Shown: positions 1 to 64,000 of the stretch, piece by piece
How positions within the stretch are numbered: the stretch's first letter is position 1
Layout of the letters: each line of letters begins with the position of its first letter
Notes under the pieces: model-generated
Told to the model about the DNA's origin: nothing
The model's database searches: none
What the model saw: only the letters and a program-made list of their open reading frames with translations
Origin: a bacterium
Lineage (GTDB): Bacteria > Margulisbacteria > WOR-1 > O2-12-FULL-45-9 > XYB2-FULL-48-7
Assembly: GCA_043812655.1 (NCBI GenBank)
Contig: JBDRLW010000008.1
Span: 3,198 to 67,197 of the forward strand
Length of the DNA stretch: 64,000 nucleotides
Reading direction: 5' to 3'
Made by a program: the position numbers and the translations under genes

Positions 1-4
1 TCCG

Positions 5-205
5 GTGATCGACCAAAAGAAATGCACCAAATGTTTAATCTGTTATAACAGCTGTCCGGTAAAAACGATTCATTATGATAAAAAGAAGAAAATCGTGGAA
101 ATCGATCATAAAGATTGCATTAATTGTTTCTGCTGCCACGAACTTTGCGAGTTTCACGCGATCTGGCTAAAGCGGTCTTGGCTGGCTAAATTACTTAATC
201 TGTAA
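5..205 (+). CDS. 2x[4Fe-4S] ferredoxin domain; probably the C-terminal end of a larger protein cut by the window start (the ORF-track start is GTG)
   Basis: Two CxxCxxCxxxC(P) motifs (CTKCLICYNSCP and CINCFCCHELC). The frame is open to window position 2. Confidence 0.4.
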   Translation: MIDQKKCTKCLICYNSCPVKTIHYDKKKKIVEIDHKDCINCFCCHELCEFHAIWLKRSWLAKLLNL

Positions 206-569
206 CAATAGCTTTGTAAGTCCTAACTTCGATCGGCGGAGTATCTTTTTCCCAGCATCTCATATAACTCAATTTTATTGGCGTTTCCCCTTTCCTAATC
301 GCCTGGAAACACCAGCTCTCTTCGCCGCCGGAACCAAGCAGGCCAGGCCTGGCCGGAATATATTTTATCGAAACCAACCTGACCGCGGAATTTTTTGGAA
401 GGTCGGCCAGATGCCAAATATAACCGGTCGTAGGATTTGACTTTAATTTTAAAGTGAAAGGTTTGCCAATTTTAACTTTAACGGTTTTATTGTCCGCCGC
501 GAAGACTAACGAACTACTAATTATTAGCCCAATTACTAACCAGGAAAGATATTTCCTCGTTCCAACCAT
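195..569 (-). CDS. Chagasin-family (MEROPS I42) cysteine-peptidase inhibitor, secreted
   Basis: N-terminal signal peptide and the chagasin NPTTGYIW motif. Size about 120 aa. Confidence 0.6.
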   Translation of the reverse strand: MVGTRKYLSWLVIGLIISSSLVFAADNKTVKVKIGKPFTLKLKSNPTTGYIWHLADLPKNSAVRLVSIKYIPARPGLLGSGGEESWCFQAIRKGETPIKLSYMRCWEKDTPPIEVRTYKAIVTD

Positions 570-638
570 ATTTGGTTGTTAGTATACCAAAGGGATTCAA
601 GATTTACTAGTGTTTTTCTGTTATAATTTGAAGATAAA

Positions 639-1730
639 ATGGCTATCAGTAATGTTGTTTTAGTTGCCAACAGTCCGGGTGAATTATCCGCCCTGGTCCG
701 TCCGGTAGCGGCTGAATTGGCAAAAAACACTCAAATCATCCTGGTCCTCACCCCCTGCCAATACACCAGCGGCCGGGAAGTTGAATTTGCTAAAACCATT
801 CCCGCGATCAGCCGGATCATCACCGCGGCAGAATATAAAAAGTGGGCATTGCTAAACCAAAAACCGAGCGGGATCGCGTTTTCCGGCCAAGGCGTTGTCC
901 TCTTTTTAGGCGGCGATCTAGCTCACGCCATGGTCGTGGCTAAAAAGTTAAAGTATCCCGCCTATGCTTACCTTAACGAAAGGATCGCTTGGAAAGGTTT
1001 TTACACAAAGTTCTTTGTCGCTGATGAAGATGCTTATAAGAGCTTTGCCAAGCAGGTTACTAAAGAAAAGCTACAGATCGTTGGCAACCTAATGGTCGAT
1101 TCAGTCGCTGATCTAAAAAAATGGGCGCCTGAAACAAATGTCGTCACTTTTATGCCCGGCAGCCGCAAATGGGAAATAGATTATATGACCCCATTCTATA
1201 AAGAAGTCATAATGATATTAAGAAAACAACACCCAGGCCTCCAGTTTCAAATCGTTAGCTCTCCTTTCGTTAAAGCTGATCCGATCGAAGGCGTTAAAAC
1301 CATTGGCTTTAAAGACCTCTATAATTCGGAATTAGTTGTTACCATACCAGGGACAAATACCGCCTTGATCGGTGCCAGGGGGATCCCCATGATCGTTGTT
1401 TTCCCACTCAATAAACCGGAAGTGATCCCAATGGAGGGGCTAGCTGGGTTGATCGGCAGCATCCCCTTCTTAGGCAAAGCCTTTAAAGGCCTGGCCGCTA
1501 ACCTTATAAATAAGAAAACCCGCTTTTTTGCCCTCCCCAACCAAAAGGGAAAAAGTGAAATTATTCCCGAAATAAGAGGAAAGATAACTGCGGCGCAGGT
1601 CGCGGCCAGCATCAGTTCACTCTTGAACAATAAGGAAAAAAGACAAACCATGTCAAATGAATTACTTAAAGCGCTGGGACCAGCCGGGGCCGCAAAAAAT
1701 ATCGTGGAGGCGATAAATGCCGGAATATAA
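639..1730 (+). CDS. lpxB: Lipid-A-disaccharide synthase family (GT19, LpxB-like) glycosyltransferase
   Basis: PGSRKWE (the LpxB PGSR motif) and an LpxB-like N-terminal region (VVLVANSPGELSALV). Translationally coupled to downstream msbA. Confidence 0.55.
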   Translation: MAISNVVLVANSPGELSALVRPVAAELAKNTQIILVLTPCQYTSGREVEFAKTIPAISRIITAAEYKKWALLNQKPSGIAFSGQGVVLFLGGDLAHAMVVAKKLKYPAYAYLNERIAWKGFYTKFFVADEDAYKSFAKQVTKEKLQIVGNLMVDSVADLKKWAPETNVVTFMPGSRKWEIDYMTPFYKEVIMILRKQHPGLQFQIVSSPFVKADPIEGVKTIGFKDLYNSELVVTIPGTNTALIGARGIPMIVVFPLNKPEVIPMEGLAGLIGSIPFLGKAFKGLAANLINKKTRFFALPNQKGKSEIIPEIRGKITAAQVAASISSLLNNKEKRQTMSNELLKALGPAGAAKNIVEAINAGI

Positions 1731-3438
1731 ACGGTTGCTTAAATTATTAAAGCCATATCTGCCGCAAATTTTCGCGGCTTCGCTCTGCACCGCGCTAGTA
1801 GCCGGCTTTACTTTGTCGATCGCTCCGCTGGCCGGCCTAGCCTTTAAGGCTATCGGCGATAAAAGTTTTTCTTCGCTTAATCTCGTTGCGGCGGGAATTA
1901 TCGGCATGTATTTTTTAAAGGGCCTTTTTACTTACGGCCAGGATTACCTCTCTTGTTTTGTCGCTAATCGGGTGATCATTGATCTTAGGGTCAAGCTCTA
2001 TAACCATCTGCAAAAACTATCTATTGATTTTTACAGCAACTGGCCTTCGGGCGAGATCATCTCCCGGATGATGAATGATGTTGCTGTCTTGCAAATAACT
2101 ATTCTGACCGGCTTTACAGCCATCATTCCGCAAACTGTTTTACTGATCGGTTTGATCGTTTATATTTTTGTCCTTAATTGGCGGCTCTCGCTTCTAACGC
2201 TGATCGCCCTCCCCCTCATCGTCCAGGTCATTAGGCTCTTTGCCGGGGAGCTTCGCCATATCAGCGAACACGTCCAACAAAAAACCGCTGATATCACTTC
2301 CCATGTGGCAGAAACCGTCAGCCAGATCAGGACAGTTAAAGCTTTTACCATGGAAAAAGAAGAGATCGGCAAGTTTGAAGGCGAAAATAAAAAAGCCTTT
2401 GGGATCACCATGCGGGCAGCGCAGATCCTCTCGACCCAAAACCCGGTCATCGCCTTCCTGCAAGCCATCGCCGCGGTCGGCATCGTCTGGTATGGCGGGA
2501 TGGAGATCATTAATGGGGCTTTAACCCTGCCCCAACTGATCTCTTTTGCCACTGCTCTTGGCATAATGACCGATCCCGGCAGTGTCTTAAGTAAATCATT
2601 TACGGTGATCGCCCAGGGTATGGCCTCAGCCAAAAGGATCTATGAGATCCTTGATACCCAGCCAACGATCACTGATAAAAAAGACGCTGTAATCCTCCCG
2701 CGGATCTCCGGCCAGGTTGAATTCAAAAACATCTCTTTCGCCTATGAAAAAGAAGCGGTCATCTCCGGGATTAACCTTACGGTCAAACCTGGTGAATCGA
2801 TCGCCCTGGTCGGTCGGACAGGCGCCGGAAAAAGCACGCTCGCTAATTTGGTCCCCCGCTTCTATGATCCGACCAAGGGAGAAGTTATTATTGATGGTTA
2901 TGACATTAAAAACGTCACTATTGGATCCTTGCGGCAACAAATCGCTGTTGTCCCGCAAGATGTTGCCCTCTTCCAAGGGACGATAAAAGAAAATATCGCT
3001 TACGGCAAACCAAGCGCCGGTAATGAAGAGATAGCCGAAGCGGCTAAGCTGGCCAACGCTCATGCTTTTATTTGCTCCCTGCCAAACGGCTATGAGACTG
3101 AAGTCGGCGAACGGGGGAATAAACTTTCCGGCGGCGAAAGGCAAAGGATCGCGATCGCCCGGGCGATCTTGCGCGACCCCAGGATACTAATTCTGGATGA
3201 GGCGACCTCTTCGCTCGATGCTGAAACTGAATCACTGATCAGAGAAGCCCTGGATAAGCTAATGAGAGGACGGACTTCTTTTATCATTGCCCACCGCCTT
3301 TACACCATTGAGAAGGTTGATCGAGTGGTCGTGATCGATAACGGCAAGATCGCGCAGATCGGCTCGCACAGCGAACTTGTGGGCCAAGGCGGCATTTACC
3401 GGTCTCTTTACGAGAAGCAATTACAAAATAAAACATGA
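1717..3438 (+). CDS. msbA: Lipid A / lipid export ABC transporter MsbA (permease-ATPase fusion)
   Basis: Six-TM N-terminal half, Walker A GRTGAGKST, ABC signature LSGGERQR, Walker B ILILDEATS. Adjacent to lpxB-like and lpxL-like genes. Confidence 0.8.
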   Translation: MPEYKRLLKLLKPYLPQIFAASLCTALVAGFTLSIAPLAGLAFKAIGDKSFSSLNLVAAGIIGMYFLKGLFTYGQDYLSCFVANRVIIDLRVKLYNHLQKLSIDFYSNWPSGEIISRMMNDVAVLQITILTGFTAIIPQTVLLIGLIVYIFVLNWRLSLLTLIALPLIVQVIRLFAGELRHISEHVQQKTADITSHVAETVSQIRTVKAFTMEKEEIGKFEGENKKAFGITMRAAQILSTQNPVIAFLQAIAAVGIVWYGGMEIINGALTLPQLISFATALGIMTDPGSVLSKSFTVIAQGMASAKRIYEILDTQPTITDKKDAVILPRISGQVEFKNISFAYEKEAVISGINLTVKPGESIALVGRTGAGKSTLANLVPRFYDPTKGEVIIDGYDIKNVTIGSLRQQIAVVPQDVALFQGTIKENIAYGKPSAGNEEIAEAAKLANAHAFICSLPNGYETEVGERGNKLSGGERQRIAIARAILRDPRILILDEATSSLDAETESLIREALDKLMRGRTSFIIAHRLYTIEKVDRVVVIDNGKIAQIGSHSELVGQGGIYRSLYEKQLQNKT

Positions 3439-4310
3439 TCTTCTTTTTATATTTCCTGCAATTTCTTTTTCGGTTGATTTTCTTACTGCCGCCAAAACTG
3501 GCTATTATTCTCATGAACCTAGCGGGCGAGGCCACTTATCAGATCGCTTGCCGGACCCCGATCAGAAAAACAGTTGCTAATAATTTTTCTTTGGTTTTCC
3601 CCAATATTAAGATAACCAATACAGATGTCTTGGCAAAAAAGACACTTCACAACATCGCCTACTCTATTTTTGAGCTCCTGTGCATGCCATTCTTAACCCC
3701 CTATCATGTTTCCCTCATCAGCCAAATAATTGGCCGGGAAAATATTGAGGCCGGATTAAAACACGGCAAAGGGGTTTTACTGCTCATGATGCATACCGGT
3801 AATTATGAGATCACTCCGGTCATTTTAACTTCGCAGGGATACAAGATTAACTCAATTTTAAAAGCCACCAATGACCCGATGTTCAAATTCCTTAACAAAA
3901 CTCGTGGCCATAAGGGGGCAAAGATAATTAATGTCCTGGAATCAAATATGTACAGCGAAGCCTTAAAAGTTCTAAAGCAAAATGAGATCGTCGGCTTGCT
4001 GATCGATACCGGCGCCCTTGAAGGCAGACATGAAATGCTCCCCTTTCTCGGAAGAAAAGTCCCAGTGGCGACCGGCTGGCTGACTTTAGCCGAAAGGTCT
4101 AAAGCCGCGGTTATTCCCGGCTACTCAAAACGCGAGGGAGAGAAACTTATCTATTATTTCAGCGAACCGCTCCAGGTCTCTCGTGATAACCGGGAAGCAA
4201 CGATCGAAAAAGTCCGCCAATTCTACGAAGAGCTTATCAAAAACAATCCTGAACAATGGGCGATCTTCTTGAATGAATATGAAGTCAAAAGGATGGTGGC
4301 AGGGAAATGA
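3435..4310 (+). CDS. Lipid A biosynthesis late acyltransferase (LpxL/LpxM-like LPLAT family)
   Basis: HTGNYE (HX4D/E acyltransferase motif) and an N-terminal TM helix. ATGA overlap with the msbA stop. Confidence 0.65.
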   Translation: MIFFLYFLQFLFRLIFLLPPKLAIILMNLAGEATYQIACRTPIRKTVANNFSLVFPNIKITNTDVLAKKTLHNIAYSIFELLCMPFLTPYHVSLISQIIGRENIEAGLKHGKGVLLLMMHTGNYEITPVILTSQGYKINSILKATNDPMFKFLNKTRGHKGAKIINVLESNMYSEALKVLKQNEIVGLLIDTGALEGRHEMLPFLGRKVPVATGWLTLAERSKAAVIPGYSKREGEKLIYYFSEPLQVSRDNREATIEKVRQFYEELIKNNPEQWAIFLNEYEVKRMVAGK

Positions 4311-5965
4311 ACCGTAAAAACATCTTAATATTAATCGCTATGGCAGTTTGTTTATACTTTTTCAAACTCGGCAGTTTCTCATTGTACGACGCGGCGGAGA
4401 CGACTTACGGCGAATTCGTTAAAAACATGCTGGGGATGAAAGATTGGCTGACATTCCATTACAACGGACAGATAATCTTTGATAAGCCCCCGCTCTATTA
4501 TTGGTTCGCGGTCATCTTTTCTAAGTTGATCGGGTTCAATGAATGGGCCATGCGCCTCCCTGCTGCTATCTCCGGGCTCCTAACCGTAATCGTCACCTAT
4601 CTCCTCGGAAAAACATTTTACAATAAACAGGTTGGATTCCTTTCCGGCATAATTGTGATGACCGCTTTCCAATTTCTCGTCCAATCGCGGATCGCGGAAT
4701 TAGATGTTGTCCTCACCCTCCTTATGACGTCGGCAATTCTCTGTTTCTACTTGGGTTACACCAGCGGGGAGAAAAAATATTATACGTTAAGCTATGTCCC
4801 TATGGCCCTAGCCGTTTTGATCAAAGGGATCCTTGGCGTTGCCCTCCCCGGCTGCGCGATCTTTCTTTTTCTGTTGATCAAAGGAGAATTAAAGATCCTA
4901 AAAGAGATGCGGATCCTCTCTGGGATCGTAATCATCACCTTGATCGGCCTCCCCTGGTACCTGGCAGAATATCTCATTCATGGTCAAGTTTTTCTTGATT
5001 TTGCCTTGGGTTTTCTTTTCCTTTCCCGGTTCCAAGGCGCGGTTTGCGGCCATACCGGCCCTTGGTATTATTATTTCCTCGCTTTAATTTTAGGTTTTGC
5101 TCCCTGGTCGCAATTCATTCCGTTCGCTTTCTGGCGAGCATATAAAGAAGTTTCTTCTCCCAACTCCCAACTCCGAACTCCAATGCTTCTTTCCCTTTGC
5201 TTTGTTATCCCCGCCTTTATCGTCTTTTCGGTCGCTAAAACCAAGATACCTAACTACATCCTCCCCCTTTATCCTTTTCTGGCCATCATGGTGGGGAAGT
5301 TGTGGGCTGAAGTTTTATCGGAGCCTGAGAATAAATTCTCGGCTCCTCAAGAAAGCAAAACAAGAATTAATTCTCGTTTTGATAAAAATGGAACCGCGAA
5401 TTTATTCGCAGGTTCCTACGGAATAACATTATCCAACATCCTTTTTGCCGTTGTCATCGCCCTAATTTTCATTGGTTGTATCATGATCGCTAATTCCAAT
5501 TATCCAACACAATATATATCCCTACTCCCTAGCCTCTACACCCTAGCGGCTATCTTAGTCCTTGGCGGCGTGATCTCAATTACCGCTTATTTTCTAAAGA
5601 AATATACTCTTTCTTTTGCCGCTATCCCAACAATGGTTTTTATCATCACTTTGATCTTGACTGTCTGGGCCCTGCCCGAAGTTGAAAACTTTAAGGGAGC
5701 TAAAGAACTGGGAAAAGAATTAAATATTGTTATTAAACCAAATCAAATTATCGCCGCTTACAATGTCGGCAATCGCCCGAGTGTTGTTCTTCACAGCCCA
5801 AAGCCAGTTAAGTTCTTGGAGACCGAAAAGGAATTATCCGTTTATATTAATCATAAAAAAGGTTACGTGTTTACATTGGTTGAAGAATATGAAAAAATGA
5901 AGGAAAGATTGCCAGCCAGGACCAAGGTTTTGGCTAAAAAAGGCGACCTTTTAATATTATATTAA
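4307..5965 (+). CDS. GT83/PMT_2 family membrane glycosyltransferase (ArnT-like), paralog 1
   Basis: Polytopic membrane protein with N-terminal YDAAETTYGEFV...DKPPLYYWF, as in ArnT / dolichyl-phosphate-mannose transferases. Carries two in-frame repeat inserts (5159-5188 and 5321-5418). Confidence 0.7.
   Translation: MNRKNILILIAMAVCLYFFKLGSFSLYDAAETTYGEFVKNMLGMKDWLTFHYNGQIIFDKPPLYYWFAVIFSKLIGFNEWAMRLPAAISGLLTVIVTYLLGKTFYNKQVGFLSGIIVMTAFQFLVQSRIAELDVVLTLLMTSAILCFYLGYTSGEKKYYTLSYVPMALAVLIKGILGVALPGCAIFLFLLIKGELKILKEMRILSGIVIITLIGLPWYLAEYLIHGQVFLDFALGFLFLSRFQGAVCGHTGPWYYYFLALILGFAPWSQFIPFAFWRAYKEVSSPNSQLRTPMLLSLCFVIPAFIVFSVAKTKIPNYILPLYPFLAIMVGKLWAEVLSEPENKFSAPQESKTRINSRFDKNGTANLFAGSYGITLSNILFAVVIALIFIGCIMIANSNYPTQYISLLPSLYTLAAILVLGGVISITAYFLKKYTLSFAAIPTMVFIITLILTVWALPEVENFKGAKELGKELNIVIKPNQIIAAYNVGNRPSVVLHSPKPVKFLETEKELSVYINHKKGYVFTLVEEYEKMKERLPARTKVLAKKGDLLILY
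5159..5188. repeat. R3 repeat (tcttctcccaactcc-naactcc-naactcc) in frame in GT83 paralog 1
   Basis: Encodes SSPNSQLRTP. Confidence 0.7.
5321..5418. repeat. R5 double-hairpin repeat in frame in GT83 paralog 1
   Basis: GGAGCCtGAGAATaaaTTCTCGGCTCC...GGAACCGCGAATttaTTCGCAGGTTCC encodes SEPENKFSAPQESKTRINSRFDKNGTANLFAGS. Confidence 0.7.
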
Positions 5966-5966
5966 T

Positions 5967-6683
5967 ATGAATAAATTAGATTTATCAGTTTCTATTCCGA
6001 CCTACAACGAAGCCAAGAACATTGAAACGATGATCATTCGTGTCCATGATGCTTTGCGCGCCCACGGGATAAATGAAGAGATCATTATTGTTGACGACAG
6101 CTCGCCCGATGGGACTGCAGCACTGGCCGAAAAAATGTCCAAAGATTATCCGGTTAGAGTTTATGTTAGGACCAAACGCGAAGGCCCCGGTCCCGCCATT
6201 ATGGATGGGATCAGACTGGCGCAAGCTCCGGTTTCCTGCACCATGGATGGAGACCTAAGCCACCCCCCCGAAGCGCTCCCTGAAATGTATAAGCTGATCA
6301 AATCAGGCCAAGCGCCCCTCGTTATCGGTAGCCGCCATGTTAAGGGAGGCGGCACTTCCAAGTGGATCTGGTATCGCAAATTTTTCTCCTGGGGAGCCCG
6401 GCAATTAGGTCGGCTGCTGACCCCGGTTCACGATTTAACCTCTGGATTTTTCATGTTCGACAAAAAGATCTTGCAAGGAGCAACGATCGATCCTATCGGT
6501 TGCAAAGTTGGACTTGAATTGATGGTCAAAGGGAAACACAAGGGCAAAGTCATCGAATATCCAATTATCTTCTCCGAACGGGCGGCCGGTGAAAGTAAAA
6601 TGGGTTGGCGTGAAACCAAACACTATCTTTACCATCTTGGCTCTCTCCTGCTTTGGAAAACGGCTAACATTTTCAAAAGATGA
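5967..6683 (+). CDS. GT2 polyprenyl-phosphate sugar transferase (ArnC/DPM1-like)
   Basis: GT-A fold, DxD (VDDSSPDG), about 238 aa. Classic partner that makes the lipid-linked donor for GT83 enzymes. Confidence 0.7.
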   Translation: MNKLDLSVSIPTYNEAKNIETMIIRVHDALRAHGINEEIIIVDDSSPDGTAALAEKMSKDYPVRVYVRTKREGPGPAIMDGIRLAQAPVSCTMDGDLSHPPEALPEMYKLIKSGQAPLVIGSRHVKGGGTSKWIWYRKFFSWGARQLGRLLTPVHDLTSGFFMFDKKILQGATIDPIGCKVGLELMVKGKHKGKVIEYPIIFSERAAGESKMGWRETKHYLYHLGSLLLWKTANIFKR

Positions 6684-8689
6684 TCGATCTTTCGGTTATT
6701 ATCGTCAATTATAATGGCGAGAAATATTTAAAGGACTGCCTCTCCTCGATCTATCAAAGTACCAAGAATATTAATTTCGAGATAATCTTTGTTGATAACC
6801 ACTCAGCCGATAATTCTGTCGACATTATTAAAACAAATTTCCCTAAAGTCATTATTATTGAAAACAAGAATAATCACGGGTTTTGCCGAGCTAATAACCA
6901 GGGTCTGAAGATATATCAAGGAAGATATGCCCTACTATTAAATAACGATACGATCGTAAAAGATGGCGCGCTAGACCAGCTGGTGCAGTTTATGGATAAC
7001 AATCCTGGCGCTGGGGCTTGCGGCCCCCTCCTCTCTAATCCCGATGGTTCACCACAACATCAAGGCGGAATATTTAATAAGAAGTTCTGGTTATCCTCTT
7101 CTCCAACTAAAGTCTCTTATGTCATCGGAGCGGCGCTAATGGTTAGGCGGGAAGTGGTTGATAAGGTCGGCGGGATGGACGAGAATTTCTTTTTTTCTAA
7201 TGATGACCTTGATTGGTGTTTGCGGATCAAAAAGGCCAGTCACGACGGGCAAGCCGGTTGGGATATTTATTTTGTTCCCCAGGCAAAAATAATGCATTAT
7301 GGCGGTTTTACGATCAATAAATTCAATCAAAAGTTATTTGTCGAAGGTTTCAGAGGCGGCCTCTATTTCTGCCGCAAACATTACGGCTTTTTAGCCTACC
7401 AATTGTATCGATCATTGCTGATCATAGGGATGATAATCGCTATTCCCCTTACTTTGATACTTTATCCATTTTTAAAACATAAAAAGAAATTAAATGCCTT
7501 TATTGAAATTTTGATGATTACCTTACAGCCCTCACCCCTGTCCCCTCTCCCAAAGGGAGAGGGGTGGAAAAACATTTTGTTAGTGAGCAACGGCCACGCG
7601 GAAGATCTAGCCGCTGCGGCAATTGGGGGAACACTGCAAACAGCAAGTCCAGATCTTTCTATTAGAGCCCTTCCTTTAGTCGGACTAGGGCAAGCCTATG
7701 ATAAAAAAGGAATAATAAATCTTGGCCTAAAGAAAATCTTACCCAGCGGTGGTTTTGCCAAAGAAGGGATATTCCATTTTTTAAATGATCTCCGCTCTGG
7801 CTTTTTTAGCCTCTTTCATCAACAGATCAAGATCCTGAGGCAAGAAGCTAAAAAAACTGATCTAGTCGTCGCTGTCGGAGACGTCTGGGTGGTGGCTTTA
7901 TGCGGCCTATTTGTTAAAAAACCTTTGATCTTCATCGATGGTCCAAAGTCAGTCAAGATCGAAGGTTATTATAAATTAGAACTTTGGCTGCTAAAGAAAT
8001 TCTGCCAAAAAGTTATCGTCCAAGACCCCGAAACAGCTGACTACTTACAGAAAAAAGGGATCCCCGCTTTTTATCTTGGTAGCTGGGTAATGGATTATGT
8101 CCCCGTCACTGGCGATAACCTTGGAATTGATCCGGGCAAAACAGTGATCGGGATTCTTCCGGGAACGCGTGAGGAAGCCTATCCTAACTTAAAATTGATC
8201 CTCGAAGTCTTTGAACTCTTGTCTCAATCTGACAAGAACCTGGTCGGAACGATTGCCTCTGTCTTAAATAAAGATAAAATTAAAATCCCTGGTTGGCAAT
8301 TAGAAGATAATAAACTAACTTCGAATTCTGGCGCTACGGCTTATCTTATCGAAGGCAAATTCGGCGATGTCTGTGTCCGCTCAAAACTTATCATCGGCTT
8401 GGCCGGGATCGCCAACGAACAAGCCGTCGCTTTTGGCAAACCAGTCGTCTGCTTCCCTGGTAGCGGAGCCCAAACGACTCTCCGCCGCTGGCAAGAAATC
8501 CACAAGATAACCAGCGATTCGATGCTGATTGTGCAAGGAAATACTGTAGAAAAAGCGGCCAAGATAATGAGATTATTGAAGGATGAAAAACGATTAGCAG
8601 TGATGGGAAAGATCGGAAAAGAGAGTAAACCAATGTGGGGCGGAGTTGAGAGGATCGCTAACCTGGTCAAAACTACTATCTCAAATTAA
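6680..8689 (+). CDS. Fused GT2 glycosyltransferase (N-terminal) plus GT19 LpxB-like domain (C-terminal); a repeat element lies at the junction
   Basis: N-terminal 250 aa are GT2-like (IIVNYNGEKYL, DNHSAD). C-terminal 380 aa are LpxB-like (LLVSNGHAEDLAAAAIGG, PGTREE). The R1 repeat at 7528-7568 encodes the linker QPSPLSPLPKGEGW. Confidence 0.55.
   Translation: MIDLSVIIVNYNGEKYLKDCLSSIYQSTKNINFEIIFVDNHSADNSVDIIKTNFPKVIIIENKNNHGFCRANNQGLKIYQGRYALLLNNDTIVKDGALDQLVQFMDNNPGAGACGPLLSNPDGSPQHQGGIFNKKFWLSSSPTKVSYVIGAALMVRREVVDKVGGMDENFFFSNDDLDWCLRIKKASHDGQAGWDIYFVPQAKIMHYGGFTINKFNQKLFVEGFRGGLYFCRKHYGFLAYQLYRSLLIIGMIIAIPLTLILYPFLKHKKKLNAFIEILMITLQPSPLSPLPKGEGWKNILLVSNGHAEDLAAAAIGGTLQTASPDLSIRALPLVGLGQAYDKKGIINLGLKKILPSGGFAKEGIFHFLNDLRSGFFSLFHQQIKILRQEAKKTDLVVAVGDVWVVALCGLFVKKPLIFIDGPKSVKIEGYYKLELWLLKKFCQKVIVQDPETADYLQKKGIPAFYLGSWVMDYVPVTGDNLGIDPGKTVIGILPGTREEAYPNLKLILEVFELLSQSDKNLVGTIASVLNKDKIKIPGWQLEDNKLTSNSGATAYLIEGKFGDVCVRSKLIIGLAGIANEQAVAFGKPVVCFPGSGAQTTLRRWQEIHKITSDSMLIVQGNTVEKAAKIMRLLKDEKRLAVMGKIGKESKPMWGGVERIANLVKTTISN
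7528..7568. repeat. R1 G-rich palindromic element copy (gccctcacccc...CCCTCTCCCaaaGGGAGAGGG) inside a CDS, in frame
   Basis: Seen directly. Shares box and hairpin motifs with eight other copies. Confidence 0.8.
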
Positions 8690-9658
8690 GCTTGCATAAA
8701 CCTCATCCACCGTTAAAAGATCCATGCAATTCGGCTTGATCTCACAGCTTTTCTGATAACAGACAGTACAGTCTATCTTTGGCATCAGTTTTTTCCCTAA
8801 GCCATATAACTCGATCTCCGCCGCCGATGTCGGGCCAAAAAAGACCACCATTTTTTTCTTTAAGGCGATCGCAAAATGCATCGCTAAACTATCGCTAGAA
8901 AGGATAGTCGAACATTGGTTGATAACTGAAGCAAAACCGCGAAGTGAATGGACTCCCGCATCAGTCATCCCGGTCGCTTTGGCTATTTCTTGGTTTCGTT
9001 CCCTTTCATCCTGCCCGCCAAGAATTATCGAATTTATCCCTTGCTCTTTTTTCAACCGGTTGACTAAATCGATCGTTTGCTTGGTCCCCCAGCTTTTCTG
9101 CGGCCAGCGCTTCCCTGCCCCAGTATTGATCCCATAAACATTTTTATCTCCAGCTAACCCTAATTTCTCAACGACTTTCTTGCCGTATTCAATTTCTTCT
9201 GCAGTTAAAGAAAAAACATAAGGAGAAACTTTTATCCCTAAAAGATCGGCCATATGTTGCTGATAGGTTTTCTGATTGATTCTTTTTAGCTTATTAGCTT
9301 TTTCTAAACCATATTGAGAGATGATCGACATATCAAACCAGCCCGAAGGAGTGTATGTAACCTTACCATCATCATAATAAGCGCCAATGATCTTTTTGGC
9401 TTTTAGGCTGGAGACAAATTGACAAACCTCCTGGCCGTCTTCGAGCCCAATAATAAGATCATAATCACCTAATTTAGATCGATCCTCCCAAGCACAAGCA
9501 TTATTCAGATGCGAATTGCCAGATAACAATTCTGTCGAGATCGTGGAGGTTAGCCAGTCTATTTGAGCCTCGGGATATTTTTCTTTTAGGCCGGATAAAA
9601 GTGAAGTGGTCCGCAAAACATCACCAATCGCCCCTAATTTAACAATAAGGATTTTCAT
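8681..9658 (-). CDS. ADP-heptose:LPS heptosyltransferase (GT9, WaaC/WaaF-like)
   Basis: MKILIVKLGAIGDVLRTT N-terminus typical of GT9 heptosyltransferases; about 325 aa. Confidence 0.7.
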   Translation of the reverse strand: MKILIVKLGAIGDVLRTTSLLSGLKEKYPEAQIDWLTSTISTELLSGNSHLNNACAWEDRSKLGDYDLIIGLEDGQEVCQFVSSLKAKKIIGAYYDDGKVTYTPSGWFDMSIISQYGLEKANKLKRINQKTYQQHMADLLGIKVSPYVFSLTAEEIEYGKKVVEKLGLAGDKNVYGINTGAGKRWPQKSWGTKQTIDLVNRLKKEQGINSIILGGQDERERNQEIAKATGMTDAGVHSLRGFASVINQCSTILSSDSLAMHFAIALKKKMVVFFGPTSAAEIELYGLGKKLMPKIDCTVCYQKSCEIKPNCMDLLTVDEVYASLI

Positions 9659-9674
9659 ATGTTATAATTTTATC

Positions 9675-11066
9675 ATGTATTTAATTATATTTTTGCTTGC
9701 GATCAACCTTTTCAAGATTAGCATCGCCCGTTATTTCCCGTTGATCGGCGACGAATCATTTTACTGGTTGTGGTCTCGTCATCTGGCTTTAAGCTATGAT
9801 TCCCATCCACCCATGATCAGTTACATCAACTTTATCTTGACTTCACTCTTTGGCCCGAGTGAGCTGGCGATCCGTTTGACCGCCATCATCATAGTATTTT
9901 CTATTTCTCTGTTTATCTACCGAACCGGCAAGGAATTGTTCGATTCCCGTGCGGCGGCGGTGGCCGTTATCGTCTTTAATCTATTACCGACCTTTTGGGC
10001 GGGCGGGATGTTCCTTGTCCCCCAGACCGTCTTTTTCTTCTTTTGGGCATTGAGCTTTTATCTTTTGGTTCTTATTATTAAGCATAAAAACGCCAGCCTC
10101 TGGTCTCTACTTGGGCTCACAGTCGGGCTTGGCCTGCTTAGCGACCATGTTATGGCGTTGTTCGTTATTGGCACACTGATCTTCTTTGGGTTTGTTAGGG
10201 AACAGCGTTTCTGGTTCACTAAAAAAGAACCCTACCTGGCTTCGCTAATAATTTTAATCGTCTATTCTCCGGTTATCATTTGGAATTTCCAGAATAACTT
10301 TGTCCCTTTTCATTTCTGGGGCGGCAGTGTTGCGCCCAAGGTTACCGAGCACCTTTTTAACTTTTTTGGCCTGCAGATGCTGTTATACACTCCACCGATC
10401 TTGGTGATGACCATTTATCAGCTTTTTCGGCTCCGGCCCGGGTTGCCGGCCCGTGACAGCCAAAATTTTCTTCTTGCGATCTTTTCGTCTGTTGTTTTTC
10501 TCCCTTTTCTTATGATCAGCCCGATCGTCAATGTCGGCGGCCATTGGCCTGCCGCTTCATATTTCCCCGCCATTCTGGGCTCGGGGCAGGTAAAAAAAAT
10601 AATACTCGGTTTGACCATCTTCTTTGCTCTGCTGGTCAATATCCTGGGCTTTACTTATTTTCTTTTTCTTTATCCTACCCCGCCGGAATTAAAAGGAAAA
10701 GAATTCACTATTAACCGTTCACTACCAGAGTTCTTAAAGTCAGCTACCCCAAAAAAAGGAAGCACCTTCTATTTTGCCAACAACTTGGGCTTGCTTGGCT
10801 TGGTCTCGTTTCACGGAAAGACCAACGCATACATGGCTTCGGGACGAATGTGGCTAGTTGACCAATGGGAGACGCCCAACATCAAAAAGGGGGATAATGT
10901 GCTCTATTTTGTACTTGATGAAACAACCCTTTACACTAAGTTAAAACCGCTTTTCCGCAAGGTCTGGATCGAACCCCAACCAAGGATTTTCGCTAAAGAC
11001 GCCGATATTCCCACCAAAACCCAGATCTATCATTGTATTGGCTACAAAGGAGGTCTAATCCCTTGA
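9675..11066 (+). CDS. GT83/PMT_2 family membrane glycosyltransferase (ArnT-like), paralog 2
   Basis: ARYFPLIGDESFYWLW...HPPM motif, polytopic. Start moved to the ATG at 9675 to avoid overlap with the convergent GT9 gene. Confidence 0.6.
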   Translation: MYLIIFLLAINLFKISIARYFPLIGDESFYWLWSRHLALSYDSHPPMISYINFILTSLFGPSELAIRLTAIIIVFSISLFIYRTGKELFDSRAAAVAVIVFNLLPTFWAGGMFLVPQTVFFFFWALSFYLLVLIIKHKNASLWSLLGLTVGLGLLSDHVMALFVIGTLIFFGFVREQRFWFTKKEPYLASLIILIVYSPVIIWNFQNNFVPFHFWGGSVAPKVTEHLFNFFGLQMLLYTPPILVMTIYQLFRLRPGLPARDSQNFLLAIFSSVVFLPFLMISPIVNVGGHWPAASYFPAILGSGQVKKIILGLTIFFALLVNILGFTYFLFLYPTPPELKGKEFTINRSLPEFLKSATPKKGSTFYFANNLGLLGLVSFHGKTNAYMASGRMWLVDQWETPNIKKGDNVLYFVLDETTLYTKLKPLFRKVWIEPQPRIFAKDADIPTKTQIYHCIGYKGGLIP

Positions 11067-12044
11067 TCAGAGCACTTGGAATCTTTTTAAGGCTCGTTCT
11101 ATACCGCTGCGGAAATCAATAGTATATTTAAACCCCAGTTGTTTCAGTTTGGCCGGATCACCAGCTCGGGCAAAAACTCCCTCCGGCTTATCCGATGTCC
11201 CACGAACCTCCGGGGTAAAACCGCAGAGATCAGCGACAATTTTGGCAAAATCAATAAAACTCGTGTAAATCCCGGTCGCTAAATTGACGGCGCCGGCATC
11301 ATCTATTTTATCCATTGTCCTTAATATCCCTTCAACGCAATCTTCAATATGGATAAAATCGCGCCTTTGCCTTCCCGTCCCCCACACCGTAATAACCGGG
11401 GCGCCGCGATTGGCCAGGACCCGTTTGCAAATCGCCGGGAATGGGTAAGTATCATCTTGATCCTCCCCATATCCTGAAAAAGGACGATAAACAACAGACT
11501 TTAACCCATGTTTTTCATAAGCTAGCTTCGCCAGATATTCACAAGTCAATTTTGCCCAACCATAAGACATATCGGGCATGCCGATATCAAGGTCAAAGGC
11601 GATCATCTCTTCCTTTAACAGTTTATGATCTTTTTCTCTTTGGTGTTTGATCGGGTAAGCGGCGCTCGAACTGAAACAAAGGCTCTTTTTCGGCTTAGTC
11701 TTTACCGCCCATTGCCAGTATTCGGCATCGATCGACAGGTCATCGGCCACCGCCAGCGGATTATTCTCGATCATCAGCCGCCCCCCCACCATCGCCGCCA
11801 GGTGGAAACAATAGTCAAAATCGGTATCATCTACCCGGTTAAAATAATCCCGGCAATCTTCGTGGTAAAAATGGAAATTCTTGAAGTCTAGGGGGGAATA
11901 TAACGGCCATTTTTTCGGCAAAAGTCCACCAGTCAGCGGAGCAACTTTATCGACACAATGGACTTCATCGCCAAGCTCCAAAAGGCGCTTAACTACATTC
12001 CGGCCGACAAAACCGGCACCGCCGGTGACAAGGATTTTACGCAT
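11067..12044 (-). CDS. NAD-dependent epimerase/dehydratase (extended SDR; nucleotide-sugar modifying)
   Basis: N-terminal Rossmann GGAGFVGRNV, YxxxK region, about 325 aa. Confidence 0.75.
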   Translation of the reverse strand: MRKILVTGGAGFVGRNVVKRLLELGDEVHCVDKVAPLTGGLLPKKWPLYSPLDFKNFHFYHEDCRDYFNRVDDTDFDYCFHLAAMVGGRLMIENNPLAVADDLSIDAEYWQWAVKTKPKKSLCFSSSAAYPIKHQREKDHKLLKEEMIAFDLDIGMPDMSYGWAKLTCEYLAKLAYEKHGLKSVVYRPFSGYGEDQDDTYPFPAICKRVLANRGAPVITVWGTGRQRRDFIHIEDCVEGILRTMDKIDDAGAVNLATGIYTSFIDFAKIVADLCGFTPEVRGTSDKPEGVFARAGDPAKLKQLGFKYTIDFRSGIERALKRFQVL

Positions 12045-12954
12045 GGAAATGCTTCCGGTAAAGGGTAAAAGCTTCTTTTGCAGCGGCAGGGAGGTAATTC
12101 ATGATGGCTTCAGGATCACCGGGAAGCTTGGTTACTATCTCTAAGTTGTTTTCATAGCCAAGATATTCCTTTTTCATATCGACCACTAGATCATGTTCAT
12201 TCCTTTGCTGGTAAACAGAAGCCCGGTTAAACACAACTTTCGCGCCTCTCGCCTGTACATAATAAGCGGCCCAGATATCATCCATCCTGCCGATATGAGG
12301 AAATAAAAAATAATCTTTCAACAGTTCCCCTTTTAGGATGGTGTTTTGCGAGTTAAAAGGCGAAAGCTTATTGGCCGCTAGCGGAAAAGCCGCCGGCGCG
12401 AATTTACATTCCGGCTTATAGATCATCCGGCAAACCGCGTCAATATCAGGATCTCCATCCCAAAAATCGGCCTGCACATCAAAGGCCATTTTCTTTTTTG
12501 ACTTTAAACTATAGTCTCTTTTAGGTACTAATTGTAGCGGATAACCGCGATGCCATAAGCGGTTTTCATTGGTAGCACCGATCGAATCAAAAGCCGGTAA
12601 TTTTGTCTCATAATAATTCACTTCAACTTCTTCTCCAACAATCAGGTTTTTTCCCCAATCAGGATACGGGATGTTGTCATCATCGATCACCGCGACCAGG
12701 TCAGCCTGCAGGTCATAGGCCCATAACAGCCCAAAATTCCGCCGTTGGATACATTTCCAGCCAATCGCGTCAGACAAAGGCTTGTCATATTTTTCTTGTT
12801 CCTCGGGAGAGACATAGATCCCCCGTTTTAATTTATAATCTTTTTGGGTTTTTAGGTCGCCAATAACTACGAGCGTCCAATCAGTCATGGCATCAAATTT
12901 TTCTATCGCTTCGGTCGGGGGATTAATCGTTGTTGTGACAATGACTTTTTTCAT
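12037..12954 (-). CDS. Hypothetical protein, possibly a GT-A fold glycosyltransferase (DDD motif; STELLO/GT75-like?)
   Basis: VIDDDNIPYPDW DxD-like motif. Co-operonic with the GT2 and epimerase genes. No firm family match from sequence alone. Confidence 0.35.
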   Translation of the reverse strand: MKKVIVTTTINPPTEAIEKFDAMTDWTLVVIGDLKTQKDYKLKRGIYVSPEEQEKYDKPLSDAIGWKCIQRRNFGLLWAYDLQADLVAVIDDDNIPYPDWGKNLIVGEEVEVNYYETKLPAFDSIGATNENRLWHRGYPLQLVPKRDYSLKSKKKMAFDVQADFWDGDPDIDAVCRMIYKPECKFAPAAFPLAANKLSPFNSQNTILKGELLKDYFLFPHIGRMDDIWAAYYVQARGAKVVFNRASVYQQRNEHDLVVDMKKEYLGYENNLEIVTKLPGDPEAIMNYLPAAAKEAFTLYRKHFHA

Positions 12955-13694
12955 ATTAGAATCTGCTCCTTCGGATAAAATAGGGTCTTTAATCCGATCC
13001 TAAAATACTCAAAATTTCTCCAGAAAGTATTCTGCGATCCGCCTTCACTCCGCGCTTTCCATTTAGAAGGGACTTCCTTCACCTCAACACCCAATCTAAG
13101 CGGCTTTACTATTGTCTCAAAAAGAAAAGGATGGCGCAATTCTTCCCAGCGGATAGATTTGACCAATAGCGCGGGAAAAAGCCGGTAACCGTAAGTCATA
13201 TCCGTTAACTTTGTCCGGTACAATATTGAAAAAAAACGTTGGAAGATAAAATTAAGCAGATATTTTAACAGGCTGTATGACTGGAATCCTCCCCCCTTTA
13301 TCCAGCGCGAGCCGGTTATTATTATAGTTGAATCCTTTTTTGCGGCTTCAATAAAGTTTTTCACTTCATCCGGAGCGGTTTCCATGTCGCTCGCCATCAT
13401 TATAATGTGGCTTCCAGAAGCAAACTTGAAGGCATCCCTCATAGCGCCGCCCAGGAAAGGGAGGGCCTGTTTAAGCATCTTTAACTTTTCACCATATCGA
13501 CTTTTAAGTTGTTCGCAGACTTTTAAGCTTTCCGGTGTTGTTTTATCACACACTACGACAATAAATTCCAATATATCGCTGGCACAATCAGCAGTGATGA
13601 TCTCAATGGTCTTCTCTAGCGACACGGTCTCGTTGATGACCGGCAGAATAACGGAGACCGATTTGAATGCCTGTTTATTTAATTCTTTCAACAT
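12951..13694 (-). CDS. GT2 glycosyltransferase (polyprenyl-phosphate sugar synthase-like)
   Basis: VSVILPVINE...VVVCDKTTPES GT-A fold N-terminus. Confidence 0.65.
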   Translation of the reverse strand: MLKELNKQAFKSVSVILPVINETVSLEKTIEIITADCASDILEFIVVVCDKTTPESLKVCEQLKSRYGEKLKMLKQALPFLGGAMRDAFKFASGSHIIMMASDMETAPDEVKNFIEAAKKDSTIIITGSRWIKGGGFQSYSLLKYLLNFIFQRFFSILYRTKLTDMTYGYRLFPALLVKSIRWEELRHPFLFETIVKPLRLGVEVKEVPSKWKARSEGGSQNTFWRNFEYFRIGLKTLFYPKEQILI

Positions 13695-13784
13695 TTGTTG
13701 GTTGTTTAGCCTCTATATAATAGCCAAATAAAATCATTTTTATATGATTATAACATATATAATGTTGACATTATTTAGAGGGCT

Positions 13785-15227
13785 TTAGAGGCTGACCGCT
13801 CCCTTAAAACCGGTACAATAATATGGGACCAGGTCATCTAAGTAACTTTCAATAGCATAAAGGTCCAGATCGGGTCTGATAACAACCCTGGCAAACTGTT
13901 TTTTCAACTTTTGTTTTGTCTCTAGATTCGCTGGCCCAAAATAAACGATATTCTCTCCCCTCTTTATATCTGGTCCACCCCACAGGTCAAATTGCTTCTG
14001 GCCAAAGCCATGTTCTTCGACCCTTAAATAATCTTTGACCATAAAAGTCGGTTGATGTGTATAAAATGCCAGTTCGGAGGCCATCCCATGATACGGTGCC
14101 ATTATATATGTATGCGGCGGCAACCTCTGATATTTTTGGACTAAAGAATAATTTTGCTGGTATTGTGCTTGCCGGGGCAAGAGCATTGATGAGCCAAATA
14201 GAATAAGTGAGACAGCTATAATATCAAATACCCAGATGGCAATAACAACTCGCCTGGTCACTTTATAATTACCAGCGATCATTACTGCCACTCCTGATAA
14301 GGCTGCAAATTGATACACTATCACCCAATGGGCCCATACTTTAATGACAAAAGTAAAAGCTAGGAAGATTAAAAGAAGCGGAATAGAAAAAGCAAAATAA
14401 TATTTACTTTTTTGCCACAGCTGTCTTGCATAAATTATAAATCCTAAAAATAAGAAGGGAGTAAAATGAACTAATTGATCTCCGATCAGGTCCAGGATAT
14501 TTTGAGGAATATTCGTCTTGCCTAAACGTCCGGAATGAAAGAGAAAAGAGATAAAATTATGCTGTACGTTCCAAATAATTATCGGTGAAAAAATAACGAT
14601 CGATAATAAAAAAGCCAAATAAGGCTCTTTTTTGAATAACCACCCTCGTTGGTTCTTATCAAAGATCAAAATTAAAAATACCGGCAACAGAAAAAAAACC
14701 ATCGTATATTTTGATAGTACCCCGAAACCAAACGCGAAAGCGAACCAATACCAATCGGTCGGTTTCCCCTCTTTATAGATCTTGGCAAAAAAGTAGAGTG
14801 CAAGAGCCCAAAACATCGCCAACGGATTATCGATCGTTACCGTTAACCAGATGATTATGTAATGTGGGATAAGTAGGAATAATGTCGCCGCGATAATCCC
14901 GACTTTTCTATCAAATAAAGTCTCTCCAGTCTTATAAATAAAATATGTGGCGATTATAGCTAGCGTCAGCCCAGCCAAGCGGAAATTAAACAGGTTATAT
15001 TCCCCAAACAAGCTGATGAATTTATTAAAATAAGCAATAAAGGCGGGATGATCGACATAAGAAATGGACAGGTGTTTATGCCATAACCAATAATAAGCCT
15101 CATCACAAGTGATGGGAAAAAGCTGCATCGCCCAGAGCTTAAAGGAATTGACCGTGATAAATGAAACCACAAAAAAGCGGTTTAGCGGATCATTGAGGAA
15201 GCTCTTTATTCTTTCCATTGCTCCCAT
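13785..15227 (-). CDS. GT83/PMT_2 family membrane glycosyltransferase (ArnT-like), paralog 3
   Basis: CDEAYYWLWHKHLSISYVDHPAF motif, polytopic. Confidence 0.65.
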   Translation of the reverse strand: MGAMERIKSFLNDPLNRFFVVSFITVNSFKLWAMQLFPITCDEAYYWLWHKHLSISYVDHPAFIAYFNKFISLFGEYNLFNFRLAGLTLAIIATYFIYKTGETLFDRKVGIIAATLFLLIPHYIIIWLTVTIDNPLAMFWALALYFFAKIYKEGKPTDWYWFAFAFGFGVLSKYTMVFFLLPVFLILIFDKNQRGWLFKKEPYLAFLLSIVIFSPIIIWNVQHNFISFLFHSGRLGKTNIPQNILDLIGDQLVHFTPFLFLGFIIYARQLWQKSKYYFAFSIPLLLIFLAFTFVIKVWAHWVIVYQFAALSGVAVMIAGNYKVTRRVVIAIWVFDIIAVSLILFGSSMLLPRQAQYQQNYSLVQKYQRLPPHTYIMAPYHGMASELAFYTHQPTFMVKDYLRVEEHGFGQKQFDLWGGPDIKRGENIVYFGPANLETKQKLKKQFARVVIRPDLDLYAIESYLDDLVPYYCTGFKGAVSL

Positions 15228-15283
15228 TATAATTGAAGGCTAAGTCAAAATAAAGTAAGATTATATGAGGTCATTAAGTTCTC

Positions 15284-15345
15284 GAAAACCTGCGAATGAA
15301 ATTCGCGGTTCCATTAAAATAACCGAGAACTTTATTCTCCGGTTA
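15284..15345. repeat. R5 repeat, inverted orientation, intergenic
   Basis: ctgcgaatgaaattcgcggttcc...aaccgagaactttattctccggtt. Confidence 0.65.
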
Positions 15346-15350
15346 CGTAA

Positions 15351-16991
15351 ATGCAAATAAAAAAGAACATATTAATATTTATTCTCTGCGTTTTCATTAC
15401 GATTTCATTCGTCACCCTCCCTCGTAACCCGTTGCAAAACGATGACGCCTCCCTTTACGCTCTGGCGGCAAAAAATGCGGTTGTTCATGGCCAGTGGCTG
15501 GCACAATTTATTTCTCCAGGTGATAGCTCATCATTTCTAGACAAGCCACCACTTGGCATCTGGCTTTTAGCCTGGTTACCAAAAATATTTGGCGTTAGCG
15601 AATTAACGATCCATTTCCCCAATGTCATTTATTATTCATTTCTTCTTCTTATCATATACTTGGCAATTTCATATTTAAGCTCACGAAAGCTAGCGCTCTA
15701 TTCAACTATTATTGCCGCCACTAGTCTTGGGCTTGTCGTCTACTCTCGGGCGCCAAAATTGGATGTTCTGCTAACTTTGTTTGTAATGACCGCTAACCTA
15801 GCCATTTATGCTTATTTAAAGAAAGATAAGCCTGTTTTTTTGTATCTCTTTACTCTCTCTATAATTTGCGGGACTTTGATCAAAAGCGGCTTTGGCCTGA
15901 TTTTCCCGGCCCTAACAATATTATTCTTACTAATTTTTAATCCTTATGCCAGAAAAAAGCTTTTTTCTGCCTTATTGTCTTTGCACTTCATATTAAATAT
16001 TTTACTCTTTTTATTGGTCACGGGAGGCGTTTTATCCTCTCAATCGATCAGCCTAAAAGATCAATGGCTTCCCTATCTTATTAGTATTTCCATTCAGAGC
16101 AAATATAATACAAGTTATTTAGGCTTTGGGTTTTATTATTCGATCATTGGCTTCTTGCTATTAATTCTCTTCCCTTGGTCTCCATTATGGCTGACTTCAC
16201 TTAAAAACCCACTCTCAAGAAAAAGTAATCGTCATACCCCACACTTAAGTGTGGGGTATCAAAAACTATCTCTTTCCTCGTTCTGCAATCTCTGGTTCTG
16301 GTCCAACGTTTTATTTCTATTATTCTTCTACCGCCAAAATGACCTGCGGACTTTTACTGTTTTTTGTCCGCCGCTGGCAATCTTGGCAGGGATACGCTTG
16401 GCTCTTCTCATCGGGAAACCTGCGACTAAACGTCGCGGTTTCCTCGCCCTTTTAGGCTGGAACAGTTTTTTACTCTTTGTTTTTGGCGCATTTACTGTTG
16501 CCTTATTATTTAATCCCCATAATGCGGAGGGATTCAATCTTTCTTCCGCAATCCAGCCTTTATCCCTTTTTGTTCTTTCATTAATAACAATGATGATCTT
16601 TTTCTGGCAACCGACCATTAAAATATTAACCATGACTTTTTTCCTGGTTTGCTTGGCTTATAGCCTTCTCTTCTGGAACAGCCAGGTTTTAGTTAATGCC
16701 TTTAATCCGGACGTTACTTGGCCAAAAACCATTGCTAACTATCAAGCCAAAGGCTATAAGTTCTATATTTACCGCCCACCGGACCGTCAGCTTTTTTATA
16801 GCCCCGATCTCTTTTACGTAGATTTTATGGCCGGCCCAGCCGACCAATATTTTTGGGATCCAATAATGTTAAAGGACGCCTTAAAGCTTAATGAAGCTAT
16901 TGTTCTTAGCGACACCAAGAGCTGGAGAAAATTAAAGATGACCGGAAAAACAATCGCTCAAGATAGCTACTCATGCTTAATTTTGAGATAA
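15351..16991 (+). CDS. GT83/GT39-like membrane glycosyltransferase, paralog 4 (more divergent)
   Basis: DASLYALAAKNAVVHGQWL...DKPPLGIWLLAW, polytopic, 546 aa. Confidence 0.55.
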   Translation: MQIKKNILIFILCVFITISFVTLPRNPLQNDDASLYALAAKNAVVHGQWLAQFISPGDSSSFLDKPPLGIWLLAWLPKIFGVSELTIHFPNVIYYSFLLLIIYLAISYLSSRKLALYSTIIAATSLGLVVYSRAPKLDVLLTLFVMTANLAIYAYLKKDKPVFLYLFTLSIICGTLIKSGFGLIFPALTILFLLIFNPYARKKLFSALLSLHFILNILLFLLVTGGVLSSQSISLKDQWLPYLISISIQSKYNTSYLGFGFYYSIIGFLLLILFPWSPLWLTSLKNPLSRKSNRHTPHLSVGYQKLSLSSFCNLWFWSNVLFLLFFYRQNDLRTFTVFCPPLAILAGIRLALLIGKPATKRRGFLALLGWNSFLLFVFGAFTVALLFNPHNAEGFNLSSAIQPLSLFVLSLITMMIFFWQPTIKILTMTFFLVCLAYSLLFWNSQVLVNAFNPDVTWPKTIANYQAKGYKFYIYRPPDRQLFYSPDLFYVDFMAGPADQYFWDPIMLKDALKLNEAIVLSDTKSWRKLKMTGKTIAQDSYSCLILR

Positions 16992-16998
16992 TATAATT

Positions 16999-18537
16999 AT
17001 GAACATTTGGCTATTGTTAGCAATTACAACTTTGTTACGGCTCTGTCTGGCGTCGCTTTTCCCTATCACCGCCGATGAATCATACTATTGGCTCTGGTCA
17101 AAGCATTTAAGCCTTTCTTATGTCGATCATCCGCCAATGGTGGCGGTCGTTAATTGGCTTTTCACCCACGGGACAGAAAACCTGATCATGCTCCGTCTGG
17201 GGACGGCAATAATTTCATTTTTGGTTAGCCTGCTCATCTATTTCCTAGCGAAAGAAGTTTTCAATGAAAAAGTCGCTTTCTGGTCGGTGGTCCTGTTCCA
17301 AATCCTTCCCCACTTCGTCGTCATCTGGTTGACGCAATTTGTCGAACTCCCGCTCGCTTTATTCTGGACTTTATCATTATTGATTCTGGCAAAAATATTC
17401 AATTTTTCCCATCCATCTTCTCCGAACCCCCAAATCCGAACTCCTAACTTATTATGGCTCGCGCTCGGCCTCACCATCGGCCTGGGTTCCCTTAGCAAAT
17501 ACACCATGTTCCTCTTCTGGCCGTGTCTTGGATTATTCTTTATTCTCTCTCCCGAAAACCGTTTCTGGCTTAAGCGAAAAGAACTTTACCTATGCCTTCT
17601 CCTAAGCCTATGCTTTTTTTCTCCAGTATTGATTTGGAATAACAACCATGCCTGGGCATCGTTTCTCTTCCATGGCAGTAAAGCTAGTGGAGATGCGTGG
17701 GGAACAAATTTTCTCCCCTTTGTTGGCGATCAATTAGTACACTTTACGCCTTTCCTTATTTTTACTCTTTTTGCTGTCGCTAAATCCTTCTTTCCAACTA
17801 ACAAACTAATGGCTCGACAAGCCCTTCGGCAAGCTCAGGGCAACATCGAGCGGAGTCGAGATGCTCGCCATCCCAGCCATCCCGAGCTCCGTCGAGGGAC
17901 AAACCAACAAACCAACCAACTCCCCCTCCTCCTCGCCTCGTTCTCCTTCCCCATCCTCTGCCTTTTCCTTTTCCTAAGCCTTAAGGTCAAGGTCTGGGCC
18001 CACTGGCCGGAGATCGGTTATATTGCGGCCATTCCCTTAACAATTAATTACTTAATTGAAAAGAATAAATCATTAAATAAATTCATTACTTGGATTGCAG
18101 GCTTCACCGGTTTAGTTCTAATTATTCTATTTTGGGTCACGCCAGCCATTCTCTTACATCAGAAAGATTACCTGGCTAATTATCAATTAACCAATTCAAT
18201 CCCCAAAGAGTATAAGCTCTTTGCCAAAACCAATGTCTCTTCGTCTCTCCTTGAGTTTTATACCAAGCGACCGGTTTATATGGCCACCGGTTTTTTAAAA
18301 GAGAACCATCTCTGGGGCGAAAAACAGTATGAACTCTGGGGAATTCCCAATTTAGTTAAAGGGGAAACTGTCATATATTATGGTGATGATACCCCTTTCT
18401 TTCAAGAAAAAGCCAAAACTAATTTCAGAAGCATTACAGAATTACCGGTTAAATTGTATTTAATTGAGGATTATATTACTAATAATTATAAGATGTTTAA
18501 ACTAGAAGGTTATAAAAGATCCGCTTCTCACCCTTAG
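16999..18537 (+). CDS. GT83/PMT_2 family membrane glycosyltransferase (ArnT-like), paralog 5
   Basis: ADESYYWLWSKHLSLSYVDHPPM motif. Carries in-frame repeat inserts R3 (17417-17448) and R4 (17803-17915). Confidence 0.65.
   Translation: MNIWLLLAITTLLRLCLASLFPITADESYYWLWSKHLSLSYVDHPPMVAVVNWLFTHGTENLIMLRLGTAIISFLVSLLIYFLAKEVFNEKVAFWSVVLFQILPHFVVIWLTQFVELPLALFWTLSLLILAKIFNFSHPSSPNPQIRTPNLLWLALGLTIGLGSLSKYTMFLFWPCLGLFFILSPENRFWLKRKELYLCLLLSLCFFSPVLIWNNNHAWASFLFHGSKASGDAWGTNFLPFVGDQLVHFTPFLIFTLFAVAKSFFPTNKLMARQALRQAQGNIERSRDARHPSHPELRRGTNQQTNQLPLLLASFSFPILCLFLFLSLKVKVWAHWPEIGYIAAIPLTINYLIEKNKSLNKFITWIAGFTGLVLIILFWVTPAILLHQKDYLANYQLTNSIPKEYKLFAKTNVSSSLLEFYTKRPVYMATGFLKENHLWGEKQYELWGIPNLVKGETVIYYGDDTPFFQEKAKTNFRSITELPVKLYLIEDYITNNYKMFKLEGYKRSASHP
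17417..17448. repeat. R3 repeat in frame in GT83 paralog 5
   Basis: tcttctccgaacccccaaatccgaactcctaac encodes SSPNPQIRTPN. Confidence 0.7.
17803..17915. repeat. R4 repeat (long form, about 110 bp) in frame in GT83 paralog 5
   Basis: aacaaactaATGGCTCGACAAGC...TCGCCATCCCAGCCATCCCGAGCTCCGTCGAGGGAcaaaccaacaaacc with a 41-bp internal segment absent from the other copy. Confidence 0.75.
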
Positions 18538-18543
18538 CTTTTT

Positions 18544-18672
18544 GCCCTCATCCGCTGGCGCTAAAGACTCCCCCTTCTCCCATAGGGAGAAGGGAACACA
18601 GCAAGACTAGACGTGCAAATTACCCTCTCCCTTTGGGAGAGGGGGAAAGGTTAACGTTGGCTGGGTGAGGGC
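18544..18672. repeat. R1 composite MITE-like element between convergent genes
   Basis: gccctcatccgctggcgc box, two CCYTCTCCC-NNN-GGGAGARGG hairpins, terminal gggtgagggc. Confidence 0.8.
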
Positions 18673-18679
18673 TAAAGGC

Positions 18680-19588
18680 TTAAATATTCCCGGTATAAAC
18701 GTATTTCAATCCGGCTTCCAACCCAATCTCCTTGGCCTTAATAACGGTTTCCCTCGGAGTTGCCGGCCGGTCAAGCATTTTATAAGTGGGGTAAAAAGCC
18801 GAAACGTGCCAAGGAACATCATCGCCAAGATCGTTCTTAATAAAGCTGGCAATTTCCGTTAATTCTTCATTTGAATCATTCAAACCGGGAATAATCAAAG
18901 TCGTCAGCTCGATCCAGATCTTAAGATTCCTCATTAATTTAATCGTGTCTAAAACCGGCTGCAGTCGCCCACCACAATATTTTTTATAGTAATCGTCACT
19001 GAACGACTTCAGATCAATATTCGCCGCGTCAAGATATGGAGCGATCATTTTAGTCGGTTCCGGATTAGAATAGCCATTGGTCACAAAAATATTTTTCAGG
19101 CCCTTCGCGTTAGCAAGTTTAGCGCAATCATAGGCAAATTCAAAAAATATTGTCGGTTCGGTATAAGTATAGGAGATGCTCTGGCAATCGTTATCAATCG
19201 CTGCCTTAACAATTTCTTCCGGCGTTGTCTCTATGCCGCCAATTCCCCCCTCATCCCATCGTCCCCTCGTCTCATCGTCCTTTCGTCCTTTCGTTGCTTT
19301 CGAGATCCCAAAGTTTTGGCAGAAATCACAGCGGAAATTACAACCAACCGTTGCAATTGAATATGACCTTGTTCCCGGCAAAAAATGGTTGAGGGGCTTC
19401 TTCTCGATCGGATCAATAGCGGCTGAAATAACTTTACCGTAAACTAAGCTGTATAAAACACCCTTTTGGTTTTCCCTAACCCCACAAATCCCTCGTTTCC
19501 CATCAGCAATCAAACAATTATGCGGACAAAGTAAACACTGGACCCTGGACTCTGGACCCTGGACCCTATAAAAAAGTGCTTCCCTCAT
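18680..19588 (-). CDS. AmmeMemoRadiSam-system radical SAM enzyme (AmrS-like)
   Basis: VQCLLCPHNC N-terminal Cys cluster plus GCNFRCDFCQN radical SAM motif. Contains two in-frame inserts: R2 at the N-terminus and a 20-aa low-complexity insert. Confidence 0.7.
   Translation of the reverse strand: MREALFYRVQGPESRVQCLLCPHNCLIADGKRGICGVRENQKGVLYSLVYGKVISAAIDPIEKKPLNHFLPGTRSYSIATVGCNFRCDFCQNFGISKATKGRKDDETRGRWDEGGIGGIETTPEEIVKAAIDNDCQSISYTYTEPTIFFEFAYDCAKLANAKGLKNIFVTNGYSNPEPTKMIAPYLDAANIDLKSFSDDYYKKYCGGRLQPVLDTIKLMRNLKIWIELTTLIIPGLNDSNEELTEIASFIKNDLGDDVPWHVSAFYPTYKMLDRPATPRETVIKAKEIGLEAGLKYVYTGNI
19539..19568. repeat. R2 repeat (CTGGACCCTGGAnyCTGGACCCTGG) in frame in the AmrS N-terminus
   Basis: Encodes YRVQGPESRVQ, directly before the conserved CLLCPHNC. 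Confidence 0.7.
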
Positions 19589-20871
19589 TCACAGCCGCAG
19601 TTGCCGCCGCATTCGCACTCGCCGGCAAATTGGTCAAAAACTTTATCAAAAGCGATCGGTGATTGCTCCGCCGTCTTCATGTTTTTGAGAAGACCCAAGC
19701 CCGATTTAAGTTCTTCTTCACCAATGATATAAACATATTCCGCCTTCATTCGATCCGCACTTTTCATCTGTGCTTTGAGTGACTTGCCAAGATAATCAAG
19801 ATCGGCCGATAAACCTAAACTCCGCGCCTTCGTCACCAAATTAAACCCTAACTTCCTTGCTTCGTCTCCAAGGGTAGCAATATATAATTGTAATTTACCT
19901 TCATTTTCCATTTTTAATTTTTCATTTTTCATTATTTCCACGACTCGCTCAAGCCCCACCGCAAACCCGATCGCCGGAACTTTTTTCCCGCCCAGCTCTT
20001 CAACCAGGTTATCGTAGCGTCCCCCACCGCAGACAGCATTTTGCGCTCCCAAACTCTTGGAAACAATTTCAAAGGCCGTTTTGGTGTAATAATCTAAACC
20101 ACGGACCAAGCGCTTGTTTATCATGTGTTTTACTAACAAACTATCCAACAAACTAACTAACCGACTAAAATGCGTCTTACATTCTTCGCATAAATGATCG
20201 ACAGAAGCTGGAGCCTTTTCCAAATATTTCTGGCAATGCGCTTCTTTGCAGTCAAGGATCCTTAACGGATTTAACTCCACCCGCTCCTGACAATCGGCAC
20301 ACATGTCTTTAATATGTTCTTTAAAGTATTTTTGAATCGCGGCGCGATATCCCGGCTGGCAAACGGAACAGCCGACCGAATTAAGATTAACCGATAAGTC
20401 TTTCAGCCCGATCATTGAAAACAAATTAACAGCTAATTGGATCACTTCGGCATCAAGGAGCGGATCGGTCGAACCAAAAACCTCAACTCCCGCCTGGTGG
20501 AATTGCCGCTGGCGTCCGGCTTGCGGCCGTTCATAACGGAACATCGGTCCGATATAATAAAGCTTTGTTAAATTATCGGTTGAGATCAAATTGTTTTCTA
20601 AAGCCGCCCGAACAACCGGAGCTGTCTCTTCTGGACGCAGGGTTAAACTCCTCCCCTTACGGTCAGGGAAAGTGTACATCTCTTTTTTAACAATATCGGT
20701 AGTCGTGCCAATTGAGCGGGTAAATAGGTCGGTTGATTCAAATATAGGGGTGCGGATCTCCTGATAATTGTAAACGCCAAAGAGCGACCGGCAGCTCTCT
20801 TCCACAAACTGCCAAAGGGGCGTTTCGGCGGGAAGAATATCTTTTGTGCCACGGGGTGCTGTATATTTCAT
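19585..20871 (-). CDS. hisS: Histidine--tRNA ligase
   Basis: Class II aaRS motifs and MKYTAPRGTKDILP as in the HisS N-terminus. The long ORF is trimmed to the ATG at 20871 because the upstream 100 aa overlap thiF and are not HisS-like. Confidence 0.85.
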   Translation of the reverse strand: MKYTAPRGTKDILPAETPLWQFVEESCRSLFGVYNYQEIRTPIFESTDLFTRSIGTTTDIVKKEMYTFPDRKGRSLTLRPEETAPVVRAALENNLISTDNLTKLYYIGPMFRYERPQAGRQRQFHQAGVEVFGSTDPLLDAEVIQLAVNLFSMIGLKDLSVNLNSVGCSVCQPGYRAAIQKYFKEHIKDMCADCQERVELNPLRILDCKEAHCQKYLEKAPASVDHLCEECKTHFSRLVSLLDSLLVKHMINKRLVRGLDYYTKTAFEIVSKSLGAQNAVCGGGRYDNLVEELGGKKVPAIGFAVGLERVVEIMKNEKLKMENEGKLQLYIATLGDEARKLGFNLVTKARSLGLSADLDYLGKSLKAQMKSADRMKAEYVYIIGEEELKSGLGLLKNMKTAEQSPIAFDKVFDQFAGECECGGNCGCE

Positions 20872-20917
20872 AAAGAAATTATACCACGAAGGCACAAAGG
20901 CACGAATAATGAAATAG

Positions 20918-21523
20918 TCATTTAAGAATTGATTCGACCGCGATTGAAGCCATGAGCGACGCGCAGGCGGTAACTCTCGGAGCCAGCGGAGGATTATCGC
21001 TCCCCACGCCAGTAACCCCATCCCCAACAATATAAATATTATTTTTAATTTTCCTGGTTTTAATTTCCAGCTGGTTGCCAAACCCCGCCATCCCACTGCC
21101 AAAAACCAACAATGTTCCATCATTCCCAAATTGCTCAAGCAGCCAGGCTTTTGAAGCGGCTTCGTCGAAGGCTTCAAATATTATGTCCCTATCCCTAAAA
21201 TAAGAGCCGATATTTTCTTCGCTAAGACGGACCCTCTCCGCCTTTACCATGATATCGGGATTAATAGTTTTTAATCTTTCAGCCAGAGCTTTAACCTTTG
21301 GCTTTCCAACATCTTCCAGGAAATAATATTGCCTATTTAAGTTTTTCATTACAACAACATCAAAATCGATCATTTCAAAATCCCTAAATCCGCTGCGAAC
21401 AAGACAAACAGCAATATTTGATCCCAGCCCGCCCGCGCCGGCAATACCAATTTTAGTTTTTTGTATCAATGATAATTGTTTCGCGGAATAATAATTTCTT
21501 AATGATCTCTCAAAGTCATTCAT
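20918..21523 (-). CDS. thiF: ThiF/MoeB-type E1-like sulfur-carrier adenylyltransferase
   Basis: GIAGAGGLGSNIAVCL Rossmann motif. Last gene of the thi operon. Confidence 0.7.
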   Translation of the reverse strand: MNDFERSLRNYYSAKQLSLIQKTKIGIAGAGGLGSNIAVCLVRSGFRDFEMIDFDVVVMKNLNRQYYFLEDVGKPKVKALAERLKTINPDIMVKAERVRLSEENIGSYFRDRDIIFEAFDEAASKAWLLEQFGNDGTLLVFGSGMAGFGNQLEIKTRKIKNNIYIVGDGVTGVGSDNPPLAPRVTACASLMASIAVESILK

Positions 21524-22493
21524 TGGGGATGCTCCGCCAATCGGTGACGACCGGGTCATATCCTTTGGCCGCCAGCCAGTTTTTTATTTCTTTAGGTGAG
21601 CGGCGATCGTGAATGGAGAATTGCTTCGGCTCACAGCCATTGATCGCGTATCCTCCCACGCTAGTAGAAGAACCAGCCGATATTTTAGTCACGCCATATT
21701 CAAGTATCTTATTCCTGAATTCGGCATTTTCTCTAGTCGACATATTAATCCCTACTCTAGGGAAACGGAGGCGCGCCGCGATAATAATCTGCAACAGTTC
21801 AAGATCAGAAATATTAAAATAATTATCATTATCAGTGGTGATCATGCGTAGCCTGGGGAACGACAGGGAGAATTCGACACCGGGATATTTTTCCCATAAA
21901 GCCTCCAGATGGGCAAACAACGCCGAAATATCCCGCTGCCAATCGGCTAAACCAAGTAAAACACCCATTGAGATCTGTCTTATTCCAGCTTCAGCAATTC
22001 TCTCCGGGGCCTGATAACGGAATAAATAATTTTTCTTTTCTCCGAAAAGGTGAAGCCGATCATAAACATCTTGATCATAAGTTTCCTGATACAAAGCCAC
22101 CCCATCAACCCCCGCCAGATAAAGTTCACGATATTCTTTAGTTTCCAGCGGATAAACTTCAATGGCTATGCCCTGGAAATATTTCTTGGCGATTAAGGCC
22201 GCTGCCTTGATGTAGGAAACAGGAGAATGTTCTCTGGAGCCGCCGGTTAAAACTAAAACATTCTGGAGACCAGTTTTTTTAAGGGCCTGGCATTCCCTCT
22301 CAATTTCGTCGTGAGAAAGTTTTTTTCTGGTTATGGCCAATTTGGCATTAAAACCGCAATATAAACACTGATTTTCACAATAATTTGAGATGTAGAGGGG
22401 AGCGTATAAGCTAATCGTCCGGCCAAAATGCTGCCGAGTAATTTTCCGCGCCTTCAGCGCCACCGCTTCCAAATCCGCTCTTTTGTCAATCAT
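21516..22493 (-). CDS. thiH: 2-iminoacetate synthase ThiH (radical SAM)
   Basis: [15 protein letters not shown] radical SAM cluster typical of ThiH. Start placed at the MIDKRAD ATG (22493), overlapping thiG by 8 bp. Confidence 0.7.
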
Positions 22494-23259
22494 GGAAAAA
22501 ACCAGACAAGGGCGAAGAAGCCGCCGCGTTCTCACTTGCTTCTCTCCCCCCAGCCAAAAAAGCGAGCCGTCCCGCTTCGATCGCTTGGGCAAAAGCAGCC
22601 GCCATCATGACCGGATCTTTTGCGGTCGCGACCGCAGTATTGACCAGGACGGCATCCACCCCCAGCTCCATCGCCTCGGCCGCCTGCGACGGCCGGCCCA
22701 AGCCGGCGTCCACAATCACGGGGACCTCGTTTATCTCCTCAATTAACACCTCAATCAGCGTTTTCATCTTTAATCCCTGATTTGAGCCGATCAGGGAACC
22801 AAGGGGCATCACTGCGGCCGCTCCCGCTTTTACTAGGTTGCGGGCGGTATAGAGATCGGGGTTCATGTAAGGCAAAACGGTAAACCCTTCGCTGGCCAGG
22901 ATTTCAACCGCTTTTAACGTCTCGGCGTTGTCCGGCAAAAGATATTTGCTGTCATTTACTACTTCAATTTTCACCCAGTCGCCATAACCCGCCTCTCGCC
23001 CTAGCCTGGCAATCCTGACCGCTTCTTTCGCGTTCCTTGCCCCGGAAGTATTGAGCATTAATATTATATTTTTAGGAATATACGACAGGATATTATCCTC
23101 ATTCTGCTCAAGGTCGACCCGCCGGAGGGCAACTGTTACTAACTGGGTACCGGACGCAATGATCGTTTCCTGTAACTCCATTTTGCTTTTAAATTTTCCG
23201 GTGCCGAGCAAAAACCGGCTCTCCAGCTCTTTCCCGGCAATAACCAAATTGTCCGCCAT
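22486..23259 (-). CDS. thiG: Thiazole synthase ThiG
   Basis: About 257 aa, TIM-barrel ThiG-like (GTGKFKS, LNTSG). Confidence 0.85.
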
Positions 23260-23459
23260 TATCCTCCTCCAACAAAAGAGATCAATTCAATAACATCATT
23301 TTCTTTAATGGTCGTATCAGGCCACCGCTCTCGCCTGGCGATCGTTTCATTTAATTCAACCACCACACCGGCCGACTCGGGCCGATATTTTTTTACCAAG
23401 CCGGAAATTGATAAACCCTCTTCTATCTCTTCAACTTTTCCGTTGATAATTACTTTCAT
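23259..23459 (-). CDS. thiS: Sulfur carrier protein ThiS
   Basis: 66 aa ending in GG (ELISFVGGG). Start trimmed to MKVIINGK. Confidence 0.7.
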
Positions 23460-24066
23460 CTCTGTTCCTTTTAATGATTTCCAGCAAGCGGGGGGCGTCA
23501 TCCGCTGCCCGAACAATGCCGATGGTTCGAGCTCCAGCGTTCAACACTTGATCGATGTTATCAAGACAAATACCGCCGATCGCCACGAAGGGGATTTTTA
23601 TCTCTTTGGCCGCCTGGCGAACATATTCTAATCCGACCGGAGGCCTCCCTGGTTTTGTCGGCGTAGCAAAAACGGGGCCGACTGAAATATAATCTGCCCC
23701 TTCTTTCTCCGCCGTTATCCCCTGTTCGATTGAATGGGTCGATTTGCCGATCATTAAATCTGTCCCGACGATCCTTCTGGCTTCAAGGGTCGAAAAATCC
23801 TGGCCAATGTGGACACCGTCCGCCCCCGCCTCAACCGCCAGTTCCGGATGGTCATTAATGATAAATAAGACTTTAAAGTTTTTGGCCTGATCGGCCAGTT
23901 CTTCCGCTTTCCGCCGGATCCCGTTTAAACCTGACAATTTATCACGCAGTTGAATTATCGTTACTCCGTCAGCAATGGCTTTTTTTAAGACGGCTACAGA
24001 ATCGGAAATTATATATAATTTGTTAGCGAAAAGAGTCTCAAAAAGATAGTGTTTAGAGGCGGCCAT
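23431..24066 (-). CDS. thiE: Thiamine-phosphate synthase ThiE
   Basis: 211 aa ThiE-like (IIQLRDK, GADGVHIGQ). First gene after the TPP riboswitch. Confidence 0.85.
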   Translation of the reverse strand: MAASKHYLFETLFANKLYIISDSVAVLKKAIADGVTIIQLRDKLSGLNGIRRKAEELADQAKNFKVLFIINDHPELAVEAGADGVHIGQDFSTLEARRIVGTDLMIGKSTHSIEQGITAEKEGADYISVGPVFATPTKPGRPPVGLEYVRQAAKEIKIPFVAIGGICLDNIDQVLNAGARTIGIVRAADDAPRLLEIIKRNRDESNYQRKS

Positions 24067-24160
24067 TTTTCCCTCCGCAAGAATTACCTTGATCAGGTTA
24101 TTTTGGGTCCCCCGGCTCCCCCGAGGTTCTCAGCCTAAGCTTCCTTTAAGCTCCCCAATG
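24067..24160 (-). promoter_or_regulatory. TPP (THI-box) riboswitch controlling the thiESGHF operon
   Basis: Minus-strand RNA reads ggggagc...gCUGAGAa-[P3 hairpin CCUCGG/CCGGGG]-ACCCaaaauaACCUGAUCaagGUAAUucuuGCGgAGGGAaaaAUG. CUGAGA, ACCUGAUC and GCG..AGGGA are THI-box hallmarks, and the SD GGAGGG is embedded in the aptamer 3' end. Confidence 0.75.
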
Positions 24161-24179
24161 TTTAAATTATAGCACAAAG

Positions 24180-24223
24180 CCACCCCCTCTCCCCCTGGGA
24201 GAGGGGGCCTGGGGGTGAGGGCT
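24180..24223. repeat. R1 element copy upstream of the TPP riboswitch
   Basis: ccctctccccctgggagaggggg hairpin plus a gggggtgagggc box. Confidence 0.75.
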
Positions 24224-24255
24224 GTGATTGCCTCCTTATGTTATAATAAATTGTA

Positions 24256-25629
24256 ATGAAAAAACTTATAATCATATTCTCACTCATTTTTCTTAGCCTG
24301 CCGGCTTTTGCCACGTTTGAATCGGAGGTAATGCAACAATTATGGGACGTCCCAACCAAGGAAGTGAGATCAGAGATCATCAAATCCTACAAAAGAGGTC
24401 CGATCCAAGTAAATGAGATCTACTATTTTAGCCGCTCTTACAAACGCCAGCCGGTTAAGATATTTGGTTACTATTCTTATCCTGTTAATCATAAAGGTAA
24501 ACTCCCAGCCATTCTCCTCTCCCATGGTGGCGGCGGTTCAGCTAGCCTCCCCCGCTGCTTAGCTTGGTCAAAATTAGGTTATGCTGTTTTAGCGATCGAC
24601 TTGCCAGGTAAGGGTGAAAATCGAGGACGGTCACGCTCCACCGGACCAGACATGATAGTAAAGAACCTGCTCAAGACCCAGCCTGATCCTAGCTACAATT
24701 ATCTAATTCACGCGGTGGCTGCGGCCAGAAATGGGATAACTTTTTTAGCGACCAGAAAAGAAGTTGATCCGGACCGGATCGGGATGATCGGCCTTTCCTG
24801 GGGAGGGGTCCTCACCCTATTAACCAATGGCCAAGATAATCGATTAAAAGCCGCGGTCAATGTTTTTGGCGCCGGCCACATTCCCGAAGGCTGCACCTGG
24901 GATGATTGGTTTAAGTCAATGCCAGCGGTTGACAAGAATATTTGGCAGAACAATCTTGACCCGAAGAATTTCCTGGCCACCCAACATGCTCCGATCTATT
25001 TTGTCTCTGGGACCAATGATCATTGTTATTACTTAACTACTTTCCAAAAGAGCTACCAAGAAGTAACTGCCGATAAGAATTATTATTTGGTCCCCAATCT
25101 GCGCCATAAATTCCTGGATTCCCTTAGCGTCCCCGCGCTGGCTTGGTTAAAGTCAAAATTAAAGACCGGAGGAAGTTTCCCCGGGATCACCGTCATGCCG
25201 ATCACCCAAGAAGCGGATAATATCGTGGTTAATGCTAGATCTAACGGCAATAAAGTCACTCTTTACTATTCGGTTGGCGGTCCGTCCGGTTTAACAACTA
25301 ACCGTTGGAAATCGCTTCAGCCAAAAAGGACCGGACTTTATTATTCTTTTACCATCCCGACAAAATTAATTAAGCCGGAGGTCATGTATTACGTCAGCGC
25401 AAATAATAAGGACGGGGCGGCTACCTCTTCACAAGTCCAAACTATTTTCAGTGTTAAATTAAAAGACGGGACCAAAACCTACGCTCAATCATCGCCGATC
25501 AAGAAGCTGTACCAGCACGAACCACCATTCACCTTTGTTAATGGCTATGTTAGCAGCACCATCCGCTTCCTGTTCGCAAAACAGGAACAGGTCTACAAAG
25601 CCTACAATTACGATTCTATTGCGAACTAA
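24256..25629 (+). CDS. Secreted alpha/beta hydrolase (acetyl-xylan-esterase / dienelactone-hydrolase-like) with a C-terminal beta-sandwich domain
   Basis: Signal peptide MKKLIIIFSLIFLSLPAFA, HGGGGSAS oxyanion region, nucleophile elbow GLSWGG. Confidence 0.55.
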   Translation: MKKLIIIFSLIFLSLPAFATFESEVMQQLWDVPTKEVRSEIIKSYKRGPIQVNEIYYFSRSYKRQPVKIFGYYSYPVNHKGKLPAILLSHGGGGSASLPRCLAWSKLGYAVLAIDLPGKGENRGRSRSTGPDMIVKNLLKTQPDPSYNYLIHAVAAARNGITFLATRKEVDPDRIGMIGLSWGGVLTLLTNGQDNRLKAAVNVFGAGHIPEGCTWDDWFKSMPAVDKNIWQNNLDPKNFLATQHAPIYFVSGTNDHCYYLTTFQKSYQEVTADKNYYLVPNLRHKFLDSLSVPALAWLKSKLKTGGSFPGITVMPITQEADNIVVNARSNGNKVTLYYSVGGPSGLTTNRWKSLQPKRTGLYYSFTIPTKLIKPEVMYYVSANNKDGAATSSQVQTIFSVKLKDGTKTYAQSSPIKKLYQHEPPFTFVNGYVSSTIRFLFAKQEQVYKAYNYDSIAN

Positions 25630-26521
25630 ATGGCTCTTTTTTTTTAAAATCCGGCAGATAAGCGTCACTGCTTGACAAGTGCTGGATATATATATTTTGA
25701 AACCCTTTGTCCTGGGCGTGATCGACAACTTTCTCATATTCAGCCGCCGTTAATTTTCGAGCTAACTCGGGAAATTCCTTCGCCCGGTGCTGCGGACTAT
25801 ACTGCGACATCAAGCTCAACCAAATCTCAGTTGAAATACCGGCCAAAAAATCCAAGACCTTAAAGCTATCAGCAATATTATTCGGTAAAACAAGGTGTCT
25901 CACTATCAACGCTCTTCTCCCAACTCCACACTCCCGACTCCTAACTACCTGCCCCCACATCTCCCTCACCCCAACCGTTACCGTCTCAACATAATTCTCT
26001 GCCCCAGAATATTTAAACGCGTTATCATTATCAAAATATTTAATATCCGGGAGGTAAATATCAACCAGGCCGTCAAGCCTTTGCAAAAGCTCCAGCGAAT
26101 CATAACCCCCGGTATTGTAGACGATCGGCAACTCCAACCCTTCTTTTTTGGCTAGCATCAAGGCGTCTATGACCTGTGCGCCATAATGCGTTGGTGAAAC
26201 CAGGTTTATATTTTCCGCTCCCCTGTCAGCCAGATCAAGCATTATTTTAACCAGCTCATTAATCGTCACCTCGCGGCCAAGTCCTTGCTGGCTAACTTGA
26301 TAATTCTGGCAATAAACGCATTTAAGCGAACAACCGGAAAAAAAGACCGTCCCCGACCCTCTTTGGCCAGAAATTTGCGGTTCTTCACCATGATGAAGAC
26401 AATAAGAGGCAACTTTAATCTTATCACCTGCCCCGCACTTTCCCCCAAACTGACTAACAAACTTACCAACTCCCCTCTCTACCCCGCACCGATGGCCGCA
26501 TAAATTGCATTTAGTCACCAT
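25616..26521 (-). CDS. Radical SAM protein, PflX family (pyruvate-formate-lyase-activase homologue)
   Basis: CNLCGHRCGV N-terminal cluster plus CSLKCVYCQN radical SAM motif. Carries an in-frame R3 repeat insert (25913-25945). Confidence 0.6.
   Translation of the reverse strand: MVTKCNLCGHRCGVERGVGKFVSQFGGKCGAGDKIKVASYCLHHGEEPQISGQRGSGTVFFSGCSLKCVYCQNYQVSQQGLGREVTINELVKIMLDLADRGAENINLVSPTHYGAQVIDALMLAKKEGLELPIVYNTGGYDSLELLQRLDGLVDIYLPDIKYFDNDNAFKYSGAENYVETVTVGVREMWGQVVRSRECGVGRRALIVRHLVLPNNIADSFKVLDFLAGISTEIWLSLMSQYSPQHRAKEFPELARKLTAAEYEKVVDHAQDKGFQNIYIQHLSSSDAYLPDFKKKEPFSSQ
25913..25945. repeat. R3 repeat in frame (opposite orientation) in the PflX-like radical SAM gene
   Basis: tcttctcccaactccacactcccgactcctaac, translated on the minus strand as VRSRECGVGRRA. 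Confidence 0.7.
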
Positions 26522-26545
26522 ATATTATTATAGTATAATGGATCC

Positions 26546-27106
26546 ATGGCCAAACCAACTATTATTCTCGCTTCCGCCTCACCCAGAAGAAAAGAATTAT
26601 TAAAACGCTTAGTTGATAATTTCACGGTCATCCCCAGCAGTGTCGATGAAAAACTGATCACTGCCCCTACGCCGGAAGAGCTGGCAGAAAAGACGGCTCT
26701 TGCTAAAGCCAACGATGTCGCCAAAAATGAAAAAGATGCCATTGTGATAGGAGCCGACACAATTGTAATTCTTGGCGATATTATCCTGGGCAAGCCGAAA
26801 GATAATGACGAAGCCTATTTGATGCTTAAAAGTTTATCCGGCACTACCCATAAGGTTGTAACTGGTCTGGCAGTTATTGATACTAAAACCGGCAAAACAC
26901 AAAGCACTTATGTTGTCTCCCAAGTCAAGATGAAAAATGTTTCTGATCAAGCGATCAAAGATTATATTAGCACCGGCAGTCCCTTAGATAAAGCCGGTGG
27001 TTACGGCGTCCAAGAGATCGAAGACGCGTTTATGGCCAAGATCGATGGCGATCTTGATAATGTCGTTGGTTTACCAGTCAAAACTTTAAAGGAGATGCTG
27101 AAATGA
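26546..27106 (+). CDS. maf: Maf-like nucleoside triphosphate pyrophosphatase
   Basis: ILASASPRRKELL N-terminus and Maf-family length (186 aa). Confidence 0.8.
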   Translation: MAKPTIILASASPRRKELLKRLVDNFTVIPSSVDEKLITAPTPEELAEKTALAKANDVAKNEKDAIVIGADTIVILGDIILGKPKDNDEAYLMLKSLSGTTHKVVTGLAVIDTKTGKTQSTYVVSQVKMKNVSDQAIKDYISTGSPLDKAGGYGVQEIEDAFMAKIDGDLDNVVGLPVKTLKEMLK

Positions 27107-27663
27107 AAACCATTTGGAAACCGGGTACGATGATCTATCCTGTCCCTGCCGTTTTGGTCACTTGCGGTGATAGTCCCGAAAATTACAACATCATCACCAT
27201 TGCCTGGACCGGGACGATCTGTTCCGAACCGGCCATGAGTTATATTTCGATCCGCCCTTCCCGCCATTCTTATGAGATCATAAAACGAACTAAAGAATTT
27301 GTTATTAACCTAACAACGGAAAGATTAGCCAAGGCAACCGACTTTTGCGGCGTTAAATCTGGTCGGGATATAGATAAATTTAAACATTTAAAATTAACGC
27401 CGGAGCCAGCGACAAAAGTCAAAGCCCCGTTGATCGCCGAAAGTCCGCTTAACATTGAATGTCAGGTGACAGATCTTATCCCACTCGGCTCGCACGATAT
27501 GTTTATAGCCAAAGTCCTTTGTATTCATGCCGACAAAGATTATCTGGATAAACATGGCGCCTTCATGTTCAGCAAGACCAAACCGATCGCTTACGTCCAC
27601 GGCAAATATTATTCACTCGGAAAAGAGTTGGGCCATTTCGGGTATTCGGCCAGGAAAAAGTAA
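27103..27663 (+). CDS. Flavin reductase-like FMN-binding protein
   Basis: Flavin_Reduct-like domain (YPVPAVLVTCGD...AWTG). ATGA overlap with maf. Confidence 0.6.
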   Translation: MKTIWKPGTMIYPVPAVLVTCGDSPENYNIITIAWTGTICSEPAMSYISIRPSRHSYEIIKRTKEFVINLTTERLAKATDFCGVKSGRDIDKFKHLKLTPEPATKVKAPLIAESPLNIECQVTDLIPLGSHDMFIAKVLCIHADKDYLDKHGAFMFSKTKPIAYVHGKYYSLGKELGHFGYSARKK

Positions 27664-27762
27664 CCTCTCCCCGTCACTCACTTCGTTCGTGCCACCCCTC
27701 TCCATGAAATGGAGAGGGGAATGAATTCTCCGATGAAATCGGAGAAGAAAGGGGTGAGGGTG
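27664..27762. mobile_element. R1 MITE-like element (97 bp) with terminal inverted repeats
   Basis: ctccccgtcactcacttcgttcgtgccaCCCCTCTCCatgaaatGGAGAGGGGaatgaattctccgatgaaatcggagaagaaaGGGGTGAGGG. About 90% identical to the intragenic copy at 47989-48081. Confidence 0.75.
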
Positions 27763-27801
27763 TGCTATAATAAATAAAATTTATTGAAAGGAGATCTAAT
27801 C

Positions 27802-27960
27802 ATGGCAATCATCGAAGAATCAGAATATAAAGGCAAACCGGTTTTAGTTATCAAGCGGGACGAGAATGACAAATACCCGTTTTCGTTCGGGATCAGCAAA
27901 GCAAAATTGATGATCGAAAATCTGGAAGCGATCAAAAAGTTCGTCGAAAAGAACGGCTAA
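27802..27960 (+). CDS. Unannotated small protein (52 aa) flanked on both sides by R1 repeat elements
   Basis: ATG at 27802 preceded by AAGGAGA with 7-nt spacing; encodes MAIIEESEYKGKPVLVIKRDENDKYPFSFGISKAKLMIENLEAIKKFVEKNG. Falls below the 60-aa cutoff of the ORF track. Confidence 0.3.
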   Translation: MAIIEESEYKGKPVLVIKRDENDKYPFSFGISKAKLMIENLEAIKKFVEKNG

Positions 27961-27967
27961 GATTTAG

Positions 27968-28124
27968 ACCCTCACCCGCTAATGCTTAAGACTCCCCCCT
28001 CTCCCATAGGGAGAGGGTAACTCGCTTGTTTTATGTTTTATTTTTATACCCCCTCTACCTCCCTGCCTGCCGGCAGGCAGGTGGGAGAGGGGGTGCTATT
28101 GTTTGGCGTTGACGGGGGTGAGGG
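27968..28124. mobile_element. R1 composite element containing a nested R6 palindrome
   Basis: Runs accctcaccc...cccctctcccatagggagaggg...cctgcctgccggcaggcagg...gggggtgagggc, with TIR-like ends. Confidence 0.75.
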
Positions 28125-28135
28125 CTGTGAGGTTT

Positions 28136-29537
28136 TTACATCACCGGCAGGTTCGAGCTTCCCATTAAATATTCGTCTACCGCTCTGGCGGCTTTACGGC
28201 CTTCGGATATTGCCCAGACTATAAGTGATTGGCCTCGTCTCATATCACCAGCGGCAAATATTCCCTTAATGGAAGTCATATAATTTTGATTAGTTTTGAA
28301 GTTTCCCCGCTGATCAAGCTCGATCTTTAGATCAGCGATCGGTTCGGGATGTAAGAAACCTAAGGCCAGAAAAACCAGGTCGGCTTCTATCGTAAATTCA
28401 GAGTGAGGTATTTCTTTCAAATTCAGATCAACTTTTACACATTGCAATTTCTGGACCCTGGATCCTGGACCCTGGAATTCTTTTGTCGCAATCGACCACT
28501 GCCGTTCACAGCCTTCTTCATGACTGCTGGAAGTCTTAAGGATTAGCGGATACTTTGGCCATGGCTGGTCAACCGGCCGAGTTTCGCTTGGCTGCGGCAA
28601 GAGTTCTATTTGTACCACACAACTGGCCCCTTGGCGCTGAGCGGTTCCTACACAGTCTGAACCTGTATCACCCCCACCGATCACCACCACTTTTTTTCCT
28701 TTAGCATCAATTAATGAGTTCGTTGGTATTTTTTCTCCGGCAATTGTTTTATTGGCTTGGGTCAGATATTCCATCGCAAAGTAAACACCTTTGAGTTCCC
28801 GGCCGGGAGCTTTTAAGTCGCGGGGAATTCTGGATCCTCCGGCAAAGACAATTGCCTCAAATTCTTTTTGGAGCTTAGAAACAGGATAATCATCACCTAT
28901 CTTAATTTTAGTTTTAAAAGTGATCCCCTCTTCTTCCCAGATCTTGGTCCGACGATCGATGACTTTCTTTTCCAGCTTAAAATCAGGGATGCCGTAGCGC
29001 ATGATCCCGCCCAGTTTTTCGTCTTTTTCAAATACTGTAACACTATGGCCCGCTTGATTTAATTGCGCGGCGCAAGACAGTCCAGCTGGGCCAGAGCCAA
29101 CAACCGCTACTTTTTTACCGGTCGTAACTTTAGGCTGTCTGGCCTTGATCTGGCCGTGATCGAACATTTCTTCAACTATCCCCAATTCATTTTCCCTGAT
29201 CGTCACCGGGTCATCGTTGATCCCCAAGACACAAGAAAATTCGCACGGCGCCGGGCAAACTCGGCCGGTGATCTCTGGCAGATTATTGGTCGCGTCAAGG
29301 AGTTCCCAAGCTCTTTCCCACGATTTTACCGACGTCAGGTCATTCCACTCCGGGATATAATTACCAAGAGGACAGCCGCCATGGCAGAATGGGGTCCCGC
29401 AATCCATACAGCGGGTGGCCTGTTCCGCCGTCTCGTCTTCCGACCTAAGTTTAAAAACCCGGTCGAAATCTTTTACCCGCTCGCAAACCGGGCGGTAAGC
29501 GGTTTTGGTCCTTTTTATTTTTATGAACCCCTTTGGA

Positions 29538-29545
<8 letters not shown>
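28136..29545 (-). CDS. gltD: Glutamate synthase (NADPH) small subunit
   Basis: N-terminal Fe-S Cys motifs and GSGPAG FAD/NAD fold. Immediately downstream of gltB. Carries an in-frame R2 repeat insert. Confidence 0.85.
28450..28474. repeat. R2 repeat in frame in gltD
   Basis: ctggaccctggatcctggaccctgg encodes FQGPGSRVQ. Confidence 0.7.
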
Positions 29546-33947
<4,402 letters not shown>

Positions 33948-33983
33948 AGGTGTTGACCCGAAAAACCCTGCCCCATTACTAAA

Positions 33984-35318
33984 CTACAGTATCGGTAAAT
34001 ATTTTTTTATCTCATACTCCGTGACCTGGATCCTGAAATCATTCCATTCTTGCTTCTTAATTGCAATAAATCTTTCAAAGCAATGGTCACCCAAAGCTTC
34101 GCGCACCAACCCGCTTTTTTCGGTCACGGCGATCGCTTCACCCAAACTGGCTGGCAACGATTTCACGCCCCGCTCCGCCCGTTCTTCATCGTTCAAGTGA
34201 TAAAGGTTCAACTCCATCGGCTCCGGCAGTTTATACCCTTCCTCGATCCCTTTCAAGCCGGCTTGTAACATAACGGCGAACTGTAGATATGGATTTCCTG
34301 AAGGATCTGGGCAGCGAAGCTCCATCCTGGTCGCGACTTCTTTGCCTGGCTGATACATCGGTACACGGACCAAAGCTGAACGGTTTCGTCTTGACCAAGC
34401 GATATAAACCGGCGCTTCGAAGCCCGGGACTAAGCGTTTATAAGAATTAACCCAGGGAGCTAAAATGGAAATCATTTCCGGAGCGTGTTTTAAGATCCCG
34501 GCAATATATGATTTACCGACGGAAGACAAATGATATTTATCATTCGCGTCGTAGAACGCGTTAACCTTTCCTTTGAATAACGATTGGTGGCAGTGCATGC
34601 CGGAACCGTTTTGGCCAAAGATCGGCTTGGGCATGAAGGTCGCGTAGACCCCATTCTTAGAGGCGATCTCTTTAACCGTTAACCGGTAAGTCACGGTGTT
34701 ATCGGCCATCTTCAAAGCGTCGGCGTAGCGCATGTCGATCTCGTGTTGGCTGGGAGCAACTTCGTGATGGCTGTATTCAACCGTGATCCCAAGTTTCCTT
34801 AACGCGAAAACCGTATCTCGCCTAAGGTTTGAGGCCATATCGAGCGGCGTTAGATCAAAATAACCACCATTGTCGAGGACTTCTGTTCCTTTGGAATCTT
34901 TAAAGTAAAAGTATTCGAGTTCCGGCCCGATGTAGCAATGGTCAAAACCCATCTTTTTCATTTTATCCAGGGCTCTTTTTAAAACGTAGCGGGGATCGCC
35001 TTCATATGGTTTATGCTTACCGGCTGAAGGCTGTAAAATGTCGCAGATCATCCTGGCTACCGGTTTATCTTCCGGCCGCCACGGCAAGATAGCGAAAGTC
35101 TCAGGATCCGGCATCGCGATCATGTCCGACTCTTCGATCGCCTGGAAACCGGTGATCGAGGAACCGTCAAACCCCATTCCCTGGGTTAGCGCCCCTTCAA
35201 GTTCATCTGGGCCAACGGCAAAACTCTTGAGTATCCCGTTAAGATCAGTGAACCAGAACCTAATAAACTCGACCCCATTATCCTTAACCTGTTTTAAGAC
35301 ATCTTCCTTCGTAGTCAT
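33984..35318 (-). CDS. glnA: Glutamine synthetase type I
   Basis: 444 aa, GS catalytic motifs (NGSGMHCHQS). Sigma54 promoter upstream. Confidence 0.9.
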   Translation of the reverse strand: MTTKEDVLKQVKDNGVEFIRFWFTDLNGILKSFAVGPDELEGALTQGMGFDGSSITGFQAIEESDMIAMPDPETFAILPWRPEDKPVARMICDILQPSAGKHKPYEGDPRYVLKRALDKMKKMGFDHCYIGPELEYFYFKDSKGTEVLDNGGYFDLTPLDMASNLRRDTVFALRKLGITVEYSHHEVAPSQHEIDMRYADALKMADNTVTYRLTVKEIASKNGVYATFMPKPIFGQNGSGMHCHQSLFKGKVNAFYDANDKYHLSSVGKSYIAGILKHAPEMISILAPWVNSYKRLVPGFEAPVYIAWSRRNRSALVRVPMYQPGKEVATRMELRCPDPSGNPYLQFAVMLQAGLKGIEEGYKLPEPMELNLYHLNDEERAERGVKSLPASLGEAIAVTEKSGLVREALGDHCFERFIAIKKQEWNDFRIQVTEYEIKKYLPIL

Positions 35319-35355
35319 AGGTCAACACCCCCATAATTTAAATCCAATAGAGTAA

Positions 35356-35373
35356 AAGCAAATCAATTGCCGC
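35356..35373 (-). promoter_or_regulatory. Sigma54 (-24/-12) promoter for glnA(-gltBD)
   Basis: Minus-strand cGGCAAttgatTTGCTt has GG-N10-GC spacing and matches TGGCAC-N5-TTGCW, about 40 nt upstream of the glnA ATG. Confidence 0.55.
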
Positions 35374-35466
35374 TCTTAAACCCGGTCATTTTACGACAAT
35401 TATGTAGAATATTTGGGGTGTTTTTACGTTTTTGTATGGATATATTTAGGGTTACGTTCGGAACCT

Positions 35467-35552
35467 GAGAATAAAATTCTCGGTTCCTCAAAAAATGGAA
35501 CCGCGACTTTCAGCCTTGCCTGCCGGCAGGCAGGTCGCAGGTTCATACCAAA
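35467..35552. repeat. R5 repeat with an R6 palindrome nested in its second hairpin loop
   Basis: cggaacctgagaataaaattctcggttcc...ggaaccgcga[ctttcagccttgcctgccggcaggcagg]tcgcaggttc. Confidence 0.7.
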
Positions 35553-35554
35553 TC

Positions 35555-37648
35555 TTACAATATTGTTAAAAGTTCCTGGTATTTTGCCATCGGCCAAAAT
35601 CCGTCCGCTACCAGAGTTTCAGCTTTATCAATGCTCTCGCGCAGATCGGCCAAAGCATTAGCCCCATTTTTGGCATACAATTTGGCTTTTTTCTCCAAGT
35701 TCTCTTCCTGTTCGCAAACAACGATCGCTTTCTCCAGCCCCTTGATCGCCTCTTTTACATCAGCATACAGGTACGAGGCTACTTTCAAATCGGCGGCCAT
35801 GGCGCTGTTTTTGGATGTCGCCTTAACGGCTTCGCCTAACGCCGCGATCTGGGCTAAAACCGCGGGCAGGACCAGCGTTTTGGCAATGTTCAAACCGGCT
35901 TTTAGTTCAACATCTTTGATCTTAATGTACGCATCCAGCTTGATCTCCACTTTTGAATGGAGCTCCCTCTTGGAAAGAACGCCATATTTTTCAAAAAGCT
36001 CAACACTCTCTTTCTCCAGCATTAAATCCAGAGAGTCTGGAGTGTTCTTGGCGTTAGGCAGTCCCCGTTTAGCCGCTTCCTTGTGCCACTCTTCAGAATA
36101 ATTGTTCCCTTCAAAACGCACCTTCTTGGTTTCTTTCAGGATATCCTTCATGACCAGGATCGCTTTTTCCTCAATGTTCTTCCCTTTTTTCGCTGACAGC
36201 CGGCTGGCTATTTCATCATAGCCGTAAGCCACGATCAGATTAAGGGTGGTCGCGGCTTCCGCGCAGTTCTGGGATGAACCGACAGCGCGGAATTCGAACT
36301 TATTGCCGGTAAAAGCGAGTGGCGATGTCCGATTTCTGTCAGATGTATCCTTGGCCACTTTAGGCAGGTTCTGGACATCTAAATTGATGTGGGAAAGGCT
36401 CTTTTCGCTCACTTCGTTGCCAACCCCTTCGATCTCATCCATCAATCTGGCTAAATATTCACCGAGATAAACGGACATGATAGCAGGAGGAGCTTCGTTC
36501 GCACCAAGCCGGTGGTCGTTCCCCGCATCAGCAACTGCCGCCCGCAGGAGGCCGCCGAATTTATTGACTCCAAGAAGGATCGCGCCTAAGGTGAGCAGGA
36601 AATTAATGTTTTTGATCGGCGAATCGGACGGTTCAAGATAATTCGTCCCGCTTTCATCTCCGAGTGACCAATTAAAGTGTTTACCAGAACCATTGACCCC
36701 AGCAAAAGGTTTTTCATATAGTACGGCAACCATCCCATGCTTTTCGGCCACCCGGCGGATGATCTCCATCAGCTGTAAGTTGTGGTCGATAGCCAGGTTG
36801 ACCTCCTCATAAAGCGGAGCGACCTCGAACTGGTTGGGAGAAACTTCATTATGCCTGGTCTTCGAAGGAATACCGTGCCGATAAAGCTCGGCATCAAAAT
36901 CTTCCATGAACATCATTACTTTGTCTTTGATCGAACCAAAATAATGGTCTTCGAGCTGTTGGCCTTTGGCCGGAGCCGCGCCAAAAAGCGTCCGGCCGGT
37001 AATGCGCAGGTCAGGCCGCGTATCAAAAAGTTCTTTGGAAACCAGGAAATATTCCTGCTCGGGCCCACCGTAAACCTTCATTTTTTTAACTGTGTTACCC
37101 AATAGTTTTTGCAGTTTTGTTGCCGATCCGGTCAAGGCCTTCATGGAACGAAGAAGAGGGGTTTTCATGTCCAGGACTTCGCCGGTCCAGGAAAGGTAAA
37201 CGGTCGGGATAACTAGGGTCTTAGTATCCCCTGCTTCCAGTAAAAATGCCGGGCTGGTCGGGTCCCACGCGGTATAACCTCTGGCTTCAAAGGTAGAGCG
37301 GATCCCGCCAGAAGGGAAGCTGGAGGCATCCGGTTCCGACTGGATCAGTTGTTTCGCGCTGAAACGCTCGACCATCTCCCCATCTTTGCCGTAGCTAAGG
37401 AAAGCATCATGCTTTTCAGCCGTACCGCCGCGTTGGGGTTGGAACCAGTGGGTAAAATGGGTGGCTCCATTCTCCATTGCCCATTCTTTCATCGCGTGGG
37501 CAACATCACGGGCGATCATTTCATCGAGGGGTTCGCCACCATCTAAAGTGGCAACTAATTTACTATAAACTTCTTTGCTTAATTTATCTTTCATCACCTT
37601 GCGGCTGAAAGTCAGTTCTCCGAATATTTGGCTAGCTGGTTTTGTCAT
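35555..37648 (-). CDS. glnN: Glutamine synthetase type III (GlnN)
   Basis: About 700 aa GSIII architecture. Start trimmed to MTKPASQIF, which has an AGGAGA SD. Confidence 0.8.
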   Translation of the reverse strand: MTKPASQIFGELTFSRKVMKDKLSKEVYSKLVATLDGGEPLDEMIARDVAHAMKEWAMENGATHFTHWFQPQRGGTAEKHDAFLSYGKDGEMVERFSAKQLIQSEPDASSFPSGGIRSTFEARGYTAWDPTSPAFLLEAGDTKTLVIPTVYLSWTGEVLDMKTPLLRSMKALTGSATKLQKLLGNTVKKMKVYGGPEQEYFLVSKELFDTRPDLRITGRTLFGAAPAKGQQLEDHYFGSIKDKVMMFMEDFDAELYRHGIPSKTRHNEVSPNQFEVAPLYEEVNLAIDHNLQLMEIIRRVAEKHGMVAVLYEKPFAGVNGSGKHFNWSLGDESGTNYLEPSDSPIKNINFLLTLGAILLGVNKFGGLLRAAVADAGNDHRLGANEAPPAIMSVYLGEYLARLMDEIEGVGNEVSEKSLSHINLDVQNLPKVAKDTSDRNRTSPLAFTGNKFEFRAVGSSQNCAEAATTLNLIVAYGYDEIASRLSAKKGKNIEEKAILVMKDILKETKKVRFEGNNYSEEWHKEAAKRGLPNAKNTPDSLDLMLEKESVELFEKYGVLSKRELHSKVEIKLDAYIKIKDVELKAGLNIAKTLVLPAVLAQIAALGEAVKATSKNSAMAADLKVASYLYADVKEAIKGLEKAIVVCEQEENLEKKAKLYAKNGANALADLRESIDKAETLVADGFWPMAKYQELLTIL

Positions 37649-37696
37649 GTGATATTTCTCCTTTTCACAGCATTTTAACATTATGCTTCAATAGAA

Positions 37697-37713
37697 AGCA
37701 ATTTCATTGCCAG
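37697..37713 (-). promoter_or_regulatory. Sigma54 (-24/-12) promoter for glnN
   Basis: Minus-strand cTGGCAAtgaaaTTGCTt is a near-consensus TGGCAC-N5-TTGCW element, about 50 nt upstream of the start. Confidence 0.6.
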
Positions 37714-37773
37714 TTGAAGCCCGCACAAACTCAAACAATTTTGTAATAAATGCCTGTGGATAATACAAAATTG

Positions 37774-40207
<2,434 letters not shown>

Positions 40208-40221
<14 letters not shown>

Positions 40222-41704
40222 TAATAGTATCCTTATAGCTGGCGATCAGTTTAGCTAAACGCTCTTCCGCTTCTTTGGAAAACTCTTTGAGCCCGGCCAT
40301 CAGCTCGGGATCGCTCCGCCGCACAAAACTGGTCACCCCTTTCTCAAACTCCTTGACTTGAGTCAGCGGGATATTATCCATATAGCCGGTGATCGCGGCA
40401 TAAATAATAATGATCTCATCTTCAACCGGCAGAGGCTCGTTCTTCTCTTGCTTTAAAGTCTCTGCCATCAGGGCGCCGCGTTTTAACTGCCGCTTTGTCT
40501 CCTCGTCAACTTCGGTCGCGAAAAGCGAAAACGACTGCTTTTCCCGGTATTGGGCCAGATCCAGGCGAAGCCGCCCAGCGATCTTCCTGATCGCCGGAAC
40601 TTGGGCTTTGCCGCCAACCCGGGAAACAGAAATGCCGACGTTAACGGCCGGACGGATGCCGGCATTAAAAAGGTCGGTTTCGAGGAAGATCTGCCCGTCG
40701 GTAATAGAAATGACATTGGTCGGGATATATGAGGTGACATCCCCTAATTGGGTTTCAATGATCGGCAAAGCGGTCATTGAGCCCCCGCCTAACTCAGCTT
40801 TCAGTTTAGCCGCCCGCTCAAGCAACCTGGCATGGAGATAAAAGACATCCCCAGGATAAGCTTCTCTCCCCGGTGGCCGACGGAGTAAAAGAGAGATCAT
40901 CCGGTAAGCCTTGGCGTGTTTAGTTAAATCATCATAAATGATCAAAACATCTTTGCCGTTAAACATAAATTCTTCAGCGATCGCGCAACCGGCAAAAGGA
41001 GCGACATATTGAAGGGAAGCCGGATCAGAGGCGGAGGCGGAAACCACGACCGTATAATCCATCGCGCCGTGTTCTTTTAAGGTTTCGATCATCTGGACAA
41101 TATTCGACTCTTTTTGCCCAATAGCAACGTAAATACAAACAACATTTTGGTCTTTCTGGTTAATGATCGTATCGACCACGATGACCGATTTCCCCGTTGA
41201 GCGGTCGCCGATGATCAGCTCTCTCTGCCCGCGGCCAATAGGGATCAGGGTGTCGATCAATTTACAGCCGGTCTGGAGCGGTTGGCAAACAGGGGTCCGG
41301 TCAACCACCCCCGGAGCAATTTTTTCAACCGGGCGGAATTTATCGGTCTTGATCTCTCCCAAGCCATCGACCGGTTTTCCCAACGCATCAACTACTCGGC
41401 CGATCAACGCATCTCCAACCGGGACCTGCATCACTTGGCCGGTCGATTTAGCCGTATCCCCTTCTCTTACCGCGGTATGGGGCCCTAGTAAAACAGCCTG
41501 GATGTTCTCCTTTTCAAGGTTAAAAACCATCCCCAAATAATTATTCCGGAATTCAACCATCTCCCCAGCCATCGCCGAAGAGAGGCCTTTGATCTTAATG
41601 ATCCCGTCGAGCGATTCAATGACGGTGCCAACTTCCCCGACCCGAGCCGTCGGGGTAAAAGCTTCGATATGTTTTTTTATGATCGAGGAAATATCTTCAG
41701 ACAA
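40208..41704 (-). CDS. atpA: F-type ATP synthase alpha subunit
   Basis: Walker A GDRSTGKS, 498 aa. Confidence 0.9.
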
Positions 41705-42194
41705 TGAGCGCCTCCTTTATGGCTTCAATTTCGCCTTGCAATGTAGAATCATAATAGCGGCCGTCTTCCCATTTTAATTTTAAGCCGCCAATGATCTTGG
41801 GATCGACTTTGAAGCGATATCTTATTTTGTCGGGCTTTATAGCTTTAAAAACATTTTCGTTCAGCAGCGGGACGGCCGACGTTACTTCCAGGTATTCGGT
41901 GGCTGTTTTCTTGGAAACAACTTCCGAATATTTATTGGCCAGCCAAGAGAGCCTTTCCAGCAATTCCTCCCGCAACAGCAAATTAAAAAGGTCGCGAAAA
42001 ACCCGCGAAGCGGCAGGGAAAAGATCGGCAAGAACGGTCCGCTTATTTTTCTCCGATACGCCATTGTCAACAAAAAAATACTTAAGATCAAGATCGCTGT
42101 TAAGGGCGTAGGAAAAACGGTAAAGCTCGCGCTCCAGCTGGAGCGCGTCTTTTCCCGCTAGATCATATAATTTTTCGACATCGATCTCTTTCAT
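41697..42194 (-). CDS. atpH: F-type ATP synthase delta subunit (OSCP)
   Basis: Operon position and size (165 aa). Confidence 0.7.
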
Positions 42195-42673
42195 GGTTTA
42201 ACCTGGGCGATACTCTCCTCTATTAAACGGCGGTTATCTTCGGGCGTTATTACCCGGCGCAAAACTTTTCCGGTCGCCATGGCCACCAACTCCACGACTT
42301 CCTGCTTGGCGGAAGCAACGATCTTGTCTTTTTCCCGTTCCAGCTCAAGCCGCGCTTTTTCCATTATTTTATCGGCTTCCCGGCTGGCTGCGGTAATGAT
42401 CCCTTCCTTGGTCTGGCGGCCTTCTTCTTTTGCCCTCTCTACCATCTGGTCAGCGCTTTGGTGGGCTTGCGCATATTTTTTCTTTTGGTCTTCTAGCAAT
42501 TCGGCTGTTTTCTTTTGGTTAGCTTCGGCCAAAGCGATCGAATCGGCGATCATTTTTTCCCTCATCGCCAAAAAATTCAGGAGGGGTGGCAATGCTACTT
42601 TATAAAGCAAGGCCACCAACATCCCAAAAGAGACCGTTGTCCAAAATATCAATCCAGTTTCAATTTCGAGCAT
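42191..42673 (-). CDS. atpF: F-type ATP synthase b subunit
   Basis: Single N-terminal TM helix plus a long charged helix. Confidence 0.75.
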   Translation of the reverse strand: MLEIETGLIFWTTVSFGMLVALLYKVALPPLLNFLAMREKMIADSIALAEANQKKTAELLEDQKKKYAQAHQSADQMVERAKEEGRQTKEGIITAASREADKIMEKARLELEREKDKIVASAKQEVVELVAMATGKVLRRVITPEDNRRLIEESIAQVKP

Positions 42674-42679
42674 TGTTCC

Positions 42680-42937
<258 letters not shown>

Positions 42938-43669
42938 TTAATGGTTTTCTTCCAACGCGGTCGCGATATAAAGCGATGACAAATAAGCAAAAATAAACGC
43001 CTGGATGAACGCGACAAAAACTTCAAATATTGAGAAAATAAAATCACCAAGCAAAGGCAAAGGAATGACCAAATAGCTTTTAAAAATAAAGATCAAAGAC
43101 AAAAGGATCATCATTAAAGCATGGCCAGCAAACATATTGGCAAACAAGCGGAGCGCCAGGGAAAAAGGCTTGGCTAATTGGCTAAGAAACTCGATCGGAA
43201 CCATTAAGACTTGGACAAAGAACGGAATATCACAAGGGACAAGTGATCTGGCGTAACTGACCAGGCCGCGCTTTTTAATGCCGCTTAAATGGACAACAAG
43301 GAAGACGATGACCGCCAGCGTTCCCGTCACATTAATATTGGCGGTCACGCCGGAAAATATTGGGATCAACCCGGCCAGGTTGCAAAACAGGACAAAGAAA
43401 AAAAGAGCGATAATGAAAGGGAGCCACTTATCTTTTTCTGTCCCTAATTGTTCTCCCATTTCATTCCGCAGAAATATGACCATCGTTTCAGCCAGGTTTT
43501 GGGCGGTCCCCGGAACAAGTTTTAGCGAGCAGGTAGCTAAAAAAAAGAAGAATAAAACTGATATTCCCGCTACCCATAGAGTTATTACTCCATTAGTGAT
43601 CGAAATATCCACGCCAAACAATGAAAGAGGTATTATTGTGCGTTGATAAAGATTTTCAAGTACGTTCAT
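42938..43669 (-). CDS. atpB: F-type ATP synthase a subunit
   Basis: Polytopic protein with the conserved Arg region (LALRLFANMFAGH). Confidence 0.85.
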   Translation of the reverse strand: MNVLENLYQRTIIPLSLFGVDISITNGVITLWVAGISVLFFFFLATCSLKLVPGTAQNLAETMVIFLRNEMGEQLGTEKDKWLPFIIALFFFVLFCNLAGLIPIFSGVTANINVTGTLAVIVFLVVHLSGIKKRGLVSYARSLVPCDIPFFVQVLMVPIEFLSQLAKPFSLALRLFANMFAGHALMMILLSLIFIFKSYLVIPLPLLGDFIFSIFEVFVAFIQAFIFAYLSSLYIATALEENH

Positions 43670-43841
43670 TTTTACCTTCTGTCATTTTATACGCATTCCA
43701 AAAACCGGCCGCCGCACCAAGGATAACACCAATAATCAATCCCCAAGGGACATTGATCTTGTAACCGATAAAAGCGCCCAGAAAAACCGCCGCCGCGATC
43801 TCAAACCCTAAACCAGCGGACCCAATCCAAGCATTATTCAT
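43656..43841 (-). CDS. Small ATP-synthase-associated membrane protein (AtpI/AtpZ-like)
   Basis: 61-aa two-TM protein immediately upstream of atpB. Confidence 0.35.
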   Translation of the reverse strand: MNNAWIGSAGLGFEIAAAVFLGAFIGYKINVPWGLIIGVILGAAAGFWNAYKMTEGKNERT

Positions 43842-43873
43842 CTTCTGATATTTTAGCAGTAATTAATTTTTTA

Positions 43874-44212
43874 TTAAAGCGCCTTTTCGCCCCGCTCCCC
43901 AGTCCTGACCCTGACAACATCCAAAACAGGGGAGATAAATATCTTGCCATCGCCAACTTTGCCGGTGGAACAGGTTTTCTGGATAACCTCTATGATCGTG
44001 TCAACCTTGGCATCGGCCACTACTAGTTCAACTTTTATTTTGGGGATAAATTCGACGCGATAATCACCAACCCGCCACTCAAGCGTGATCCCTTTTTGCG
44101 CCCCTCGCCCTTTAACTTCTGTCACCGTCATTGAGGAAAGATTTTGAGCATCAAGCGCTTCCCTTAGCTCTTCAAGCTTTTCACTTCTGATGATCACTTC
44201 AACTTTTTTCAT
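43874..44212 (-). CDS. glnK: P-II nitrogen regulatory protein (GlnK type, downstream of amt)
   Basis: 112 aa with a PII fold and T-loop (RGAQKG). Confidence 0.85.
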   Translation of the reverse strand: MKKVEVIIRSEKLEELREALDAQNLSSMTVTEVKGRGAQKGITLEWRVGDYRVEFIPKIKVELVVADAKVDTIIEVIQKTCSTGKVGDGKIFISPVLDVVRVRTGERGEKAL

Positions 44213-44249
44213 TTTTTTTTACCTCCTTTATGCTGAGCTTGTCGAAGCA

Positions 44250-45470
44250 TTATGCCACCTCCGCGTGCTGGGAAATATCAAGCCCGACCAACTCTTCGTT
44301 CTCGGTCACTCTAAGACCGATCATTAAATCGACAAGCTTCGCTAAGATAAGGGCCGCCACAAAAGCAAAAAGCGCTGTAATGCTCGCGGCTTGGAATTGG
44401 ATCCACAATTGCCCTGGGTTGCCAAACAATAATCCGTCGGCTCCGGCGGGATTGACAGCTTTACTGGCAAAGATACCGGTCGCGATCGCGCCCCAAAATC
44501 CTCCAATCCCATGGCAGGCAAAGGCATCAAGCGACTCATCGATCCTAATTTTCATCCGTAGAATGATCATATAGTACGAGATGATCGCCGCGATCGCCCC
44601 GATCGCGATCGAAGAAAGCGGATCAACAAACCCTGCGGCAGGCGTAATGGCCACTAGTCCTACTACCGCTCCGGTCGCCACCCCCAAAACGCTTGGCCGA
44701 CGGTGGATCCAACTCAATACCATCCAGGTCAGGGCCGCCGCGGCCGCCGCTGTATTAGTGACTGCAACTGCCGAAGCAGCTAAACCGTTAGCCGCTAAAG
44801 ATGACCCGCCGTTAAAACCAAACCAGCCAAACCAAAGGAGAACAGCGCCAATGACAACCAGCGGAATATTAGAAGGCTCCATGTTGTCTTTGCCATAGCC
44901 GCGCCGTTTGCCGATGACCAACGCGATCGCCAGCGCGGTAAAACCAGCGGTGATATGGACAACCGTTCCCCCGGCAAAATCAAGCGCTCCCATCATCCGA
45001 AGCCAACCGCCAACACCCCAGATCCAATGGGCCACTGGATCATAAACTATTGTCGTCCAAAGAAGAGAGAATATAAGAAAAGCCGAAAATTTAGCCCTCT
45101 CCACGAACGCGCTGACAAAAAGCGTCGGCGTGACGATCGCGAAAGCCGCCTGGAAGATCATAAAGACCAAAGCCGGGATCGTCGCCGCATAATCAACATT
45201 CGGCGCTTGACCAACGCCTAGTAATCCTAACCACTGGCCCCCGCCGATCAAACCTTTAAGTGTGGGAGCAAAAGCTAAAGAATAGCCAATCAAAACCCAC
45301 TGGATACTAACTACAAACAGGAGCGCAAAACACATCATGATAGTGGAAAGAATATTTTTTTTCCTCACCATCCCGCCGTAAAAGAACCCGACCGCCGGCG
45401 TCATCAAGATCACTAGCGCCGCCGAAATTAAAACCCAAGCCGTATCTCCGCTGTTTATCATTTCTATCAT
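44250..45470 (-). CDS. amt: Ammonium transporter Amt
   Basis: 11-TM Amt/MEP family protein ([10 protein letters not shown]). Confidence 0.9.
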
Positions 45471-45476
45471 CCTCCT

Positions 45477-46205
45477 TTATAAATTAATATCCAACTGCGT
45501 GGTTAGCGTTGGTTTCGCCCCATTGTTATATTTGCCATAAGCACAGAGAACAGAGGTATTCGCTGAAAATGCGTATGAAAAACCGGCAAACAAGGCACCA
45601 AGTGACGAGTCGCCTCCAGCATAATCAACCGAAGCCCATATTTTATCGGTCAGCATTTTATCCCAAGTTAAAATAACACCCGCTCCGTCAGAGCCTAAAG
45701 TAGTTTTATTTCCCGCAAAGTAGCCAGCCGATATTCGGCCAAAGCTAAAGGTTTTTGCCCCAACACCATAAAGAATATTTTGGTCGGTCGCCCCTTTAAG
45801 CAAACCAAAGCCATACCCACCAACCGCTAAAGCCGGGAAAATATCGCTTTCAGCAATCCCATATTTAGCATTAAAAACCAAAGAACTTCCGGCCACTCCC
45901 TGGGGCAGAAAGGCATCAGCTCCAATTTCAACTCCCGAAATTACACCATAAGTTAAACCCAGGTCGGTCGGAAATTGCTGGCCGCCAGAACCCTTATCTT
46001 CAACTGAAAAATAATCATCAATCCCCAGATGCCATGTCCCCTTCGCCTGGATATCGGTCGACGGATTCCAGATCTGGGTCGACGGCGTCGCCAGCGCAGC
46101 CCCTCCCACTAACAAACTAACCAACAAACAAATGGCTCGACAAGCTCGCCATCCCAGCCATCCCGAGCTCCGTCGAGGGACTAACAGACTTTTCATGATT
46201 TTCAT
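45477..46205 (-). CDS. Putative outer-membrane porin co-transcribed with amt-glnK
   Basis: Signal peptide then alternating amphipathic beta-strands. Start trimmed to the ATG at 46205 (AAGGAGGG SD). An R4 repeat copy is translated within the signal-peptide region. Confidence 0.4.
   Translation of the reverse strand: MKIMKSLLVPRRSSGWLGWRACRAICLLVSLLVGGAALATPSTQIWNPSTDIQAKGTWHLGIDDYFSVEDKGSGGQQFPTDLGLTYGVISGVEIGADAFLPQGVAGSSLVFNAKYGIAESDIFPALAVGGYGFGLLKGATDQNILYGVGAKTFSFGRISAGYFAGNKTTLGSDGAGVILTWDKMLTDKIWASVDYAGGDSSLGALFAGFSYAFSANTSVLCAYGKYNNGAKPTLTTQLDINL
46108..46185. repeat. R4 repeat (short form) in the porin gene signal-peptide region, translated from the opposite strand
   Basis: ctaacaaactaaccaacaaacaaATGGCTCGACAAGCTCGCCATCCCAGCCATCCCGAGCTCCGTCGAGGGActaaca. 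Same plus-strand orientation as the 17.8-kb copy, but the host gene is on the minus strand. Confidence 0.75.
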
Positions 46206-46230
46206 TGTTTCCCTCCTTGCCCAATAAAAG

Positions 46231-46247
46231 AGCAAACTTTCTGCCAG
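46231..46247 (-). promoter_or_regulatory. Sigma54 (-24/-12) promoter for porin-amt-glnK
   Basis: Minus-strand cTGGCAGaaagtTTGCTc is near-perfect consensus. It overlaps the ORF-track start of the porin, which argues for the downstream ATG. Confidence 0.65.
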
Positions 46248-46313
46248 GAGAGAAATAGGGGGTTAAACTATAATGAGAAACAATTTTGTAGCGATATTAG
46301 ATGGAGTTATACG

Positions 46314-47039
46314 TTATTGTAGGCCGAATATTTCGGGCAGGGTCCGTTTGTGTTCGCTAGCAGCTTGACGTTTTCTTATTAGTTCGATCTTATCTTTGGC
46401 AATCCCTTTGTCATTACCGGAAAGGAACTGGTCGAGTTCATCGTAAGTGATCCCCATCTCACTTTCATCTGTCTGCCCTGCCCAAAGACCGGCGCTCGGC
46501 GCTTTATCAATAATTTCTTTTGTGACGCCTAATTCTTGAGCCAAAGCCCTCACGTCTTTCTTTAAAAGATTCCCTAACGGCAAAAGGTCAACTCCCCCAT
46601 CGCCATATTTCGTAAAATAGCCCATTTCCAGTTCCGACCTGTTCCCCGTCCCGATCACTAAATAATTTAGTTGGCTGGCAAAATAATAAAGGGTCGTCAT
46701 CCGCAGTCTTGGTTTAATGTTGGCGATACTTAGGTCTTTCTGACCGCTATATGGCTTGCCTTCAAAGACACCAAACAATGAGTCAAATGAAGTAGACAGG
46801 TCAATCTCTTTGATTTTCAGATCAATTCGTTGCGCAAATTCTTTGGCATGATCAATATCGACCGCTAAACTGTGGCAAGGAAGAATTAACGCTAAAGTAT
46901 TTTGAGGAAAAACTTTTTTGCAAAGGAGCGCCACCACCGCAGAGTCAATTCCGCCGGAAAGTCCTAAAATACAACCTTTGGCTCCGGCTGCCTCAACCTT
47001 TTGTTTGATCCAATTAGAAATTTTTTCTGATCTATTCAT
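46314..47039 (-). CDS. nadE: NH3-dependent NAD+ synthetase
   Basis: GLSGGIDSAVV PP-loop, 241 aa. Confidence 0.85.
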   Translation of the reverse strand: MNRSEKISNWIKQKVEAAGAKGCILGLSGGIDSAVVALLCKKVFPQNTLALILPCHSLAVDIDHAKEFAQRIDLKIKEIDLSTSFDSLFGVFEGKPYSGQKDLSIANIKPRLRMTTLYYFASQLNYLVIGTGNRSELEMGYFTKYGDGGVDLLPLGNLLKKDVRALAQELGVTKEIIDKAPSAGLWAGQTDESEMGITYDELDQFLSGNDKGIAKDKIELIRKRQAASEHKRTLPEIFGLQ

Positions 47040-48451
47040 TGTAGTAAATTATGGATCGCCTTGGCCGCCCGTTTGCCGTCGCCCATGGCGGAGATAACGG
47101 TCGCGGCGCCGCGGACAATGTCGCCTCCGGCGTAAACCGCGGGGATCGAGGTCGCACCCTCCGGAGTAATGACCACGCCTCCCCACTTTTCGGTTTTGAG
47201 ATTTGGGGTACGCATCGGGACAAGCGGATTAGGAGAATTACCGATCGCCACGATCACTGTGCCAATTTGCAGTTTGAAGTTTGAGTTTGGAATCTCGACC
47301 GGCCTCCGTCGGCCGCTAGCATCGGGTTCGCCTAATTCCATCCGCAAACATTCCGCTTCAGCCACCCACCCATCACTATTAGGCAAATACTTGACCGGCA
47401 AAGTTAAATTCTTAAAAATTATCCCCTCTTCTTCCGCCCGTTTTACCTCTTCGATCCTGGCCGGCATCTCTGCCTGGGTCCGCCTATATATAATGTAAAC
47501 TTCTTTGGCCCCCAAGCGAAGAGATACCCTGGCCGCGTCCATCGCCACGTTGCCGCCGCCAACAACCGCGACTTTTTCACCGACTTTGACCGGCGTTAAA
47601 TATTCGGGGAACTTATAGGCCTTCATCATGTTGACCCGAAAAAGATATTCATTAGCGGAGTAAACCCCCTGGAGATTCTCGCCGGGAATATTCATGAATT
47701 TTGGCAAGCCGGCACCCGAGCCGATAAACACTGCTTGATAATTTTTTAACAATTCTTCGATCGTTAAGACATTACCGATCAGCATGTCAGTTTCAACTTT
47801 AACCCCAAGTGTTTTAACATATTCAACTTCAAGATTCACGATCTCTTTGGGCAAACGGAATTGCGGGATCCCGTATGTCAAAACGCCGCCCGTTACGTGA
47901 AGCGATTCAAAGATCGTCACTTGATACCCTAACCTAGCTAGATCGCCAGCGCACGTTAACCCCGCCGGCCCCGACCCGATTACTGCAACCCTCACCCCGT
48001 CACTCACTTCGTTCGTGCCACCCCTCTCCACTTTGTGGAGAGGGGAATGAATTCCGACGAAGTCGGAAGAAAGGGGTGAGGCCTTGTCCGCCACAAACCT
48101 CTCTAGGCTCCCGATCGCGATCGGCTCGCCCTTAACGCCCAACACACACTTTGCCTCGCATTGTTCTTCTTGGGGACAAACTCTACCGCAAACAGCGGGG
48201 AGAGCATTGGTCTCTTTAATTTTTTTCGCCGCTCCGGCAAAATCTCCTTGGGCCGCTAATTTTAGAAATCCGGGAATATCGACTTCGACTGGACAGCCGC
48301 TAACGCAAAGCGGTTTCTTGCATTGGATGCATCTTTTAGCTTCAGCGATCGCTTGTTCTACGGTAAAGCCTTGCGGCACTTCCTCAAAATCACGGATCCG
48401 CTCCGCTACCCCCCGCTCCGCCATATGTTGTCTTTTTGGTTTTTCAATCAT
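47036..48451 (-). CDS. GltD-like NADPH oxidoreductase beta subunit (NfnB/SudA-type)
   Basis: N-terminal Fe-S Cys motifs and two Rossmann GxGxxG folds. Paired with an NfnA/PyrK-like gene. Contains a 93-bp in-frame R1 insert. Confidence 0.7.
   Translation of the reverse strand: MIEKPKRQHMAERGVAERIRDFEEVPQGFTVEQAIAEAKRCIQCKKPLCVSGCPVEVDIPGFLKLAAQGDFAGAAKKIKETNALPAVCGRVCPQEEQCEAKCVLGVKGEPIAIGSLERFVADKASPLSSDFVGIHSPLHKVERGGTNEVSDGVRVAVIGSGPAGLTCAGDLARLGYQVTIFESLHVTGGVLTYGIPQFRLPKEIVNLEVEYVKTLGVKVETDMLIGNVLTIEELLKNYQAVFIGSGAGLPKFMNIPGENLQGVYSANEYLFRVNMMKAYKFPEYLTPVKVGEKVAVVGGGNVAMDAARVSLRLGAKEVYIIYRRTQAEMPARIEEVKRAEEEGIIFKNLTLPVKYLPNSDGWVAEAECLRMELGEPDASGRRRPVEIPNSNFKLQIGTVIVAIGNSPNPLVPMRTPNLKTEKWGGVVITPEGATSIPAVYAGGDIVRGAATVISAMGDGKRAAKAIHNLLQ
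47989..48081. mobile_element. R1 MITE-like element (93 bp) inserted in frame within the nfnB/gltD-like CDS
   Basis: CCTCACCCC...GGGGTGAGG terminal inverted repeats. Encodes an extra KASPLSSDFVGIHSPLHKVERGGTNEVSDGV just before the conserved VAVIGSGPAG. Confidence 0.8.
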
Positions 48452-48465
48452 TTTACTTTTTTATA

Positions 48466-48591
48466 CCCTCACCCAGTACCGCTGAACCTTTCCCCCTCTC
48501 CCAAAGGGAGAGGGTAATTCCCTTTTCCTCTCCGCGTTTTACCTTCTCCCTCTGGGAGAAGGGGGCGTCTTTTGCGCCAGCGGATGAGGGC
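48466..48591. repeat. R1 composite element in the nfnA-nfnB intergenic space
   Basis: accctcaccc box, ccctctcccaaagggagaggg and ccttctccctctgggagaaggggg hairpins, gcgccagcggatgagggc box (reverse complement of the box at 18544). Confidence 0.8.
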
Positions 48592-48593
48592 TA

Positions 48594-49427
48594 TTATAAT
48601 CCCAACAGCTTGCACACATGGTCCGAGGCTCTCTTTTCCACATCCTTAAACCCGCGCAGCCTGGCTGTTAACTCATTAAAATCAACTTCGTGCCCGTCAA
48701 ACTCCGGCCCGTCAACACAGGCAAATTTTATCTTGCCGCCGACGGTAACCCGGCATACCCCGCACATCCCGGTCGCGTCAAGCATTAAAGGGTTAAGTGA
48801 AACGACAGTCTTGATCCCAAAAGGTTTGGTCACATCACAACAAACTTTCATCATCGGCACCGGCCCAACGGCCACCACTTCGTCAATCTTTTTGCCGGAA
48901 GCTATCAAGTCTTTTAGCACATCAGAAACGAATCCCTTGCGCCCGTATGACCCATCGTCCGTTGTAACCAACAACTTCGCACTAATGACTGACAGCTCGT
49001 TTTCATAAATCAAGAGAGCTTTATTCCTCGCCCCGATAATTGTAATGACTTCAGTCCCGGCATTTTTCAACGCTTTGACTAAAGGATATATTTCAGCGAT
49101 CCCAACCCCGCCGCCGATCACCACCACGCAACCATTTTCAACTATATGCGAAGGGGTGCCGAGCGGACCTAAAAGATGTGCGAGCTCATCCCCAGCTTTT
49201 AAGGAATTCAACACCTGGGTCGTCCCCCCAACGATCTGGAAAATAATCGTAATGGTCCCAGCCGTTAAATCGCTGTCGGCGATCGTTAATGGGATCCGTT
49301 CGGCTGTCTCCGTTGGGACAACAATGACAAACTGCCCCGCCTTTGCCGACTTGGCAATATGAGGCGCTTCGATCGTTACCCGGGAAATTGTTTCGTTGAT
49401 CTTTTCCTTTTTTACTATTTTAGCCAT
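48594..49427 (-). CDS. NfnA/SudB/PyrK-like FAD/NAD(P)-binding [2Fe-2S] electron-transfer subunit
   Basis: Ferredoxin-NADP-reductase-like fold with C-terminal Cys residues (CGVCRV...C). Start trimmed to MAKIVKKE at 49427. Confidence 0.65.
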   Translation of the reverse strand: MAKIVKKEKINETISRVTIEAPHIAKSAKAGQFVIVVPTETAERIPLTIADSDLTAGTITIIFQIVGGTTQVLNSLKAGDELAHLLGPLGTPSHIVENGCVVVIGGGVGIAEIYPLVKALKNAGTEVITIIGARNKALLIYENELSVISAKLLVTTDDGSYGRKGFVSDVLKDLIASGKKIDEVVAVGPVPMMKVCCDVTKPFGIKTVVSLNPLMLDATGMCGVCRVTVGGKIKFACVDGPEFDGHEVDFNELTARLRGFKDVEKRASDHVCKLLGL

Positions 49428-49452
49428 TTGTTTAGATTTGATTATAACAGAA

Positions 49453-50364
49453 TCAATATCTTGGGACAAACATCCGCCTTTGTCTGGCGGCATCTTGGAA
49501 ATTGATCCTTTTATCTTCACCTTTACTCGATAATATTTCCGTTTGAAAAGAGATGGAAAACACATTATTGATCGCACCTGTAATATTGTCTCTAAAATAG
49601 GCGGCGTAATCAAAGTTATACCCTCCTAACTCAACTCCTACTCCATAAGTCCTCAGATTTTGATCAAACCCCGCCCTTAGCGCCAAGATCTTCATAGGCT
49701 GCCACTCGATCCCAGAATAACTAATTGGCGTTTGGTCTTTAATGGTCGGAAAACTGTCTTGGGCAAAATATAACTTTAAATCCTGTCCAGCCAACTCTTT
49801 TAGAGAATTTTTCTGGCCTAAAAGGTTGACCACTGCTCCATTTTTCCAAACAGCCGGGTGGCCAGTCATTTCGATCGATTTTTGAATGGCTGTACCAAAT
49901 GTTAACCACCGGTTTAATTTAAAAATTAGTCCTAAGTCCAGCTCTTTGCCAACCCCCCCCCCATGATCCTTGTAACTGATCCCTGCCATAAATCTCTTAA
50001 GTTCAACGCTATAAGCTAAAATCGCGGCCTTATTATCGTAGTTGCCCGACTGGCCCGAAGCAGTAAGGCCCGCACTAAAAATCCCGTAATCTGTCGGGTA
50101 AGCTGTCGCAATGGTCAGATAACGATAATCATTAGGCAGATCTCCATATAATAAACAGCTTTGCCATTTAGTGATCGCTGCTATTCCAGCCGGATTGGAA
50201 TAAAGCGCGCCAACATCGTCAACTTGTCCCACAAAAGCTTTCCCCAACCCCAAGGCTCTGGCACTTAAAGGAAAAGTAGCGGGATCGGGGACTTTAGTTT
50301 GCGCCAATGAAATTACAGAAGTAAAAATAAATAATGTTAAGACAACAAAAAAGCTTTTTTTCAT
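49453..50364 (-). CDS. Outer-membrane beta-barrel protein (FadL/PorV-like N-terminal motif)
   Basis: Signal peptide; GLGKAFVGQVDDVGALYSNPAGIA resembles the FadL/PorV family N-terminus. Confidence 0.4.
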   Translation of the reverse strand: MKKSFFVVLTLFIFTSVISLAQTKVPDPATFPLSARALGLGKAFVGQVDDVGALYSNPAGIAAITKWQSCLLYGDLPNDYRYLTIATAYPTDYGIFSAGLTASGQSGNYDNKAAILAYSVELKRFMAGISYKDHGGGVGKELDLGLIFKLNRWLTFGTAIQKSIEMTGHPAVWKNGAVVNLLGQKNSLKELAGQDLKLYFAQDSFPTIKDQTPISYSGIEWQPMKILALRAGFDQNLRTYGVGVELGGYNFDYAAYFRDNITGAINNVFSISFQTEILSSKGEDKRINFQDAARQRRMFVPRY

Positions 50365-50368
50365 CCGG

Positions 50369-51889
50369 TTAGTTTACTTTAATTTTATATTTTCCGATCT
50401 TATAACCCAACATCCTTTCGGTGATCCCCAGCGCTTTAGCCGCTTTACGCTGGCTTTTATATTTCCCAAGCGCTTTTTCGATCCGCTGTTTTTCGATCGC
50501 TTCAACGATCTGCGGGAGCGTCGCCCCTTCCGGCTGGATGTCTTCTTCTTTTTTGATCGAAATAGTGGCCGGCAAATATCGCGGCGTGATCACATCTTCA
50601 TCGCAGATCACGACCGCTCGCTCAATGATATTTTCCAGTTCCCGGACATTCCCGGGAAAATCGTATTTCACCAAAATATCTAGGGCCGCGCGGTTGAGCC
50701 CTTTTATTTTTTTCTTATTCTCCTTATTATATTTATGGACGAAATGGTCGGAGAGCAAGGGAACATCTTCGCTCCGTTCACGTAAAGGCGGTAGTATGAC
50801 GGGAAAAACATTGATCCGGTAATAAAGATCTTCCCGGAATTTGCCTTGTTTTACCATTTCGGTCAAGTTGCGGTGGGTCGCGCAAATTACCCGGACATTG
50901 ATCTTGATCGTTTCGTTGCCACCGAGACGCTCAAATTCTTTTTCCTGCAAGATCCGCAACAGTTTGACCTGGGTCGCTAAGGTCAAGTCGCCAATCTCAT
51001 CAAGGAAAAGCGTCCCTTCATTAGCCAATTCAAACCGCCCCTTCCGCCGCTCGGTCGCGCCGGTAAATGCCCCTTTTTCATAGCCAAAAAGTTCCGCTTC
51101 GAGCAAATTCTCCGGCAGCGCGGCGCAAGCGACTTTAATGAATGGTTTATCGGTCCGGCCGCTCGAGTAATGGATCGCCGACGCGACTAATTCTTTCCCG
51201 GTCCCCGATTCGCCAAGGAGCAGGACCGTCGCCTGGCTGTCAGCCACTTGCATCGCTGAAACCAACATCGTTTCCATGATCCGCGAACTGTACACTATAT
51301 TTCCAAACTGATATTTCCCTTTTAATTCCCGACGGAGTTTGATATTCTCCGAAACGACCGCCTGCTTATCAAGCAGCGCTAATTCCCTTACCCGCACCGC
51401 CTGCCCCACCATCGCCGCAATGATCGTTAAAAGCTTAATGTCTTCTTCGTAAGAAATATTCCCTTTAAAAAGATGGTCAACTGAAAGGGCGCCAATAGTT
51501 TTATTTCCCGCTTTGATCGGCACACAAAGGAAGGCAAATTTTCTCTCCTGCAAATTCCGCCGCGCCTGGGTCCGGTTCAAAAAAAGTGGGTCAGCTTCAA
51601 TATTTGGAATAACCATCGGTTCACCCGTCGCTACCACCCGGCCGGTGATCCCTTCGCCGATCTTATAGCGGCCCCGCTCTTTTTCTTCTTTTGTTAGCCC
51701 GTGCGCAACTTCGATCCGCAGTTCGTTAGTTCCAGGCGTGGTTAAAGTGATCGTCCCCCGCTCCATTTCCAGCGAATCGGCCAAAACCTTTAGGATCGAA
51801 TCAAGTGTTTCGGGCAGGTCAAGCGAAGTCGACAGCGCGGTACTAATATCAACTAAAACCTTAACTTTAATATCTCTGGTCGGACTCAT
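50369..51889 (-). CDS. GAF-domain sigma54-dependent transcriptional activator (NifA/NtrC family) with C-terminal Fis-type HTH
   Basis: N-terminal GAF domain, Walker A GESGTGKE, GAFTGA sigma54-contact motif, C-terminal HTH. Confidence 0.85.
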   Translation of the reverse strand: MSPTRDIKVKVLVDISTALSTSLDLPETLDSILKVLADSLEMERGTITLTTPGTNELRIEVAHGLTKEEKERGRYKIGEGITGRVVATGEPMVIPNIEADPLFLNRTQARRNLQERKFAFLCVPIKAGNKTIGALSVDHLFKGNISYEEDIKLLTIIAAMVGQAVRVRELALLDKQAVVSENIKLRRELKGKYQFGNIVYSSRIMETMLVSAMQVADSQATVLLLGESGTGKELVASAIHYSSGRTDKPFIKVACAALPENLLEAELFGYEKGAFTGATERRKGRFELANEGTLFLDEIGDLTLATQVKLLRILQEKEFERLGGNETIKINVRVICATHRNLTEMVKQGKFREDLYYRINVFPVILPPLRERSEDVPLLSDHFVHKYNKENKKKIKGLNRAALDILVKYDFPGNVRELENIIERAVVICDEDVITPRYLPATISIKKEEDIQPEGATLPQIVEAIEKQRIEKALGKYKSQRKAAKALGITERMLGYKIGKYKIKVN

Positions 51890-51912
51890 ACAATATTGTA
51901 TCCTTATACATT

Positions 51913-51941
51913 ATTGTAGCAAACAACACGCCGGGTAGCAA
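51913..51941 (-). promoter_or_regulatory. Sigma70-type promoter (TTGCTA-17-TACAAT) of the sigma54-activator operon; copy A of a duplicated promoter
   Basis: Minus strand reads TTGCTAcccggcgtgttgtttgcTACAAT. Its 17-bp spacer is nearly identical to the copy at 56082-56110. Confidence 0.5.
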
Positions 51942-51970
51942 TGTTTTGAAGGCTAGATTCTATTTTTTAA

Positions 51971-52417
51971 TTAAAGCCCATTATCCTTCCTAATCCTCTG
52001 GATATATTTGCGTTCAACAAGTTTGCTAGCCAACACTTTTTGGATAATATTTTTCAGCCGATCGGCCGATAAATTACCCAGGACATGAAGTTGATGAAGG
52101 TTATAATTATTTTGCAATTCTATAATATCTAATTCGAAAACACGATTTGGCTGGATATAGGTCTCCCTTTCAAACGCTCCTTCCTGGCCGGCCGCGATAC
52201 AAACATCATCGCCGCGATAATGGCGGTTATGGTCGTCAATCGGCGTTGTGGTTGCTATTGTTGCCAGAACTGTTCGCAAATCAGCCGCCGTCAAAATTAT
52301 CAAACGCTTAAAGTGGCTTTCGCCGTCTGGAAAATAAACCAGGGTTCGAATGACGCAACCAGGAGCCAGCCACTCCAGCAATGCCTTGTCAGTAACTTTT
52401 TTAGGCAGGTCAAGCAT
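51971..52417 (-). CDS. Hypothetical protein; candidate toxin partner of the Panacea-domain protein
   Basis: 148 aa, overlaps the upstream Panacea gene by 8 bp. No recognisable family from sequence. Confidence 0.3.
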   Translation of the reverse strand: MLDLPKKVTDKALLEWLAPGCVIRTLVYFPDGESHFKRLIILTAADLRTVLATIATTTPIDDHNRHYRGDDVCIAAGQEGAFERETYIQPNRVFELDIIELQNNYNLHQLHVLGNLSADRLKNIIQKVLASKLVERKYIQRIRKDNGL

Positions 52418-52967
52418 TTTTGGAGAAAAGGTGGGTCAGGGCTTTATTGTTGTCGCTGTCTTCTTTCAATATTTCAACCAAAGCCTTTTTCCTCTCTGCC
52501 GGTAATTCATCAATCATGTCATACGCTGATATTTCTCCATGTTCGCTGGCGTTTTGCCAGGAGTTTTCTTTGTGGCTGATATCAACCAAGCGGCTGGATG
52601 TATAACGGCCATACTCGTTAATGACTCTTTGGATAATTATTGTTTCTGATTCGGACAGCTCTTTTAAATCCGGCTTATTTTTGCATTTAATCGTCCGGTT
52701 TTTATCGCTGCCAATAATAAGATACCGCCGCAAATACGCCTCTTCTTCTTTAAACAGGTTGCCTCTTTCGTTAATAATATCCAAAACCTGGGAAGGGATC
52801 GGGCCAAGCGGCAATTTAAAATAGATATCGCCAGTAACAAATCTGCCATATTCGATTAAATGCAGTTTATCGATGTAATACAATAATTTACAGGCCTTTA
52901 ATTTATCAATTGGCCCAAGCTCATCAGCCAAACAGCCTAAAACCGCTACCACTTTTCTTATGTTCAT
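52410..52967 (-). CDS. Panacea-domain (DUF4065, SocA-like) protein; probable antitoxin
   Basis: KLLYYIDKLHLIEYGRFVTGDIYFKLPLGPIP matches the Panacea core (KLqKLLY...GPV). Confidence 0.55.
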   Translation of the reverse strand: MNIRKVVAVLGCLADELGPIDKLKACKLLYYIDKLHLIEYGRFVTGDIYFKLPLGPIPSQVLDIINERGNLFKEEEAYLRRYLIIGSDKNRTIKCKNKPDLKELSESETIIIQRVINEYGRYTSSRLVDISHKENSWQNASEHGEISAYDMIDELPAERKKALVEILKEDSDNNKALTHLFSKNA

Positions 52968-52979
52968 TGCCGCTCCCTC

Positions 52980-55900
52980 CTATTTTTTATTGTCATTATA
53001 GACCTTCATCCCTTCCTTCACCACCCCAACATTATCAATCTCCCCCATAATCCTATCCGTTTCAGTCAACGCCACAATAATCTTCTGATAATGCTCAATA
53101 TCGCTATTGGTTAATGTCCTTCCCTTGCGGTCTTTGAGCCATTTTTGCGCCGGCTGGTAGCCGCCAATATAGAAATGCCAGGCAACTTCCGGCACTTTGC
53201 CAAAATATTGGTCTTTATTAATAAAGACTTTGCCGTCTTTATAAGCTATCTTCTCAGTTGCATTGGTTCCAGCGACTGGATACGTCGTTATAAAGTTATT
53301 TACTTTGGGCGATTCAAGGAGGTGCAATGAGCGCAATTCTGTTCCAAGTTCGGCCAGAGCTTTAAATGTTTTAGCATCGTTAGGATACGGCACACGAGGA
53401 AAATCACTCTTCAAAAACTCTTTAAACTTTGTTCGATAAGCTGGCGAGTGTAAAACTGCGTAAATATAGTCAAGAATGTTTTCTGGGGAAACAGCACCTA
53501 TACTTTTTTCTATTTCATCAAGAACTTCCTTTTTAAAGTTTGGAGATTTACTTCCATCTTCTTTAAAAATATAAAGTGGAAAAACCTGTTCGCCTCCACG
53601 ATAAAAGCAATTAAGATCAACAATGCTATCTATAACAAAAGCAACATTCCATTCCATCGAACCGACAGCTTGTCCTTGACGCCCTACAGCAAGGCCTAAA
53701 TTATGCCCTTTTAGAAAATTAGTCATCAATTTAATTCTTGGCCGCCAAATCAATTTGCTATCAAAATATGTATATTGCCGGTCAAATGGCCGGTAGATAA
53801 TTGGAACAAGCTTGTCTTGTTCAAAAATAATATCCTTTTTGTTCCCTGCTATCCATTTAGAATAATTTTTCCCAAGGTCATATTGCTCATTCATTGTGCT
53901 TTCGGAAATATTTTCGGATAGATAGTTTTCAATTCGTCTACTTAATATATCCCTATCCATATTAATAATAAAACCATCACCTAAAGTAAACACACCGGTT
54001 GTGCTTTCCACAAAAAAATCATTCAAATTAAACCCTTGTTGATATTCCACTTCAAGCTTTCCCGACCCTTCCGAGGCAAAAACAAGATTTGGCTGGCGCG
54101 ATTCCAATTGTACCCATTCAGCTTTTCCCACTGAAAGATCATTAAGAAGTTTAAATTTATTTTCGCGATCACCCCAAATATCAAGTCGATATATTTTTGC
54201 GAGATCGCCTTTCTTTTTCTTCCCAGTTTTTACCGCCAACATAATTGCCACTCCCTGTTGTATGGCAAAGACATTTTCATCTTTACTCCCGTCTGGCGCA
54301 ACTTCTTTTTTCTTAGCGTTCCCGTGAAGATCAATAACATAAATAGAATCAAATGTATCCATAAGATGCCAGCGCATCCCACGAAAGGTCGGGTTATCCA
54401 AGTATCCATGATTGGTAATAAAACCAACAACACCCTCCCCGTTCTTCGCGATCATATCTTCAGCAAAGGCAATAAACTTTACATAATCATCATTAAGCCA
54501 ATGTTTCCGCTCTTGGAGTTTTTGCTTGCCTCCAGGCTCAACTTTATACTTAGCAACCAGGCTATTGGCATAATCTGTTTCATTTGAAGAAACACCAGAA
54601 TACGGCGGATTGCCGATCACTACCATGATCGGCATCTCGTTTTTGATCTTGCTTGCTTCCTTAGCTTCTTCGGCAATACTTTCGGCCAATCCAAAAGAAA
54701 ACATGGTTTGCTGGGCTTCGCCAGCTTCCAAAGAATTGGTCAGATAGATTCCCAACCGCCGATGAAATTTCCAAAAGCCGGTCTTCTTAAAAGCCAGGCT
54801 TAATTTCAAATGCGCGATCGTGTACGGAGTCATCATCAGTTCAAACCCGTGCAGTCGAGGTAAAAGGTCATTGTGGACATAAGCCGGCCAGCGCCCATCC
54901 TGCCCCTGCTTTTTAAGCCTGCCATAAATAAGATTGATCGCCGCGCTGATAAAGGTCCCTGTTCCCACCGCCGGATCAAGGATTTGCACCCGGTGCTTGT
55001 TGTTTGGCAGTTTTGAAGTGTCGGCTAAGCCGCCAGCTAAGCCAAACTCATTTTTCAGGATATGATCAACCGATCGGACGATAAAATTAACCACCGGCAA
55101 AGGAGTATAATATGCCCCCATCCTCTTGCGCAGTTCAGGATCGTATTCCCTTAGAAAATCCTCATAAAAATGGATAACAGGATCAGCATCCCTTAAATAA
55201 TCCTCAAGCAACTGTTTTATATTGGAATGCAGGAAAACAACACAAAGTTCATCAACAATATAGCTCAATCGCTTGTCAAAACTTGGTCCGGCAATGTGGT
55301 CAAAAAAATGCCGCAAAAATGGGTTTGAGGCTGGCACCAGGTCGCGCGCCTCCTGGCGGGAAAAAGTATCAGACGTTTCATCATAATAGCGGGCCACAAA
55401 CAGGCCATAGACTAGCGTTTGGGCGTACATGTCGGCAAATGATTCAAACGTCAGGTCATGGACCAGCATTTTCTTGATCGCTTCATACACCCTAACCAGC
55501 TCGCCATTTTTTTCCGACTCGAGCGTCAAATAATGCAGGATATTATCCCTGATCCTCTGCGCCTTGCCACCCATTATTTTAGCCAGGTGTTCGCCTGATT
55601 TTATCGGCTCTTTATGCGACTGGGCAAAATCCAGCAGTGTTTTCGCTGCGTGTTCGTAATTTTCCGGCAGTAGCGTGATCACGCGATCCTTTAGATCATA
55701 GGTCGCTATTTTTATGGATTCATTATAACGCTTGCCATTTCGATAAAAACGAAATTCCAAGTAATCGGTCAAAACCAGGTTAGCATAACCAAAATATCTG
55801 GCCATTTGCTCCGATTTTTCCACTTTATCCAAAGAGACGCCAATATCTTTTGTTTCTATATAAAGAATCGGCACTTCATTATATAAAATAAAATCCGGCC

Positions 55901-56069
55901 GGTTTCCCTCATTAGCCTTTGGGTCATTATCAATCCTTTTAACCTTAATAGATTCAAAAATCCCCTTCAGTAATATTTCAAAATCAGCGCGGTATCCCAT
56001 TTCGCTGGTTTCTTCATGCGAAAACTTTTCCGAGACTGATTTAAGGTATTTAGCTACTATTTCTTTCAT
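52980..56069 (-). CDS. MmeI-family Type IIL restriction-modification enzyme (single-chain PD-ExK nuclease + gamma-class N6-adenine MTase + TRD)
   Basis: N-terminal RPDFILYNEVPILYIETKD (D...ExK arranged as in MmeI), MTase motif I DPAVGTGTF, motif IV NPPY. 1029 aa. ATGA overlap with the upstream gene. Confidence 0.7.
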   Translation of the reverse strand: MKEIVAKYLKSVSEKFSHEETSEMGYRADFEILLKGIFESIKVKRIDNDPKANEGNRPDFILYNEVPILYIETKDIGVSLDKVEKSEQMARYFGYANLVLTDYLEFRFYRNGKRYNESIKIATYDLKDRVITLLPENYEHAAKTLLDFAQSHKEPIKSGEHLAKIMGGKAQRIRDNILHYLTLESEKNGELVRVYEAIKKMLVHDLTFESFADMYAQTLVYGLFVARYYDETSDTFSRQEARDLVPASNPFLRHFFDHIAGPSFDKRLSYIVDELCVVFLHSNIKQLLEDYLRDADPVIHFYEDFLREYDPELRKRMGAYYTPLPVVNFIVRSVDHILKNEFGLAGGLADTSKLPNNKHRVQILDPAVGTGTFISAAINLIYGRLKKQGQDGRWPAYVHNDLLPRLHGFELMMTPYTIAHLKLSLAFKKTGFWKFHRRLGIYLTNSLEAGEAQQTMFSFGLAESIAEEAKEASKIKNEMPIMVVIGNPPYSGVSSNETDYANSLVAKYKVEPGGKQKLQERKHWLNDDYVKFIAFAEDMIAKNGEGVVGFITNHGYLDNPTFRGMRWHLMDTFDSIYVIDLHGNAKKKEVAPDGSKDENVFAIQQGVAIMLAVKTGKKKKGDLAKIYRLDIWGDRENKFKLLNDLSVGKAEWVQLESRQPNLVFASEGSGKLEVEYQQGFNLNDFFVESTTGVFTLGDGFIINMDRDILSRRIENYLSENISESTMNEQYDLGKNYSKWIAGNKKDIIFEQDKLVPIIYRPFDRQYTYFDSKLIWRPRIKLMTNFLKGHNLGLAVGRQGQAVGSMEWNVAFVIDSIVDLNCFYRGGEQVFPLYIFKEDGSKSPNFKKEVLDEIEKSIGAVSPENILDYIYAVLHSPAYRTKFKEFLKSDFPRVPYPNDAKTFKALAELGTELRSLHLLESPKVNNFITTYPVAGTNATEKIAYKDGKVFINKDQYFGKVPEVAWHFYIGGYQPAQKWLKDRKGRTLTNSDIEHYQKIIVALTETDRIMGEIDNVGVVKEGMKVYNDNKK

Positions 56070-58570
56070 TTATCATTTAGACTATAGCAAACAACGCGCT
56101 GGGTGGCAATGTCGGAAAGCAGGATCAGCGGTTGTTTAGAAAAATCAAAGATCCGGACGACTCGGCGCAAGGCTTTGTCATCATGAAGTTCTTCTTTAGC
56201 CAAAGAAGGGTTCAGTTTAAAACCGTTAAACAGGGCCAGATAGAATATTTGGGCTTCGACCAGGTCAAGAAAAAAGTGCGAGCCAAAAGAGAGTTCCGGC
56301 ATAAAACCACTTTCGGGCTCCGCCACTTCAACCAGAGCGGCAAAATTATTGATCTCGGCAAAACTGACCGGGACACCCAGTGTCGCGTCCTTTGTCCCCC
56401 AGCGGCCGGGACCAATCAGCATTGTCGGATGTTTTTTTCTGTCTTTAATTTCCCTGTTAAGCCGGCCGATCAATCTAGCTACGGTAAATTTTTTATTATA
56501 CAAAAGCTTGGCATATTCCCTAGTATCGATATAAATAACCTTGTTAATTGGCTGGGAGACATTCCCCCCCATAAAATTACCTGTCGTTTCAATCAATGAG
56601 TTTTCCGGCTTGATCTTCCCCGGCATTTTTACCGGGAGGTTTGGCCCCTTCGCCTGGAGCGGTCGGCATTGCAGAACATTGACCTGCAGTTTTCCTGCTC
56701 GATTATAATTAGCGGTAAACTCAACATCGACCGGATATTCATAGACCGCTTCCAGCCGCGCCAGCATCTGCTGAAGGCTAACGGCGAATTCTGTTTTGGA
56801 CAAAAGCTGGTCAAAAGTCAAAAACAGGAAATCTTGCTTACTTCTCTGCGCGATCAATTCCAAGTTAATGGCTGGCTCTTCGGTTAAAAGTTGTGACAGC
56901 GGCAATGAAATTAATTCGTTTTTTTCTATATCGAGCAGGTCAACTTCGTGCTGGGAAAACTTAAGTTTGTCTTCCACCCCGGCATACGGCTGTAAAAGCG
57001 GTTTATCAAGCGCTACAACTCGGGGATAGTCCCCTTCAACCCGGTTGACCGCCCTGGTCCCCAAACCAAAAACCAGACGAAGCATCCCCGCTTTTGGGTC
57101 CATTTCTTGATTCCAAACAAAAGTATTGTAAGAAACCCCTACCCCGGCTAAAAATGGAAAAAAATATTTTTGATACTGCGTCCCAGAAACGCGCTGGACC
57201 AAAAGAGCCATCTGCTCGTCTTGCAGGCCCAAACCCCTCTGCTGCCGATAGGTTAGCGCATCTTCATTCATCGTGCTGGCAAAGACTTCCCTGACCGTCC
57301 GTTCATAATTGACGTAGCGCTCATCCAGGCTACCCTGATTAACGCAAAAAATACTCTCATACTTCCCGGCAAAGGCGTTGCCAAACCCGTCTTCCAATAA
57401 ACTGGAAGAACGGATAATGATCGGCGACTGGCCATAATATTCCAGGAGTTGGTTGAATTGTTCCCTGATCTCATCAGGAAAATTTCCCGTTAGAAGTTTT
57501 TCTTTTAAGTCGGCCGCTTTGGCAAAAAAGCCCTCGGTTGTTTTTTGCTCCAGCCAGAGGTCCCACCAGCCATTTTGGACAATGTAAGAATAAAAAACAT
57601 CGGAACCGATATAAAAAGAATCATGCGCTTCCAGTTTTTCTTCCCAATTGGCCAGGATCTTACGCGCCAGGAGCATCCCCACCGCTTTTCCCCCGATATA
57701 GCCGGTGCCGATCATCCGGTTTTTGATCGCGATCAAATCTTCCAAGGCAAAATATTTTTTGACCAAAGAGAGCATCCGCTCTTCCCGTCCGACCATGATC
57801 CGTAATAACTGGTCAACCATTTTATTTTTTTCTTCCTCGGCCGCTTCAGTCTTGGTCAGCTCCTCCGCCTTAATAAATAGCCTGTCCCAATAATCAAGGT
57901 TCCGCTCGGCCGTTTCCGCCCCCTTGGCCGACATATAAGCTAAAAGCCGGGCTGCGTCGACACTGCTGGTCAGCGGCAAATATTTTTCCCCTTCCGCGAT
58001 ATGGGGCAAGAACATCGTCGGCGAATAGCGGTTCCAGACTTTTAAGGGATGAAGATAATACTTCCCTTCAAAGCTATAAACATCAAGTAAAAGCTGGGTC
58101 GTTTCCCTGATCCGGGCAATGGTTTTATAAGAATGATTATTCCGTAAAATGGCAAAATAAGCCAAAGTATTTAATTTAAAAAGATAGGGGCAAGTGACCA
58201 TGAAAAAGTTCCCGATCATGAGGTCTGTCGCCCAGGCAAAAAGCAGATCGGATAAACAATCAAAAAGATAAAAAGCCCCATCCCCTTCCAGTGTGATGAT
58301 CTCGTGAACCTCTTTGGAAAAGGATTCAAACCCGACCGTCGCGTCAAGATCATAAGTCTTTACGTCTTTTATTAGCGGCGGATGGCTGGCAAAGCGGATA
58401 TAAATGATCTTGCGCCCGTCTTTTTTAGCTTGTTCAATATAAGGCCTTACAAAATAGAGATAATCCTCAATACGGTCAACCTGCCAAACAACATTATCCC
58501 CCTTCCTTAAACCCTGAAGGATGTTGTCAAGCCCATTCACTCCGGAACTGACAAAATTTATCGTCTTCAT
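56066..58570 (-). CDS. Large protein with a degenerate KaiC/RecA-like N-terminal domain and a PEP-utilising-enzyme ATP-grasp (PPDK_N-type) nucleotide-binding domain; no phospho-His swivel domain
   Basis: IIRSSSLLEDGFGNAFAGKYES matches the PpsA/PPDK N-domain (VAVRSSATAEDLPxASFAGQ). GGKAVGMLLARKIL and a C-terminal VDVEFT...LQCRP fit the ATP-grasp. The N-terminal SSGVNGLDNILQGL resembles a KaiC/RadA fold but has no P-loop. Confidence 0.5.
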   Translation of the reverse strand: MKTINFVSSGVNGLDNILQGLRKGDNVVWQVDRIEDYLYFVRPYIEQAKKDGRKIIYIRFASHPPLIKDVKTYDLDATVGFESFSKEVHEIITLEGDGAFYLFDCLSDLLFAWATDLMIGNFFMVTCPYLFKLNTLAYFAILRNNHSYKTIARIRETTQLLLDVYSFEGKYYLHPLKVWNRYSPTMFLPHIAEGEKYLPLTSSVDAARLLAYMSAKGAETAERNLDYWDRLFIKAEELTKTEAAEEEKNKMVDQLLRIMVGREERMLSLVKKYFALEDLIAIKNRMIGTGYIGGKAVGMLLARKILANWEEKLEAHDSFYIGSDVFYSYIVQNGWWDLWLEQKTTEGFFAKAADLKEKLLTGNFPDEIREQFNQLLEYYGQSPIIIRSSSLLEDGFGNAFAGKYESIFCVNQGSLDERYVNYERTVREVFASTMNEDALTYRQQRGLGLQDEQMALLVQRVSGTQYQKYFFPFLAGVGVSYNTFVWNQEMDPKAGMLRLVFGLGTRAVNRVEGDYPRVVALDKPLLQPYAGVEDKLKFSQHEVDLLDIEKNELISLPLSQLLTEEPAINLELIAQRSKQDFLFLTFDQLLSKTEFAVSLQQMLARLEAVYEYPVDVEFTANYNRAGKLQVNVLQCRPLQAKGPNLPVKMPGKIKPENSLIETTGNFMGGNVSQPINKVIYIDTREYAKLLYNKKFTVARLIGRLNREIKDRKKHPTMLIGPGRWGTKDATLGVPVSFAEINNFAALVEVAEPESGFMPELSFGSHFFLDLVEAQIFYLALFNGFKLNPSLAKEELHDDKALRRVVRIFDFSKQPLILLSDIATQRVVCYSLNDK
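56082..56110 (-). promoter_or_regulatory. Internal sigma70-type promoter (TTGCCA-17-TATAGT) for the Type IIL gene; copy B of the duplicated promoter
   Basis: Minus strand reads TTGCCAcccagcgcgttgtttgcTATAGT. It lies inside the 3' end of the 837-aa gene, 13 nt upstream of the RM enzyme ATG. Confidence 0.5.
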
Positions 58571-59547
58571 AAATCCCAAAAACTGATTAATTTATCATAA
58601 TCAATGATCGAAACCAAGGCTTTGCTTTCTGTCACTATGCCAGATTCTTCGGCGGCGGCGACCGGATTAAGCCCTCCTGGAATTACTATCCCCACCCGTT
58701 CGAGGCCAACCGGTACGCCAAGGATCGTTTGGCCGGCTTTGCCGATCATAATCGCTTTGCCTAAGCCGGCCGATTCTGCCCGGCGCAAGATCGCCTCGGC
58801 TTCATCGCGCGAAGCCGCCGGGATCTCCCTTAAGCTGGCCAATATTTTCCCCTTGCCAAGGCAGGCGGCACTGACGCTGGTCATCCGGCTCTTTAAAAAT
58901 ATTTCGTGCGGATCAAGCGTTGAACCGGTGTAATTGATAATATCGGTAAAACGGAGCGGCCGTTCATCTTCGATCTGCAGGATCCCGCCAAATCTTGATT
59001 CGATCGGAATGGAATGCTTGGTCAATATCCCATTTAGGTTGATACTGCAGAGCGTGCCAAAGGCCACTTGCCCGGGCGGAACAATTATCCCGCCAATTTT
59101 TTCGCCTTCAGGTACGACCACCACGAGTTCACCGGTCGCAAAGCCGCTTTTGAAAACTTGAGCCATAACTCCCAAGGCCTTTTTAAAGTCTTTTTTCTGG
59201 AAAAAAGAGAGATTTAAGATCACTCCGCCCGATTTATTTTCAAGGTCAAAATCCATTTTATACGCCATCGTCTCAATACGTGAGCTCATAAAGCCAACTT
59301 TATCAAAAACCAGCGCGTCCCCTAACTCTTCCAGCCCTTTACTGGTGATCATCCGCCCCTCCTTCCAAATTACTTTGGTTAAACCACGCTCGTTCATCAC
59401 TTTTAAATGATAGCGGACCGCCCTCTCCGAAAGTTCAATCCCATGATCTTTCAATTTTTTGGCTATGTCAGCCGAACCGATCGGCTCGCTCTTCTGTGAA
59501 ATTATCCGCAAGATCGCGTTGATCTTCCTGTCTAAGTCCGTCGTCAT
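58567..59547 (-). CDS. NrpR-like regulator (N-terminal winged HTH + DUF128 nitrogen-regulatory domain)
   Basis: IISQKSEPIGSADIAKKL...RAVRYHLKVMNERGL wHTH followed by one roughly 230-aa domain. Divergent from gdhA. Start trimmed to the ATG at 59547. Confidence 0.45.
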   Translation of the reverse strand: MTTDLDRKINAILRIISQKSEPIGSADIAKKLKDHGIELSERAVRYHLKVMNERGLTKVIWKEGRMITSKGLEELGDALVFDKVGFMSSRIETMAYKMDFDLENKSGGVILNLSFFQKKDFKKALGVMAQVFKSGFATGELVVVVPEGEKIGGIIVPPGQVAFGTLCSINLNGILTKHSIPIESRFGGILQIEDERPLRFTDIINYTGSTLDPHEIFLKSRMTSVSAACLGKGKILASLREIPAASRDEAEAILRRAESAGLGKAIMIGKAGQTILGVPVGLERVGIVIPGGLNPVAAAEESGIVTESKALVSIIDYDKLISFWDL

Positions 59548-59569
59548 AACGAGAATATTATAACATGGA

Positions 59570-59599
59570 TTGACATACGGCAATAGGTTGCCGTATAAT
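59570..59599 (+). promoter_or_regulatory. Consensus sigma70 promoter of gdhA with a perfect 9-bp inverted-repeat operator in the spacer
   Basis: TTGACA-18 nt-TATAAT. The spacer and -10 contain ATACGGCAAtaggTTGCCGTAT (59575-59596). AAGGAGG SD precedes the gdhA ATG. Confidence 0.6.
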
Positions 59600-59643
59600 A
59601 ATGGCCAGCAAAAGAAAGGAGGAGAAGTTTGTTGGTTCGATAG

Positions 59644-61008
<1,365 letters not shown>

Positions 61009-61046
61009 TTGGTTAGTCAGTTAGTCTGATAGTTTGTTAGAAAAAA

Positions 61047-61079
61047 GCCCTCCGATGTTTGTCGGGGGGCTTTTTGTTT
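61047..61079. terminator. Bidirectional rho-independent terminator between gdhA and the convergent OMP gene
   Basis: aaaaaaGCCCTCCGAtgtttgTCGGGGGGCtttttgttt: a 9-bp GC-rich stem with A-run and T-run flanks. Confidence 0.65.
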
Positions 61080-61097
61080 GTGGTGTGAAGCGATTTT

Positions 61098-61736
61098 TTA
61101 GAAGAACGCCATCCTGGCTCCAGCGGCTAGGATAAAGCCATCGAGCGGCAATGAATTACCGCTGCTATCCTTAATGCTGGTCCGCAAATAATTGATCTGG
61201 GCAAAAGCTCCGGTATCTGGGCCAAGGCCAAATTCGATCCCTGTCCCGATCTGGGCGCCAAATCCGGCAAAACTTGAAGGGGAATTAAGTTTAACTTCGC
61301 TGGATTTATTGGCTGTATAGTAGTTGGCTTCGGCATCCAAATAAAGATTGGCGATACCATGGGCGCTGGAATCCCCCCAACTAAGAACATACATTCTAGC
61401 TCCATAGCCAAACCTTAAAATTGAATAAGTCGCGTTAAGCGTGGTCCCCTGGTCATTATTAAATGACGATAGGCCAAATCTAGGTCCAGTATCTAAGTTC
61501 TGGTTTAATCTAGCGTCGAACTCAAGCCCAAGATCATACGCTGTAGTTTTTGTCGCCAAAACATCCCTGTTGGGAGAGATCATACTTAACCTTACCCCCA
61601 ATCTATAGGACTTTTTCTGAGACATCGCCAATAGATCTTTCGTTGAAACCGTGCTTGTCCCTTCGATCGCGTAAGCCGGAACTATCGCCGCTAAACTTAA
61701 AACAAAAACCGCCAACAAAGTAAGGACCTTTTTCAT
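61098..61736 (-). CDS. Small outer-membrane beta-barrel protein (OmpW/OmpA-like), tandem paralog 1
   Basis: Signal peptide and C-terminal ...ARMAFF aromatic terminus. About 50% identical to the neighbouring paralog. Confidence 0.5.
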   Translation of the reverse strand: MKKVLTLLAVFVLSLAAIVPAYAIEGTSTVSTKDLLAMSQKKSYRLGVRLSMISPNRDVLATKTTAYDLGLEFDARLNQNLDTGPRFGLSSFNNDQGTTLNATYSILRFGYGARMYVLSWGDSSAHGIANLYLDAEANYYTANKSSEVKLNSPSSFAGFGAQIGTGIEFGLGPDTGAFAQINYLRTSIKDSSGNSLPLDGFILAAGARMAFF

Positions 61737-61802
61737 AACTACTCCTCCTTAAATGGAATGTTGGGATTATTATACTAAAGTACCATTCGTCTAGCAAGCG
61801 TT

Positions 61803-62456
61803 TTAGAAAAAGGCCATCCTGCTGCCAACCGTCAAAACTAAGCCGTCAAGAGGCAAAGTATGACTGCTTATGTCGTTTATGCTGGTGCGCAAATAATCGA
61901 TCTGGGCAAAAGCTCCGGTATTCGGCCCGAAAGTAAACTCAAGCCCCACCCCCGCTTGAACCCCAAGCCCGGCAAAACTGGCAGGGGAAATAGCCAGCGC
62001 GGTTGAGTCTTTGATCTTATTAGCGGCAAAATAATTAACTTCCCCGGCAAAATAGAGGTTAGCAAACCCATGAAGACTGGAATGGTCGCTCCAGTTAATA
62101 GCATAAAGCTTGGCGCCATAACCAAACCTGATGATCTGATATGAAGCATTTAGCGTTGTTCCCTGGTCATTGACACAAGAGGCAATACCAAACCGCGGGC
62201 CGGTATCAAGATTTTCATTGAACTTAAAATCAAATGCAAGCCCAATGTCATAAGCAGGGATCTTGGTCGCCAATATATCGCTAGCCGGAGAGATCATGCT
62301 GACTTTAACCCCTAATCCAAGATTTTTTCTTTGGGCTAATGTTAATAATTCTTTTGTTGAAACTGTAGTTGTCCCTTCAAGCGCATAAACAGGGACAAGA
62401 CTTATTCCTCCTAAAATAAAAATAGTAAGGGAACACAACCAAAAATACTTTCTCAT
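61803..62456 (-). CDS. Small outer-membrane beta-barrel protein, tandem paralog 2
   Basis: Signal peptide and C-terminal ...SRMAFF. Paralogous to 61098-61736. Confidence 0.5.
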   Translation of the reverse strand: MRKYFWLCSLTIFILGGISLVPVYALEGTTTVSTKELLTLAQRKNLGLGVKVSMISPASDILATKIPAYDIGLAFDFKFNENLDTGPRFGIASCVNDQGTTLNASYQIIRFGYGAKLYAINWSDHSSLHGFANLYFAGEVNYFAANKIKDSTALAISPASFAGLGVQAGVGLEFTFGPNTGAFAQIDYLRTSINDISSHTLPLDGLVLTVGSRMAFF

Positions 62457-62465
62457 AACATCTCT

Positions 62466-63659
62466 CTATTCGTAGCGCAAGGCGATAACTGGATCGAGTT
62501 TGGCCGCCCGCACAGCCGGATAAACCCCAAAGAAGATCCCAACTACTGCCGACACCGTCACCGCGAGTATTACCGCCCACCAAGCGATCACCAGCGTTCC
62601 CTTGATCGCGAACATGATCAGAAAAGCGCCGGTAAGGCCAAAGATTATCCCTAAAAAACCGCCGATCAAACTGATCATCATCGATTCGACTAAAAATTGC
62701 AAAATAATGTCTTTTGATTTCGCGCCGATCGCTTTGCGGACCCCGATCTCCCTCACCCGTTCATTGACCGCCACTAGCATGATATTCATAATGCCGATCC
62801 CGCCGACCAAAAGCGAGATCGCCGCGATCCCGGTCACAAAAGCCGTTAACGCCCCTAATATATTATTAACAATATTAAGTATCCCCTGTTGGGTCAGCGT
62901 TCTAAAGTCATCATTCCCCAATCGCCTGGCAACCACTGTCGTTAATTTGGCTTTCACTTCATCGATCTTATCGATATCTTTAGGGAAAATATTAAAACGG
63001 AGGATCTTATCATTACCGAACATATTGGTCGACGTTGTCACCGGTACGAGCAGCCGTTTGTCCATATCCATTGGCCCAAAACTTCCCCTCGCTTCTGTAA
63101 CACCAATTATCAAGTATTGTGTTCCCCTTAGCTTAATCCTTTCCCCCACCGCATTACTTTCGCCAAAAAACGCTTGGGCGATCTTTGGGCCGATGACCGT
63201 CACTTTCCGGCGCGACTCAACTTCGGTCACGGTAAAAAAACGGCCAGAAGTCAGTTTTCCTCCCATCAGATCAAGAAAGTTAGCGGTCGCGCCGATCACT
63301 ACCGGCGATTTAACGGCTTTTTTTCCATAATACAGGTCGCCGGTGCCGGGATTTAACGCGACGATATCCCTTATTTCCGGCACCCTACTCTTAAAATAAG
63401 CGATATCAGCGTAAGTGAATTTTGGGTTGGGCGGCGAACTGGCGTCTTTGCCGGCCGCTAAAACAAAAGAATCATAGCCCGCCCCCATATTTTTGATCTG
63501 GTCGGTCACATAAGTTTTTGCCCCTTCGCCGATCGTCACCAGGGTAATGACCGAAAAGATCCCAATGATCACTCCCAGCATCGTCAGGAAGCTCCGCACT
63601 TTGTTGGCCAGCAGAGAACGAACCGCTTGCTTCATGCTTTCCCAAATGAAAAAGATCAT
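62466..63659 (-). CDS. ABC transporter permease, FtsX/MacB family
   Basis: N-terminal TM helix, large periplasmic MacB-like domain, C-terminal 3-TM FtsX domain. Confidence 0.75.
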   Translation of the reverse strand: MIFFIWESMKQAVRSLLANKVRSFLTMLGVIIGIFSVITLVTIGEGAKTYVTDQIKNMGAGYDSFVLAAGKDASSPPNPKFTYADIAYFKSRVPEIRDIVALNPGTGDLYYGKKAVKSPVVIGATANFLDLMGGKLTSGRFFTVTEVESRRKVTVIGPKIAQAFFGESNAVGERIKLRGTQYLIIGVTEARGSFGPMDMDKRLLVPVTTSTNMFGNDKILRFNIFPKDIDKIDEVKAKLTTVVARRLGNDDFRTLTQQGILNIVNNILGALTAFVTGIAAISLLVGGIGIMNIMLVAVNERVREIGVRKAIGAKSKDIILQFLVESMMISLIGGFLGIIFGLTGAFLIMFAIKGTLVIAWWAVILAVTVSAVVGIFFGVYPAVRAAKLDPVIALRYE

Positions 63660-63670
63660 AAAATAATAAT

Positions 63671-63726
63671 GCCCTCACCCCGTCCGCCTACGGCGGACTG
63701 CCCCTCTCCCATAGGGAGAGGGGCGG
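63671..63726. repeat. R1 element copy
   Basis: gccctcaccccgtccgcctacggcggactgcccctctcccatagggagaggggcgg. Confidence 0.75.
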
Positions 63727-63728
63727 TT

Positions 63729-63992
63729 TTACATTGCCACCGGTAAAGGACTAATAGCCTCCTTAATTTTTTCTAAAACAATATTACTATTGTCTTCAAT
63801 TTCCTGATTAGTAATCCTGATAAAATAAACGGACTTTGCTTCTATCTCCTGTTGCCTGACTTCGTCATATTCACGATGCATCCTATTTTCATGGATACTC
63901 CCATCGATCTCAATTGCCAATCTTTTCTCTGGACAATAAAAATCAACCACAAAGCCTTCGATTACATGCTGTCTACGAAACTTTAAACCCAT
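63729..63992 (-). CDS. DUF559 / Vsr-like endonuclease-domain protein (N-terminus probably beyond the window end)
   Basis: VVDFYCPEKRLAIEIDGSIH...IRITNQEI matches the DUF559 core (DFyc...l.iE.DG..H). Confidence 0.5.
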   Translation of the reverse strand: MGLKFRRQHVIEGFVVDFYCPEKRLAIEIDGSIHENRMHREYDEVRQQEIEAKSVYFIRITNQEIEDNSNIVLEKIKEAISPLPVAM

Positions 63993-64000
63993 AAAACTCC

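Follow-up and report, generated by a model that had tools for sequence, protein, structure and literature searches.

Low-complexity inserts derived by slippage in the surface loops of proteins are a general phenomenon, and their repeat units usually measure a multiple of three nucleotides (3n nt). In Cyanobacteria, the sister group of Margulisbacteria, the STRR heptamers are tandem heptamer repeats comparable to those described below. The heptameric repeats of Nostoc (GGGGAYT) and Xanthomonas (GGGAATC) are over-represented in intergenic and under-represented in coding DNA, and a G-quadruplex (G4) role has been proposed for both (Rehm et al., 2015; PMC4692102), whilst Beggiatoaceae carry TAACTGA direct repeats that abound between genes, each genome holding many copies, and that have a proposed post-transcriptional role (PMC4679880). 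The literature collection searched held nothing on repeats in Margulisbacteria.

The window analysed here, a 64-kb stretch of DNA from an uncultured Margulisbacteria-like bacterium, carries arrays that resemble these systems in part. With the Nostoc and Xanthomonas heptamers they share 7-nt units, families of units shared across the genome, an array length near four units and an asymmetry between strands, but they lie within ORFs, in frame, and are often length-neutral. Of the two arrays of the gene treated below, the N-terminal one is a tandem of about four 7-nt units that recurs at position 28451, whilst the one in the post-cluster loop has an 8-nt unit, no G4 motif and no further copy in the window. 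The Beggiatoaceae repeats are likewise heptanucleotide direct repeats; they are intergenic and of one unit sequence, whereas the present arrays are coding, of many units and apparently locally seeded. The loop array resembles the slippage-derived loop inserts in being lineage-specific, biased in composition, predicted to be disordered and placed as a decaying tandem repeat in an indel-tolerant loop. It differs from them in its unit, and with units of 7–8 nt survival in frame needs multi-unit or compensated events.

The gene in question had been recognised in an earlier note as AmrS, the radical SAM enzyme of the AmmeMemoRadiSam system, and the TIGR04337 profile bears this out (341.4 bits against a cutoff of 220; E = 4.8e-102; profile positions 7–286 of 349), with Pfam Radical_SAM also matching the ORF. 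Its start and the HisS stop overlap by 4 nt (ATGA), and the gene order HisS-AmrS-PMT2 is conserved in loci L164 and L165. Identity to orthologs in Margulisiibacteriota, WOR-1 and Saganbacteria ranges from 66 to 78%; the closest, P0002, reaches 78% by BLASTP and 82% in the alignment. One metagenome scan and a genome scan for AmrS yielded mostly distant Desulfobacterota orthologs and few close relatives, and the exact protein had one member on one contig. The protein agrees with TIGR04337 AmrS in its profile score, the CX3CX2C motif, the N-terminal CxxCxHxC...C motif and all invariant columns, but its post-cluster loop measures 44 rather than 33 aa and the Cys-rich tail is missing: the ORF ends after YTGNI, without the C-terminal segment (CxxC...CxxC, ~45 aa, profile ~287–349). 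Since 12 of 115 homologs, P0002 included, are also short, the short form is a subfamily trait. A recent C-terminal truncation via downstream REP-like palindromes was ruled out by the same short form in P0002 and other lineages; such palindromes are located downstream of AmrS. A crude motif search of the 64-kb window (RGC[IV]G, PHAG[YWFH]), a weak test, found no match for AMMECR1-like (AmrA) or Memo-like (AmrB) proteins; Rfam gave no family at gathering score anywhere in the window and no structured RNA on either strand; and the literature collection searched held nothing on the AmrS mechanism.

Table 1. Coordinates of AmrS, its cysteine motifs and the tandem arrays discussed in the text.
Feature	Position	Strand	Basis
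AmrS gene (AmmeMemoRadiSam-system radical SAM enzyme), 302 aa	18680..19588	-	TIGR04337, Pfam Radical_SAM, Foldseek
Degenerate period-8 tandem array, ~7 units (one of 9 nt), 57 nt, encoding K97-G115 (KATKGRKDDETRGRWDEGG)	19245..19301	-	TRF, autocorrelation, unit parse
Putative insert, residues 97-110 (KATKGRKDDETRGR)	19259..19300	-	Alignments A1/A2, loop lengths, DNA comparison with P0025, P0002 and P0004, pLDDT
Radical SAM cluster motif C83-x3-C87-x2-C90 (CNFRCDFC), intact	19319..19342	-	Columns C83, C87 and C90 invariant (nearly so in A2)
N-terminal Cys motif C18-x2-C21-x-H23-x-C25...C35, family-conserved, intact	19484..19537	-	Columns invariant or nearly invariant, alignments A1, A2
Heptamer array (GGTCCAG sense, CTGGACC plus strand) x4.3, encoding R8-Q17 (RVQGPESRVQ), hairpin directly before C18	19538..19567	-	TRF
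Heptamer array (AAATGAA sense) x5.4 in HisS linker after GLERVVEIM, +1 aa only	19900..19938	-	TRF
Second (CTGGACC)x3.7 array, in GltD-like oxidoreductase gene (28136-29545), encoding FQGPGSRVQ	28451..28476	-	TRF, pattern search

The AlphaFold (AF2) model of AmrS has a mean pLDDT of 90.6, with values below 50 for residues 101–111 only; low pLDDT in an insert that lies outside alignment coverage is weak evidence of disorder. The best Foldseek match of this model, and the closest solved fold, is pyruvate formate-lyase activating enzyme (PFL-AE; PDB 3cb8, 3c8f, 8fo0), with E = 5e-16 and a target-normalised TM of 0.81 for 3cb8 and a sequence match of E = 2e-5. The insert falls at the equivalent of the PFL-AE linker from the cluster-binding loop to helix alpha-1, 7–20 residues beyond the third cluster Cys. 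PFL-AE is unlike AmrS in that it is only 16–17% identical, is devoid of the N-terminal Cys-rich hairpin domain and counts ~14 residues where the AmrS protein has ~30. All Cys ligands and every invariant column are retained in AmrS, the N-terminal Cys motif presumably also serving as a metal ligand, and comparison with P0002 gave dN = 0.107 and dS = 1.675 (dN/dS ~0.06), a ratio indicative of strong purifying selection. With its ligands kept and so low a ratio against its closest ortholog, the enzyme is probably functional.

The peptide that the earlier note had quoted, CDFCQNFGIS-KATKGRKDDETRGRWDEGGIGGIE-TTPEEIVKAA, is present in the ORF translation, as is its encoding DNA. That a degenerate tandem repeat underlies it was also right, but the period is not the nine bases of the proposed (tcgtccyyt)n. 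TRF reports period 8 at 19254–19288 (4.4 copies, 77% matches), period 16 at 19247–19280 (2.1 copies, 88% matches, score 54) and 2.5 perfect copies of period 8 at 19275–19294, and the loop DNA shows an autocorrelation peak at lag 8 (0.61, with all other lags at 0.44 or below). On the sense strand the units parse as AAAGCAAC GAAAGGAC GAAAGGAC GATGAGAC GAGGGGAC GATGGGAT GAGGGGGG, with the consensus GANNGGAC. Arrays of period 8 or 16 with a score of at least 40 occur at 0.17 per dinucleotide-shuffled window.

The claim of a 20-aa insert stood as to a lengthened segment after CX3CX2C and failed as to its size, the 44-aa loop exceeding the modal 33 aa (88 of 117 homologs) by a net 11 aa, not 20–24. 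Residues 97–110 appear to replace ~3 native residues (Q-x-P), the boundaries being our best estimate from the alignments, and W111-D112-E113 resemble native R-D/E-E codons (AGGGATGA), which were likely the seed of the array. Loop length across the AmrS family ranges over 29–47 aa, and the long loops of P0070, P0081 and P0009 are unrelated. The P0002 loop has the modal 33 aa, the loops of all Desulfobacterota orthologs lie near the mode at 33–34 aa, and none of these shows periodicity. In the alignment with orthologs the insert is lineage-specific and is shared by no distant ortholog, in keeping with the earlier expectation. It is probably a charged, Gly-rich, disordered loop, neutral or nearly so.

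The N-terminal array (TRF score 53, 91% matches) starts 21 nt past the start codon. A pattern search gave 6 matches against 0.21 expected, and a terminator-like match at 19540–19559 was discarded as merely the self-pairing of this heptamer array, at background frequency. The array is real, as had been proposed, yet it is hardly an insertion: at 10 aa its segment is only one residue longer than the modal 9 aa, the length seen in 100 of 115 homologs, and the model places strands at residues 7–10 and 15–18 with pLDDT above 90, the normal beta-hairpin of the family. The idea that the enzyme has been modified twice near its Fe-S sites goes too far, given the retained ligands and invariant columns, the predicted disorder of the added residues and the purifying selection.

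Both AmrS sites carry arrays in relatives. At the loop site these are (GGGACGA)x4.7 in P0004, (AGGGGCC)x4.3 in P0075 and (GGAACCAGGAACTG)x2.1 in P0008, and at the N-terminal site (AACTTCA)x4.3 in P0002, (AGGGTCC)x4.9 in P0075, (AGCCAGGGTCAAGT)x2 in P0025 and a period of 14 in P0008. In an AmrS tree computed without the two array sites the array-bearing variants fall in at least three separate clades. Unexpanded orthologs hold AGGGATGA in the loop (P0025) and AAGGTCCAATGT or AAGGTCAAGTGT ahead of the Cys codon, and most AmrS arrays look as if seeded from adjacent native codons. P0075 carries a GGNCCAG unit at both sites, and its N-terminal array shares 30 of 33 nt with that of the window AmrS, whose synonymous sites are saturated against three orthologs (P0075 not among them). 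This likeness fits independent expansion from one seed, and would also fit selection on DNA or RNA.

Nor is the post-cluster loop a special target, as similar arrays lie in loops of neighbouring genes; HisS, PMT2 and PflX-like loops carry period-7/8 arrays too. The array in the GltD-like gene leaves protein length unchanged against the paralog at 47036–48451, and several other arrays are likewise length-neutral. At the HisS linker site other heptamer arrays occur in L084 and in Saganbacteria L004, and the units in the window and L084 match neighbouring native codons. Units of CTCCCAA type lie at 5157, 17420 and 25917, all in the same DNA-strand orientation, and the unit AACTTCA was found in L002, L004 and the window. 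With the TRF score set at 30 or more, 10 arrays of period 7 and 7 of period 8 lie in the window, where shuffles give 1.5 and 1.6; at 40 or more the counts are 4 + 1 in the window and 0.24 + 0.17 in shuffles. Period-7/8 arrays are thus enriched in the window by about 10-fold. Weak arrays (TRF 30–35, e.g. 47266 and 37465) may be chance, because shuffles yield ~1.5 per period. Per 64 kb, related loci hold 14 arrays and loci of other phyla 2.0 (TRF score at least 40); the period-7/8 enrichment of related loci over other phyla, about 4-fold, is partly circular because 7 of the 15 strong arrays sit in AmrS itself, and with AmrS excluded ~9 per 64 kb are still present.

We favour, with a probability of about 0.68, a functional short-form AmrS with a slippage-type, neutral +11-aa linker expansion, as a local case of a lineage tendency; the loop insert would most likely be a harmless by-product of a lineage-wide conversion of unconstrained coding loops to 7–8-base repeats, rather than a remodelling of the iron-sulfur sites. 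Upstream of native codons like AGG-GAT-GAG (the family P-R-D/E-E motif), some six head-to-tail copies of an 8-nt unit close to the consensus would have arisen and then decayed, lengthening by 11 residues the surface linker between the CX3CX2C motif and helix alpha-1. The mechanism was most likely slipped-strand misalignment or template dislocation on short quasi-repeats in replication, with survivors restricted to in-frame, structurally tolerated outcomes. The N-terminal GGTCCAG array would reflect the same type of event, seeded by native (K/R)-V-Q-C codons (AGG GTC CAG TGT), with the hairpin sequence overwritten and its length kept. A mutational tendency of a Margulisbacteria/Saganbacteria-like lineage would thus accumulate period-7/8 arrays in unconstrained loops of many genes. 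Since a single +8 or +7 step frameshifts an enzyme under purifying selection, remaining in frame needs jumps of +24 nt, indels that compensate one another or templated substitutions that leave the length unchanged, none of which was directly observed. Local seeding leaves unexplained the identical units in unrelated genes (CTGGACC at 19538 and 28451; CTCCCAA type), which hint at dispersal or a sequence preference.

A broader proposal, which we regard as doubtful, is that a Margulisbacteria/Saganbacteria process repeatedly rewrites the same loops (AmrS N-hairpin, post-cluster loop, HisS linker, PMT2, PflX) with about four units of 7–8 nt from a few shared families (GGTCCAG, CTCCCAA, AACTTCA, AAATGAA), often length-neutrally, and is the coding counterpart of the STRR heptamers through a mechanism shared by Cyanobacteria and Margulisbacteria. 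It is unlikely that genome-wide heptamer families, STRR- or SDR-like, insert into or convert sites as a dispersed or mobile mini-repeat without local slippage. Identical units in unrelated genes (CTGGACC twice, the CTCCCAA type three times in one strand orientation), the occurrences of AACTTCA and the GGNCCAG at both P0075 AmrS sites are what such dispersal would leave, but the octamer array has no second copy in the window, the units match neighbouring native codons in most AmrS arrays and in the HisS arrays of the window and L084, several arrays are length-neutral rather than insertion-like, and neither terminal repeats nor target duplications were seen.

A charged, Gly-rich loop beside the [4Fe-4S]/SAM site could instead have been selected for altering the docking of AmrA, AmrB or substrate, or for shielding the cluster. 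The linker that it occupies wraps the cluster in radical SAM folds, and the same loop has been lengthened independently in several lineages. These long loops have no common sequence or length, however, and the present one is absent from the closest ortholog, is predicted to be disordered and has a composition that simply reflects translation of a G/A-rich repeat, whilst unrelated genes have been hit by the same process, which makes selection for the insert quite unlikely.

We consider it very unlikely that AmrS is a contingency locus toggled by gain or loss of one unit in its 8-nt and 7-nt tracts. The simple repeats catalogued in Haemophilus influenzae, where such repeats mediate phase variation, include heptanucleotide ones (PMC2651432). 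Here too any one-unit change of 7 or 8 nt within the CDS would cause a frameshift, and the N-terminal tract lies close to the start codon. The tracts are, however, short and decayed (2.5 perfect octamers; heptamers of 4.3 copies at 91%), in place of the long near-perfect tract, typically of at least 5–6 identical units, that phase variation calls for. AmrS, moreover, is a conserved enzyme of housekeeping type on which purifying selection is strong, and the gene to which its translation is coupled is HisS rather than one for a surface or restriction-modification function. Similar arrays lie in essential HisS, where off-switching would be lethal.

Regulation of AmrS expression by G4 formation of G-rich sense-strand arrays in DNA or mRNA is highly improbable: canonical G3+N1-7 x4 motifs are found in the arrays of P0075 (both sites), P0004 and P0009, and array lengths cluster near four units as in Rehm et al. 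(2015; PMC4692102), but neither AmrS array of the window has the canonical motif, and A/T-rich units (AACTTCA, AAATGAA) make up other arrays at the same sites. An assembly or sequencing artefact in this metagenome-assembled genome is scarcely credible, since, although the exact protein comes from a single contig, the frame is continuous with conserved residues in frame on both flanks and independent assemblies of relatives have analogous arrays at the same sites.

Taken alone, the loop insert is a real but ordinary slippage-type loop expansion and matters little, being one more indel-tolerant radical SAM loop in which the AmrS linker accommodates 11 extra residues. Of more interest as a by-product are the heptamer arrays that recur at given sites in coding DNA throughout the lineage. 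For annotators they are a warning that 'inserts' of low complexity in these metagenome-assembled genomes are by-products of mutation and not new domains. The wider pattern is a tractable natural experiment on how non-triplet repeats can arise in coding DNA with the frame intact, and it bears on whether cyanobacterial STRR-type repeats have an older origin and on where proteins tolerate rewriting.

The 302-aa ORF directly downstream of HisS was assigned to AmrS (the AmmeMemoRadiSam-system radical SAM enzyme) by score and motifs, matching NCBIfam TIGR04337 with 341.4 bits (curated cutoff 220) over residues 11-302 and profile positions 7-286 of 349; a Pfam search returned the Radical_SAM domain only. 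The protein belongs to a short-form subfamily: a Cys-rich C-terminal tail of ~45 aa is missing from the window AmrS, from its closest ortholog P0002 (78% BLASTP identity, 82% in the alignment) and from ten other homologs (12/115), and the short form is therefore a subfamily trait. At least four of these 12 homologs sit on long contigs (19-97 kb). An identical AmrS in NCBI is a metagenome-assembled-genome protein from one 122-kb contig, and the relatives are annotated as Margulisiibacteriota, WOR-1 or Saganbacteria. The AmrS ATG overlaps the HisS stop by 4 nt, and the related contigs L164 and L165 both keep the order HisS-AmrS-PMT2. The C-terminus of HisS is an unusual Cys-rich tail, FAGECECGGNCGCE; a similar one (SCGCSDDGCRCE/A) is present in L164 and L165, which makes it a lineage trait. 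The convergent PMT2/AmrS spacer (142 nt) holds two copies of a dispersed REP-like palindrome, CCCTCTCCC-NNN-GGGAGAGGG, present eight times in the window (0.02 expected); one copy lies within a GT2 ORF (6680-8689), where it reads PSPLSPLPKGEGW.

The peptide CDFCQNFGIS-KATKGRKDDETRGRWDEGGIGGIE-TTPEEIVKAA and the DNA quoted for it in the earlier note are both found in the window, and the array is real, with a unit of 8 nt and not the 9 nt proposed. At lag 8 the loop DNA has an autocorrelation of 0.61, compared with at most 0.44 at other lags, Tandem Repeats Finder (TRF) gives three overlapping rows, and the sense strand reads AAAGCAAC GAAAGGAC GAAAGGAC GATGAGAC GAGGGGAC GATGGGAT GAGGGGGG; period 8/16 arrays as strong as this occur 0.17 times per dinucleotide-shuffled window. 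Loop length, measured between the motif C-x3-C-x2-C-[QH]-N and the anchor S-I-S-Y-T-Y-T-E-P, was 33 aa in 88 of 117 homologs (range 29-47) and 44 aa in the window AmrS. The insert is real, recent and lineage-specific, with a net gain of 11 aa and not 20-24 aa, smaller than originally claimed. Other long loops (P0070, 47 aa; P0081, 44; P0009, 41; P0047 and P0075, 38) have no sequence in common with it, and the post-cluster linker is an indel-tolerant site throughout the AmrS family. P0002 has a modal loop, the DNA of which lacks periodicity. Judging from unexpanded orthologs, W111-D112-E113 and the GGIGGIETTPEE after it seem to correspond to the native R-D/E-E...I-x-G-x-E-x-T-P-E-E, and residues 97-110, the boundaries of which we infer, would stand in place of ~3 native residues (Q-x-P).

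The view that these changes modified the Fe-S sites was not borne out, since the ligands are untouched and every invariant column of a 120-sequence alignment is retained, including C18, C21, H23, C25, C35, C83, C87 and C90. Nor is the N-terminal CTGGACC array (R2 in the earlier note) an insert, the stretch from F-Y to the first Cys being 10 aa, vs 9 aa in 100/115 homologs; the array-encoded residues 7-18 form a confident beta-hairpin in the AlphaFold2 model. This model, built from the 120-sequence alignment (mean pLDDT 90.6, pTM 0.90), best matched the solved structure of pyruvate formate-lyase activating enzyme (3cb8, TM 0.81). pLDDT fell below 50 only at residues 101-111 (GRKDDETRGRW), within the insert and outside alignment coverage, where it is only weak evidence of disorder. 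Between AmrS and P0002 dN was 0.107 and dS 1.675, a ratio of ~0.06 that indicates strong purifying selection on AmrS. Retention of the loop for a selected function is improbable, nothing having emerged in its support; the insert is most probably neutral, and is a lineage-specific low-complexity loop expansion, an event of known kind and ordinary as an enzyme feature.

When the DNA of close AmrS orthologs was compared at the N-terminus and loop, short-period arrays of differing units were found at the same two sites. No periodicity was detected in the modal-length orthologs P0043, L084 and L085 or in any Desulfobacterota ortholog (near-modal loops, 33-34 aa). In a neighbour-joining tree with both sites masked, and without bootstrap support, non-modal variants fell in at least three separate clades with modal ones in between, which argues that array events are recurrent. 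Phase variation at these tracts is unlikely, as they are short and decayed, AmrS is conserved and coupled to HisS, and HisS carries such an array too. An assembly artefact is likewise unlikely, because the flanks are conserved and in frame and independent assemblies show analogous arrays. A G-quadruplex element, an idea taken from Rehm et al. (2015; PMC4692102), would fit the arrays of P0075, P0004 and P0009 but not those of the window, and is very improbable; an Rfam family search across the whole window gave no match.

Repeat unit, coordinates and evidence for arrays and associated features (window positions unless another locus is named)
Feature	Positions	Strand	Detail
AmrS ORF, 302 aa	18680-19588	minus	NCBIfam TIGR04337 match
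AmrS loop array, 57 nt	19245-19301	minus	K97-G115; TRF and unit parse
Loop, period 8	19254-19288		TRF, 4.4 copies, 77% matches
Loop, period 16	19247-19280		TRF, 2.1 copies, 88% matches, score 54
Loop, period 8	19275-19294		TRF, 2.5 perfect copies
AmrS N-terminal array	19538-19567	minus (gene)	(CTGGACC)x4.3, TRF
N-terminus, P0075			(AGGGTCC)x4.9
N-terminus, P0002			(AACTTCA)x4.3
N-terminus, P0004 and P0033			CGGGTCN-type units
N-terminus, P0008			period 14, AAGTCCA/AGGTCCG
N-terminus, P0025			(AGCCAGGGTCAAGT)x2
Loop, P0004			(GGGACGA)x4.7
Loop, P0075			(AGGGGCC)x4.3
Loop, P0008			(GGAACCAGGAACTG)x2.1
Loop, P0009			G-rich tract, period ~8
HisS C-terminal tail	19585-19630		Cys-rich
HisS linker array	19900-19938	minus	(AAATGAA)x5.4, after GLERVVEIM; +1 aa vs L164/L165
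HisS linker array, L084	1260-1300		(TGAAAAATGAATAA)x2.9
HisS linker array, L004 (Saganbacteria)	2660-2692		(AAAGTCA)x4.7
PMT2-like (4307-5965)	5157-5184		CTCCCAA-type
PMT2 (16999-18537)	17420-17447		CTCCCAA-type
PMT2, second array	17899-17920		(ACAAACCA)x2.8
PflX-like radical SAM (25616-26521)	25917-25946		CTCCCAA-type
GltD-like (28136-29545)	28451-28476		(CTGGACC)x3.7
GltD-like (47036-48451)	47266-47289		(TTTGAAG)x3.6, weak
Period-21 array	42840-42887		(ATCCCCATTCCCACTGCCGCA)x2.3, TRF score 61
REP-like palindrome	7543-7563, 18573-18593, 18623-18643, 24185-24205, 27997-28017, 48494-48514, 48542-48562, 63702-63722		8 copies

Arrays of this kind extend beyond AmrS and, in the window, are located within genes. 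At a TRF score of at least 30 the window has 10 arrays of period 7 and 7 of period 8, against means of 1.5 (maximum 5) and 1.6 (maximum 4) in its dinucleotide shuffles; at 40 or more it has 4 of period 7/14 and 1 of period 8/16 (shuffle means 0.24 and 0.17). At the latter threshold related loci of the Margulisbacteria-like clade have 14 period 7/14 arrays per 64 kb and none of period 8/16, and ~0.9 Mb of other phyla 2.0 and 0.42 per 64 kb respectively. Seven of 15 strong arrays in the related loci fall in AmrS, and ~9 per 64 kb remain without it. Enrichment of multiple-of-3 periods in the window is weaker. The window's top TRF score belongs to the period-21 array, between ORFs 42191-42673 and 42938-43669 with no ORF of at least 100 aa across it.

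Compared with L164/L165, the PMT2-type glycosyltransferase (PMT2) carries three extra segments, of 11 aa (SSPNPQIRTPN, from CTCCGAA-type heptamers at 17420-17447), 33 aa (FPTNKLMARQALRQAQGNIERSRDARHPSHPEL) and 5 aa (TNQQTNQ, from its second array), and the PflX-like gene is 8-10 aa longer than in L164. The HisS linker is a further recurrent heptamer-array site at which protein length is nearly constant, and the two GltD-like oxidoreductase paralogs have one array each, at non-homologous positions, neither altering length relative to the other paralog. The process thus often overwrites a loop without lengthening it, which is more in keeping with templated misalignment than with the simple addition of units.

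Ordinary codons of unexpanded orthologs are the likely seeds: at the N-terminus AAG/AGG-GTC-CA(A/G)-TGT, encoding (K/R)-V-Q-C, directly 5' of the first Cys codon, and at the loop CCC-AGG-GAT-GA(A/G), encoding P-R-D-E. The N-terminal arrays and the window loop array run 5' from these seeds and resemble them, favouring local slipped-strand or dislocation events. Local seeding leaves the arrays partly unexplained, since unrelated genes share units (CTGGACC in both AmrS and a GltD-like gene, CTCCCAA-type units at 5157, 17420 and 25917) and the N-terminal arrays of the window and P0075 are identical at 30/33 nt, even though synonymous sites are saturated between the window AmrS and its three tested orthologs, P0075 not among them. 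The C-rich strand of all three CTCCCAA-type arrays is the plus strand, whatever the gene orientation, as it is in 11 of 14 arrays overall, and plus-strand GC skew is uniformly and strongly negative (-0.11 for the whole window, -0.04 to -0.16 per 8 kb), so that array orientation tracks replication-strand bias.

Heptameric SSRs in Nostoc and Xanthomonas, together with the STRRs of cyanobacteria, come closest among described repeat systems. The STRRs are heptamers and mainly intergenic. The Nostoc/Xanthomonas SSRs are also mostly intergenic (Rehm et al., 2015; PMC4692102), whereas the window arrays lie inside genes; the TAACTGA repeats of Beggiatoaceae are intergenic as well (PMC4679880). Among the papers searched, none dealt with repeats of this type in Margulisbacteria or with the AmrS mechanism. 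Arrays of 7-8-nt units in coding DNA, lineage-wide and recurrent at particular sites, are a modestly interesting lead.

Follow-up and report, generated by a model that had tools for sequence, protein, structure and literature searches.

PC4, described with five strands, contacts the DNA backbone through the basic side chains R70, R86, R100, and K101, and its F77, which is conserved in Sub1 orthologues, stacks on DNA bases (PMC4350104). Two types of PC4-like fold are distinguished: type II is an intermolecular dimer and type I an intramolecular dimer, the form represented by Pur-alpha repeats I-II (review PMC7549692). A G/C-rich intrastrand triplex motif has been published under the names BoxC, PIT, and TM_ECO; TM_ECO is reported as always intergenic in E. 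coli K-12, and the ITxF search is defined with loops of 1–6 nt; triplex was shown in vitro for single-stranded TM_ECO, with no evidence of a stable triplex in vivo (Holder et al. 2015, PMC4666352). Rickettsia palindromic elements (RPE) lie in frame in housekeeping genes, where they add a peptide at a surface or linker site that tolerates it (PMC10969869).

The locus described here holds a gene for a protein of 52 amino acids (aa) between two repeats, R1a and R1b, in a window (the whole stretch of DNA analyzed) of 64,000 nt. With good, though not full, confidence the locus was read as a real conserved gene with lineage-specific triplex-motif palindromes as later neighbors, and not as a cargo transposon.

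The small gene and its family

The 52-aa gene is located on the forward strand at 27802–27960 (TAA at 27958–27960) and is translated as MAIIEESEYKGKPVLVIKRDENDKYPFSFGISKAKLMIENLEAIKKFVEKNG. The ATG at 27802 follows a Shine-Dalgarno (SD) sequence, AAGGAGA (27788–27794, forward strand), with a spacer of 7 nt (27795–27801), and the protein carries 10 K/R and 9 D/E residues; the start, the spacing, and the description of the peptide as charged in the first-pass annotation were all borne out. The co-directional upstream neighbor is a flavin-reductase-like gene (27103–27663, forward strand), whose stop codon (27661–27663) abuts R1a. The convergent neighbor is gltD, the gene of the glutamate synthase small subunit (28136–29545, reverse strand), which was used as the synteny anchor with relatives.

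An extended −10-like box, TGCTATAAT (27763–27771, forward strand), was read directly in the A+T-rich non-repeat spacer of 41 nt that separates R1a from the start codon. It is likely the promoter of the 52-aa gene, and the gene is probably transcribed on its own. The box went unreported in the two-hexamer consensus scan because it has no −35; in the same scan no intrinsic terminator was detected, and the one promoter match, a poor one, overlapped the start codon. The SD/start region (27761–27830) was unstructured when its folding was compared with shuffled sequences (z = +1.16).

The ORF had been called unannotated. It is annotated at source in NCBI, where the exact protein match is 'MAG: hypothetical protein ABIH50_01545 [bacterium]' (122,383-bp contig), and only the lack of a name for this hypothetical protein agrees with that description. 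Close homologs (n = 158) had 65–85% identity and were spread over several phyla. At E ≤ 1e-3, 1321 cluster representatives (50% identity) were found, 313 of them at E ≤ 1e-10, and a relative is encoded in 346 GTDB species-representative genomes. The family members are 50–57 aa long and occur in Omnitrophota, Margulisiibacteriota, Saganbacteria/WOR-1, Elusimicrobia, Planctomycetota, and others.

Third codon positions diverged most (differences of 0.21, 0.11, and 0.58 at positions 1, 2, and 3, respectively), dN was 0.12–0.25 with dS > 1.3 in the 12 computable comparisons, and the homologs had 0 stops in frame compared with 3.2–3.5 in other frames. The start was ATG in 71 of the 79 homolog loci, and an SD-like motif was present at −18 to −4 in 77. 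Conservation and coding signal together therefore identify the ORF as a gene. The first-pass annotation had proposed a conservation search and named a lack of both properties as the outcome that would count against the peptide; the search returned the opposite, decisively, with homologs in the 346 genomes and synteny kept in relatives. Positions 27802–27960 were shown to be a genuine protein-coding gene in a conserved chromosomal position. When the query and diverse relatives were scanned, no family match was obtained in Pfam, NCBIfam, PHROG, or PADLOC, which places the protein in a large small-protein family outside every curated library scanned.

Predicted fold and candidate function

The AlphaFold (AF2) model of the 52-aa protein had a pLDDT of 95.6, with predicted strands at residues 3–9, 12–18, and 27–30 and helices at 31–39 and 41–51, i.e. 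three strands followed by a kinked helix. The best Foldseek match in the PDB was the C-terminal domain of human PC4 (1pcf_A; prob 0.99, TMq 0.65), and the next matches were other PC4, MoSub1, and phage T5 PC4-like entries (including 6ycs, 4usg, and 4bhm). The PC4/Sub1 matches had TMq values of 0.64–0.68 and prob values of 0.92–0.99; their E-values were weak (0.07–0.5), as expected because the protein has only 52 residues. The model could be superposed on the PC4 C-terminal domain (antiparallel sheet, then helix), with three strands and not four or five. COMM-domain proteins (three strands and a helix) were among the fold matches at lower scores, and the viral fold search (BFVD) gave weak, unnamed matches only.

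Homology to PC4 at the sequence level was not established. In hhalign, the segment sEYKGKPvLvIK was paired with rDFKGKvLIDIR of PC4, at a probability of ~10% with the first hairpin alone aligned, both against human PC4 and against a vertebrate-biased profile of 20 sequences, and because of this homology is not claimed. The query had no match to PF02229, for which the best of 71 diverse members was a single one at E 0.061, below threshold; PF09901 was absent from the Pfam matches of the query and its relatives, and PDB sequence and profile searches with the 52-aa protein returned nothing. By position, the Y9-K10-G11-K12 hairpin (aromatic-Lys-Gly-Lys) matches F77-K78-G79-K80 of PC4.

The family has natural tandem-duplicated members, and the model of one of these had Pur-alpha repeats I-II as its best match, at low TM (0.31–0.37). 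One relative is a DnaJ J-domain fusion with four repeats of the module. The other fusion partners in the family were uninformative. In ~16–18 loci of Omnitrophota/Planctomycetota, a UvrD-like helicase gene stands on one side of the gene and rpsO-pnp on the other (neighbors named by reading the sequences); a single gene neighbor conserved across phyla was not found.

On the strength of the model, we tentatively propose, at somewhat less than even confidence, that the 52-aa protein is a minimal PC4-like module, probably a helix-mediated dimer, that binds single-stranded nucleic acid on its sheet. The three strands and the kinked helix would make up the module, dimerization would proceed via the kinked helix as in type-II PC4-like domains, and single-stranded nucleic acid would be bound on the sheet, where Y9-K10-G11-K12 would take the place of F77-K78-G79-K80 in PC4. 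The near-neutral charge and the acidic invariant residues speak against this function, given the basic backbone contacts of PC4, as does the lack of a neighbor gene shared across phyla.

The protein may instead bind no nucleic acid and act as a small dimerization or adaptor module (COMM-like), or as the binder of a conserved protein partner. COMMD and phage 'COMM domain' models were among the fold matches (prob 0.84–0.93), the charge is nearly neutral (+10/−9) with the acidic E8 and D23 among the invariant residues, and both the J-domain fusion and the insignificant sequence match to PC4 would fit such a role. We regard this as rather unlikely: the fold matches that ranked best and were most consistent came from PC4/Sub1 and, for the tandem form, from Pur-alpha, an aromatic-K-G-K hairpin stands at the position that stacks on DNA in PC4, and the gene adjoins helicase and rpsO-pnp at some loci.

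Very strong conservation (65–85% identity across phyla), a confident PC4-like predicted fold, and absence from Pfam, NCBIfam, PHROGs, and PADLOC make the family, under the proposed reading as a PC4-like module, a tangible candidate: it may represent a new class of small proteins that bind single-stranded nucleic acid in bacteria of little-studied phyla.

The flanking repeats and their core motif

Both flanks were shown to be lineage-specific, non-coding, strongly structured palindromic repeats. R1a (97 nt, 27664–27760, no strand assigned) begins with the terminal block CCTCTCCCC (27664–27672) and the conserved segment GTCACTCACTTCGTTCGTGCC, continues with hairpin 1, CCCCTCTCCAT/ATGGAGAGGGG (27695–27719), and hairpin 2, TCTCCGAT-GAA-ATCGGAGA (27727–27745), and closes with the terminal mirror block GGGGTGAGGG (27751–27760). 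Its minimum free energy was −47.8 kcal/mol (z = −5.4 compared with shuffled sequences). It had 91% identity over 65 nt with the copy at 47990–48054, and eight more copies, all of the same architecture, were found on metagenome contigs; a 40-nt identical core is shared by the R1a copies across contigs. The copies were compared by individual folding, since hairpin 2 was misaligned by MAFFT.

R1b (157 nt, 27968–28124, no strand assigned) is a palindromic pair of triplex-motif units that takes up the convergent gap as far as the stop codon of gltD (28136). It comprises the start block ACCCTCACCC (27968–27977), hairpin A, CCCTCTCCC-ATA-GGGAGAGGG (27997–28017), an A+T-rich spacer, hairpin B (28048–28094) with the nested palindrome CCTGCCTGCC/GGCAGGCAGG (28062–28081), and the end block GGGGGTGAGGG (28114–28124), and folded with z = −5.1 compared with shuffled sequences. 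R1b belongs to family D3, with copies at 18539, 27963, and 48460, and its nested palindrome recurs at ~35517.

The bounds of the downstream flank were as first annotated, and the end of the upstream flank was moved from 27762 to 27760. Both flanks had been assigned to one element, R1, which holds for the terminal block (CCTCACCC/GGGTGAGG) and the CCCTCTCC/GGAGAGGG hairpin, the only common parts; otherwise R1a and R1b are different subtypes. Their description as MITE-like was supported by the folding scores and by over-represented 8-mers: GGAGAGGG occurs 20 times in the window compared with 1.95 expected, and GGTGAGGG 11 times compared with 1.4. Further MITE traits were terminal inverted blocks of 9–10 nt (CCTCACCCC...GGGGTGAGG), a length of 83–157 nt, and 8 elements in 64 kb. 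No target-site duplication was visible at 10 R1a copies, no transposase was present among the 10 window ORFs scanned against Pfam, and Rfam at gathering thresholds gave zero matches across the entire window.

The repeat core is the published triplex motif, CCCTCTCCC - GGGAGAGGG - GGGTGAGGG, and its three blocks (pyrimidine, complementary purine, and G-rich mirror) were present in both flanks and in all 8 window elements. The copy at 24185–24221 reads CCCTCTCCCCCTGGGAGAGGGGGCCTGGGGGTGAGGG, and E. coli TM_ECO no. 1 reads CCCTCTCCCTGTGGGAGAGGGCCGGGGTGAGGGC (PMC4666352, Table 1). All 11 core hairpins of the window had a mirror third-strand block within ~35 nt. In the flanks, the third block lies ~20–32 nt from the hairpin (27719 to 27751; 28094 to 28114; 27977 to 27997), beyond the short loops of the ITxF definition, which only the copies at 7529–7563 and 24185–24221 have. 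The G-rich blocks were also considered as G-quadruplexes, a reading given up in favor of the published triplex motif, which explains their mirror symmetry.

Copies of the repeat family were also found in frame inside genes: one site is the nfnB linker, another is gltB of WOR-1, and a third is the point where two genes join. The same NfnB linker is hit in several lineages, by different forms and in both orientations. These copies are more surprising than the sandwich and bear on the spread of the motif and on protein tolerance; a triplex motif that is strictly intergenic in E. coli reports is found here as larger palindromes inside genes.

Relation of the gene to the repeats and to known systems

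In WOR-1/Saganbacteria and Margulisiibacteriota relatives, the gene stands tail-to-tail with gltD-gltB, downstream of AXE1/DLH hydrolase and radical-SAM genes, with no repeats there. The gap between the gene and gltD is 0 nt in WOR-1, and in two relatives the convergent gap before gltD holds a lipoprotein gene. Any repeat 8-mer was present within 300 nt in only 4 of 87 homolog loci. The core hairpin was absent from all 80 sampled species-representative loci (~480 kb). From this comparison with few related genomes, we infer that the repeats settled after the gene was in place: R1a would have inserted downstream of the flavin-reductase stop codon and upstream of the putative TGCTATAAT promoter that belongs to the small gene, and R1b in the convergent gap before gltD, so that both spacers would have been colonized later.

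Such an element is present in 5 of 49 intergenic gaps of the window, and under random placement two of them occupy neighboring gaps in 36% of cases. Statistically, the sandwich is unremarkable, some gene being expected to be flanked by chance (P ~0.36). Nor is it special in itself: repeats that are common in the genome have inserted on either side of a small gene of housekeeping type. The repeats are neighbors of the gene, neither vehicle nor regulator in any demonstrated sense.

It is improbable that the ORF encodes a regulatory peptide, as had been suggested, or a leader peptide, or that the flanking hairpins exert material control over its expression through attenuation, occlusion of the ribosome-binding site, or RNase processing. 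The flanks do form very stable structures, and MITE-type repeats can supply promoters, be cut by RNase III, and alter mRNA stability (review PMC10969869); hairpin A, 36 nt past the stop codon and with a T-rich stretch ~10 nt beyond its stem, could terminate or stabilize the mRNA. The product, however, is a folded protein (pLDDT 95.6) with 65–85% identity across phyla, unlike a leader peptide, the SD/start region is unstructured (z = +1.2), a putative promoter separates R1a from it, and no canonical intrinsic terminator was found by the consensus scan. In other genomes, homologs are expressed at loci that lack repeats of this kind, and an earlier study in E. coli, as cited by Holder et al. (PMC4666352), saw neither promoter nor terminator activity of PIT/TM motifs.

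The proposal that two R1 elements mobilize the gene as cargo in a composite-transposon-like unit is close to refuted. In its favor, a perfect 10-nt inverted pair brackets the gene, GGGTGAGGGT (27752–27761) and ACCCTCACCC (27968–27977), and the multi-copy R1a with its 40-nt identical core suggests recent spread across contigs. A composite transposon has the same transposase-encoding IS on both sides of its cargo and occurs as a unit at non-homologous sites, whereas the flanks here are different subtypes (97 and 157 nt) with no transposase and, at R1a copies, no target-site duplication. The position beside gltD-gltB and the hydrolase/radical-SAM genes is kept in relatives without repeats, and a double flank is expected by chance. 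Additional R1-flanked copies, which the first-pass annotation had suggested looking for, did not appear: repeats were present on both sides in 0 of 87 homolog loci, and the gene has a single copy in the window and is missing from 8 metagenome contigs carrying the repeat.

A functional coupling, in which triplex or hairpin (non-B) DNA of the R1 repeats is the target of the PC4-like protein and the position of its gene is meaningful, would draw on the affinity of PC4-like proteins for unwound or single-stranded DNA (PMC7549692, PMC4350104) and is extremely improbable, given a family in 346 species with the core hairpin in none of the 80 sampled loci, window repeats that flank many unrelated genes, and no co-occurrence signal.

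The reading of the repeats as later neighbors is compatible with a bolder, doubtful twofold claim: that the 52-aa protein is the founding member of a widespread, so far undescribed family of minimal PC4-like proteins with three strands that bind single-stranded nucleic acid (346 species, single and tandem), and that R1 is a mobile triplex-motif palindromic family which colonizes intergenic DNA and, in frame and in either orientation, the NfnB linker and other enzymes, RPE-like in a new phylum (Saganbacteria/Margulisiibacteriota).

Compared with known systems, PC4/Sub1 (PF02229), bacterial YdbC (DUF2128, PF09901), and SP_0782 are likewise small, with an antiparallel sheet and then a helix, and the PC4-like types II and I are paralleled by the single-module and tandem-duplicated members of the 52-aa family. 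Relative to PC4, the 52-aa protein has three predicted strands, near-neutral charge, and no significant sequence or profile match to PF02229. Like REP/BIME/REPIN and the bacterial MITEs (Correia/NEMIS, ERIC, and RUP), R1 elements are short, non-coding, structured, multi-copy palindromes with terminal inverted blocks, which fill intergenic gaps, often tight against stop or start codons, and can nest; they differ from REP/MITE elements in a core built as a triplex-type mirror repeat instead of the simple hairpin of REP, and from MITEs in the lack of target-site duplication at R1a copies. With RPE, the copies other than the two ORF flanks share the occurrence of palindromic repeats in frame in genes, whereas the sequence family and host phylum are different and the elements are shorter (39–105 nt). 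Like TM_ECO, the repeats are multi-copy, occur on both strands, and often form inverted (palindromic) pairs, and TM_ECO Table 1 entries are near-identical in form to the copies at 7529–7563 and 24185–24221. In contrast to TM_ECO, the flanks have long second loops (~20–32 nt), some with an extra hairpin, in 97–157-nt units with defined ends, the host is an uncultivated Saganbacteria/Margulisiibacteriota-like lineage, and some R1-family copies lie in frame inside genes.

Conservation and setting of the small gene

The ORF at 27802-27960 (forward strand; stop codon read at 27958-27960) encodes a 52-aa product, MAIIEESEYKGKPVLVIKRDENDKYPFSFGISKAKLMIENLEAIKKFVEKNG. As described in the first-pass annotation, its ATG at 27802 follows a Shine-Dalgarno (SD) motif (AAGGAGA, 27788-27794) with a 7-nt spacer, and the peptide is charged, having 10 basic and 9 acidic residues. 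The SD/start stretch was unstructured when folded (z = +1.2). The gene has a 41-nt A+T-rich leader of its own, in which TGCTATAAT was read by eye at 27763-27771; the consensus scan made no call of it there.

The ORF is a real gene. Its product exactly matched the NCBI hypothetical protein ABIH50_01545, and a word-indexed search returned 158 homologs, 50-57 aa long and 65-85% identical, which belong to Margulisbacteria, WOR-1/Saganbacteria, and Omnitrophota. A profile search against 1.84 billion cluster representatives retrieved 1321 (E ≤ 1e-3), of which 313 had E ≤ 1e-10. In a scan in which each species was represented by a single genome, 346 genomes encoded relatives; these include the further taxa Elusimicrobia, Planctomycetota/Brocadiia, "Deltaproteobacteria", and WS2. 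Among 88 aligned homologs, differences per codon position were 0.21, 0.11, and 0.58; dN was 0.12-0.25 against a saturated dS of > 1.3 (12 comparisons where computable), and the reading frame contained no stops versus 3.2-3.5 in the other frames. The start was ATG in 71 of 79 homolog loci, and an SD-like motif was present in 77 of them. With this spread, the third-position bias, and the intact frame, the small ORF is therefore neither unconserved nor devoid of coding signal, the outcome named beforehand as counting against it.

No neighbour of the gene was universal across loci. In WOR-1, the homolog follows an AXE1/DLH hydrolase gene and stands tail-to-tail with gltD-gltB, with a 0-nt gap and without repeats. 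Using the neighbour genes of the window in tblastn, the gltD-gltB adjacency was also recovered in WOR-1, one Margulisiibacteriota MAG, and one unclassified MAG, and hydrolase and radical-SAM genes were found upstream of the homolog in a Saganbacteria MAG. In two of these relatives' loci, L013 (gene at 944-1420) and L017 (gene at 3174-3655), a lipoprotein-like gene (MKK...LAGC signal) separates the small gene from gltD and so fills the place that only the downstream repeat, R1b, takes up in the window. In other phyla, the orders were UvrD-like helicase, small gene, rpsO, pnp (~16-18 loci) and flippase-like gene, small gene, membrane protein (~16 loci), the neighbours being named by sequence reading.

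Repeat elements around the gene

Both flanks are structured repeats of one family (R1), as first proposed, being G+C-rich and strongly folding: the upstream subtype R1a (27664-27760) gave -47.8 kcal/mol (z = -5.4), and 27975-28124 of the downstream subtype R1b (27968-28124) gave -72.5 kcal/mol (z = -5.1). Diagnostic 8-mers were in about ten-fold excess in the window (GGAGAGGG, 20 versus 1.95 expected; GGTGAGGG, 11 versus 1.4), and 11 core hairpins (CCCTCTCC-loop-GGAGAGGG) were located in eight elements: 7529-7565, 18545-18671, 24183-24222, R1a, R1b, 47989-48082 (91% identical to R1a over 65 nt), 48466-48590 (R1b-type, 125 nt), and 63672-63724. On the outer side of every core hairpin, within ~35 nt, lies the block GGGTGAGGG (CCCTCACCC on the other strand), which mirrors the purine arm except for a single A-to-T change. 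The same three-block G/C-rich intrastrand triplex motif is TM_ECO, formerly BoxC or PIT (Holder et al. 2015, PMC4666352), for example CCCTCTCCCTGTGGGAGAGGGCCGGGGTGAGGGC. The paper describes triplex formation by its single strand in vitro and no evidence of a stable triplex in vivo; it cites an earlier study that found neither promoter nor terminator activity, and the motif was tied to local genome instability (PMC4666352). Canonical copies were found at 24185-24221 and 7529-7563, and the ORF-flanking elements are larger derivatives.

R1a comprises a hairpin bordered on each side by a third-strand block, together with a second hairpin. A 31-mer query retrieved 8 more copies from metagenome contigs, having an identical 40-nt core and defined ends (CCTCACCCC...GGGGTGAGG); no target-site duplication was seen at the R1a copies. 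The stem sequence of the second hairpin differs in nearly every copy with pairing always kept, and in one variant the element consists of just one near-perfect hairpin of 83 nt. R1b is an inverted pair of units, with relatives at 18545 and 48466, and its second hairpin holds a nested palindrome. The perfect palindrome CCTGCCTGCCGGCAGGCAGG occurs at 28062-28081 (inside R1b hairpin B) and at ~35517-35536, and its nested copy suggests an element-in-element insertion.

The elements are often flush against stop and start codons. In two metagenome contigs (L090, L093), 1-2 nt separate the right end of R1a, AGAAAGGGGTGAGG, from the start codon (ATG) of the following gene; by sequence reading these genes begin like Fpg and TatD, and the element may be the source of their ribosome-binding purine tract. 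The R1b-type element at 48466-48590 fills the spacer from nfnA (48594-49613) to nfnB, genes expected to form one operon, and therefore would belong to the mRNA.

A second, unrelated repeat family was observed at 17796-17904 and 46108-46185. Its core ATGGCTCGACAAGCTCGCCATCCCAGCCATCCCGAGCTCCGTCGAGGGAC, 93-94% identical between the sites, is bordered by short repeats of the ACTAACAAACTAAC type, and similar ones stand at 20132, 59626, and 61007. A short repeat, CTGGACCCTGGA(T/C)(C/T)CTGGACCCTGGA, is common to two coding regions, 28451-28476 (gltD, translated QGPGSRVQ) and 19538-19563.

The arrangement is most likely that of an old, independently transcribed small gene, which would have been present first, and of common triplex-motif palindromes that would then have inserted into both of its spacers. 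Elements occupy 5 of the 49 gaps in the window, and random placement fills a pair of neighbouring gaps in 36% of cases. The first-pass annotation was upheld in its layout, its gene, and its MITE-like repeats, and failed in its two interpretations. The repeats were rejected as carriers of the gene: at least one repeat 8-mer lay within 300 nt in only 4 of 87 homolog loci and on both sides in none, the core hairpin was absent from all 80 species-representative loci (~480 kb in total), the gene occurs once in the window and in none of eight other repeat-bearing contigs, and its flanks are different subtypes without coding capacity. A regulatory peptide shaped by the hairpins was also rejected. The interest lies in an uncharacterised, very conserved mini-protein family and in the in-frame habit of the repeats, not in the sandwich layout.

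Predicted fold of the small protein

The protein matched no curated family in Pfam, NCBIfam, PHROGs, or PADLOC, and no entry in a PDB sequence search. The AlphaFold2 model (108-sequence alignment, pLDDT 95.6) has strands at 3-9, 12-18, and 27-30 and a kinked helix (31-39 and 41-51). The C-terminal domain of human PC4 (1pcf_A) ranked first in Foldseek against PDB (probability 0.99, TMq 0.65, E 0.07), ahead of further PC4 entries and of MoSub1 and phage T5 PC4-like ones; lower scores went to three-strand-plus-helix modules, the COMM domain among them. Profile-profile comparison with PC4 was not significant (~10% probability) and paired the first hairpins (sEYKGKPvLvIK / rDFKGKvLIDIR). The predicted fold is therefore called PC4-like, and no membership of the PC4 family is claimed. 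In PC4, F77 makes stacking contacts with DNA bases; Sub1 orthologues conserve this residue, and ssDNA binding depends on it (PMC4350104).

Tandem duplications also occur in the family, and one relative has a DnaJ J-domain followed by four repeats of the module. A tandem member was modelled as two strand-strand-strand-helix-helix repeats (pLDDT 84.5); its best five PDB matches, at low TM (0.31-0.37), were Pur-alpha repeats I-II, which are the intramolecular-dimer version of the PC4-like fold (PMC7549692). The small gene encodes a protein of predicted PC4-like fold, whose function would probably be the binding of single-stranded nucleic acids. A dimeric binder is proposed tentatively; caution is advised mainly because the protein is close to neutral in charge and has the invariant acidic residues E8 and D23.

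Repeat copies within coding sequences

The copy at 47989-48082 lies in frame within nfnB (47036-48451, minus strand), the product of which scored 530 bits to T. maritima NfnB (4ylf_B). Its peptide, ASPLSSDFVGIHSPLHKVERGGTNEVSDGVR, falls in the linker directly before the GSGPAG motif. A comparison of 120 orthologs showed the linker to be hypervariable, both in length and in content; repeat-derived peptides, for example PSPSxMERGMN, PLSQRERG, and PPLPEGEG, are found in many of them. At the DNA level, a Margulisbacteria ortholog contains a complete 105-nt R1a-type element in frame in the opposite orientation, and another a canonical 39-nt triplex motif in frame; these forms, located at L096 (~1850-1960) and L097 (~840-880), occupy the same linker in Margulis/Saganbacteria orthologs. 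In WOR-1 gltB (glutamate synthase large subunit), the core hairpin CCCCCTCTCCCTCTGGGAGAGGGGG is in frame (L001, 9677-9697) and translated PPPTPSPRGRGE. Across the canonical copy at 7529-7565, translated QPSPLSPLPKGEGW, a single 669-codon open frame (6680-8689) links a GT2 glycosyltransferase part (6680-7528) with a lipid-A-disaccharide-synthase-related protein that is complete (TIGR03492; 7577-8689, 230.6 bits). The joined frame reflects either gene fusion mediated by the repeat or the loss of a stop codon.

In behaviour, the R1 elements are like REP/BIME or MITE sequences, although the target-site duplication that is a hallmark of MITEs was not seen. The in-frame copies are reminiscent of Rickettsia palindromic elements (PMC10969869). 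Unlike TM_ECO, reported as always intergenic in E. coli K-12 (PMC4666352), R1 copies here also reside within genes.

Follow-up and report, generated by a model that had tools for sequence, protein, structure and literature searches.

The window that we analysed, a stretch of 64,000 nucleotides from a bacterium of the Margulisbacteria, contains two glutamine synthetase genes on the minus strand, the type III gene glnN (35555..37681) and, downstream, the type I gene glnA (33984..35318). Because the deposited protein P0001 is 697 aa long, the start of glnN is probably internal to the open reading frame 35555..37681. The intergenic DNA that is bounded by the stop of glnN (35555) and the start of glnA (35318) contains R5 copy B (35460..35546, no strand assigned), a doublet of two mutually inverted hairpin units, H1 and H2. 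H1 (35460..35487, plus strand, GGAACCTGAGAATAAAATTCTCGGTTCC) is uninterrupted, with the arms GGAACCTGAGA and TCTCGGTTCC around the loop ataaaat, and is separated by the spacer TCAAAAAAT from H2 (35497..35545), which has the minus unit orientation. The left arm of H2 (GGAACCGCGA, 35497-35506) is followed by the native loop CTTTCAG (35507-35513), and the right arm (TCGCAGGTTC) occupies 35535-35544/5. At the loop/stem junction sits a 21-nt insert (35514..35534, CCTTGCCTGCCGGCAGGCAGG), the 28-nt loop of H2 being CTTTCAG plus this sequence. The insert is a variant of the palindrome R6: it is the R6 20-mer plus one T, with a perfect core of 16 nt (TGCCTGCCGGCAGGCA). The initial annotation described a perfect R6 palindrome in the loop of an R5 hairpin and a segment of about 29 bp in the second hairpin loop; the loop insertion and the long loop were confirmed, whereas the copy is imperfect, and the loop measures 28 nt including the native CTTTCAG.

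When the 16-nt core was searched for with at most two mismatches, the window gave 2 matches, compared to 0.00 across 100 shuffles; the H2 arms with a variable gap similarly gave 2 matches, compared to 0.00 for shuffles. In the predicted fold of 106 nt of copy B (-42.5 kcal/mol, z = -4.7), R6 forms a separate stem within the H2 loop. In the minus-strand RNA, AUUUUUU comes directly after H2, i.e., the H2 stem is followed by ATTT(TTT). In one relative (L001), the glnN-glnA spacer is 15 bp long and carries neither R5 nor R6, and both repeats are absent from the orthologous glnN loci L001-L004, with GlnN proteins that are 90-92% identical. The intergenic DNA of these four loci is not alignable, and they provide no exact empty site for the R6 copies of the window.

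R5 copy A (5320..5416, plus strand) consists of H1 (5320-5346), a central palindrome (5356-5381) and H2 (5390-5416). The arms of its H2 are identical to those of H2 in copy B, and the loop is 6 nt long (ATTTAT). H1 and H2 of copy A are paired with each other in the predicted fold (-43 to -46 kcal/mol, z about -7). An intergenic placement of this copy is wrong: it lies in frame within a GT39 glycosyltransferase gene (4307-5965), encodes EPENKFSAP and lengthens a GT39 loop by about 31 aa, and it is missing from the closest GT39 orthologue found (P0242, locus L243). A third hairpin unit (16415..16442, plus strand, arms GAAACCTGCGA and TCGCGGTTTC, loop ctaaacg) lies in frame (KPATKRRGF) in a paralogous GT39-like open reading frame (15351-16991). 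A single unit of about 27 nt, present once in each orientation, makes up both H1 and H2; this inversion, the third unit, and the in-frame placement of copy A and of the third unit had been overlooked in the initial annotation.

A census of R5-type hairpin units, which start with GGAACC, yielded 30 units from the window and 16 metagenome contigs. The loop is 6-7 nt long in 28 of the 30 units; R6 is present in a single one, copy B of the window, and another insert, of 19 nt, was found in L164. The same arms and the same ctttcag loop as in H2 of copy B occur without the insert in L167. Given the short loops of 28/30 units and this uninserted counterpart, R6 in copy B is an insertion and not an ancestral loop variant, in agreement with the nesting proposed earlier, because R6-bearing units are not the majority form in this census. 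The doublet of H1 and H2 was detected in seven further metagenome loci, whereas the three matches of the R5 hairpin unit in viral contigs are G+C-rich, apparently coding, and attributable to chance. We conclude that R5 units are inserted hairpin elements that form REPIN-like doublets; since R5 itself is inserted, the locus represents one small element nested in another.

The other R6 copy of the window, at 28062..28081 (no strand), is the exact 20-nt perfect palindrome CCTGCCTGCCGGCAGGCAGG, located inside an R1 composite as originally reported. R6 has the composition (CCTG)2CC.GG(CAGG)2; it begins with CCTG, ends with CAGG, is G+C-rich, and is without coding capacity. Here it fills the loop, of about 3 nt, of an R1-type hairpin (28047..28095, CCCCCTCTACC...GGGAGAGGGGG), and in the fold of 28047-28095 it is the coaxial tip of that hairpin (z = -5.2); nine hairpins of the R1 family D2 are without interruption and mostly have 3-nt loops. 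The composite (27967..28125) comprises two inverted R1 units (CCCTCACCC-N17-hairpin and hairpin-N20-GGGTGAGGG) and is flanked by convergent genes, a flavin-reductase gene (27103-27663, plus strand) and a gltD-like gene (28136-29545, minus strand). The window thus has two R6 copies, one of which is already mutated, which does not support the earlier suggestion of ongoing activity in the source genome.

The exact R6 20-mer was found in at least 120 stretches from at least 120 different genome assemblies, compared to about 0.5 occurrences expected by chance in 596 Gb. The carriers belong to about ten phyla, including CPR/Patescibacteria, Bacteroidota, Omnitrophota, Planctomycetota and Margulisbacteria, and at least eight of them are cultured strains of Bacteroidota. 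Cultured carriers include Winogradskyella echinorum KCTC 22026, Flagellimonas yonaguniensis 334s03, Aquiflexum lacus, Agriterribacter humi, Longitalea luteola, Aestuariivivens sediminis and Flavivirga sp. 57AJ16. Among the matches listed (at least 120 assemblies), no assembly contributes more than one R6 stretch, which also holds for the two complete genomes, and none is cyanobacterial. R6 is also present, exactly, in 35 viral stretches, compared to none for two composition-matched control palindromes; the 21-nt variant CCTTGCCTGCCGGCAGGCAGG occurs once in viral contigs, inside a tract of TCCCAAA-type heptamers (L242). When cultured phages and the plasmids of PLSDB (9.6 Gb) were searched for R6 with BLAST, no exact copy was obtained, and the matches were partial and at chance level. 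Another short sequence, the 16-mer TCCGCCAGCTGGCGGA, occurs in 55 viral stretches, compared to a rough chance estimate of 15-25 in G+C-rich contigs, only the A+T-rich, hairpin-tip occurrences being meaningful.

R6 stands with identical letters and identical borders in more than 150 unrelated flanks, also in A+T-rich genomes (GC 30-45%). The flanks are unique, and no larger conserved element was found around R6. One locus (L038) contains an array, with ten spacer-free 21-mers arranged head to tail; all other R6 copies are solitary. Neither the R6 20-mer nor its 13-mer core turned up in the literature searched, and the same holds for the second palindrome and for the peptides that are encoded; a scan of the whole window against Rfam at the gathering threshold detected no family. 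Viral contigs and bacteria of many phyla therefore carry an identical R6 unit in contexts that are unrelated. This is at odds with the initial description of R6 as a local repeat family, and it changes what needs to be explained.

The borders of R6 are sharp at 20 bp: pairing between the flanks beyond position +/-1 is at the 25% background, and the only flank bias is toward A/T at position +/-1 (at +1, T in 41%). At non-coding sites, an exact gain of 20 bp with no target duplication is seen when R6-bearing tRNA fragments are compared to an intact tRNA copy (L145, L076, L157 and L122), and the gain is likewise exactly 20 bp relative to neighbouring tandem units (L043 and L135). There is no general flanking direct repeat at R6 sites. 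A peak of 7-nt flanking repeats was considered as a target-site duplication and rejected, because it is due to period-7 tandem tracts. L143 has two R6 copies, one within gatB and one 15 nt past the gatB stop, both of which are missing at the orthologous sites in L235, L236 and L238. Some events are less clean. At the gatB site, R6 stands in place of about 8-10 nt (net +12), whereas the copy 3' of gatB is accompanied by a duplicated, foreign-looking gene end of 57 nt; in L116, 19 nt are swapped for a 19-nt R6 variant. Such events look more like break repair or recombination than like cut-and-paste. It should be noted that repeats that transpose seldom have so few copies, and that rare import or a scar would account for this number as well as transposition does.

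We compared 163 independent R6 sites from other genomes to random positions. Perfect stems of 6 bp or more surround 9.2% of the R6 sites, compared to 1.9% of the random positions, and those of 7 bp or more surround 5.5%, compared to 0.7%. The hairpin-loop preference proposed initially is therefore supported as a 5-8x enrichment of enclosing stems, but it is not a general rule, given that most R6 sites have no obvious stem. Near its own apex, R6 is occupied by a further R6 in four cases (L057, L081, and the variants L060 and L067). tRNA genes or their fragments contain or adjoin about 15 of 167 sites, with R6 at loop positions in tRNA-gene fragments, and period-7 tandem tracts host about 10% of the sites. 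Another 10%, approximately, are within genes. R6 is depleted from coding sequence, with 14% of its sites deep in long open frames, compared to 54% of random positions, and yet essential proteins retain in-frame copies of it at surface loops. It is free of stop codons in all frames, and its in-frame copies read xLPAGRQx in gatB, rpsF, scpB, ftsK, rfbB-like and GT39-like genes. The profiles Ribosomal_S6, ScpB and GDP_Man_Dehyd extend across R6, and in GatB the loop carrying it is 4 aa longer than in orthologues that are 95% identical.

A GIY-YIG open reading frame was found within 150 nt of R6 at six loci, whereas about 0.7 are expected. In L036, L076, L145, L157, L099 and L116, R6 precedes the GIY-YIG start by 16-40 nt, and the interval between the two is target-derived sequence in these cassettes. 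In L099, R6 and the GIY-YIG domain are in frame within hsdS; L116 carries an R6 variant in a cassette like the others. A different palindrome occupies the same D-loop position of another cassette (L078). Small, selfish GIY-YIG genes (PF01541, about 85 aa) are also present in tRNA and 23S rRNA gene loops of carrier genomes. Besides a four-helix-bundle family (five loci), GIY-YIG is the only cross-phylum protein family near R6 sites, and the Y1 transposase family is not recurrent there. Sampling GIY-YIG cassettes from viral contigs regardless of R6 returned one locus, which was already known. The small GIY-YIG nuclease family PF01541 is accordingly the leading candidate for an enzyme that would move R6, although at somewhat less than even odds.

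Taken together, these results suggest, with a probability of roughly 0.7, that R6 is a very small palindromic insertion element, non-autonomous and of unusually wide host range, that landed twice inside other small hairpin repeats in this window. It would be moved in trans by a structure-directed enzyme acting on extruded or single-stranded stem-loops, and such an enzyme would account for the targeting of hairpin loops, of loops in tRNA genes and of the apex of R6 itself. The 20 letters may be held invariant by selection for transposition competence along with horizontal transfer. A broader reading, to which we give slightly less than even odds, is that CCTGCCTGCCGGCAGGCAGG is an undescribed mobile element, among the smallest known (20 bp, with neither internal sequence nor target duplication), letter-perfect over about ten phyla and their viruses, which inserts into stem-loop DNA (loops of tRNA genes, other repeats and R6 itself) in a structure-directed manner, is mechanistically coupled to the small stand-alone GIY-YIG nucleases of tRNA- and rRNA-gene loops, and belongs to a wider, unrecognised cross-phylum pool of mini-hairpins, such as TCCGCCAGCTGGCGGA and the R1 type.

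The GIY-YIG association could also mean that R6 is not an independent element but belongs to small GIY-YIG homing genes, as their cis-module or as a scar of repair. Under this explanation, the nuclease would cut a loop of a structured-RNA gene, or another target, a few to tens of bases upstream of the insertion of its open reading frame, and R6 would fill the cut, block re-cleavage and be co-converted with the frame, so that a solo R6 is the remnant after the frame was lost. The upstream placement at six loci and the different palindrome at the same position in L078 are compatible with this, as are the near-exclusive recurrence of the family across phyla and the fixed spacing between cut and insertion site that characterises I-TevI-type GIY-YIG enzymes. 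However, about 95% of R6 sites are without GIY-YIG within 2.5 kb, the 64-kb window has no GIY-YIG gene despite its two R6 copies, R6 halves do not flank an open reading frame anywhere in 1.9 Mb of R6 loci, and the heptamer-tract, gatB and rpsF copies show no trace of such a frame. Moreover, the link could be indirect, with cassettes making dispensable tRNA-like fragments that R6 then occupies. We consider the scar explanation unlikely. Even less probable is a hairpin with a selected function, for example in extending a terminator, stabilising RNA or binding a protein, that is spread by horizontal transfer and recombination and not by transposition. Purifying selection could keep 20 letters perfect, the window copies are just 3' of gltD and glnN, with a T-run after H2 on the strand of glnN, and one copy in L143 lies shortly beyond the gatB stop. 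Nevertheless, the flanks of R6 itself lack a T-run, no terminator-like site was called at 35200-35700, copies lie within open reading frames, tRNA fragments, heptamer tracts and R6 itself, and no Rfam family matches; a 20/20 binding site over about ten phyla would require an equally conserved protein, and we know of none.

Three further explanations appear very improbable. An invariant sequence in assemblies of unrelated organisms could be artefactual, in that dimers of adapters or linkers, or products of the assembler, entered the assemblies, and ligated adapters would indeed yield a perfect palindrome. Judged by their assembly records, the carriers nonetheless span metaSPAdes- or MEGAHIT-style MAGs, long-read-style MAGs and a complete-chromosome MAG, in addition to a single-cell genome and the cultured isolates; the flanks are continuous and native, including tRNA, gatB and rpsF, genic copies are in frame, there are diverged variants as well as a tandem array of ten units, and the records of cultured phages and of plasmids (9.6 Gb) yielded no exact copy. 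A shade less probable is the long loop as an ancestral R5 sub-family variant: the two full R5 copies of the window leave the matter undecidable from the window alone, and it is the census, the uninserted loop in L167 and the independent presence of R6 in more than 150 unrelated contexts that argue against it. The lowest probability is given to a local origin, with CCTG/CAGG tetranucleotide repeats turned into the palindrome through slippage or snap-back synthesis. The composition of R6 and the GGGCAGG already present in relatives at the gatB site would agree with such an origin, whereas the identity of letters and borders in unrelated flanks, A+T-rich genomes included, and the absence of the inside-out palindrome of the same repeats do not.

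Very small palindromic repeats such as REP, SDR and RPE are as a rule restricted to particular lineages, and the movement of the smallest ones is a long-standing question; an exact 20-bp unit common to many phyla sets R6 apart. The insertion-element reading can be approached through R6 sites, which offer pairs of filled and empty sites, defined targets (hairpin loops, tRNA loops and the apex of R6) and a candidate enzyme family, and the cultured Bacteroidota carriers make the question of mobility testable in the laboratory. In practical terms, R6 in annotated genes (gatB, rpsF, ftsK and GT39) and in tRNA-like fragments can mislead gene callers, tRNA finders and assemblers, and an R6 k-mer shared by unrelated genomes invites chimeric joins in metagenome assemblies. 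R6 could also mark the flow of horizontal DNA between distant bacteria of shared habitats.

Several known systems resemble R6 in part. MITEs are non-autonomous, often nested elements of about 100-400 bp, with terminal inverted repeats around an internal region and target-site duplications; R6 is similar in its inverted ends and its nesting but is only 20 bp long and has no internal region or target duplication. Unlike a CRISPR array, R6 copies are solitary, and the sole array (L038) has no spacers; unlike an intrinsic terminator, R6 is not followed by a T-run. Rickettsia palindromic elements, from the work of Ogata and colleagues in Science in 2000, are said to be selfish DNA in frame in protein genes, tolerated in surface loops. 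Both R6 (LPAGRQ in gatB, rpsF, ftsK and scpB) and R5 (EPENKFSAP in GT39) are likewise in frame and leave the open reading frame intact, but the Rickettsia elements measure 100-150 bp and are not known outside Rickettsia, whereas R6 has 20 bp and extends across phyla.

Short G+C-rich palindromes in A+T-rich fungal mitochondrial genomes enter repeats, RNA genes and coding sequence, and GIY-YIG/LAGLIDADG homing genes co-occur with them; to our knowledge, no cross-phylum invariant unit has been reported among them. These G+C clusters, double-hairpin elements and palindromic repeats (PMC7218506) provide a comparison system. They are organellar and lineage-specific, whereas R6 is bacterial and cross-phylum, although the targets and the GIY-YIG company are alike. 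REPs are extragenic palindromes of 20-40 bp, imperfect and species-specific, with a GTAG or CGTC head and hundreds of copies flanking the RAYT gene, and their inverted doublets, REPINs, fold into long hairpins (PMC3116915, PMC3733652). They are non-autonomous, mobilised by RAYT, an IS200/IS605-type Y1 transposase, and thought to move as single-stranded hairpins (PMC3116915, PMC3733652). The R5 doublet, with its inverted units and one long hairpin, is REPIN-like, but R6 is not: it is a perfect, pan-phylum palindrome without the GTAG/CGTC head and is low-copy (two in the 64-kb window; at least 120 stretches in at least 120 assemblies), whereas REPs number tens to hundreds.

The SDR4-6 repeats of heterocyst-forming cyanobacteria, described by Elhai and colleagues in Genome Research in 2008, are reportedly dispersed hairpin-forming repeats of 21-27 nt. 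They are said to have been inferred to be mobile and non-autonomous, to be nested in one another and in other repeats, and to occur alongside heptameric tandem repeats (STRR), at high copy number in one cyanobacterial group. The host of the window belongs to the sister lineage of Cyanobacteria. R6 is comparable to the SDR repeats in size (20-21 nt), in forming a hairpin, in its nesting in R5, R1 and itself, and in its association with heptameric tandem tracts, but it is distinguished by its identity over about ten phyla and viruses and by its low copy number per genome.

The main result of this analysis is that the R6 20-mer, a perfect palindrome, is a discrete unit common, letter for letter, to very distant bacteria and to viruses. 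The exact 20-mer was found in 35 stretches of viral contigs, in which two control palindromes of the same composition (inside-out GGCAGGCAGGCCTGCCTGCC and CCGTCCGTCCGGACGGACGG) had no match, and in at least 120 stretches, each from a different assembly, of a collection with one genome per species (596 Gb), for which we calculated a chance expectation of about 0.5 matches. Among the matches listed, the carriers include many Patescibacteria/CPR groups, Bacteroidota, Omnitrophota, Planctomycetota, Verrucomicrobia, Elusimicrobia, Ignavibacteria, Thermodesulfovibrionales, Bdellovibrionales and MAGs labelled as Gamma- or Deltaproteobacteria, with host G+C of 30 to 72%. In at least one case the label is incorrect: locus L143 (CAYUUU010000001.1), labelled 'uncultured Gammaproteobacteria', has 31% G+C, and its named GatB homologues are from Candidatus Shapirobacteria; several of the carrier MAGs with a 'Gammaproteobacteria' label may be misassigned. 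Cultured Bacteroidota also carry R6 (Winogradskyella echinorum, Flagellimonas yonaguniensis, Flavivirga sp., Longitalea luteola, Aquiflexum lacus, Agriterribacter humi and Aestuariivivens sediminis). The flanks show no relatedness between loci, and the borders of R6 are sharp, because flank positions past +/-1 pair only at the background 25%. Exact R6 was absent from collections of cultured phages and plasmids (9.6 Gb), and neither the sequence nor its translations had a match in the searchable literature. Record names indicate mixed origins for the carrier assemblies (short-read, long-read, complete-chromosome and single-cell projects, and isolates), and diverged variants and one tandem array are known among the loci; therefore, an assembly artefact is very unlikely.

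The R5 hairpin unit (about 27 nt) reads GGAACCTG(A/C)GA-loop-TC(T/G)CGGTTCC, and R5 is made of two inverted copies, which in copy A (5320-5416) are predicted to pair together into a single long hairpin, REPIN-style. In copy B (35460-35546), the loop of the second unit is 28 nt long and consists of CTTTCAG and then CCTTGCCTGCCGGCAGGCAGG. The initial annotation had described a perfect R6 palindrome in this loop; R6 is indeed there, but it carries one extra T and is not perfect. A metagenome scan for the arms of the second unit with a 0-30-nt gap gave 16 contigs with unrelated flanks, and a relaxed search of these contigs and the window gave 30 units. The loop is 6 nt long in 12 units and 7 nt in 16; the other two are the 28-nt loop of copy B and a 26-nt loop (L164) with a 19-nt insert differing from R6. 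R6-bearing units are thus not the majority form (1 of 30), and the reading of a nested insertion is, by sequence comparison, right. Locus L167 has the same loop with the insert absent (...GCGA-ctttcag-TCGC...); therefore, copy B equals this loop variant with 21 nt added where loop meets stem, and no base is duplicated. The spacer between R5 units can contain an extra palindrome with the core GAATTAATTC (CAAAACAAGAATTAATTCTCGTTTTG at 5356-5381 of the window; GGTCATTGCAGAATTAATTCTGCAATGACC at L171:6150-6190).

Copy B lies in a minus-strand gene series in the order glnN (35555-37681), glnA (33984-35318), gltB (29538-33947) and a gltD-like gene (28136-29545), where it takes up most of the 236-bp glnN-glnA spacer. 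In L001, the closest relative with DNA available, this spacer is 15 bp long and lacks both R5 and R6. The host is not a cyanobacterium. GlnN of the window has 100% identity to a deposited MAG protein (glutamine synthetase III) encoded on a 122-kb contig; its nearest relatives are from Candidatus Margulisbacteria/Saganbacteria MAGs (85-92% identity), and the GT39 homologues point to the same groups. Copy A is in frame within a GT39 glycosyltransferase gene (4307-5965), where it lengthens a loop by about 31 residues; most homologues, and the closest orthologue found, have a short loop there. The 27-nt unit corresponds to nine codons (EPENKFSAP), and two homologous proteins, P0244 and P0245, have other unit-derived peptides in this loop (EPETKVSVP and KPETKRLGF); the loop is thus a possible hot spot for hairpin-unit insertion. 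A GT39/ArnT-like paralogue (15351-16991) contains a third R5-type unit in frame (16415-16442), so that both paralogues have an in-frame insertion in an inter-helix loop of similar kind. The repeats hosting R6 are, evidently, inserts themselves. The window also contains a 192-nt direct repeat (61096-61287 and 61801-61992; 72% identity, spacing 705 nt).

A perfect R6 20-mer, CCTGCCTGCCGGCAGGCAGG, is located at 28062-28081, in place of the usual loop (about 3 nt) of an R1 hairpin that belongs to an inverted R1 doublet; the genes on either side of the doublet are convergent. The R1-type hairpin is CCCCTCTCC-loop-GGAGAGGGG with a CCTCACCCC companion, and has nine copies in the window (family D2, 7543-63724). 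The hairpin and companion were also found in two MAGs, one of Chitinophagaceae and one of Peregrinibacteria (L062:6936 and 7376; L119:212 and 301); therefore, at least one further repeat family of the window is common to several phyla. A second palindrome common to unrelated genomes, TCCGCCAGCTGGCGGA, is present in seven R6 loci (L050:3333; L054:2858; L055:161; L071:967; L079:2963 and 4469; L147:1248; L149:435) and in viral loci (L179-L233), including hairpin tips of A+T-rich contigs, often 30-50 nt or less from R6 or tipping a longer host hairpin; many matches in G+C-rich contigs are probably due to chance. The viral contig L038 has ten 21-nt R6-like units head-to-tail (3915-4124, CCATGCCTACCGGCAGGCAGG), with several more variants nearby.

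At L145, L076, L157 and L122, a tRNA 5' fragment equals the intact same tRNA slightly downstream plus exactly R6, and neighbouring tandem units at L043 and L135 show the same gain. In these comparisons, insertion of R6 is an exact 20-bp gain with no target duplication. Perfect stems around R6 sites are 5-8 times commoner than at random positions; the hairpin-loop preference proposed initially therefore holds as an enrichment but not as a rule. R6 also occurs within R6, one base off centre (apical CCGG; L057 and L081, and in variants L060 and L067), and about a dozen loci have it in a tRNA gene or fragment, in the D-loop, anticodon loop, variable loop or T-loop. Among the loci examined, the only apparently intact tRNA with R6 is a phage-contig tRNA-Met recognised by ARAGORN (L029:2239-2330), in which R6 forms a 20-nt long variable arm. 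L054:4000-4225 is a possible tRNA within a tRNA, in which an intact tRNA-Met lies between both parts of a tRNA-like sequence with the acceptor GTCAGGG/CCCTGAC, and R6 occupies the D-arm of the 5' half of this outer sequence. A 7-nt direct repeat spans the junction at 10.4% of R6 sites versus 0.5% of controls; any insertion into a period-7 tandem tract yields such repeats. Heptamer tracts are also abundant in the window, where degenerate examples (CAACTCC, CTGGACC and AACTAAC types at 5153-5181, 17416-17444, 25913-25941, 19538-19563, 28451-28476, 20132-20168 and 46108-46132) resemble the STRR repeats of cyanobacteria; the GT39 gene contains the 5153-5181 tract in frame, and the orthologue L243 lacks this tract.

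R6 has a stop codon in no frame and is about four-fold depleted in long open frames of A+T-rich loci. Genic copies, always translated xLPAGRQx, were found in gatB (L143), rpsF (L086), scpB (L092), an rfbB-like dehydratase gene (L060), ftsK (L052) and GT39-like membrane protein genes (L082, L110). Some events are not clean gains. For example, GatB of L143 has DD-LPAGRQV-VY versus DD-GQT-VY in orthologues 80-95% identical; about 8-10 nt were replaced by R6 with a net gain of 12 nt, at a spot where relatives already have GGGCAGG. The second copy in L143 is within a 78-nt block missing from three orthologous loci, which consists of a duplicated gatB 3' end of an alternative type (identical to the allele of another lineage), 15 nt, R6 and one more base. 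At L116, 19 nt of a tRNA fragment were replaced by a 19-nt R6 variant. These three events look like products of break repair or recombination rather than of cut-and-paste.

Apart from a four-helix-bundle family in 5 loci, a small stand-alone GIY-YIG nuclease (PF01541, about 85 aa) is the only protein family recurring next to R6 across phyla. Six GIY-YIG ORFs are within 150 nt of R6, versus about 0.7 expected by our calculation, even with the locally inflated gene density. At L036, L076, L145, L157 and L116 (R6 variant), a tRNA 5' fragment with R6 is followed by the GIY-YIG ORF, starting 16-40 nt past R6, and by the intact tRNA. Cassettes made of a tRNA 5' fragment, a small GIY-YIG ORF and the intact copy of that tRNA (L076:2100-2480, L145:3680-4061 and L036:490-816; on the minus strand, L157:5800-6400, L116:2500-3300 and L113:2150-2850) involve tRNAs for Lys, Gly, Leu, Met and Gln, and look like a homing element aimed at the anticodon region of tRNA genes and displacing the original 5' half. 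The L113 cassette has an additional duplicated 3' fragment whose T-loop contains inserts, and at L078 the D-loop position is occupied by another G+C-rich palindrome, not R6. At L099:2751-4892, hsdS (type I restriction specificity gene) contains R6 in frame (PACRQAG) and, about 40 nt later, a complete GIY-YIG domain, inserted between the two target-recognition halves of an ORF open over 714 codons. In a Saccharibacteria MAG (L132:4550-5300, minus strand), a 23S rRNA intervening sequence at the tip of a domain I helix contains a GIY-YIG ORF, with the stem GAGCCCTAC.../...GTAGGGCTTC on either side. The GIY-YIG clade near R6 is related to the structure-specific nuclease Slx1, and enzymes of the I-TevI type cleave at a distance from their own insertion site; a structure-directed nuclease would thus be a reasonable mobiliser of R6. 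It should be noted that the gene is missing near 95% of R6 sites and from the whole window, and the link could be indirect.

We consider R6 to be a miniature palindromic insertion element mobilised in trans, with a probability of about 0.7; if so, participation of a GIY-YIG nuclease is possible, at somewhat under even odds. The ongoing activity claimed by the initial annotation is unproven for the genome of the window. In its behaviour, R6 resembles palindromic selfish DNA of the smallest class (SDR-, REP- or RPE-like), whereas its host range and invariance are shown by none of SDR, REP and RPE.

Follow-up and report, generated by a model that had tools for sequence, protein, structure and literature searches.

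A dispersed palindromic repeat probably replaces the interdomain linker of NfnB and may derive from a DUF559 nuclease element

The window, by which we mean the whole 64-kb stretch of DNA analysed, contains an nfnB/gltD-type gene and an nfnA-like partner, together with a palindromic element, R1, inside the nfnB reading frame and a related element, R2, between the two genes. Element ends are given as terminal inverted repeats (TIRs).

47036 to 48451, reverse strand: nfnB/gltD-type gene, 471 aa, Fer4_20 and FAD/NADPH oxidoreductase domains
47990 to 48081, forward strand: R1 element, antisense to nfnB, in frame and covering the codons of NfnB residues 124-154
R1 modules, 47990 to 48081, forward strand, first part: TIR CCTCACCCC, then hairpin A GTCACTCACTTCGTTCGTGCC, then hairpin B CCCCTCTCCAC-TTT-GTGGAGAGGGG
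R1 modules, after hairpin B: AATGAAT, then hairpin C TCCGAC-GAA-GTCGGA, then AGAAA, then TIR GGGGTGAGG
48466 to 48590, forward strand: R2 element, related to R1, CCCTCACCC ... two CCCTCTCCC/GGGAGAGGG-type hairpins ... GGATGAGGG
48594 to 49613, reverse strand: nfnA-like partner gene, NAD_binding_1 and DHODB_Fe-S_bind domains

The nfnB product belongs with the NfnB/GltD small subunits, as judged from a Fer4_20 domain with two Cys clusters, FAD and NADPH Rossmann domains, and the nfnA-like neighbour. Its best PDB matches are NfnB 4YLF_B (3.8e-158) and 5JCA_L, its top Foldseek matches are NfnI and NfnB, and none of the columns that are invariant among 112 homologues is altered in it. A separate, true gltD adjoining a 1469-aa ORF is present at 28136-33947 in the same window. 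The real start of the nfnA-like gene is probably the internal MAKIVKKE... R2 fills the spacer between nfnA and nfnB, which is a mere 20 bp in locus L001.

The R1 copy in nfnB is bounded by CCTCACCCC at 47990-47998 and GGGGTGAGG at 48073-48081, which gives 92 bp from TIR to TIR. The earlier note had described a 93-bp element at 47989-48081; its 9-bp TIRs stand, and its span had counted an extra C. In the translation of the 471-aa ORF (47036-48451, reverse strand), R1 is free of stop codons and in frame, and the corresponding peptide is residues 124-154, (A)SPLSSDFVGIHSPLHKVERGGTNEVSDGVR. The 31 in-frame codons previously reported were thus correct, with a residue string that was off by one. By Pfam, Fer4_20 covers residues 18-124 and Pyr_redox_2 residues 154-459, so that the R1 peptide fills the gap between the domains exactly, in agreement with the linker position that had been proposed, after the Fe-S domain and ahead of the GSGPAG motif. 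Because the reading frame runs intact through the element, we infer that R1 is translated as part of NfnB, as a connector of about 31 Ser, Pro, Gly and charged residues between the Fe-S and FAD domains. In an AlphaFold model built with 112 close homologues (mean pLDDT 69), residues 123-153 have pLDDT values of 31-40 and form coil with no secondary structure, which weakly suggests a disordered surface loop; the model is mediocre, with low values throughout residues 84-148, and the fold is recognisable from it. Folding energies of -50 to -53 kcal/mol were computed for R1 as a single strand, with z-scores of -5.3 and -6.3. At the gathering threshold, no Rfam family matched in the window, and on R1 itself there was only a chance snoRNA match (E 0.74). 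The number of open frames per R1 copy (2.74, compared to 2.03 in shuffles) is in modest excess, with two of six open in the window copy, and we do not claim from so modest an excess that R1 is "designed" to be coding.

The length of NfnB implies that R1 was not simply added to it. Homologues of the window protein are 455-479 aa long, comparable to its 471 aa, and a linker is already present at the R1 site in NfnB of T. maritima (19 aa), in NfnI of P. furiosus (26 aa), and in the window's paralogous GltD (≈26 aa). The native start of the linker, W-E-R..., is missing from the window NfnB. Together, the missing start and the homologue-like length imply that R1 substitutes for the linker and is not a net addition. 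An insertion of 31 codons into an otherwise intact protein, as first proposed, is therefore not what we find; the R1 peptide replaces a native linker of 19-26 aa. Segments of similar length do occur at this position in unrelated taxa, which had been named as a finding that would count against an insertion, and those segments are unrelated in sequence. Wholesale replacement of the NfnB linker was found in every lineage examined, and in all close NfnB pairs, which are 92-99.8% identical outside the linker, the linkers themselves are unrelated.

A second R1 copy in the window lies between genes, as determined with the family profile and by pairwise alignment.

27664 to 27759, forward strand: second R1 copy, intergenic, 96 bp

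This copy begins directly behind the stop codon of the ORF at 27103-27663, and 43 nt separate it from a downstream ATG at 27803. It had been placed at 27664-27762; the copy is there, and its right end is at 27759. Searched with an nhmmer profile of the R1 family, the window yielded exactly these two as full copies (E values of 1.8e-24 and 1.5e-21), and the TIR motif occurs nine times in it compared to 0.43 times expected. The identity of ≈90% first reported for the two copies agrees with our values of 91% over 65 nt and 87% in a global alignment. They have the same A module, whereas hairpins B and C differ by compensated changes (GAC/GTC to GAT/ATC), beside which a hairpin stem of the intergenic copy is lengthened by 2 bp. 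Both copies share an identical 31-nt core, for which no matches are expected by chance. This core bears on whether the nfnB segment might be an ordinary, fast-evolving, low-complexity linker whose likeness to intergenic DNA is convergent or gene-derived, a reading that fits the hypervariability of the linker in the whole clade and its many K/S/Q/N-rich variants. The exact core at an intergenic site and more than 40 dispersed copies in at least 15 MAGs, with the same TIR ends in unrelated contexts and no flanking nfnB sequence, rule this reading out, and we assign it a negligible probability.

R1 is one dispersed, modular family of palindromic repeats, with 9-bp TIRs around three hairpins. A core pattern recovered 45 loci, nearly all from Margulisiibacteriota, Saganbacteria and WOR-1 MAGs and all from genomes other than that of the window, with up to 12 matches in one MAG and 3-4 in others, compared to two in the 64-kb window. 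Since the pattern fixed hairpin B and AATGAA, the conservation of these two parts is in part an ascertainment effect. The TIRs, AGAAA and the CGTC-adjacent ends lie outside the pattern and are still nearly invariant. Almost all of 42 copies have the CCTCACCCC...GGGGTGAGG TIRs, L031 carrying a compensated variant, CCTCTCCCC/GGGGAGAGG, and CGTC follows the left TIR directly in most copies (CCTCACCC-CGTC-), except those with an A3-type left module. Full copies are 74-136 bp long and consist of hairpins only, with no coding capacity of their own. In 32 of 41 copies, hairpin C has a stem of 5 bp or more with Watson-Crick pairs throughout, compared to 4% of shuffles; its best stems have 24 distinct left arms, at least 14 of which are in stems of 5 bp or more. 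Both complementary versions of the hairpin B loop occur. The description "MITE-like" is fair for such small, TIR-bounded, multicopy, non-coding repeats.

About a third of the full copies (≈13 of 41) are intragenic. The hosts of in-frame copies are NfnB (five assemblies), HemW (at the same site in three genomes), a MiaB-like protein, PriA, TsaD, NadB and a PMT_2 glycosyltransferase, and these copies lie mostly at Pfam domain boundaries, with the domains on either side intact. The positions, in linkers between domains and in loops, are thus of the type seen in NfnB. The flanks of R1 are A/T-rich. No consistent TSD of 1-10 nt was found over 41 copies, in which the longest flank matches were 1-3 nt. 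The same single base flanks 19 of the 41 copies, where 36% would be expected (p = 0.12), which is not significant. Copies within genes obey a rule, "length = 2 mod 3", for which a 1-nt TSD was considered and rejected as the origin. The explanation lies in the frames in which each TIR is read (SP... on one side, ...GVR on the other); in the right TIR, one frame has a TGA.

We screened the ORFs located between TIR pairs 350-2600 bp apart, and the sole nuclease- or transposase-like ORF was of the DUF559 type. Units of ≈0.5 kb (484-499 bp) with the TIRs and hairpin modules of R1 carry this ORF, which is of the Vsr/EDxHD type, and the end of the window cuts through one of them.

63673 to 63724, forward strand: left end of DUF559 composite element, TIR CCTCACCCC; hairpin A GTCCGCC-TAC-GGCGGAC; hairpin B' CCCCTCTCCC-ATA-GGGAGAGGGG
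63762 to 64000, reverse strand: DUF559-type nuclease ORF, incomplete because the window stops within it; its product shares 47% identity with the L012 protein

The C-terminal end of the window ORF abuts the TIR-A-B' block, as it does in L012, L033 and L051, and the L012 ORF matches Pfam DUF559 (PF04480, 9.5e-31). The ≈0.5-kb unit is duplicated with its TIRs as the limits, homology between L012 and L033 starting and stopping exactly there, and the R1 copy of L003 matches what is obtained when both ends of L051 are fused at hairpin B. The same composite architecture was found in Dehalococcoidia MAGs; between Saganbacteria and Dehalococcoidia the DNA ends are conserved, and the DUF559 proteins are only ≈45-50% identical. 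A metagenome scan with the DUF559 protein gave just four loci, and a search of protein databases was more informative. No transposition intermediate of R1 was found. From these sequence comparisons, R1 appears to be a miniature, ORF-less derivative of a ≈0.5-kb DUF559 element with the same ends.

How and when R1 reached nfnB can be judged from other alleles of the same site. At the NfnB site, L001, L002, L008 and L048 have R1 in the forward orientation, whereas the window and L040 have it reversed; either inversion in situ or separate insertion events could account for the two orientations. With a slash marking each junction, the right junction GVR/[IV]AV is common to all R1-bearing alleles, and the left junction GAY-NNG-G/ to the window, L040 and L048. 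The junctions FVAD-x/ASP...GVR/[IV]AV are also found in the Saganbacteria NfnB of L040, which is only 69% identical to the window in protein and 64% in DNA, and coding DNA of nfnB is only 64-73% identical between R1-bearing genomes. Occupation of this site in at least six independent assemblies (NCBI, ENA and JGI) makes it very improbable that a repeat was mis-joined into nfnB by an assembly or binning artefact. An artefact would be favoured by the origin of the sequence from a MAG, by the frequency with which repeats cause breaks or wrong joins in assemblies, and by the many DUF559 contigs of only 1-2 kb; against it, R1 is also in frame and free of stops, with continuous coding flanks on either side.

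The same alleles argue against recent and simple transposition of a MITE, in which a transposase would have put 93 bp into an intact nfnB linker and added 31 codons. That R1 is small and multicopy, has TIRs and lies between A/T-rich flanks agrees with this scenario, as do the larger element with the same ends and the 95% identity of the window R1 to a copy in another genome. However, NfnB does not exceed its homologues in length and lacks the native WER... linker, the junctions are identical in the distant L040 and in L048 with its opposite orientation, and a TSD is lacking. Moreover, the sole near-isogenic pair of an occupied and an unoccupied site, described below, shows a replacement patch with converted flanks and not a clean insertion. 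We therefore consider simple transposition quite unlikely. The "very recent" insertion of the earlier note is not borne out by the shared junctions, and the window R1 is identical to no other copy; nor is a clean insertion, given the missing TSD. Among the homologues there was no strain-level empty site for the window nfnB, the nearest relative being 80% identical.

Two contigs, L048 and L049, are 99.9% identical except for a patch of ≈143 nt that comprises the linker or R1 and changes in its flanks, namely five synonymous changes on the 5' side and five changes on the 3' side. In this single pair of metagenome contigs, the converted flanks indicate allele exchange by recombination. A co-converted patch of this kind is what homing or break repair gives, and ordinary homologous recombination gives it too. 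P0017 and P0032 were considered as a second near-isogenic pair and rejected, as their proteins are 95.8% identical and their DNA is ≈88% identical throughout, too diverged for a patch to be seen. Same-site R1 copies share 74-82% identity with one another (89% for the pair L001 and L002), and each is 84-98% like some dispersed copy, with at least 90% for five of the nine tested.

These results bear on a single ancient insertion followed by vertical descent, with deletions on the left, inversion in place and concerted evolution, and without recombination between lineages. The common right junction and the nested series of left junctions (W/, WE/, WER/, WERE/, WERES/) speak for it, and the flip-flop of the loop shows that inversion between short inverted repeats occurs in the R1 family. 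In contrast, R1-bearing alleles are scattered among alleles with unrelated linkers on an NJ tree, dispersed copies are more alike than same-site copies, the linkers of P0006 and P0009 differ at 99.8% identity elsewhere, and the patch contains foreign synonymous sites. Purely vertical descent is thus unlikely in our judgement, if deserving of some weight.

We consider it probable that the nfnB segment is an R1 copy that replaced the native linker, that such alleles are spread by recombination, and that R1 is a miniature of the DUF559 element. The connector would tolerate R1 because it is free in length and sequence. R1 may have reached the linker by insertion, after which native linker codons would have been lost, and the resulting alleles would pass between lineages by homologous recombination, with short coding flanks co-converted. 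Short-patch conversion may also swap modules between R1 copies of a genome, and the orientation may flip by recombination between the inverted repeats.

More tentatively, and as a possibility that we rate below even, R1, R2 and the short CCCTCTCC-hairpin elements could be non-autonomous offshoots of a widespread and, to our knowledge, undescribed selfish class of DUF559 elements, copied by break repair and driving linker turnover. Members of this ≈0.5-kb class would each have a nuclease gene enclosed by CCCCTCTCC hairpins and by inverted repeats of the CCTCACCCC/GGGGTGAGG type. The nuclease would nick or cut the hairpin or target DNA, and repair of the break would copy the element in, which would leave no TSD and co-converted flanks. 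Miniature forms would then colonise intergenic DNA and protein linkers, leading to lineage-by-lineage linker turnover, as in NfnB.

In behaviour, R1 most resembles the in-frame repeats of Rickettsia described by Ogata et al. (2000, Science 290:347), as cited in PMC10969869 and PMC1166351. Intragenic copies make up nearly half of the Rickettsia palindromic elements (RPEs) in three of the ten families of R. conorii, and 85 of the 728 in R. felis. Like RPEs, R1 copies are short, palindromic, multicopy repeats found between genes and in frame in unrelated housekeeping genes, where the peptide is compatible with the fold; the conserved proteins that carry R1 stay intact. The hosts differ (Margulisiibacteriota and Saganbacteria versus Alphaproteobacteria), kinship in sequence is not expected, and R1 is 74-136 bp long compared to roughly 100-150 bp for RPEs. 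R1 differs further in its well-defined TIRs of 9 bp and in three hairpin modules that can be exchanged, in copies that are near-identical across genomes whose genes are ≈70% identical, in its occupation of one protein site in both orientations, and in having a candidate ORF-bearing parent. We know of no ORF-bearing parent element for RPEs.

R1 also shares with REP/BIME sequences an arrangement of stem-loop units in mosaics and in-frame occurrence in known genes; different REPs lie at about the same recB site in two Xanthomonas species (Di Nocera et al., 2013, PMC3733652). The CGTC behind the left TIR of most R1 copies is a possible counterpart of the GTAG/CGTC of REPs, and the R1 TIR GGGGTGAG fits the GGGGWSAS motif reported in TIRs flanking RAYT-like "TIRYT" genes (PMC3733652). 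Unlike REPs, which are single units of 20-40 bp, R1 is a TIR-bounded unit, and the ORF between R1-type ends is a DUF559 PD-(D/E)xK nuclease and not an HUH tyrosine transposase. Compared to bacterial MITEs such as Nezha, Correia/NEMIS and ERIC (PMC10969869), R1 is likewise small, non-coding and multicopy with conserved TIRs, is sometimes fused in frame with host ORFs, and has a longer counterpart with the same termini; its TIRs are 9 bp instead of the usual 15-30 bp, no TSD is detectable, and the candidate parent encodes no recognised transposase. The predicted nuclease of the composite element, but not R1 itself, belongs to the EDxHD/DUF559-Vsr family, which includes homing endonucleases such as I-Bth0305I (PMC3424549 and PMC9403480), and the L048/L049 polymorphism resembles the flank co-conversion that is a signature of homing or double-strand-break repair. 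In contrast to homing endonuclease genes, the composite gene is free-standing, bounded by TIRs and hairpins, and outside introns and inteins. Its copies are at many unrelated sites, and strict homing thus cannot explain its spread.

In-frame "selfish DNA" in protein genes has so far been seen mostly as a peculiarity of Rickettsia, and R1 brings an RPE-type phenomenon to a new phylum of free-living, uncultivated sister lineages of Cyanobacteria. Its dynamics are unusually visible, with an NfnB linker that is occupied in both orientations and swapped even at 92-99.8% identity, and with a near-isogenic patch. NfnB with R1 is thus a natural system for studying how repeat peptides are tolerated and recruited in proteins and how linkers evolve. 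Palindromic repeats of this kind also break metagenome assemblies and distort ORF calls, in that DUF559 proteins are "extended" through hairpins and neighbouring genes are given N-terminal extensions. Finally, a DUF559 nuclease with the same ends across phyla is a testable candidate enzyme for palindromic repeats that lack a known means of mobilisation, and the link suggests a function for a very large family of "domain of unknown function" proteins.

The R1 element was present in the oxidoreductase gene where the earlier note had placed it, with small corrections to its coordinates: the proposed 93 bp (47989-48081) includes an extra C at 47989, and the element measures 92 bp from TIR to TIR. 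A search of the window with an R1 family profile returned exactly two full copies, which share an identical stretch of 31 nt (0 matches in 100 shuffles) and are 91% identical over 65 nt, or 87% by global alignment. Single-strand folding of R1 gave -50 to -53 kcal/mol, with z scores near -5 to -6.

47990-48081, R1 in nfnB, 92 bp
47990-47998, its left TIR, CCTCACCCC
48073-48081, its right TIR, GGGGTGAGG, the reverse complement of CCTCACCCC
27664-27759, second R1 copy, 96 bp
47036-48451, minus strand, host ORF, NfnB/GltD-type, 471 aa
28136-29545, true gltD of the window, with an ordinary linker of ~26 residues

R1 lies antisense inside the host ORF, and the frame is open through the element, which encodes residues 124-154, (A)SPLSSDFVGIHSPLHKVERGGTNEVSDGVR. 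The Pfam domain Fer4_20 covers residues 18-124 and Pyr_redox_2 covers residues 154-459, so that the R1 segment fills the inter-domain gap exactly; the in-frame and linker placements originally proposed are thus both borne out. An nfnA-like gene lies upstream, the nearest solved structures are Thermotoga maritima NfnB (4YLF_B, 3.8e-158) and Pyrococcus furiosus NfnI (5JCA_L), and relatives at 70-80% identity are all from Margulisbacteria, Saganbacteria or WOR-1. No column invariant among 112 homologues has changed in the protein, which therefore looks functional. In an AlphaFold model built with these 112 homologues (mean pLDDT 69), residues 123-153 are predicted as coil with pLDDT 31-40, but all of 84-148 is poorly predicted; the model is weakly consistent with a flexible linker.

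The segment replaces the native linker and is not an addition to it. NfnB homologues are 455-479 aa long, the same size as the window protein; the spacing from FVAD to VAVVG is 19 residues in T. maritima and 26 in P. furiosus; and the nearly universal W-E-R linker start is absent from the window protein, where R1 lies directly between FVAD-K and VAVIGSGPAG. These features speak against the simple addition of 31 codons that had been suggested. The earlier note had also held that a similar-length segment at this position in homologues of unrelated taxa would tell against insertion; linkers of similar length do occur in such homologues, so the objection formally applies, yet there is no doubt that the segment derives from an element.

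R1 occupies the NfnB linker in both orientations. The copies at four loci from other assemblies (L001, L002, L008 and L048) are opposite to the window copy, and that of L040 (Saganbacteria; 69% protein and 64% DNA identity) has the window's orientation. The right junction is always GGGGTGAGG / [AG]T[TCAG] GC, translated GVR / I/V-A. The left junction GAY-NNG-G / CCTCACCCC is common to the window, L040 and L048, and R1-bearing alleles with other left junctions retain WE, WER, WERE or WERES ahead of the element. Across 120 NfnB homologues the linker is hypervariable and often resembles translated repeat DNA of several families, including PLSQRERG (matching CCCCTCTCCCAAAGGGAGAGGG), EPRRSAAGS and the heptamer-derived NPKSEIRNKS; in DNA, one of these linkers proves to be a palindromic heptamer array and another a short CCTCACCCC-plus-hairpin element. 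Linkers are unrelated in every close pair (92-99.8% identical outside the linker), and alleles with R1 fall in scattered places on a tree computed with the linker left out. We conclude that the NfnB linker is a hot spot with rapid turnover. Linkers of this clade frequently consist of tandem heptanucleotide repeats (among them L049 3371-3448 and L055 ~1870-1945), e.g. CAGACCA x2, CTGAACA, CGGAGCA, or, as a palindrome, GACGAGA x3 ... TCGTCCA x3; they are reminiscent of cyanobacterial STRR repeats. An NfnB/GltD-type N-terminal fragment on a 1984-bp contig (L011, CAZSXD010000172) carries an R1-like forward element in its linker (FAADYEI/ASPRPSATPLHEMERGNANKPTQTEKSGVR) and another R1 copy ~400 bp away.

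How alleles of this site change is indicated by two of them from sediment metagenomes of one study, L048 with an R1 linker and L049 with a heptamer-type linker. They are 99.9% identical across 1.7 kb downstream and identical for ~400 nt upstream, and differ in a patch of ~143 nt: the linker itself, closely flanked on its upstream side by five synonymous third-position changes and on its downstream side by five differences. Such a patch bears the signature of a short tract imported by homologous recombination or gene conversion, not of clean transposition. Same-site copies across genomes are mostly only 74-82% alike, and each has a dispersed copy elsewhere at 84-98%. The window copy matches an intergenic copy of another MAG at 95%, when the nfnB DNA of these genomes is only 64-73% identical, and the unusual nested C module of L040 is seen again in L010, an intergenic copy from the same genome. 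Together, these results argue against simple vertical descent and against one recent jump; instead, they argue for module exchange among copies or repeated re-colonisation. The earlier interpretation stands as to kind, a MITE-like repeat translated in a linker, and fails as to history, since this is no simple, recent 31-codon addition.

A scan for the exact pattern, covering one genome per species, found 45 R1 loci, nearly all in Margulisiibacteriota, Saganbacteria or WOR-1 MAGs and 12 of them in one MAG. The common plan is TIR / hairpin A (variable) / hairpin B / AATGAAT / hairpin C (variable) / AGAAA / TIR, with TIRs and end motifs nearly invariant although they lay outside the search pattern. 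In 32 of 41 copies, compared to 4% of shuffles, hairpin C has a stem of 5 bp or longer with perfect Watson-Crick pairing; in the remaining copies its loop carries nested insertions. Its best stems show 24 distinct left arms, of which at least 14 belong to stems of 5 bp or more, mostly with a GAA loop and no G:T pairs. Variants of A and C are combined in many ways, and R1 is therefore a mosaic. The hairpin B loop occurs in both complementary versions (TCTTTGA 7 and TCAAAGA 5; TCGAAGA 6 and TCTTCGA 3; others), which implies that short inverted repeats mediate inversion ("flip-flop"). No target-site duplication was detected at R1 copies, whose flanks are merely A/T-rich. Rfam gave no match for the window R1 region, and our literature search found no paper on repeats in Margulisbacteria or Saganbacteria.

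About 13 of the 41 full copies lie in frame within recognisable genes whose Pfam domains are intact to either side of the element:

NfnB, five assemblies
HemW-type radical SAM protein, three genomes, same site
MiaB-like enzyme, between UPF0004 and radical-SAM domains
PriA, between 3'BD and helicase
TsaD
NadB, between FAD and C-terminal domains
PMT_2 glycosyltransferase

In-frame residence is thus a habit of the R1 family. In-frame repeat load seems general in these genomes, because the R1-carrying HemW (L025, L046) and MiaB-like (L029) proteins hold additional repeat-like inserts of other families (SSPYKGEELFSGHSFSPLPRGRCRAEGEAEGV; SEIRNSKSETNSKLK; EEPRRLVSGSEQS). Within window ORF 6680-8689 (plus strand), a short element at 7529-7566, CCTCACCCCTGTCCCCTCTCCCAAAGGGAGAGGGG, is translated in frame as PSPLSPLPKGEG. 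To one side of it is a GT2 glycosyltransferase domain (residues 5-215), to the other a weak LpxB-like region (residues 438-590), whose Pfam score of 20.8 bits falls slightly under the curated cut-off of 22.6 bits. This is either another repeat in frame or the joint of two genes fused through a repeat.

A screen for TIR pairs 350-2600 bp apart revealed a candidate parent element: two ~0.5-kb units (L012 and L033) on one Saganbacteria contig, whose homology begins exactly at CCTCACCCC and stops exactly at GGGGTGAGG, with unrelated flanks. Each consists of a TIR-A-B' block, a DUF559 ORF (PF04480, 9.5e-31) and a B-C-TIR block; L051, the third copy, is orthologous to the L012 site. The 92-nt R1 of L003 corresponds to the two composite ends brought together at hairpin B (27/28 and 58/61 nt), the relation that would be expected of a miniature element to its parent. 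The window closes with this same layout, shared with L012, L033 and L051:

63673-63724, TIR CCTCACCCC, hairpin A and hairpin B', followed by a DUF559 ORF (minus strand) to the window end at 64000

This ORF, cut by the window end, is 47% identical to the L012 protein, and the stretch 63673-64000 is probably an ORF-bearing R1 relative in this very genome. Among 80 DUF559 database entries extended by 8 residues or more, 27 run through translated repeat motifs (LTPNPSP..RERG N-terminal, PSP..GEG..GVRA C-terminal). In DNA of a Dehalococcoidia MAG, CCCTCACCCC plus hairpin, DUF559, and hairpin plus GGGGGTGAGAG form a unit inserted in the gap that separates a stop codon from the following ATG. The physical association of repeats with DUF559 therefore reaches beyond this lineage. 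DUF559 falls within the Vsr-like PD-(D/E)xK group, as do the EDxHD homing endonucleases (PMC3424549, PMC9403480). We infer that the nuclease may mobilise R1-type repeats. Many database DUF559 proteins lie on contigs of only 1-2 kb and are misnamed (leucyl-tRNA synthetase, cyclase, methyltransferase), a pattern that fits multicopy elements at which assemblies break and annotation goes astray.

The R1 right end, AGAAAGGGGTGAGG, is Shine-Dalgarno-like, and an ATG follows it by 0-5 nt in several of L012/L051 (polX), L059 (ATP-grasp gene), L037 (nfo-like), L044, L024, L016 and L022; in three cases this ATG starts a recognisable gene. Hairpin B contains ATG GAG AGG GGA ATG, in frame and running on into downstream ORFs. 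Together, the right end and these ATGs yield N-terminal extensions, spurious or real.

Other repeats in the window are:

48466-48590, 18533-18680 and 27957-28127, R2 copies
5157-5181, 19538-19567, 19900-19938 and 28451-28476, and at 17416, 25913, 20132, 46108, 59626 and 61007, 7-nt-period tandem arrays
17796-17904 and 46119-46185, repeat pair in two intergenic places beside heptamer arrays (49-110 nt, 93-94% identity)
61096-61287 and 61801-61992, repeat pair (192 nt, 72% identity) in adjacent ORFs 61098-61736 and 61803-62456, probably tandem paralogues

The R2 family (125-170 bp) has ends CCCTCACCC...GG(A/G)TGAGGG and two CCCTCTCCC/GGGAGAGGG hairpins, and its left half is similar to the "A3" left module present in some R1 copies. 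One R2 copy fills the nfnA-nfnB spacer; this spacer measures 20 bp in L001, and that of L002 likewise contains a CCTCACCC motif. The recurrent arrays are CTCCCAA, CTGGACC, TTCATTT and AACAAAC-like; that at 28451-28476 lies within gltD and encodes ...QGPGSRVQ... The palindrome GCGATCGC, the cyanobacterial HIP1 sequence, has 11 sites in the window (e.g. 48345, 44482, 44590, 44923) compared to 1.2 expected, a number reached in 0 of 100 shuffles; this excess is notable in a sister lineage of Cyanobacteria.

In-frame palindromic repeats within genes are the defining trait of Rickettsia palindromic elements (RPE; PMC10969869, PMC1166351), and some REPs too have been noted in frame inside genes (PMC3733652). 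RPE are the closest known phenomenon to R1. Unlike RPE, R1 has its host in a different phylum, is a mosaic of TIRs and three hairpins, occupies the same site in both orientations, bears evidence of allele exchange by recombination, and has a candidate DUF559-encoding parent element.
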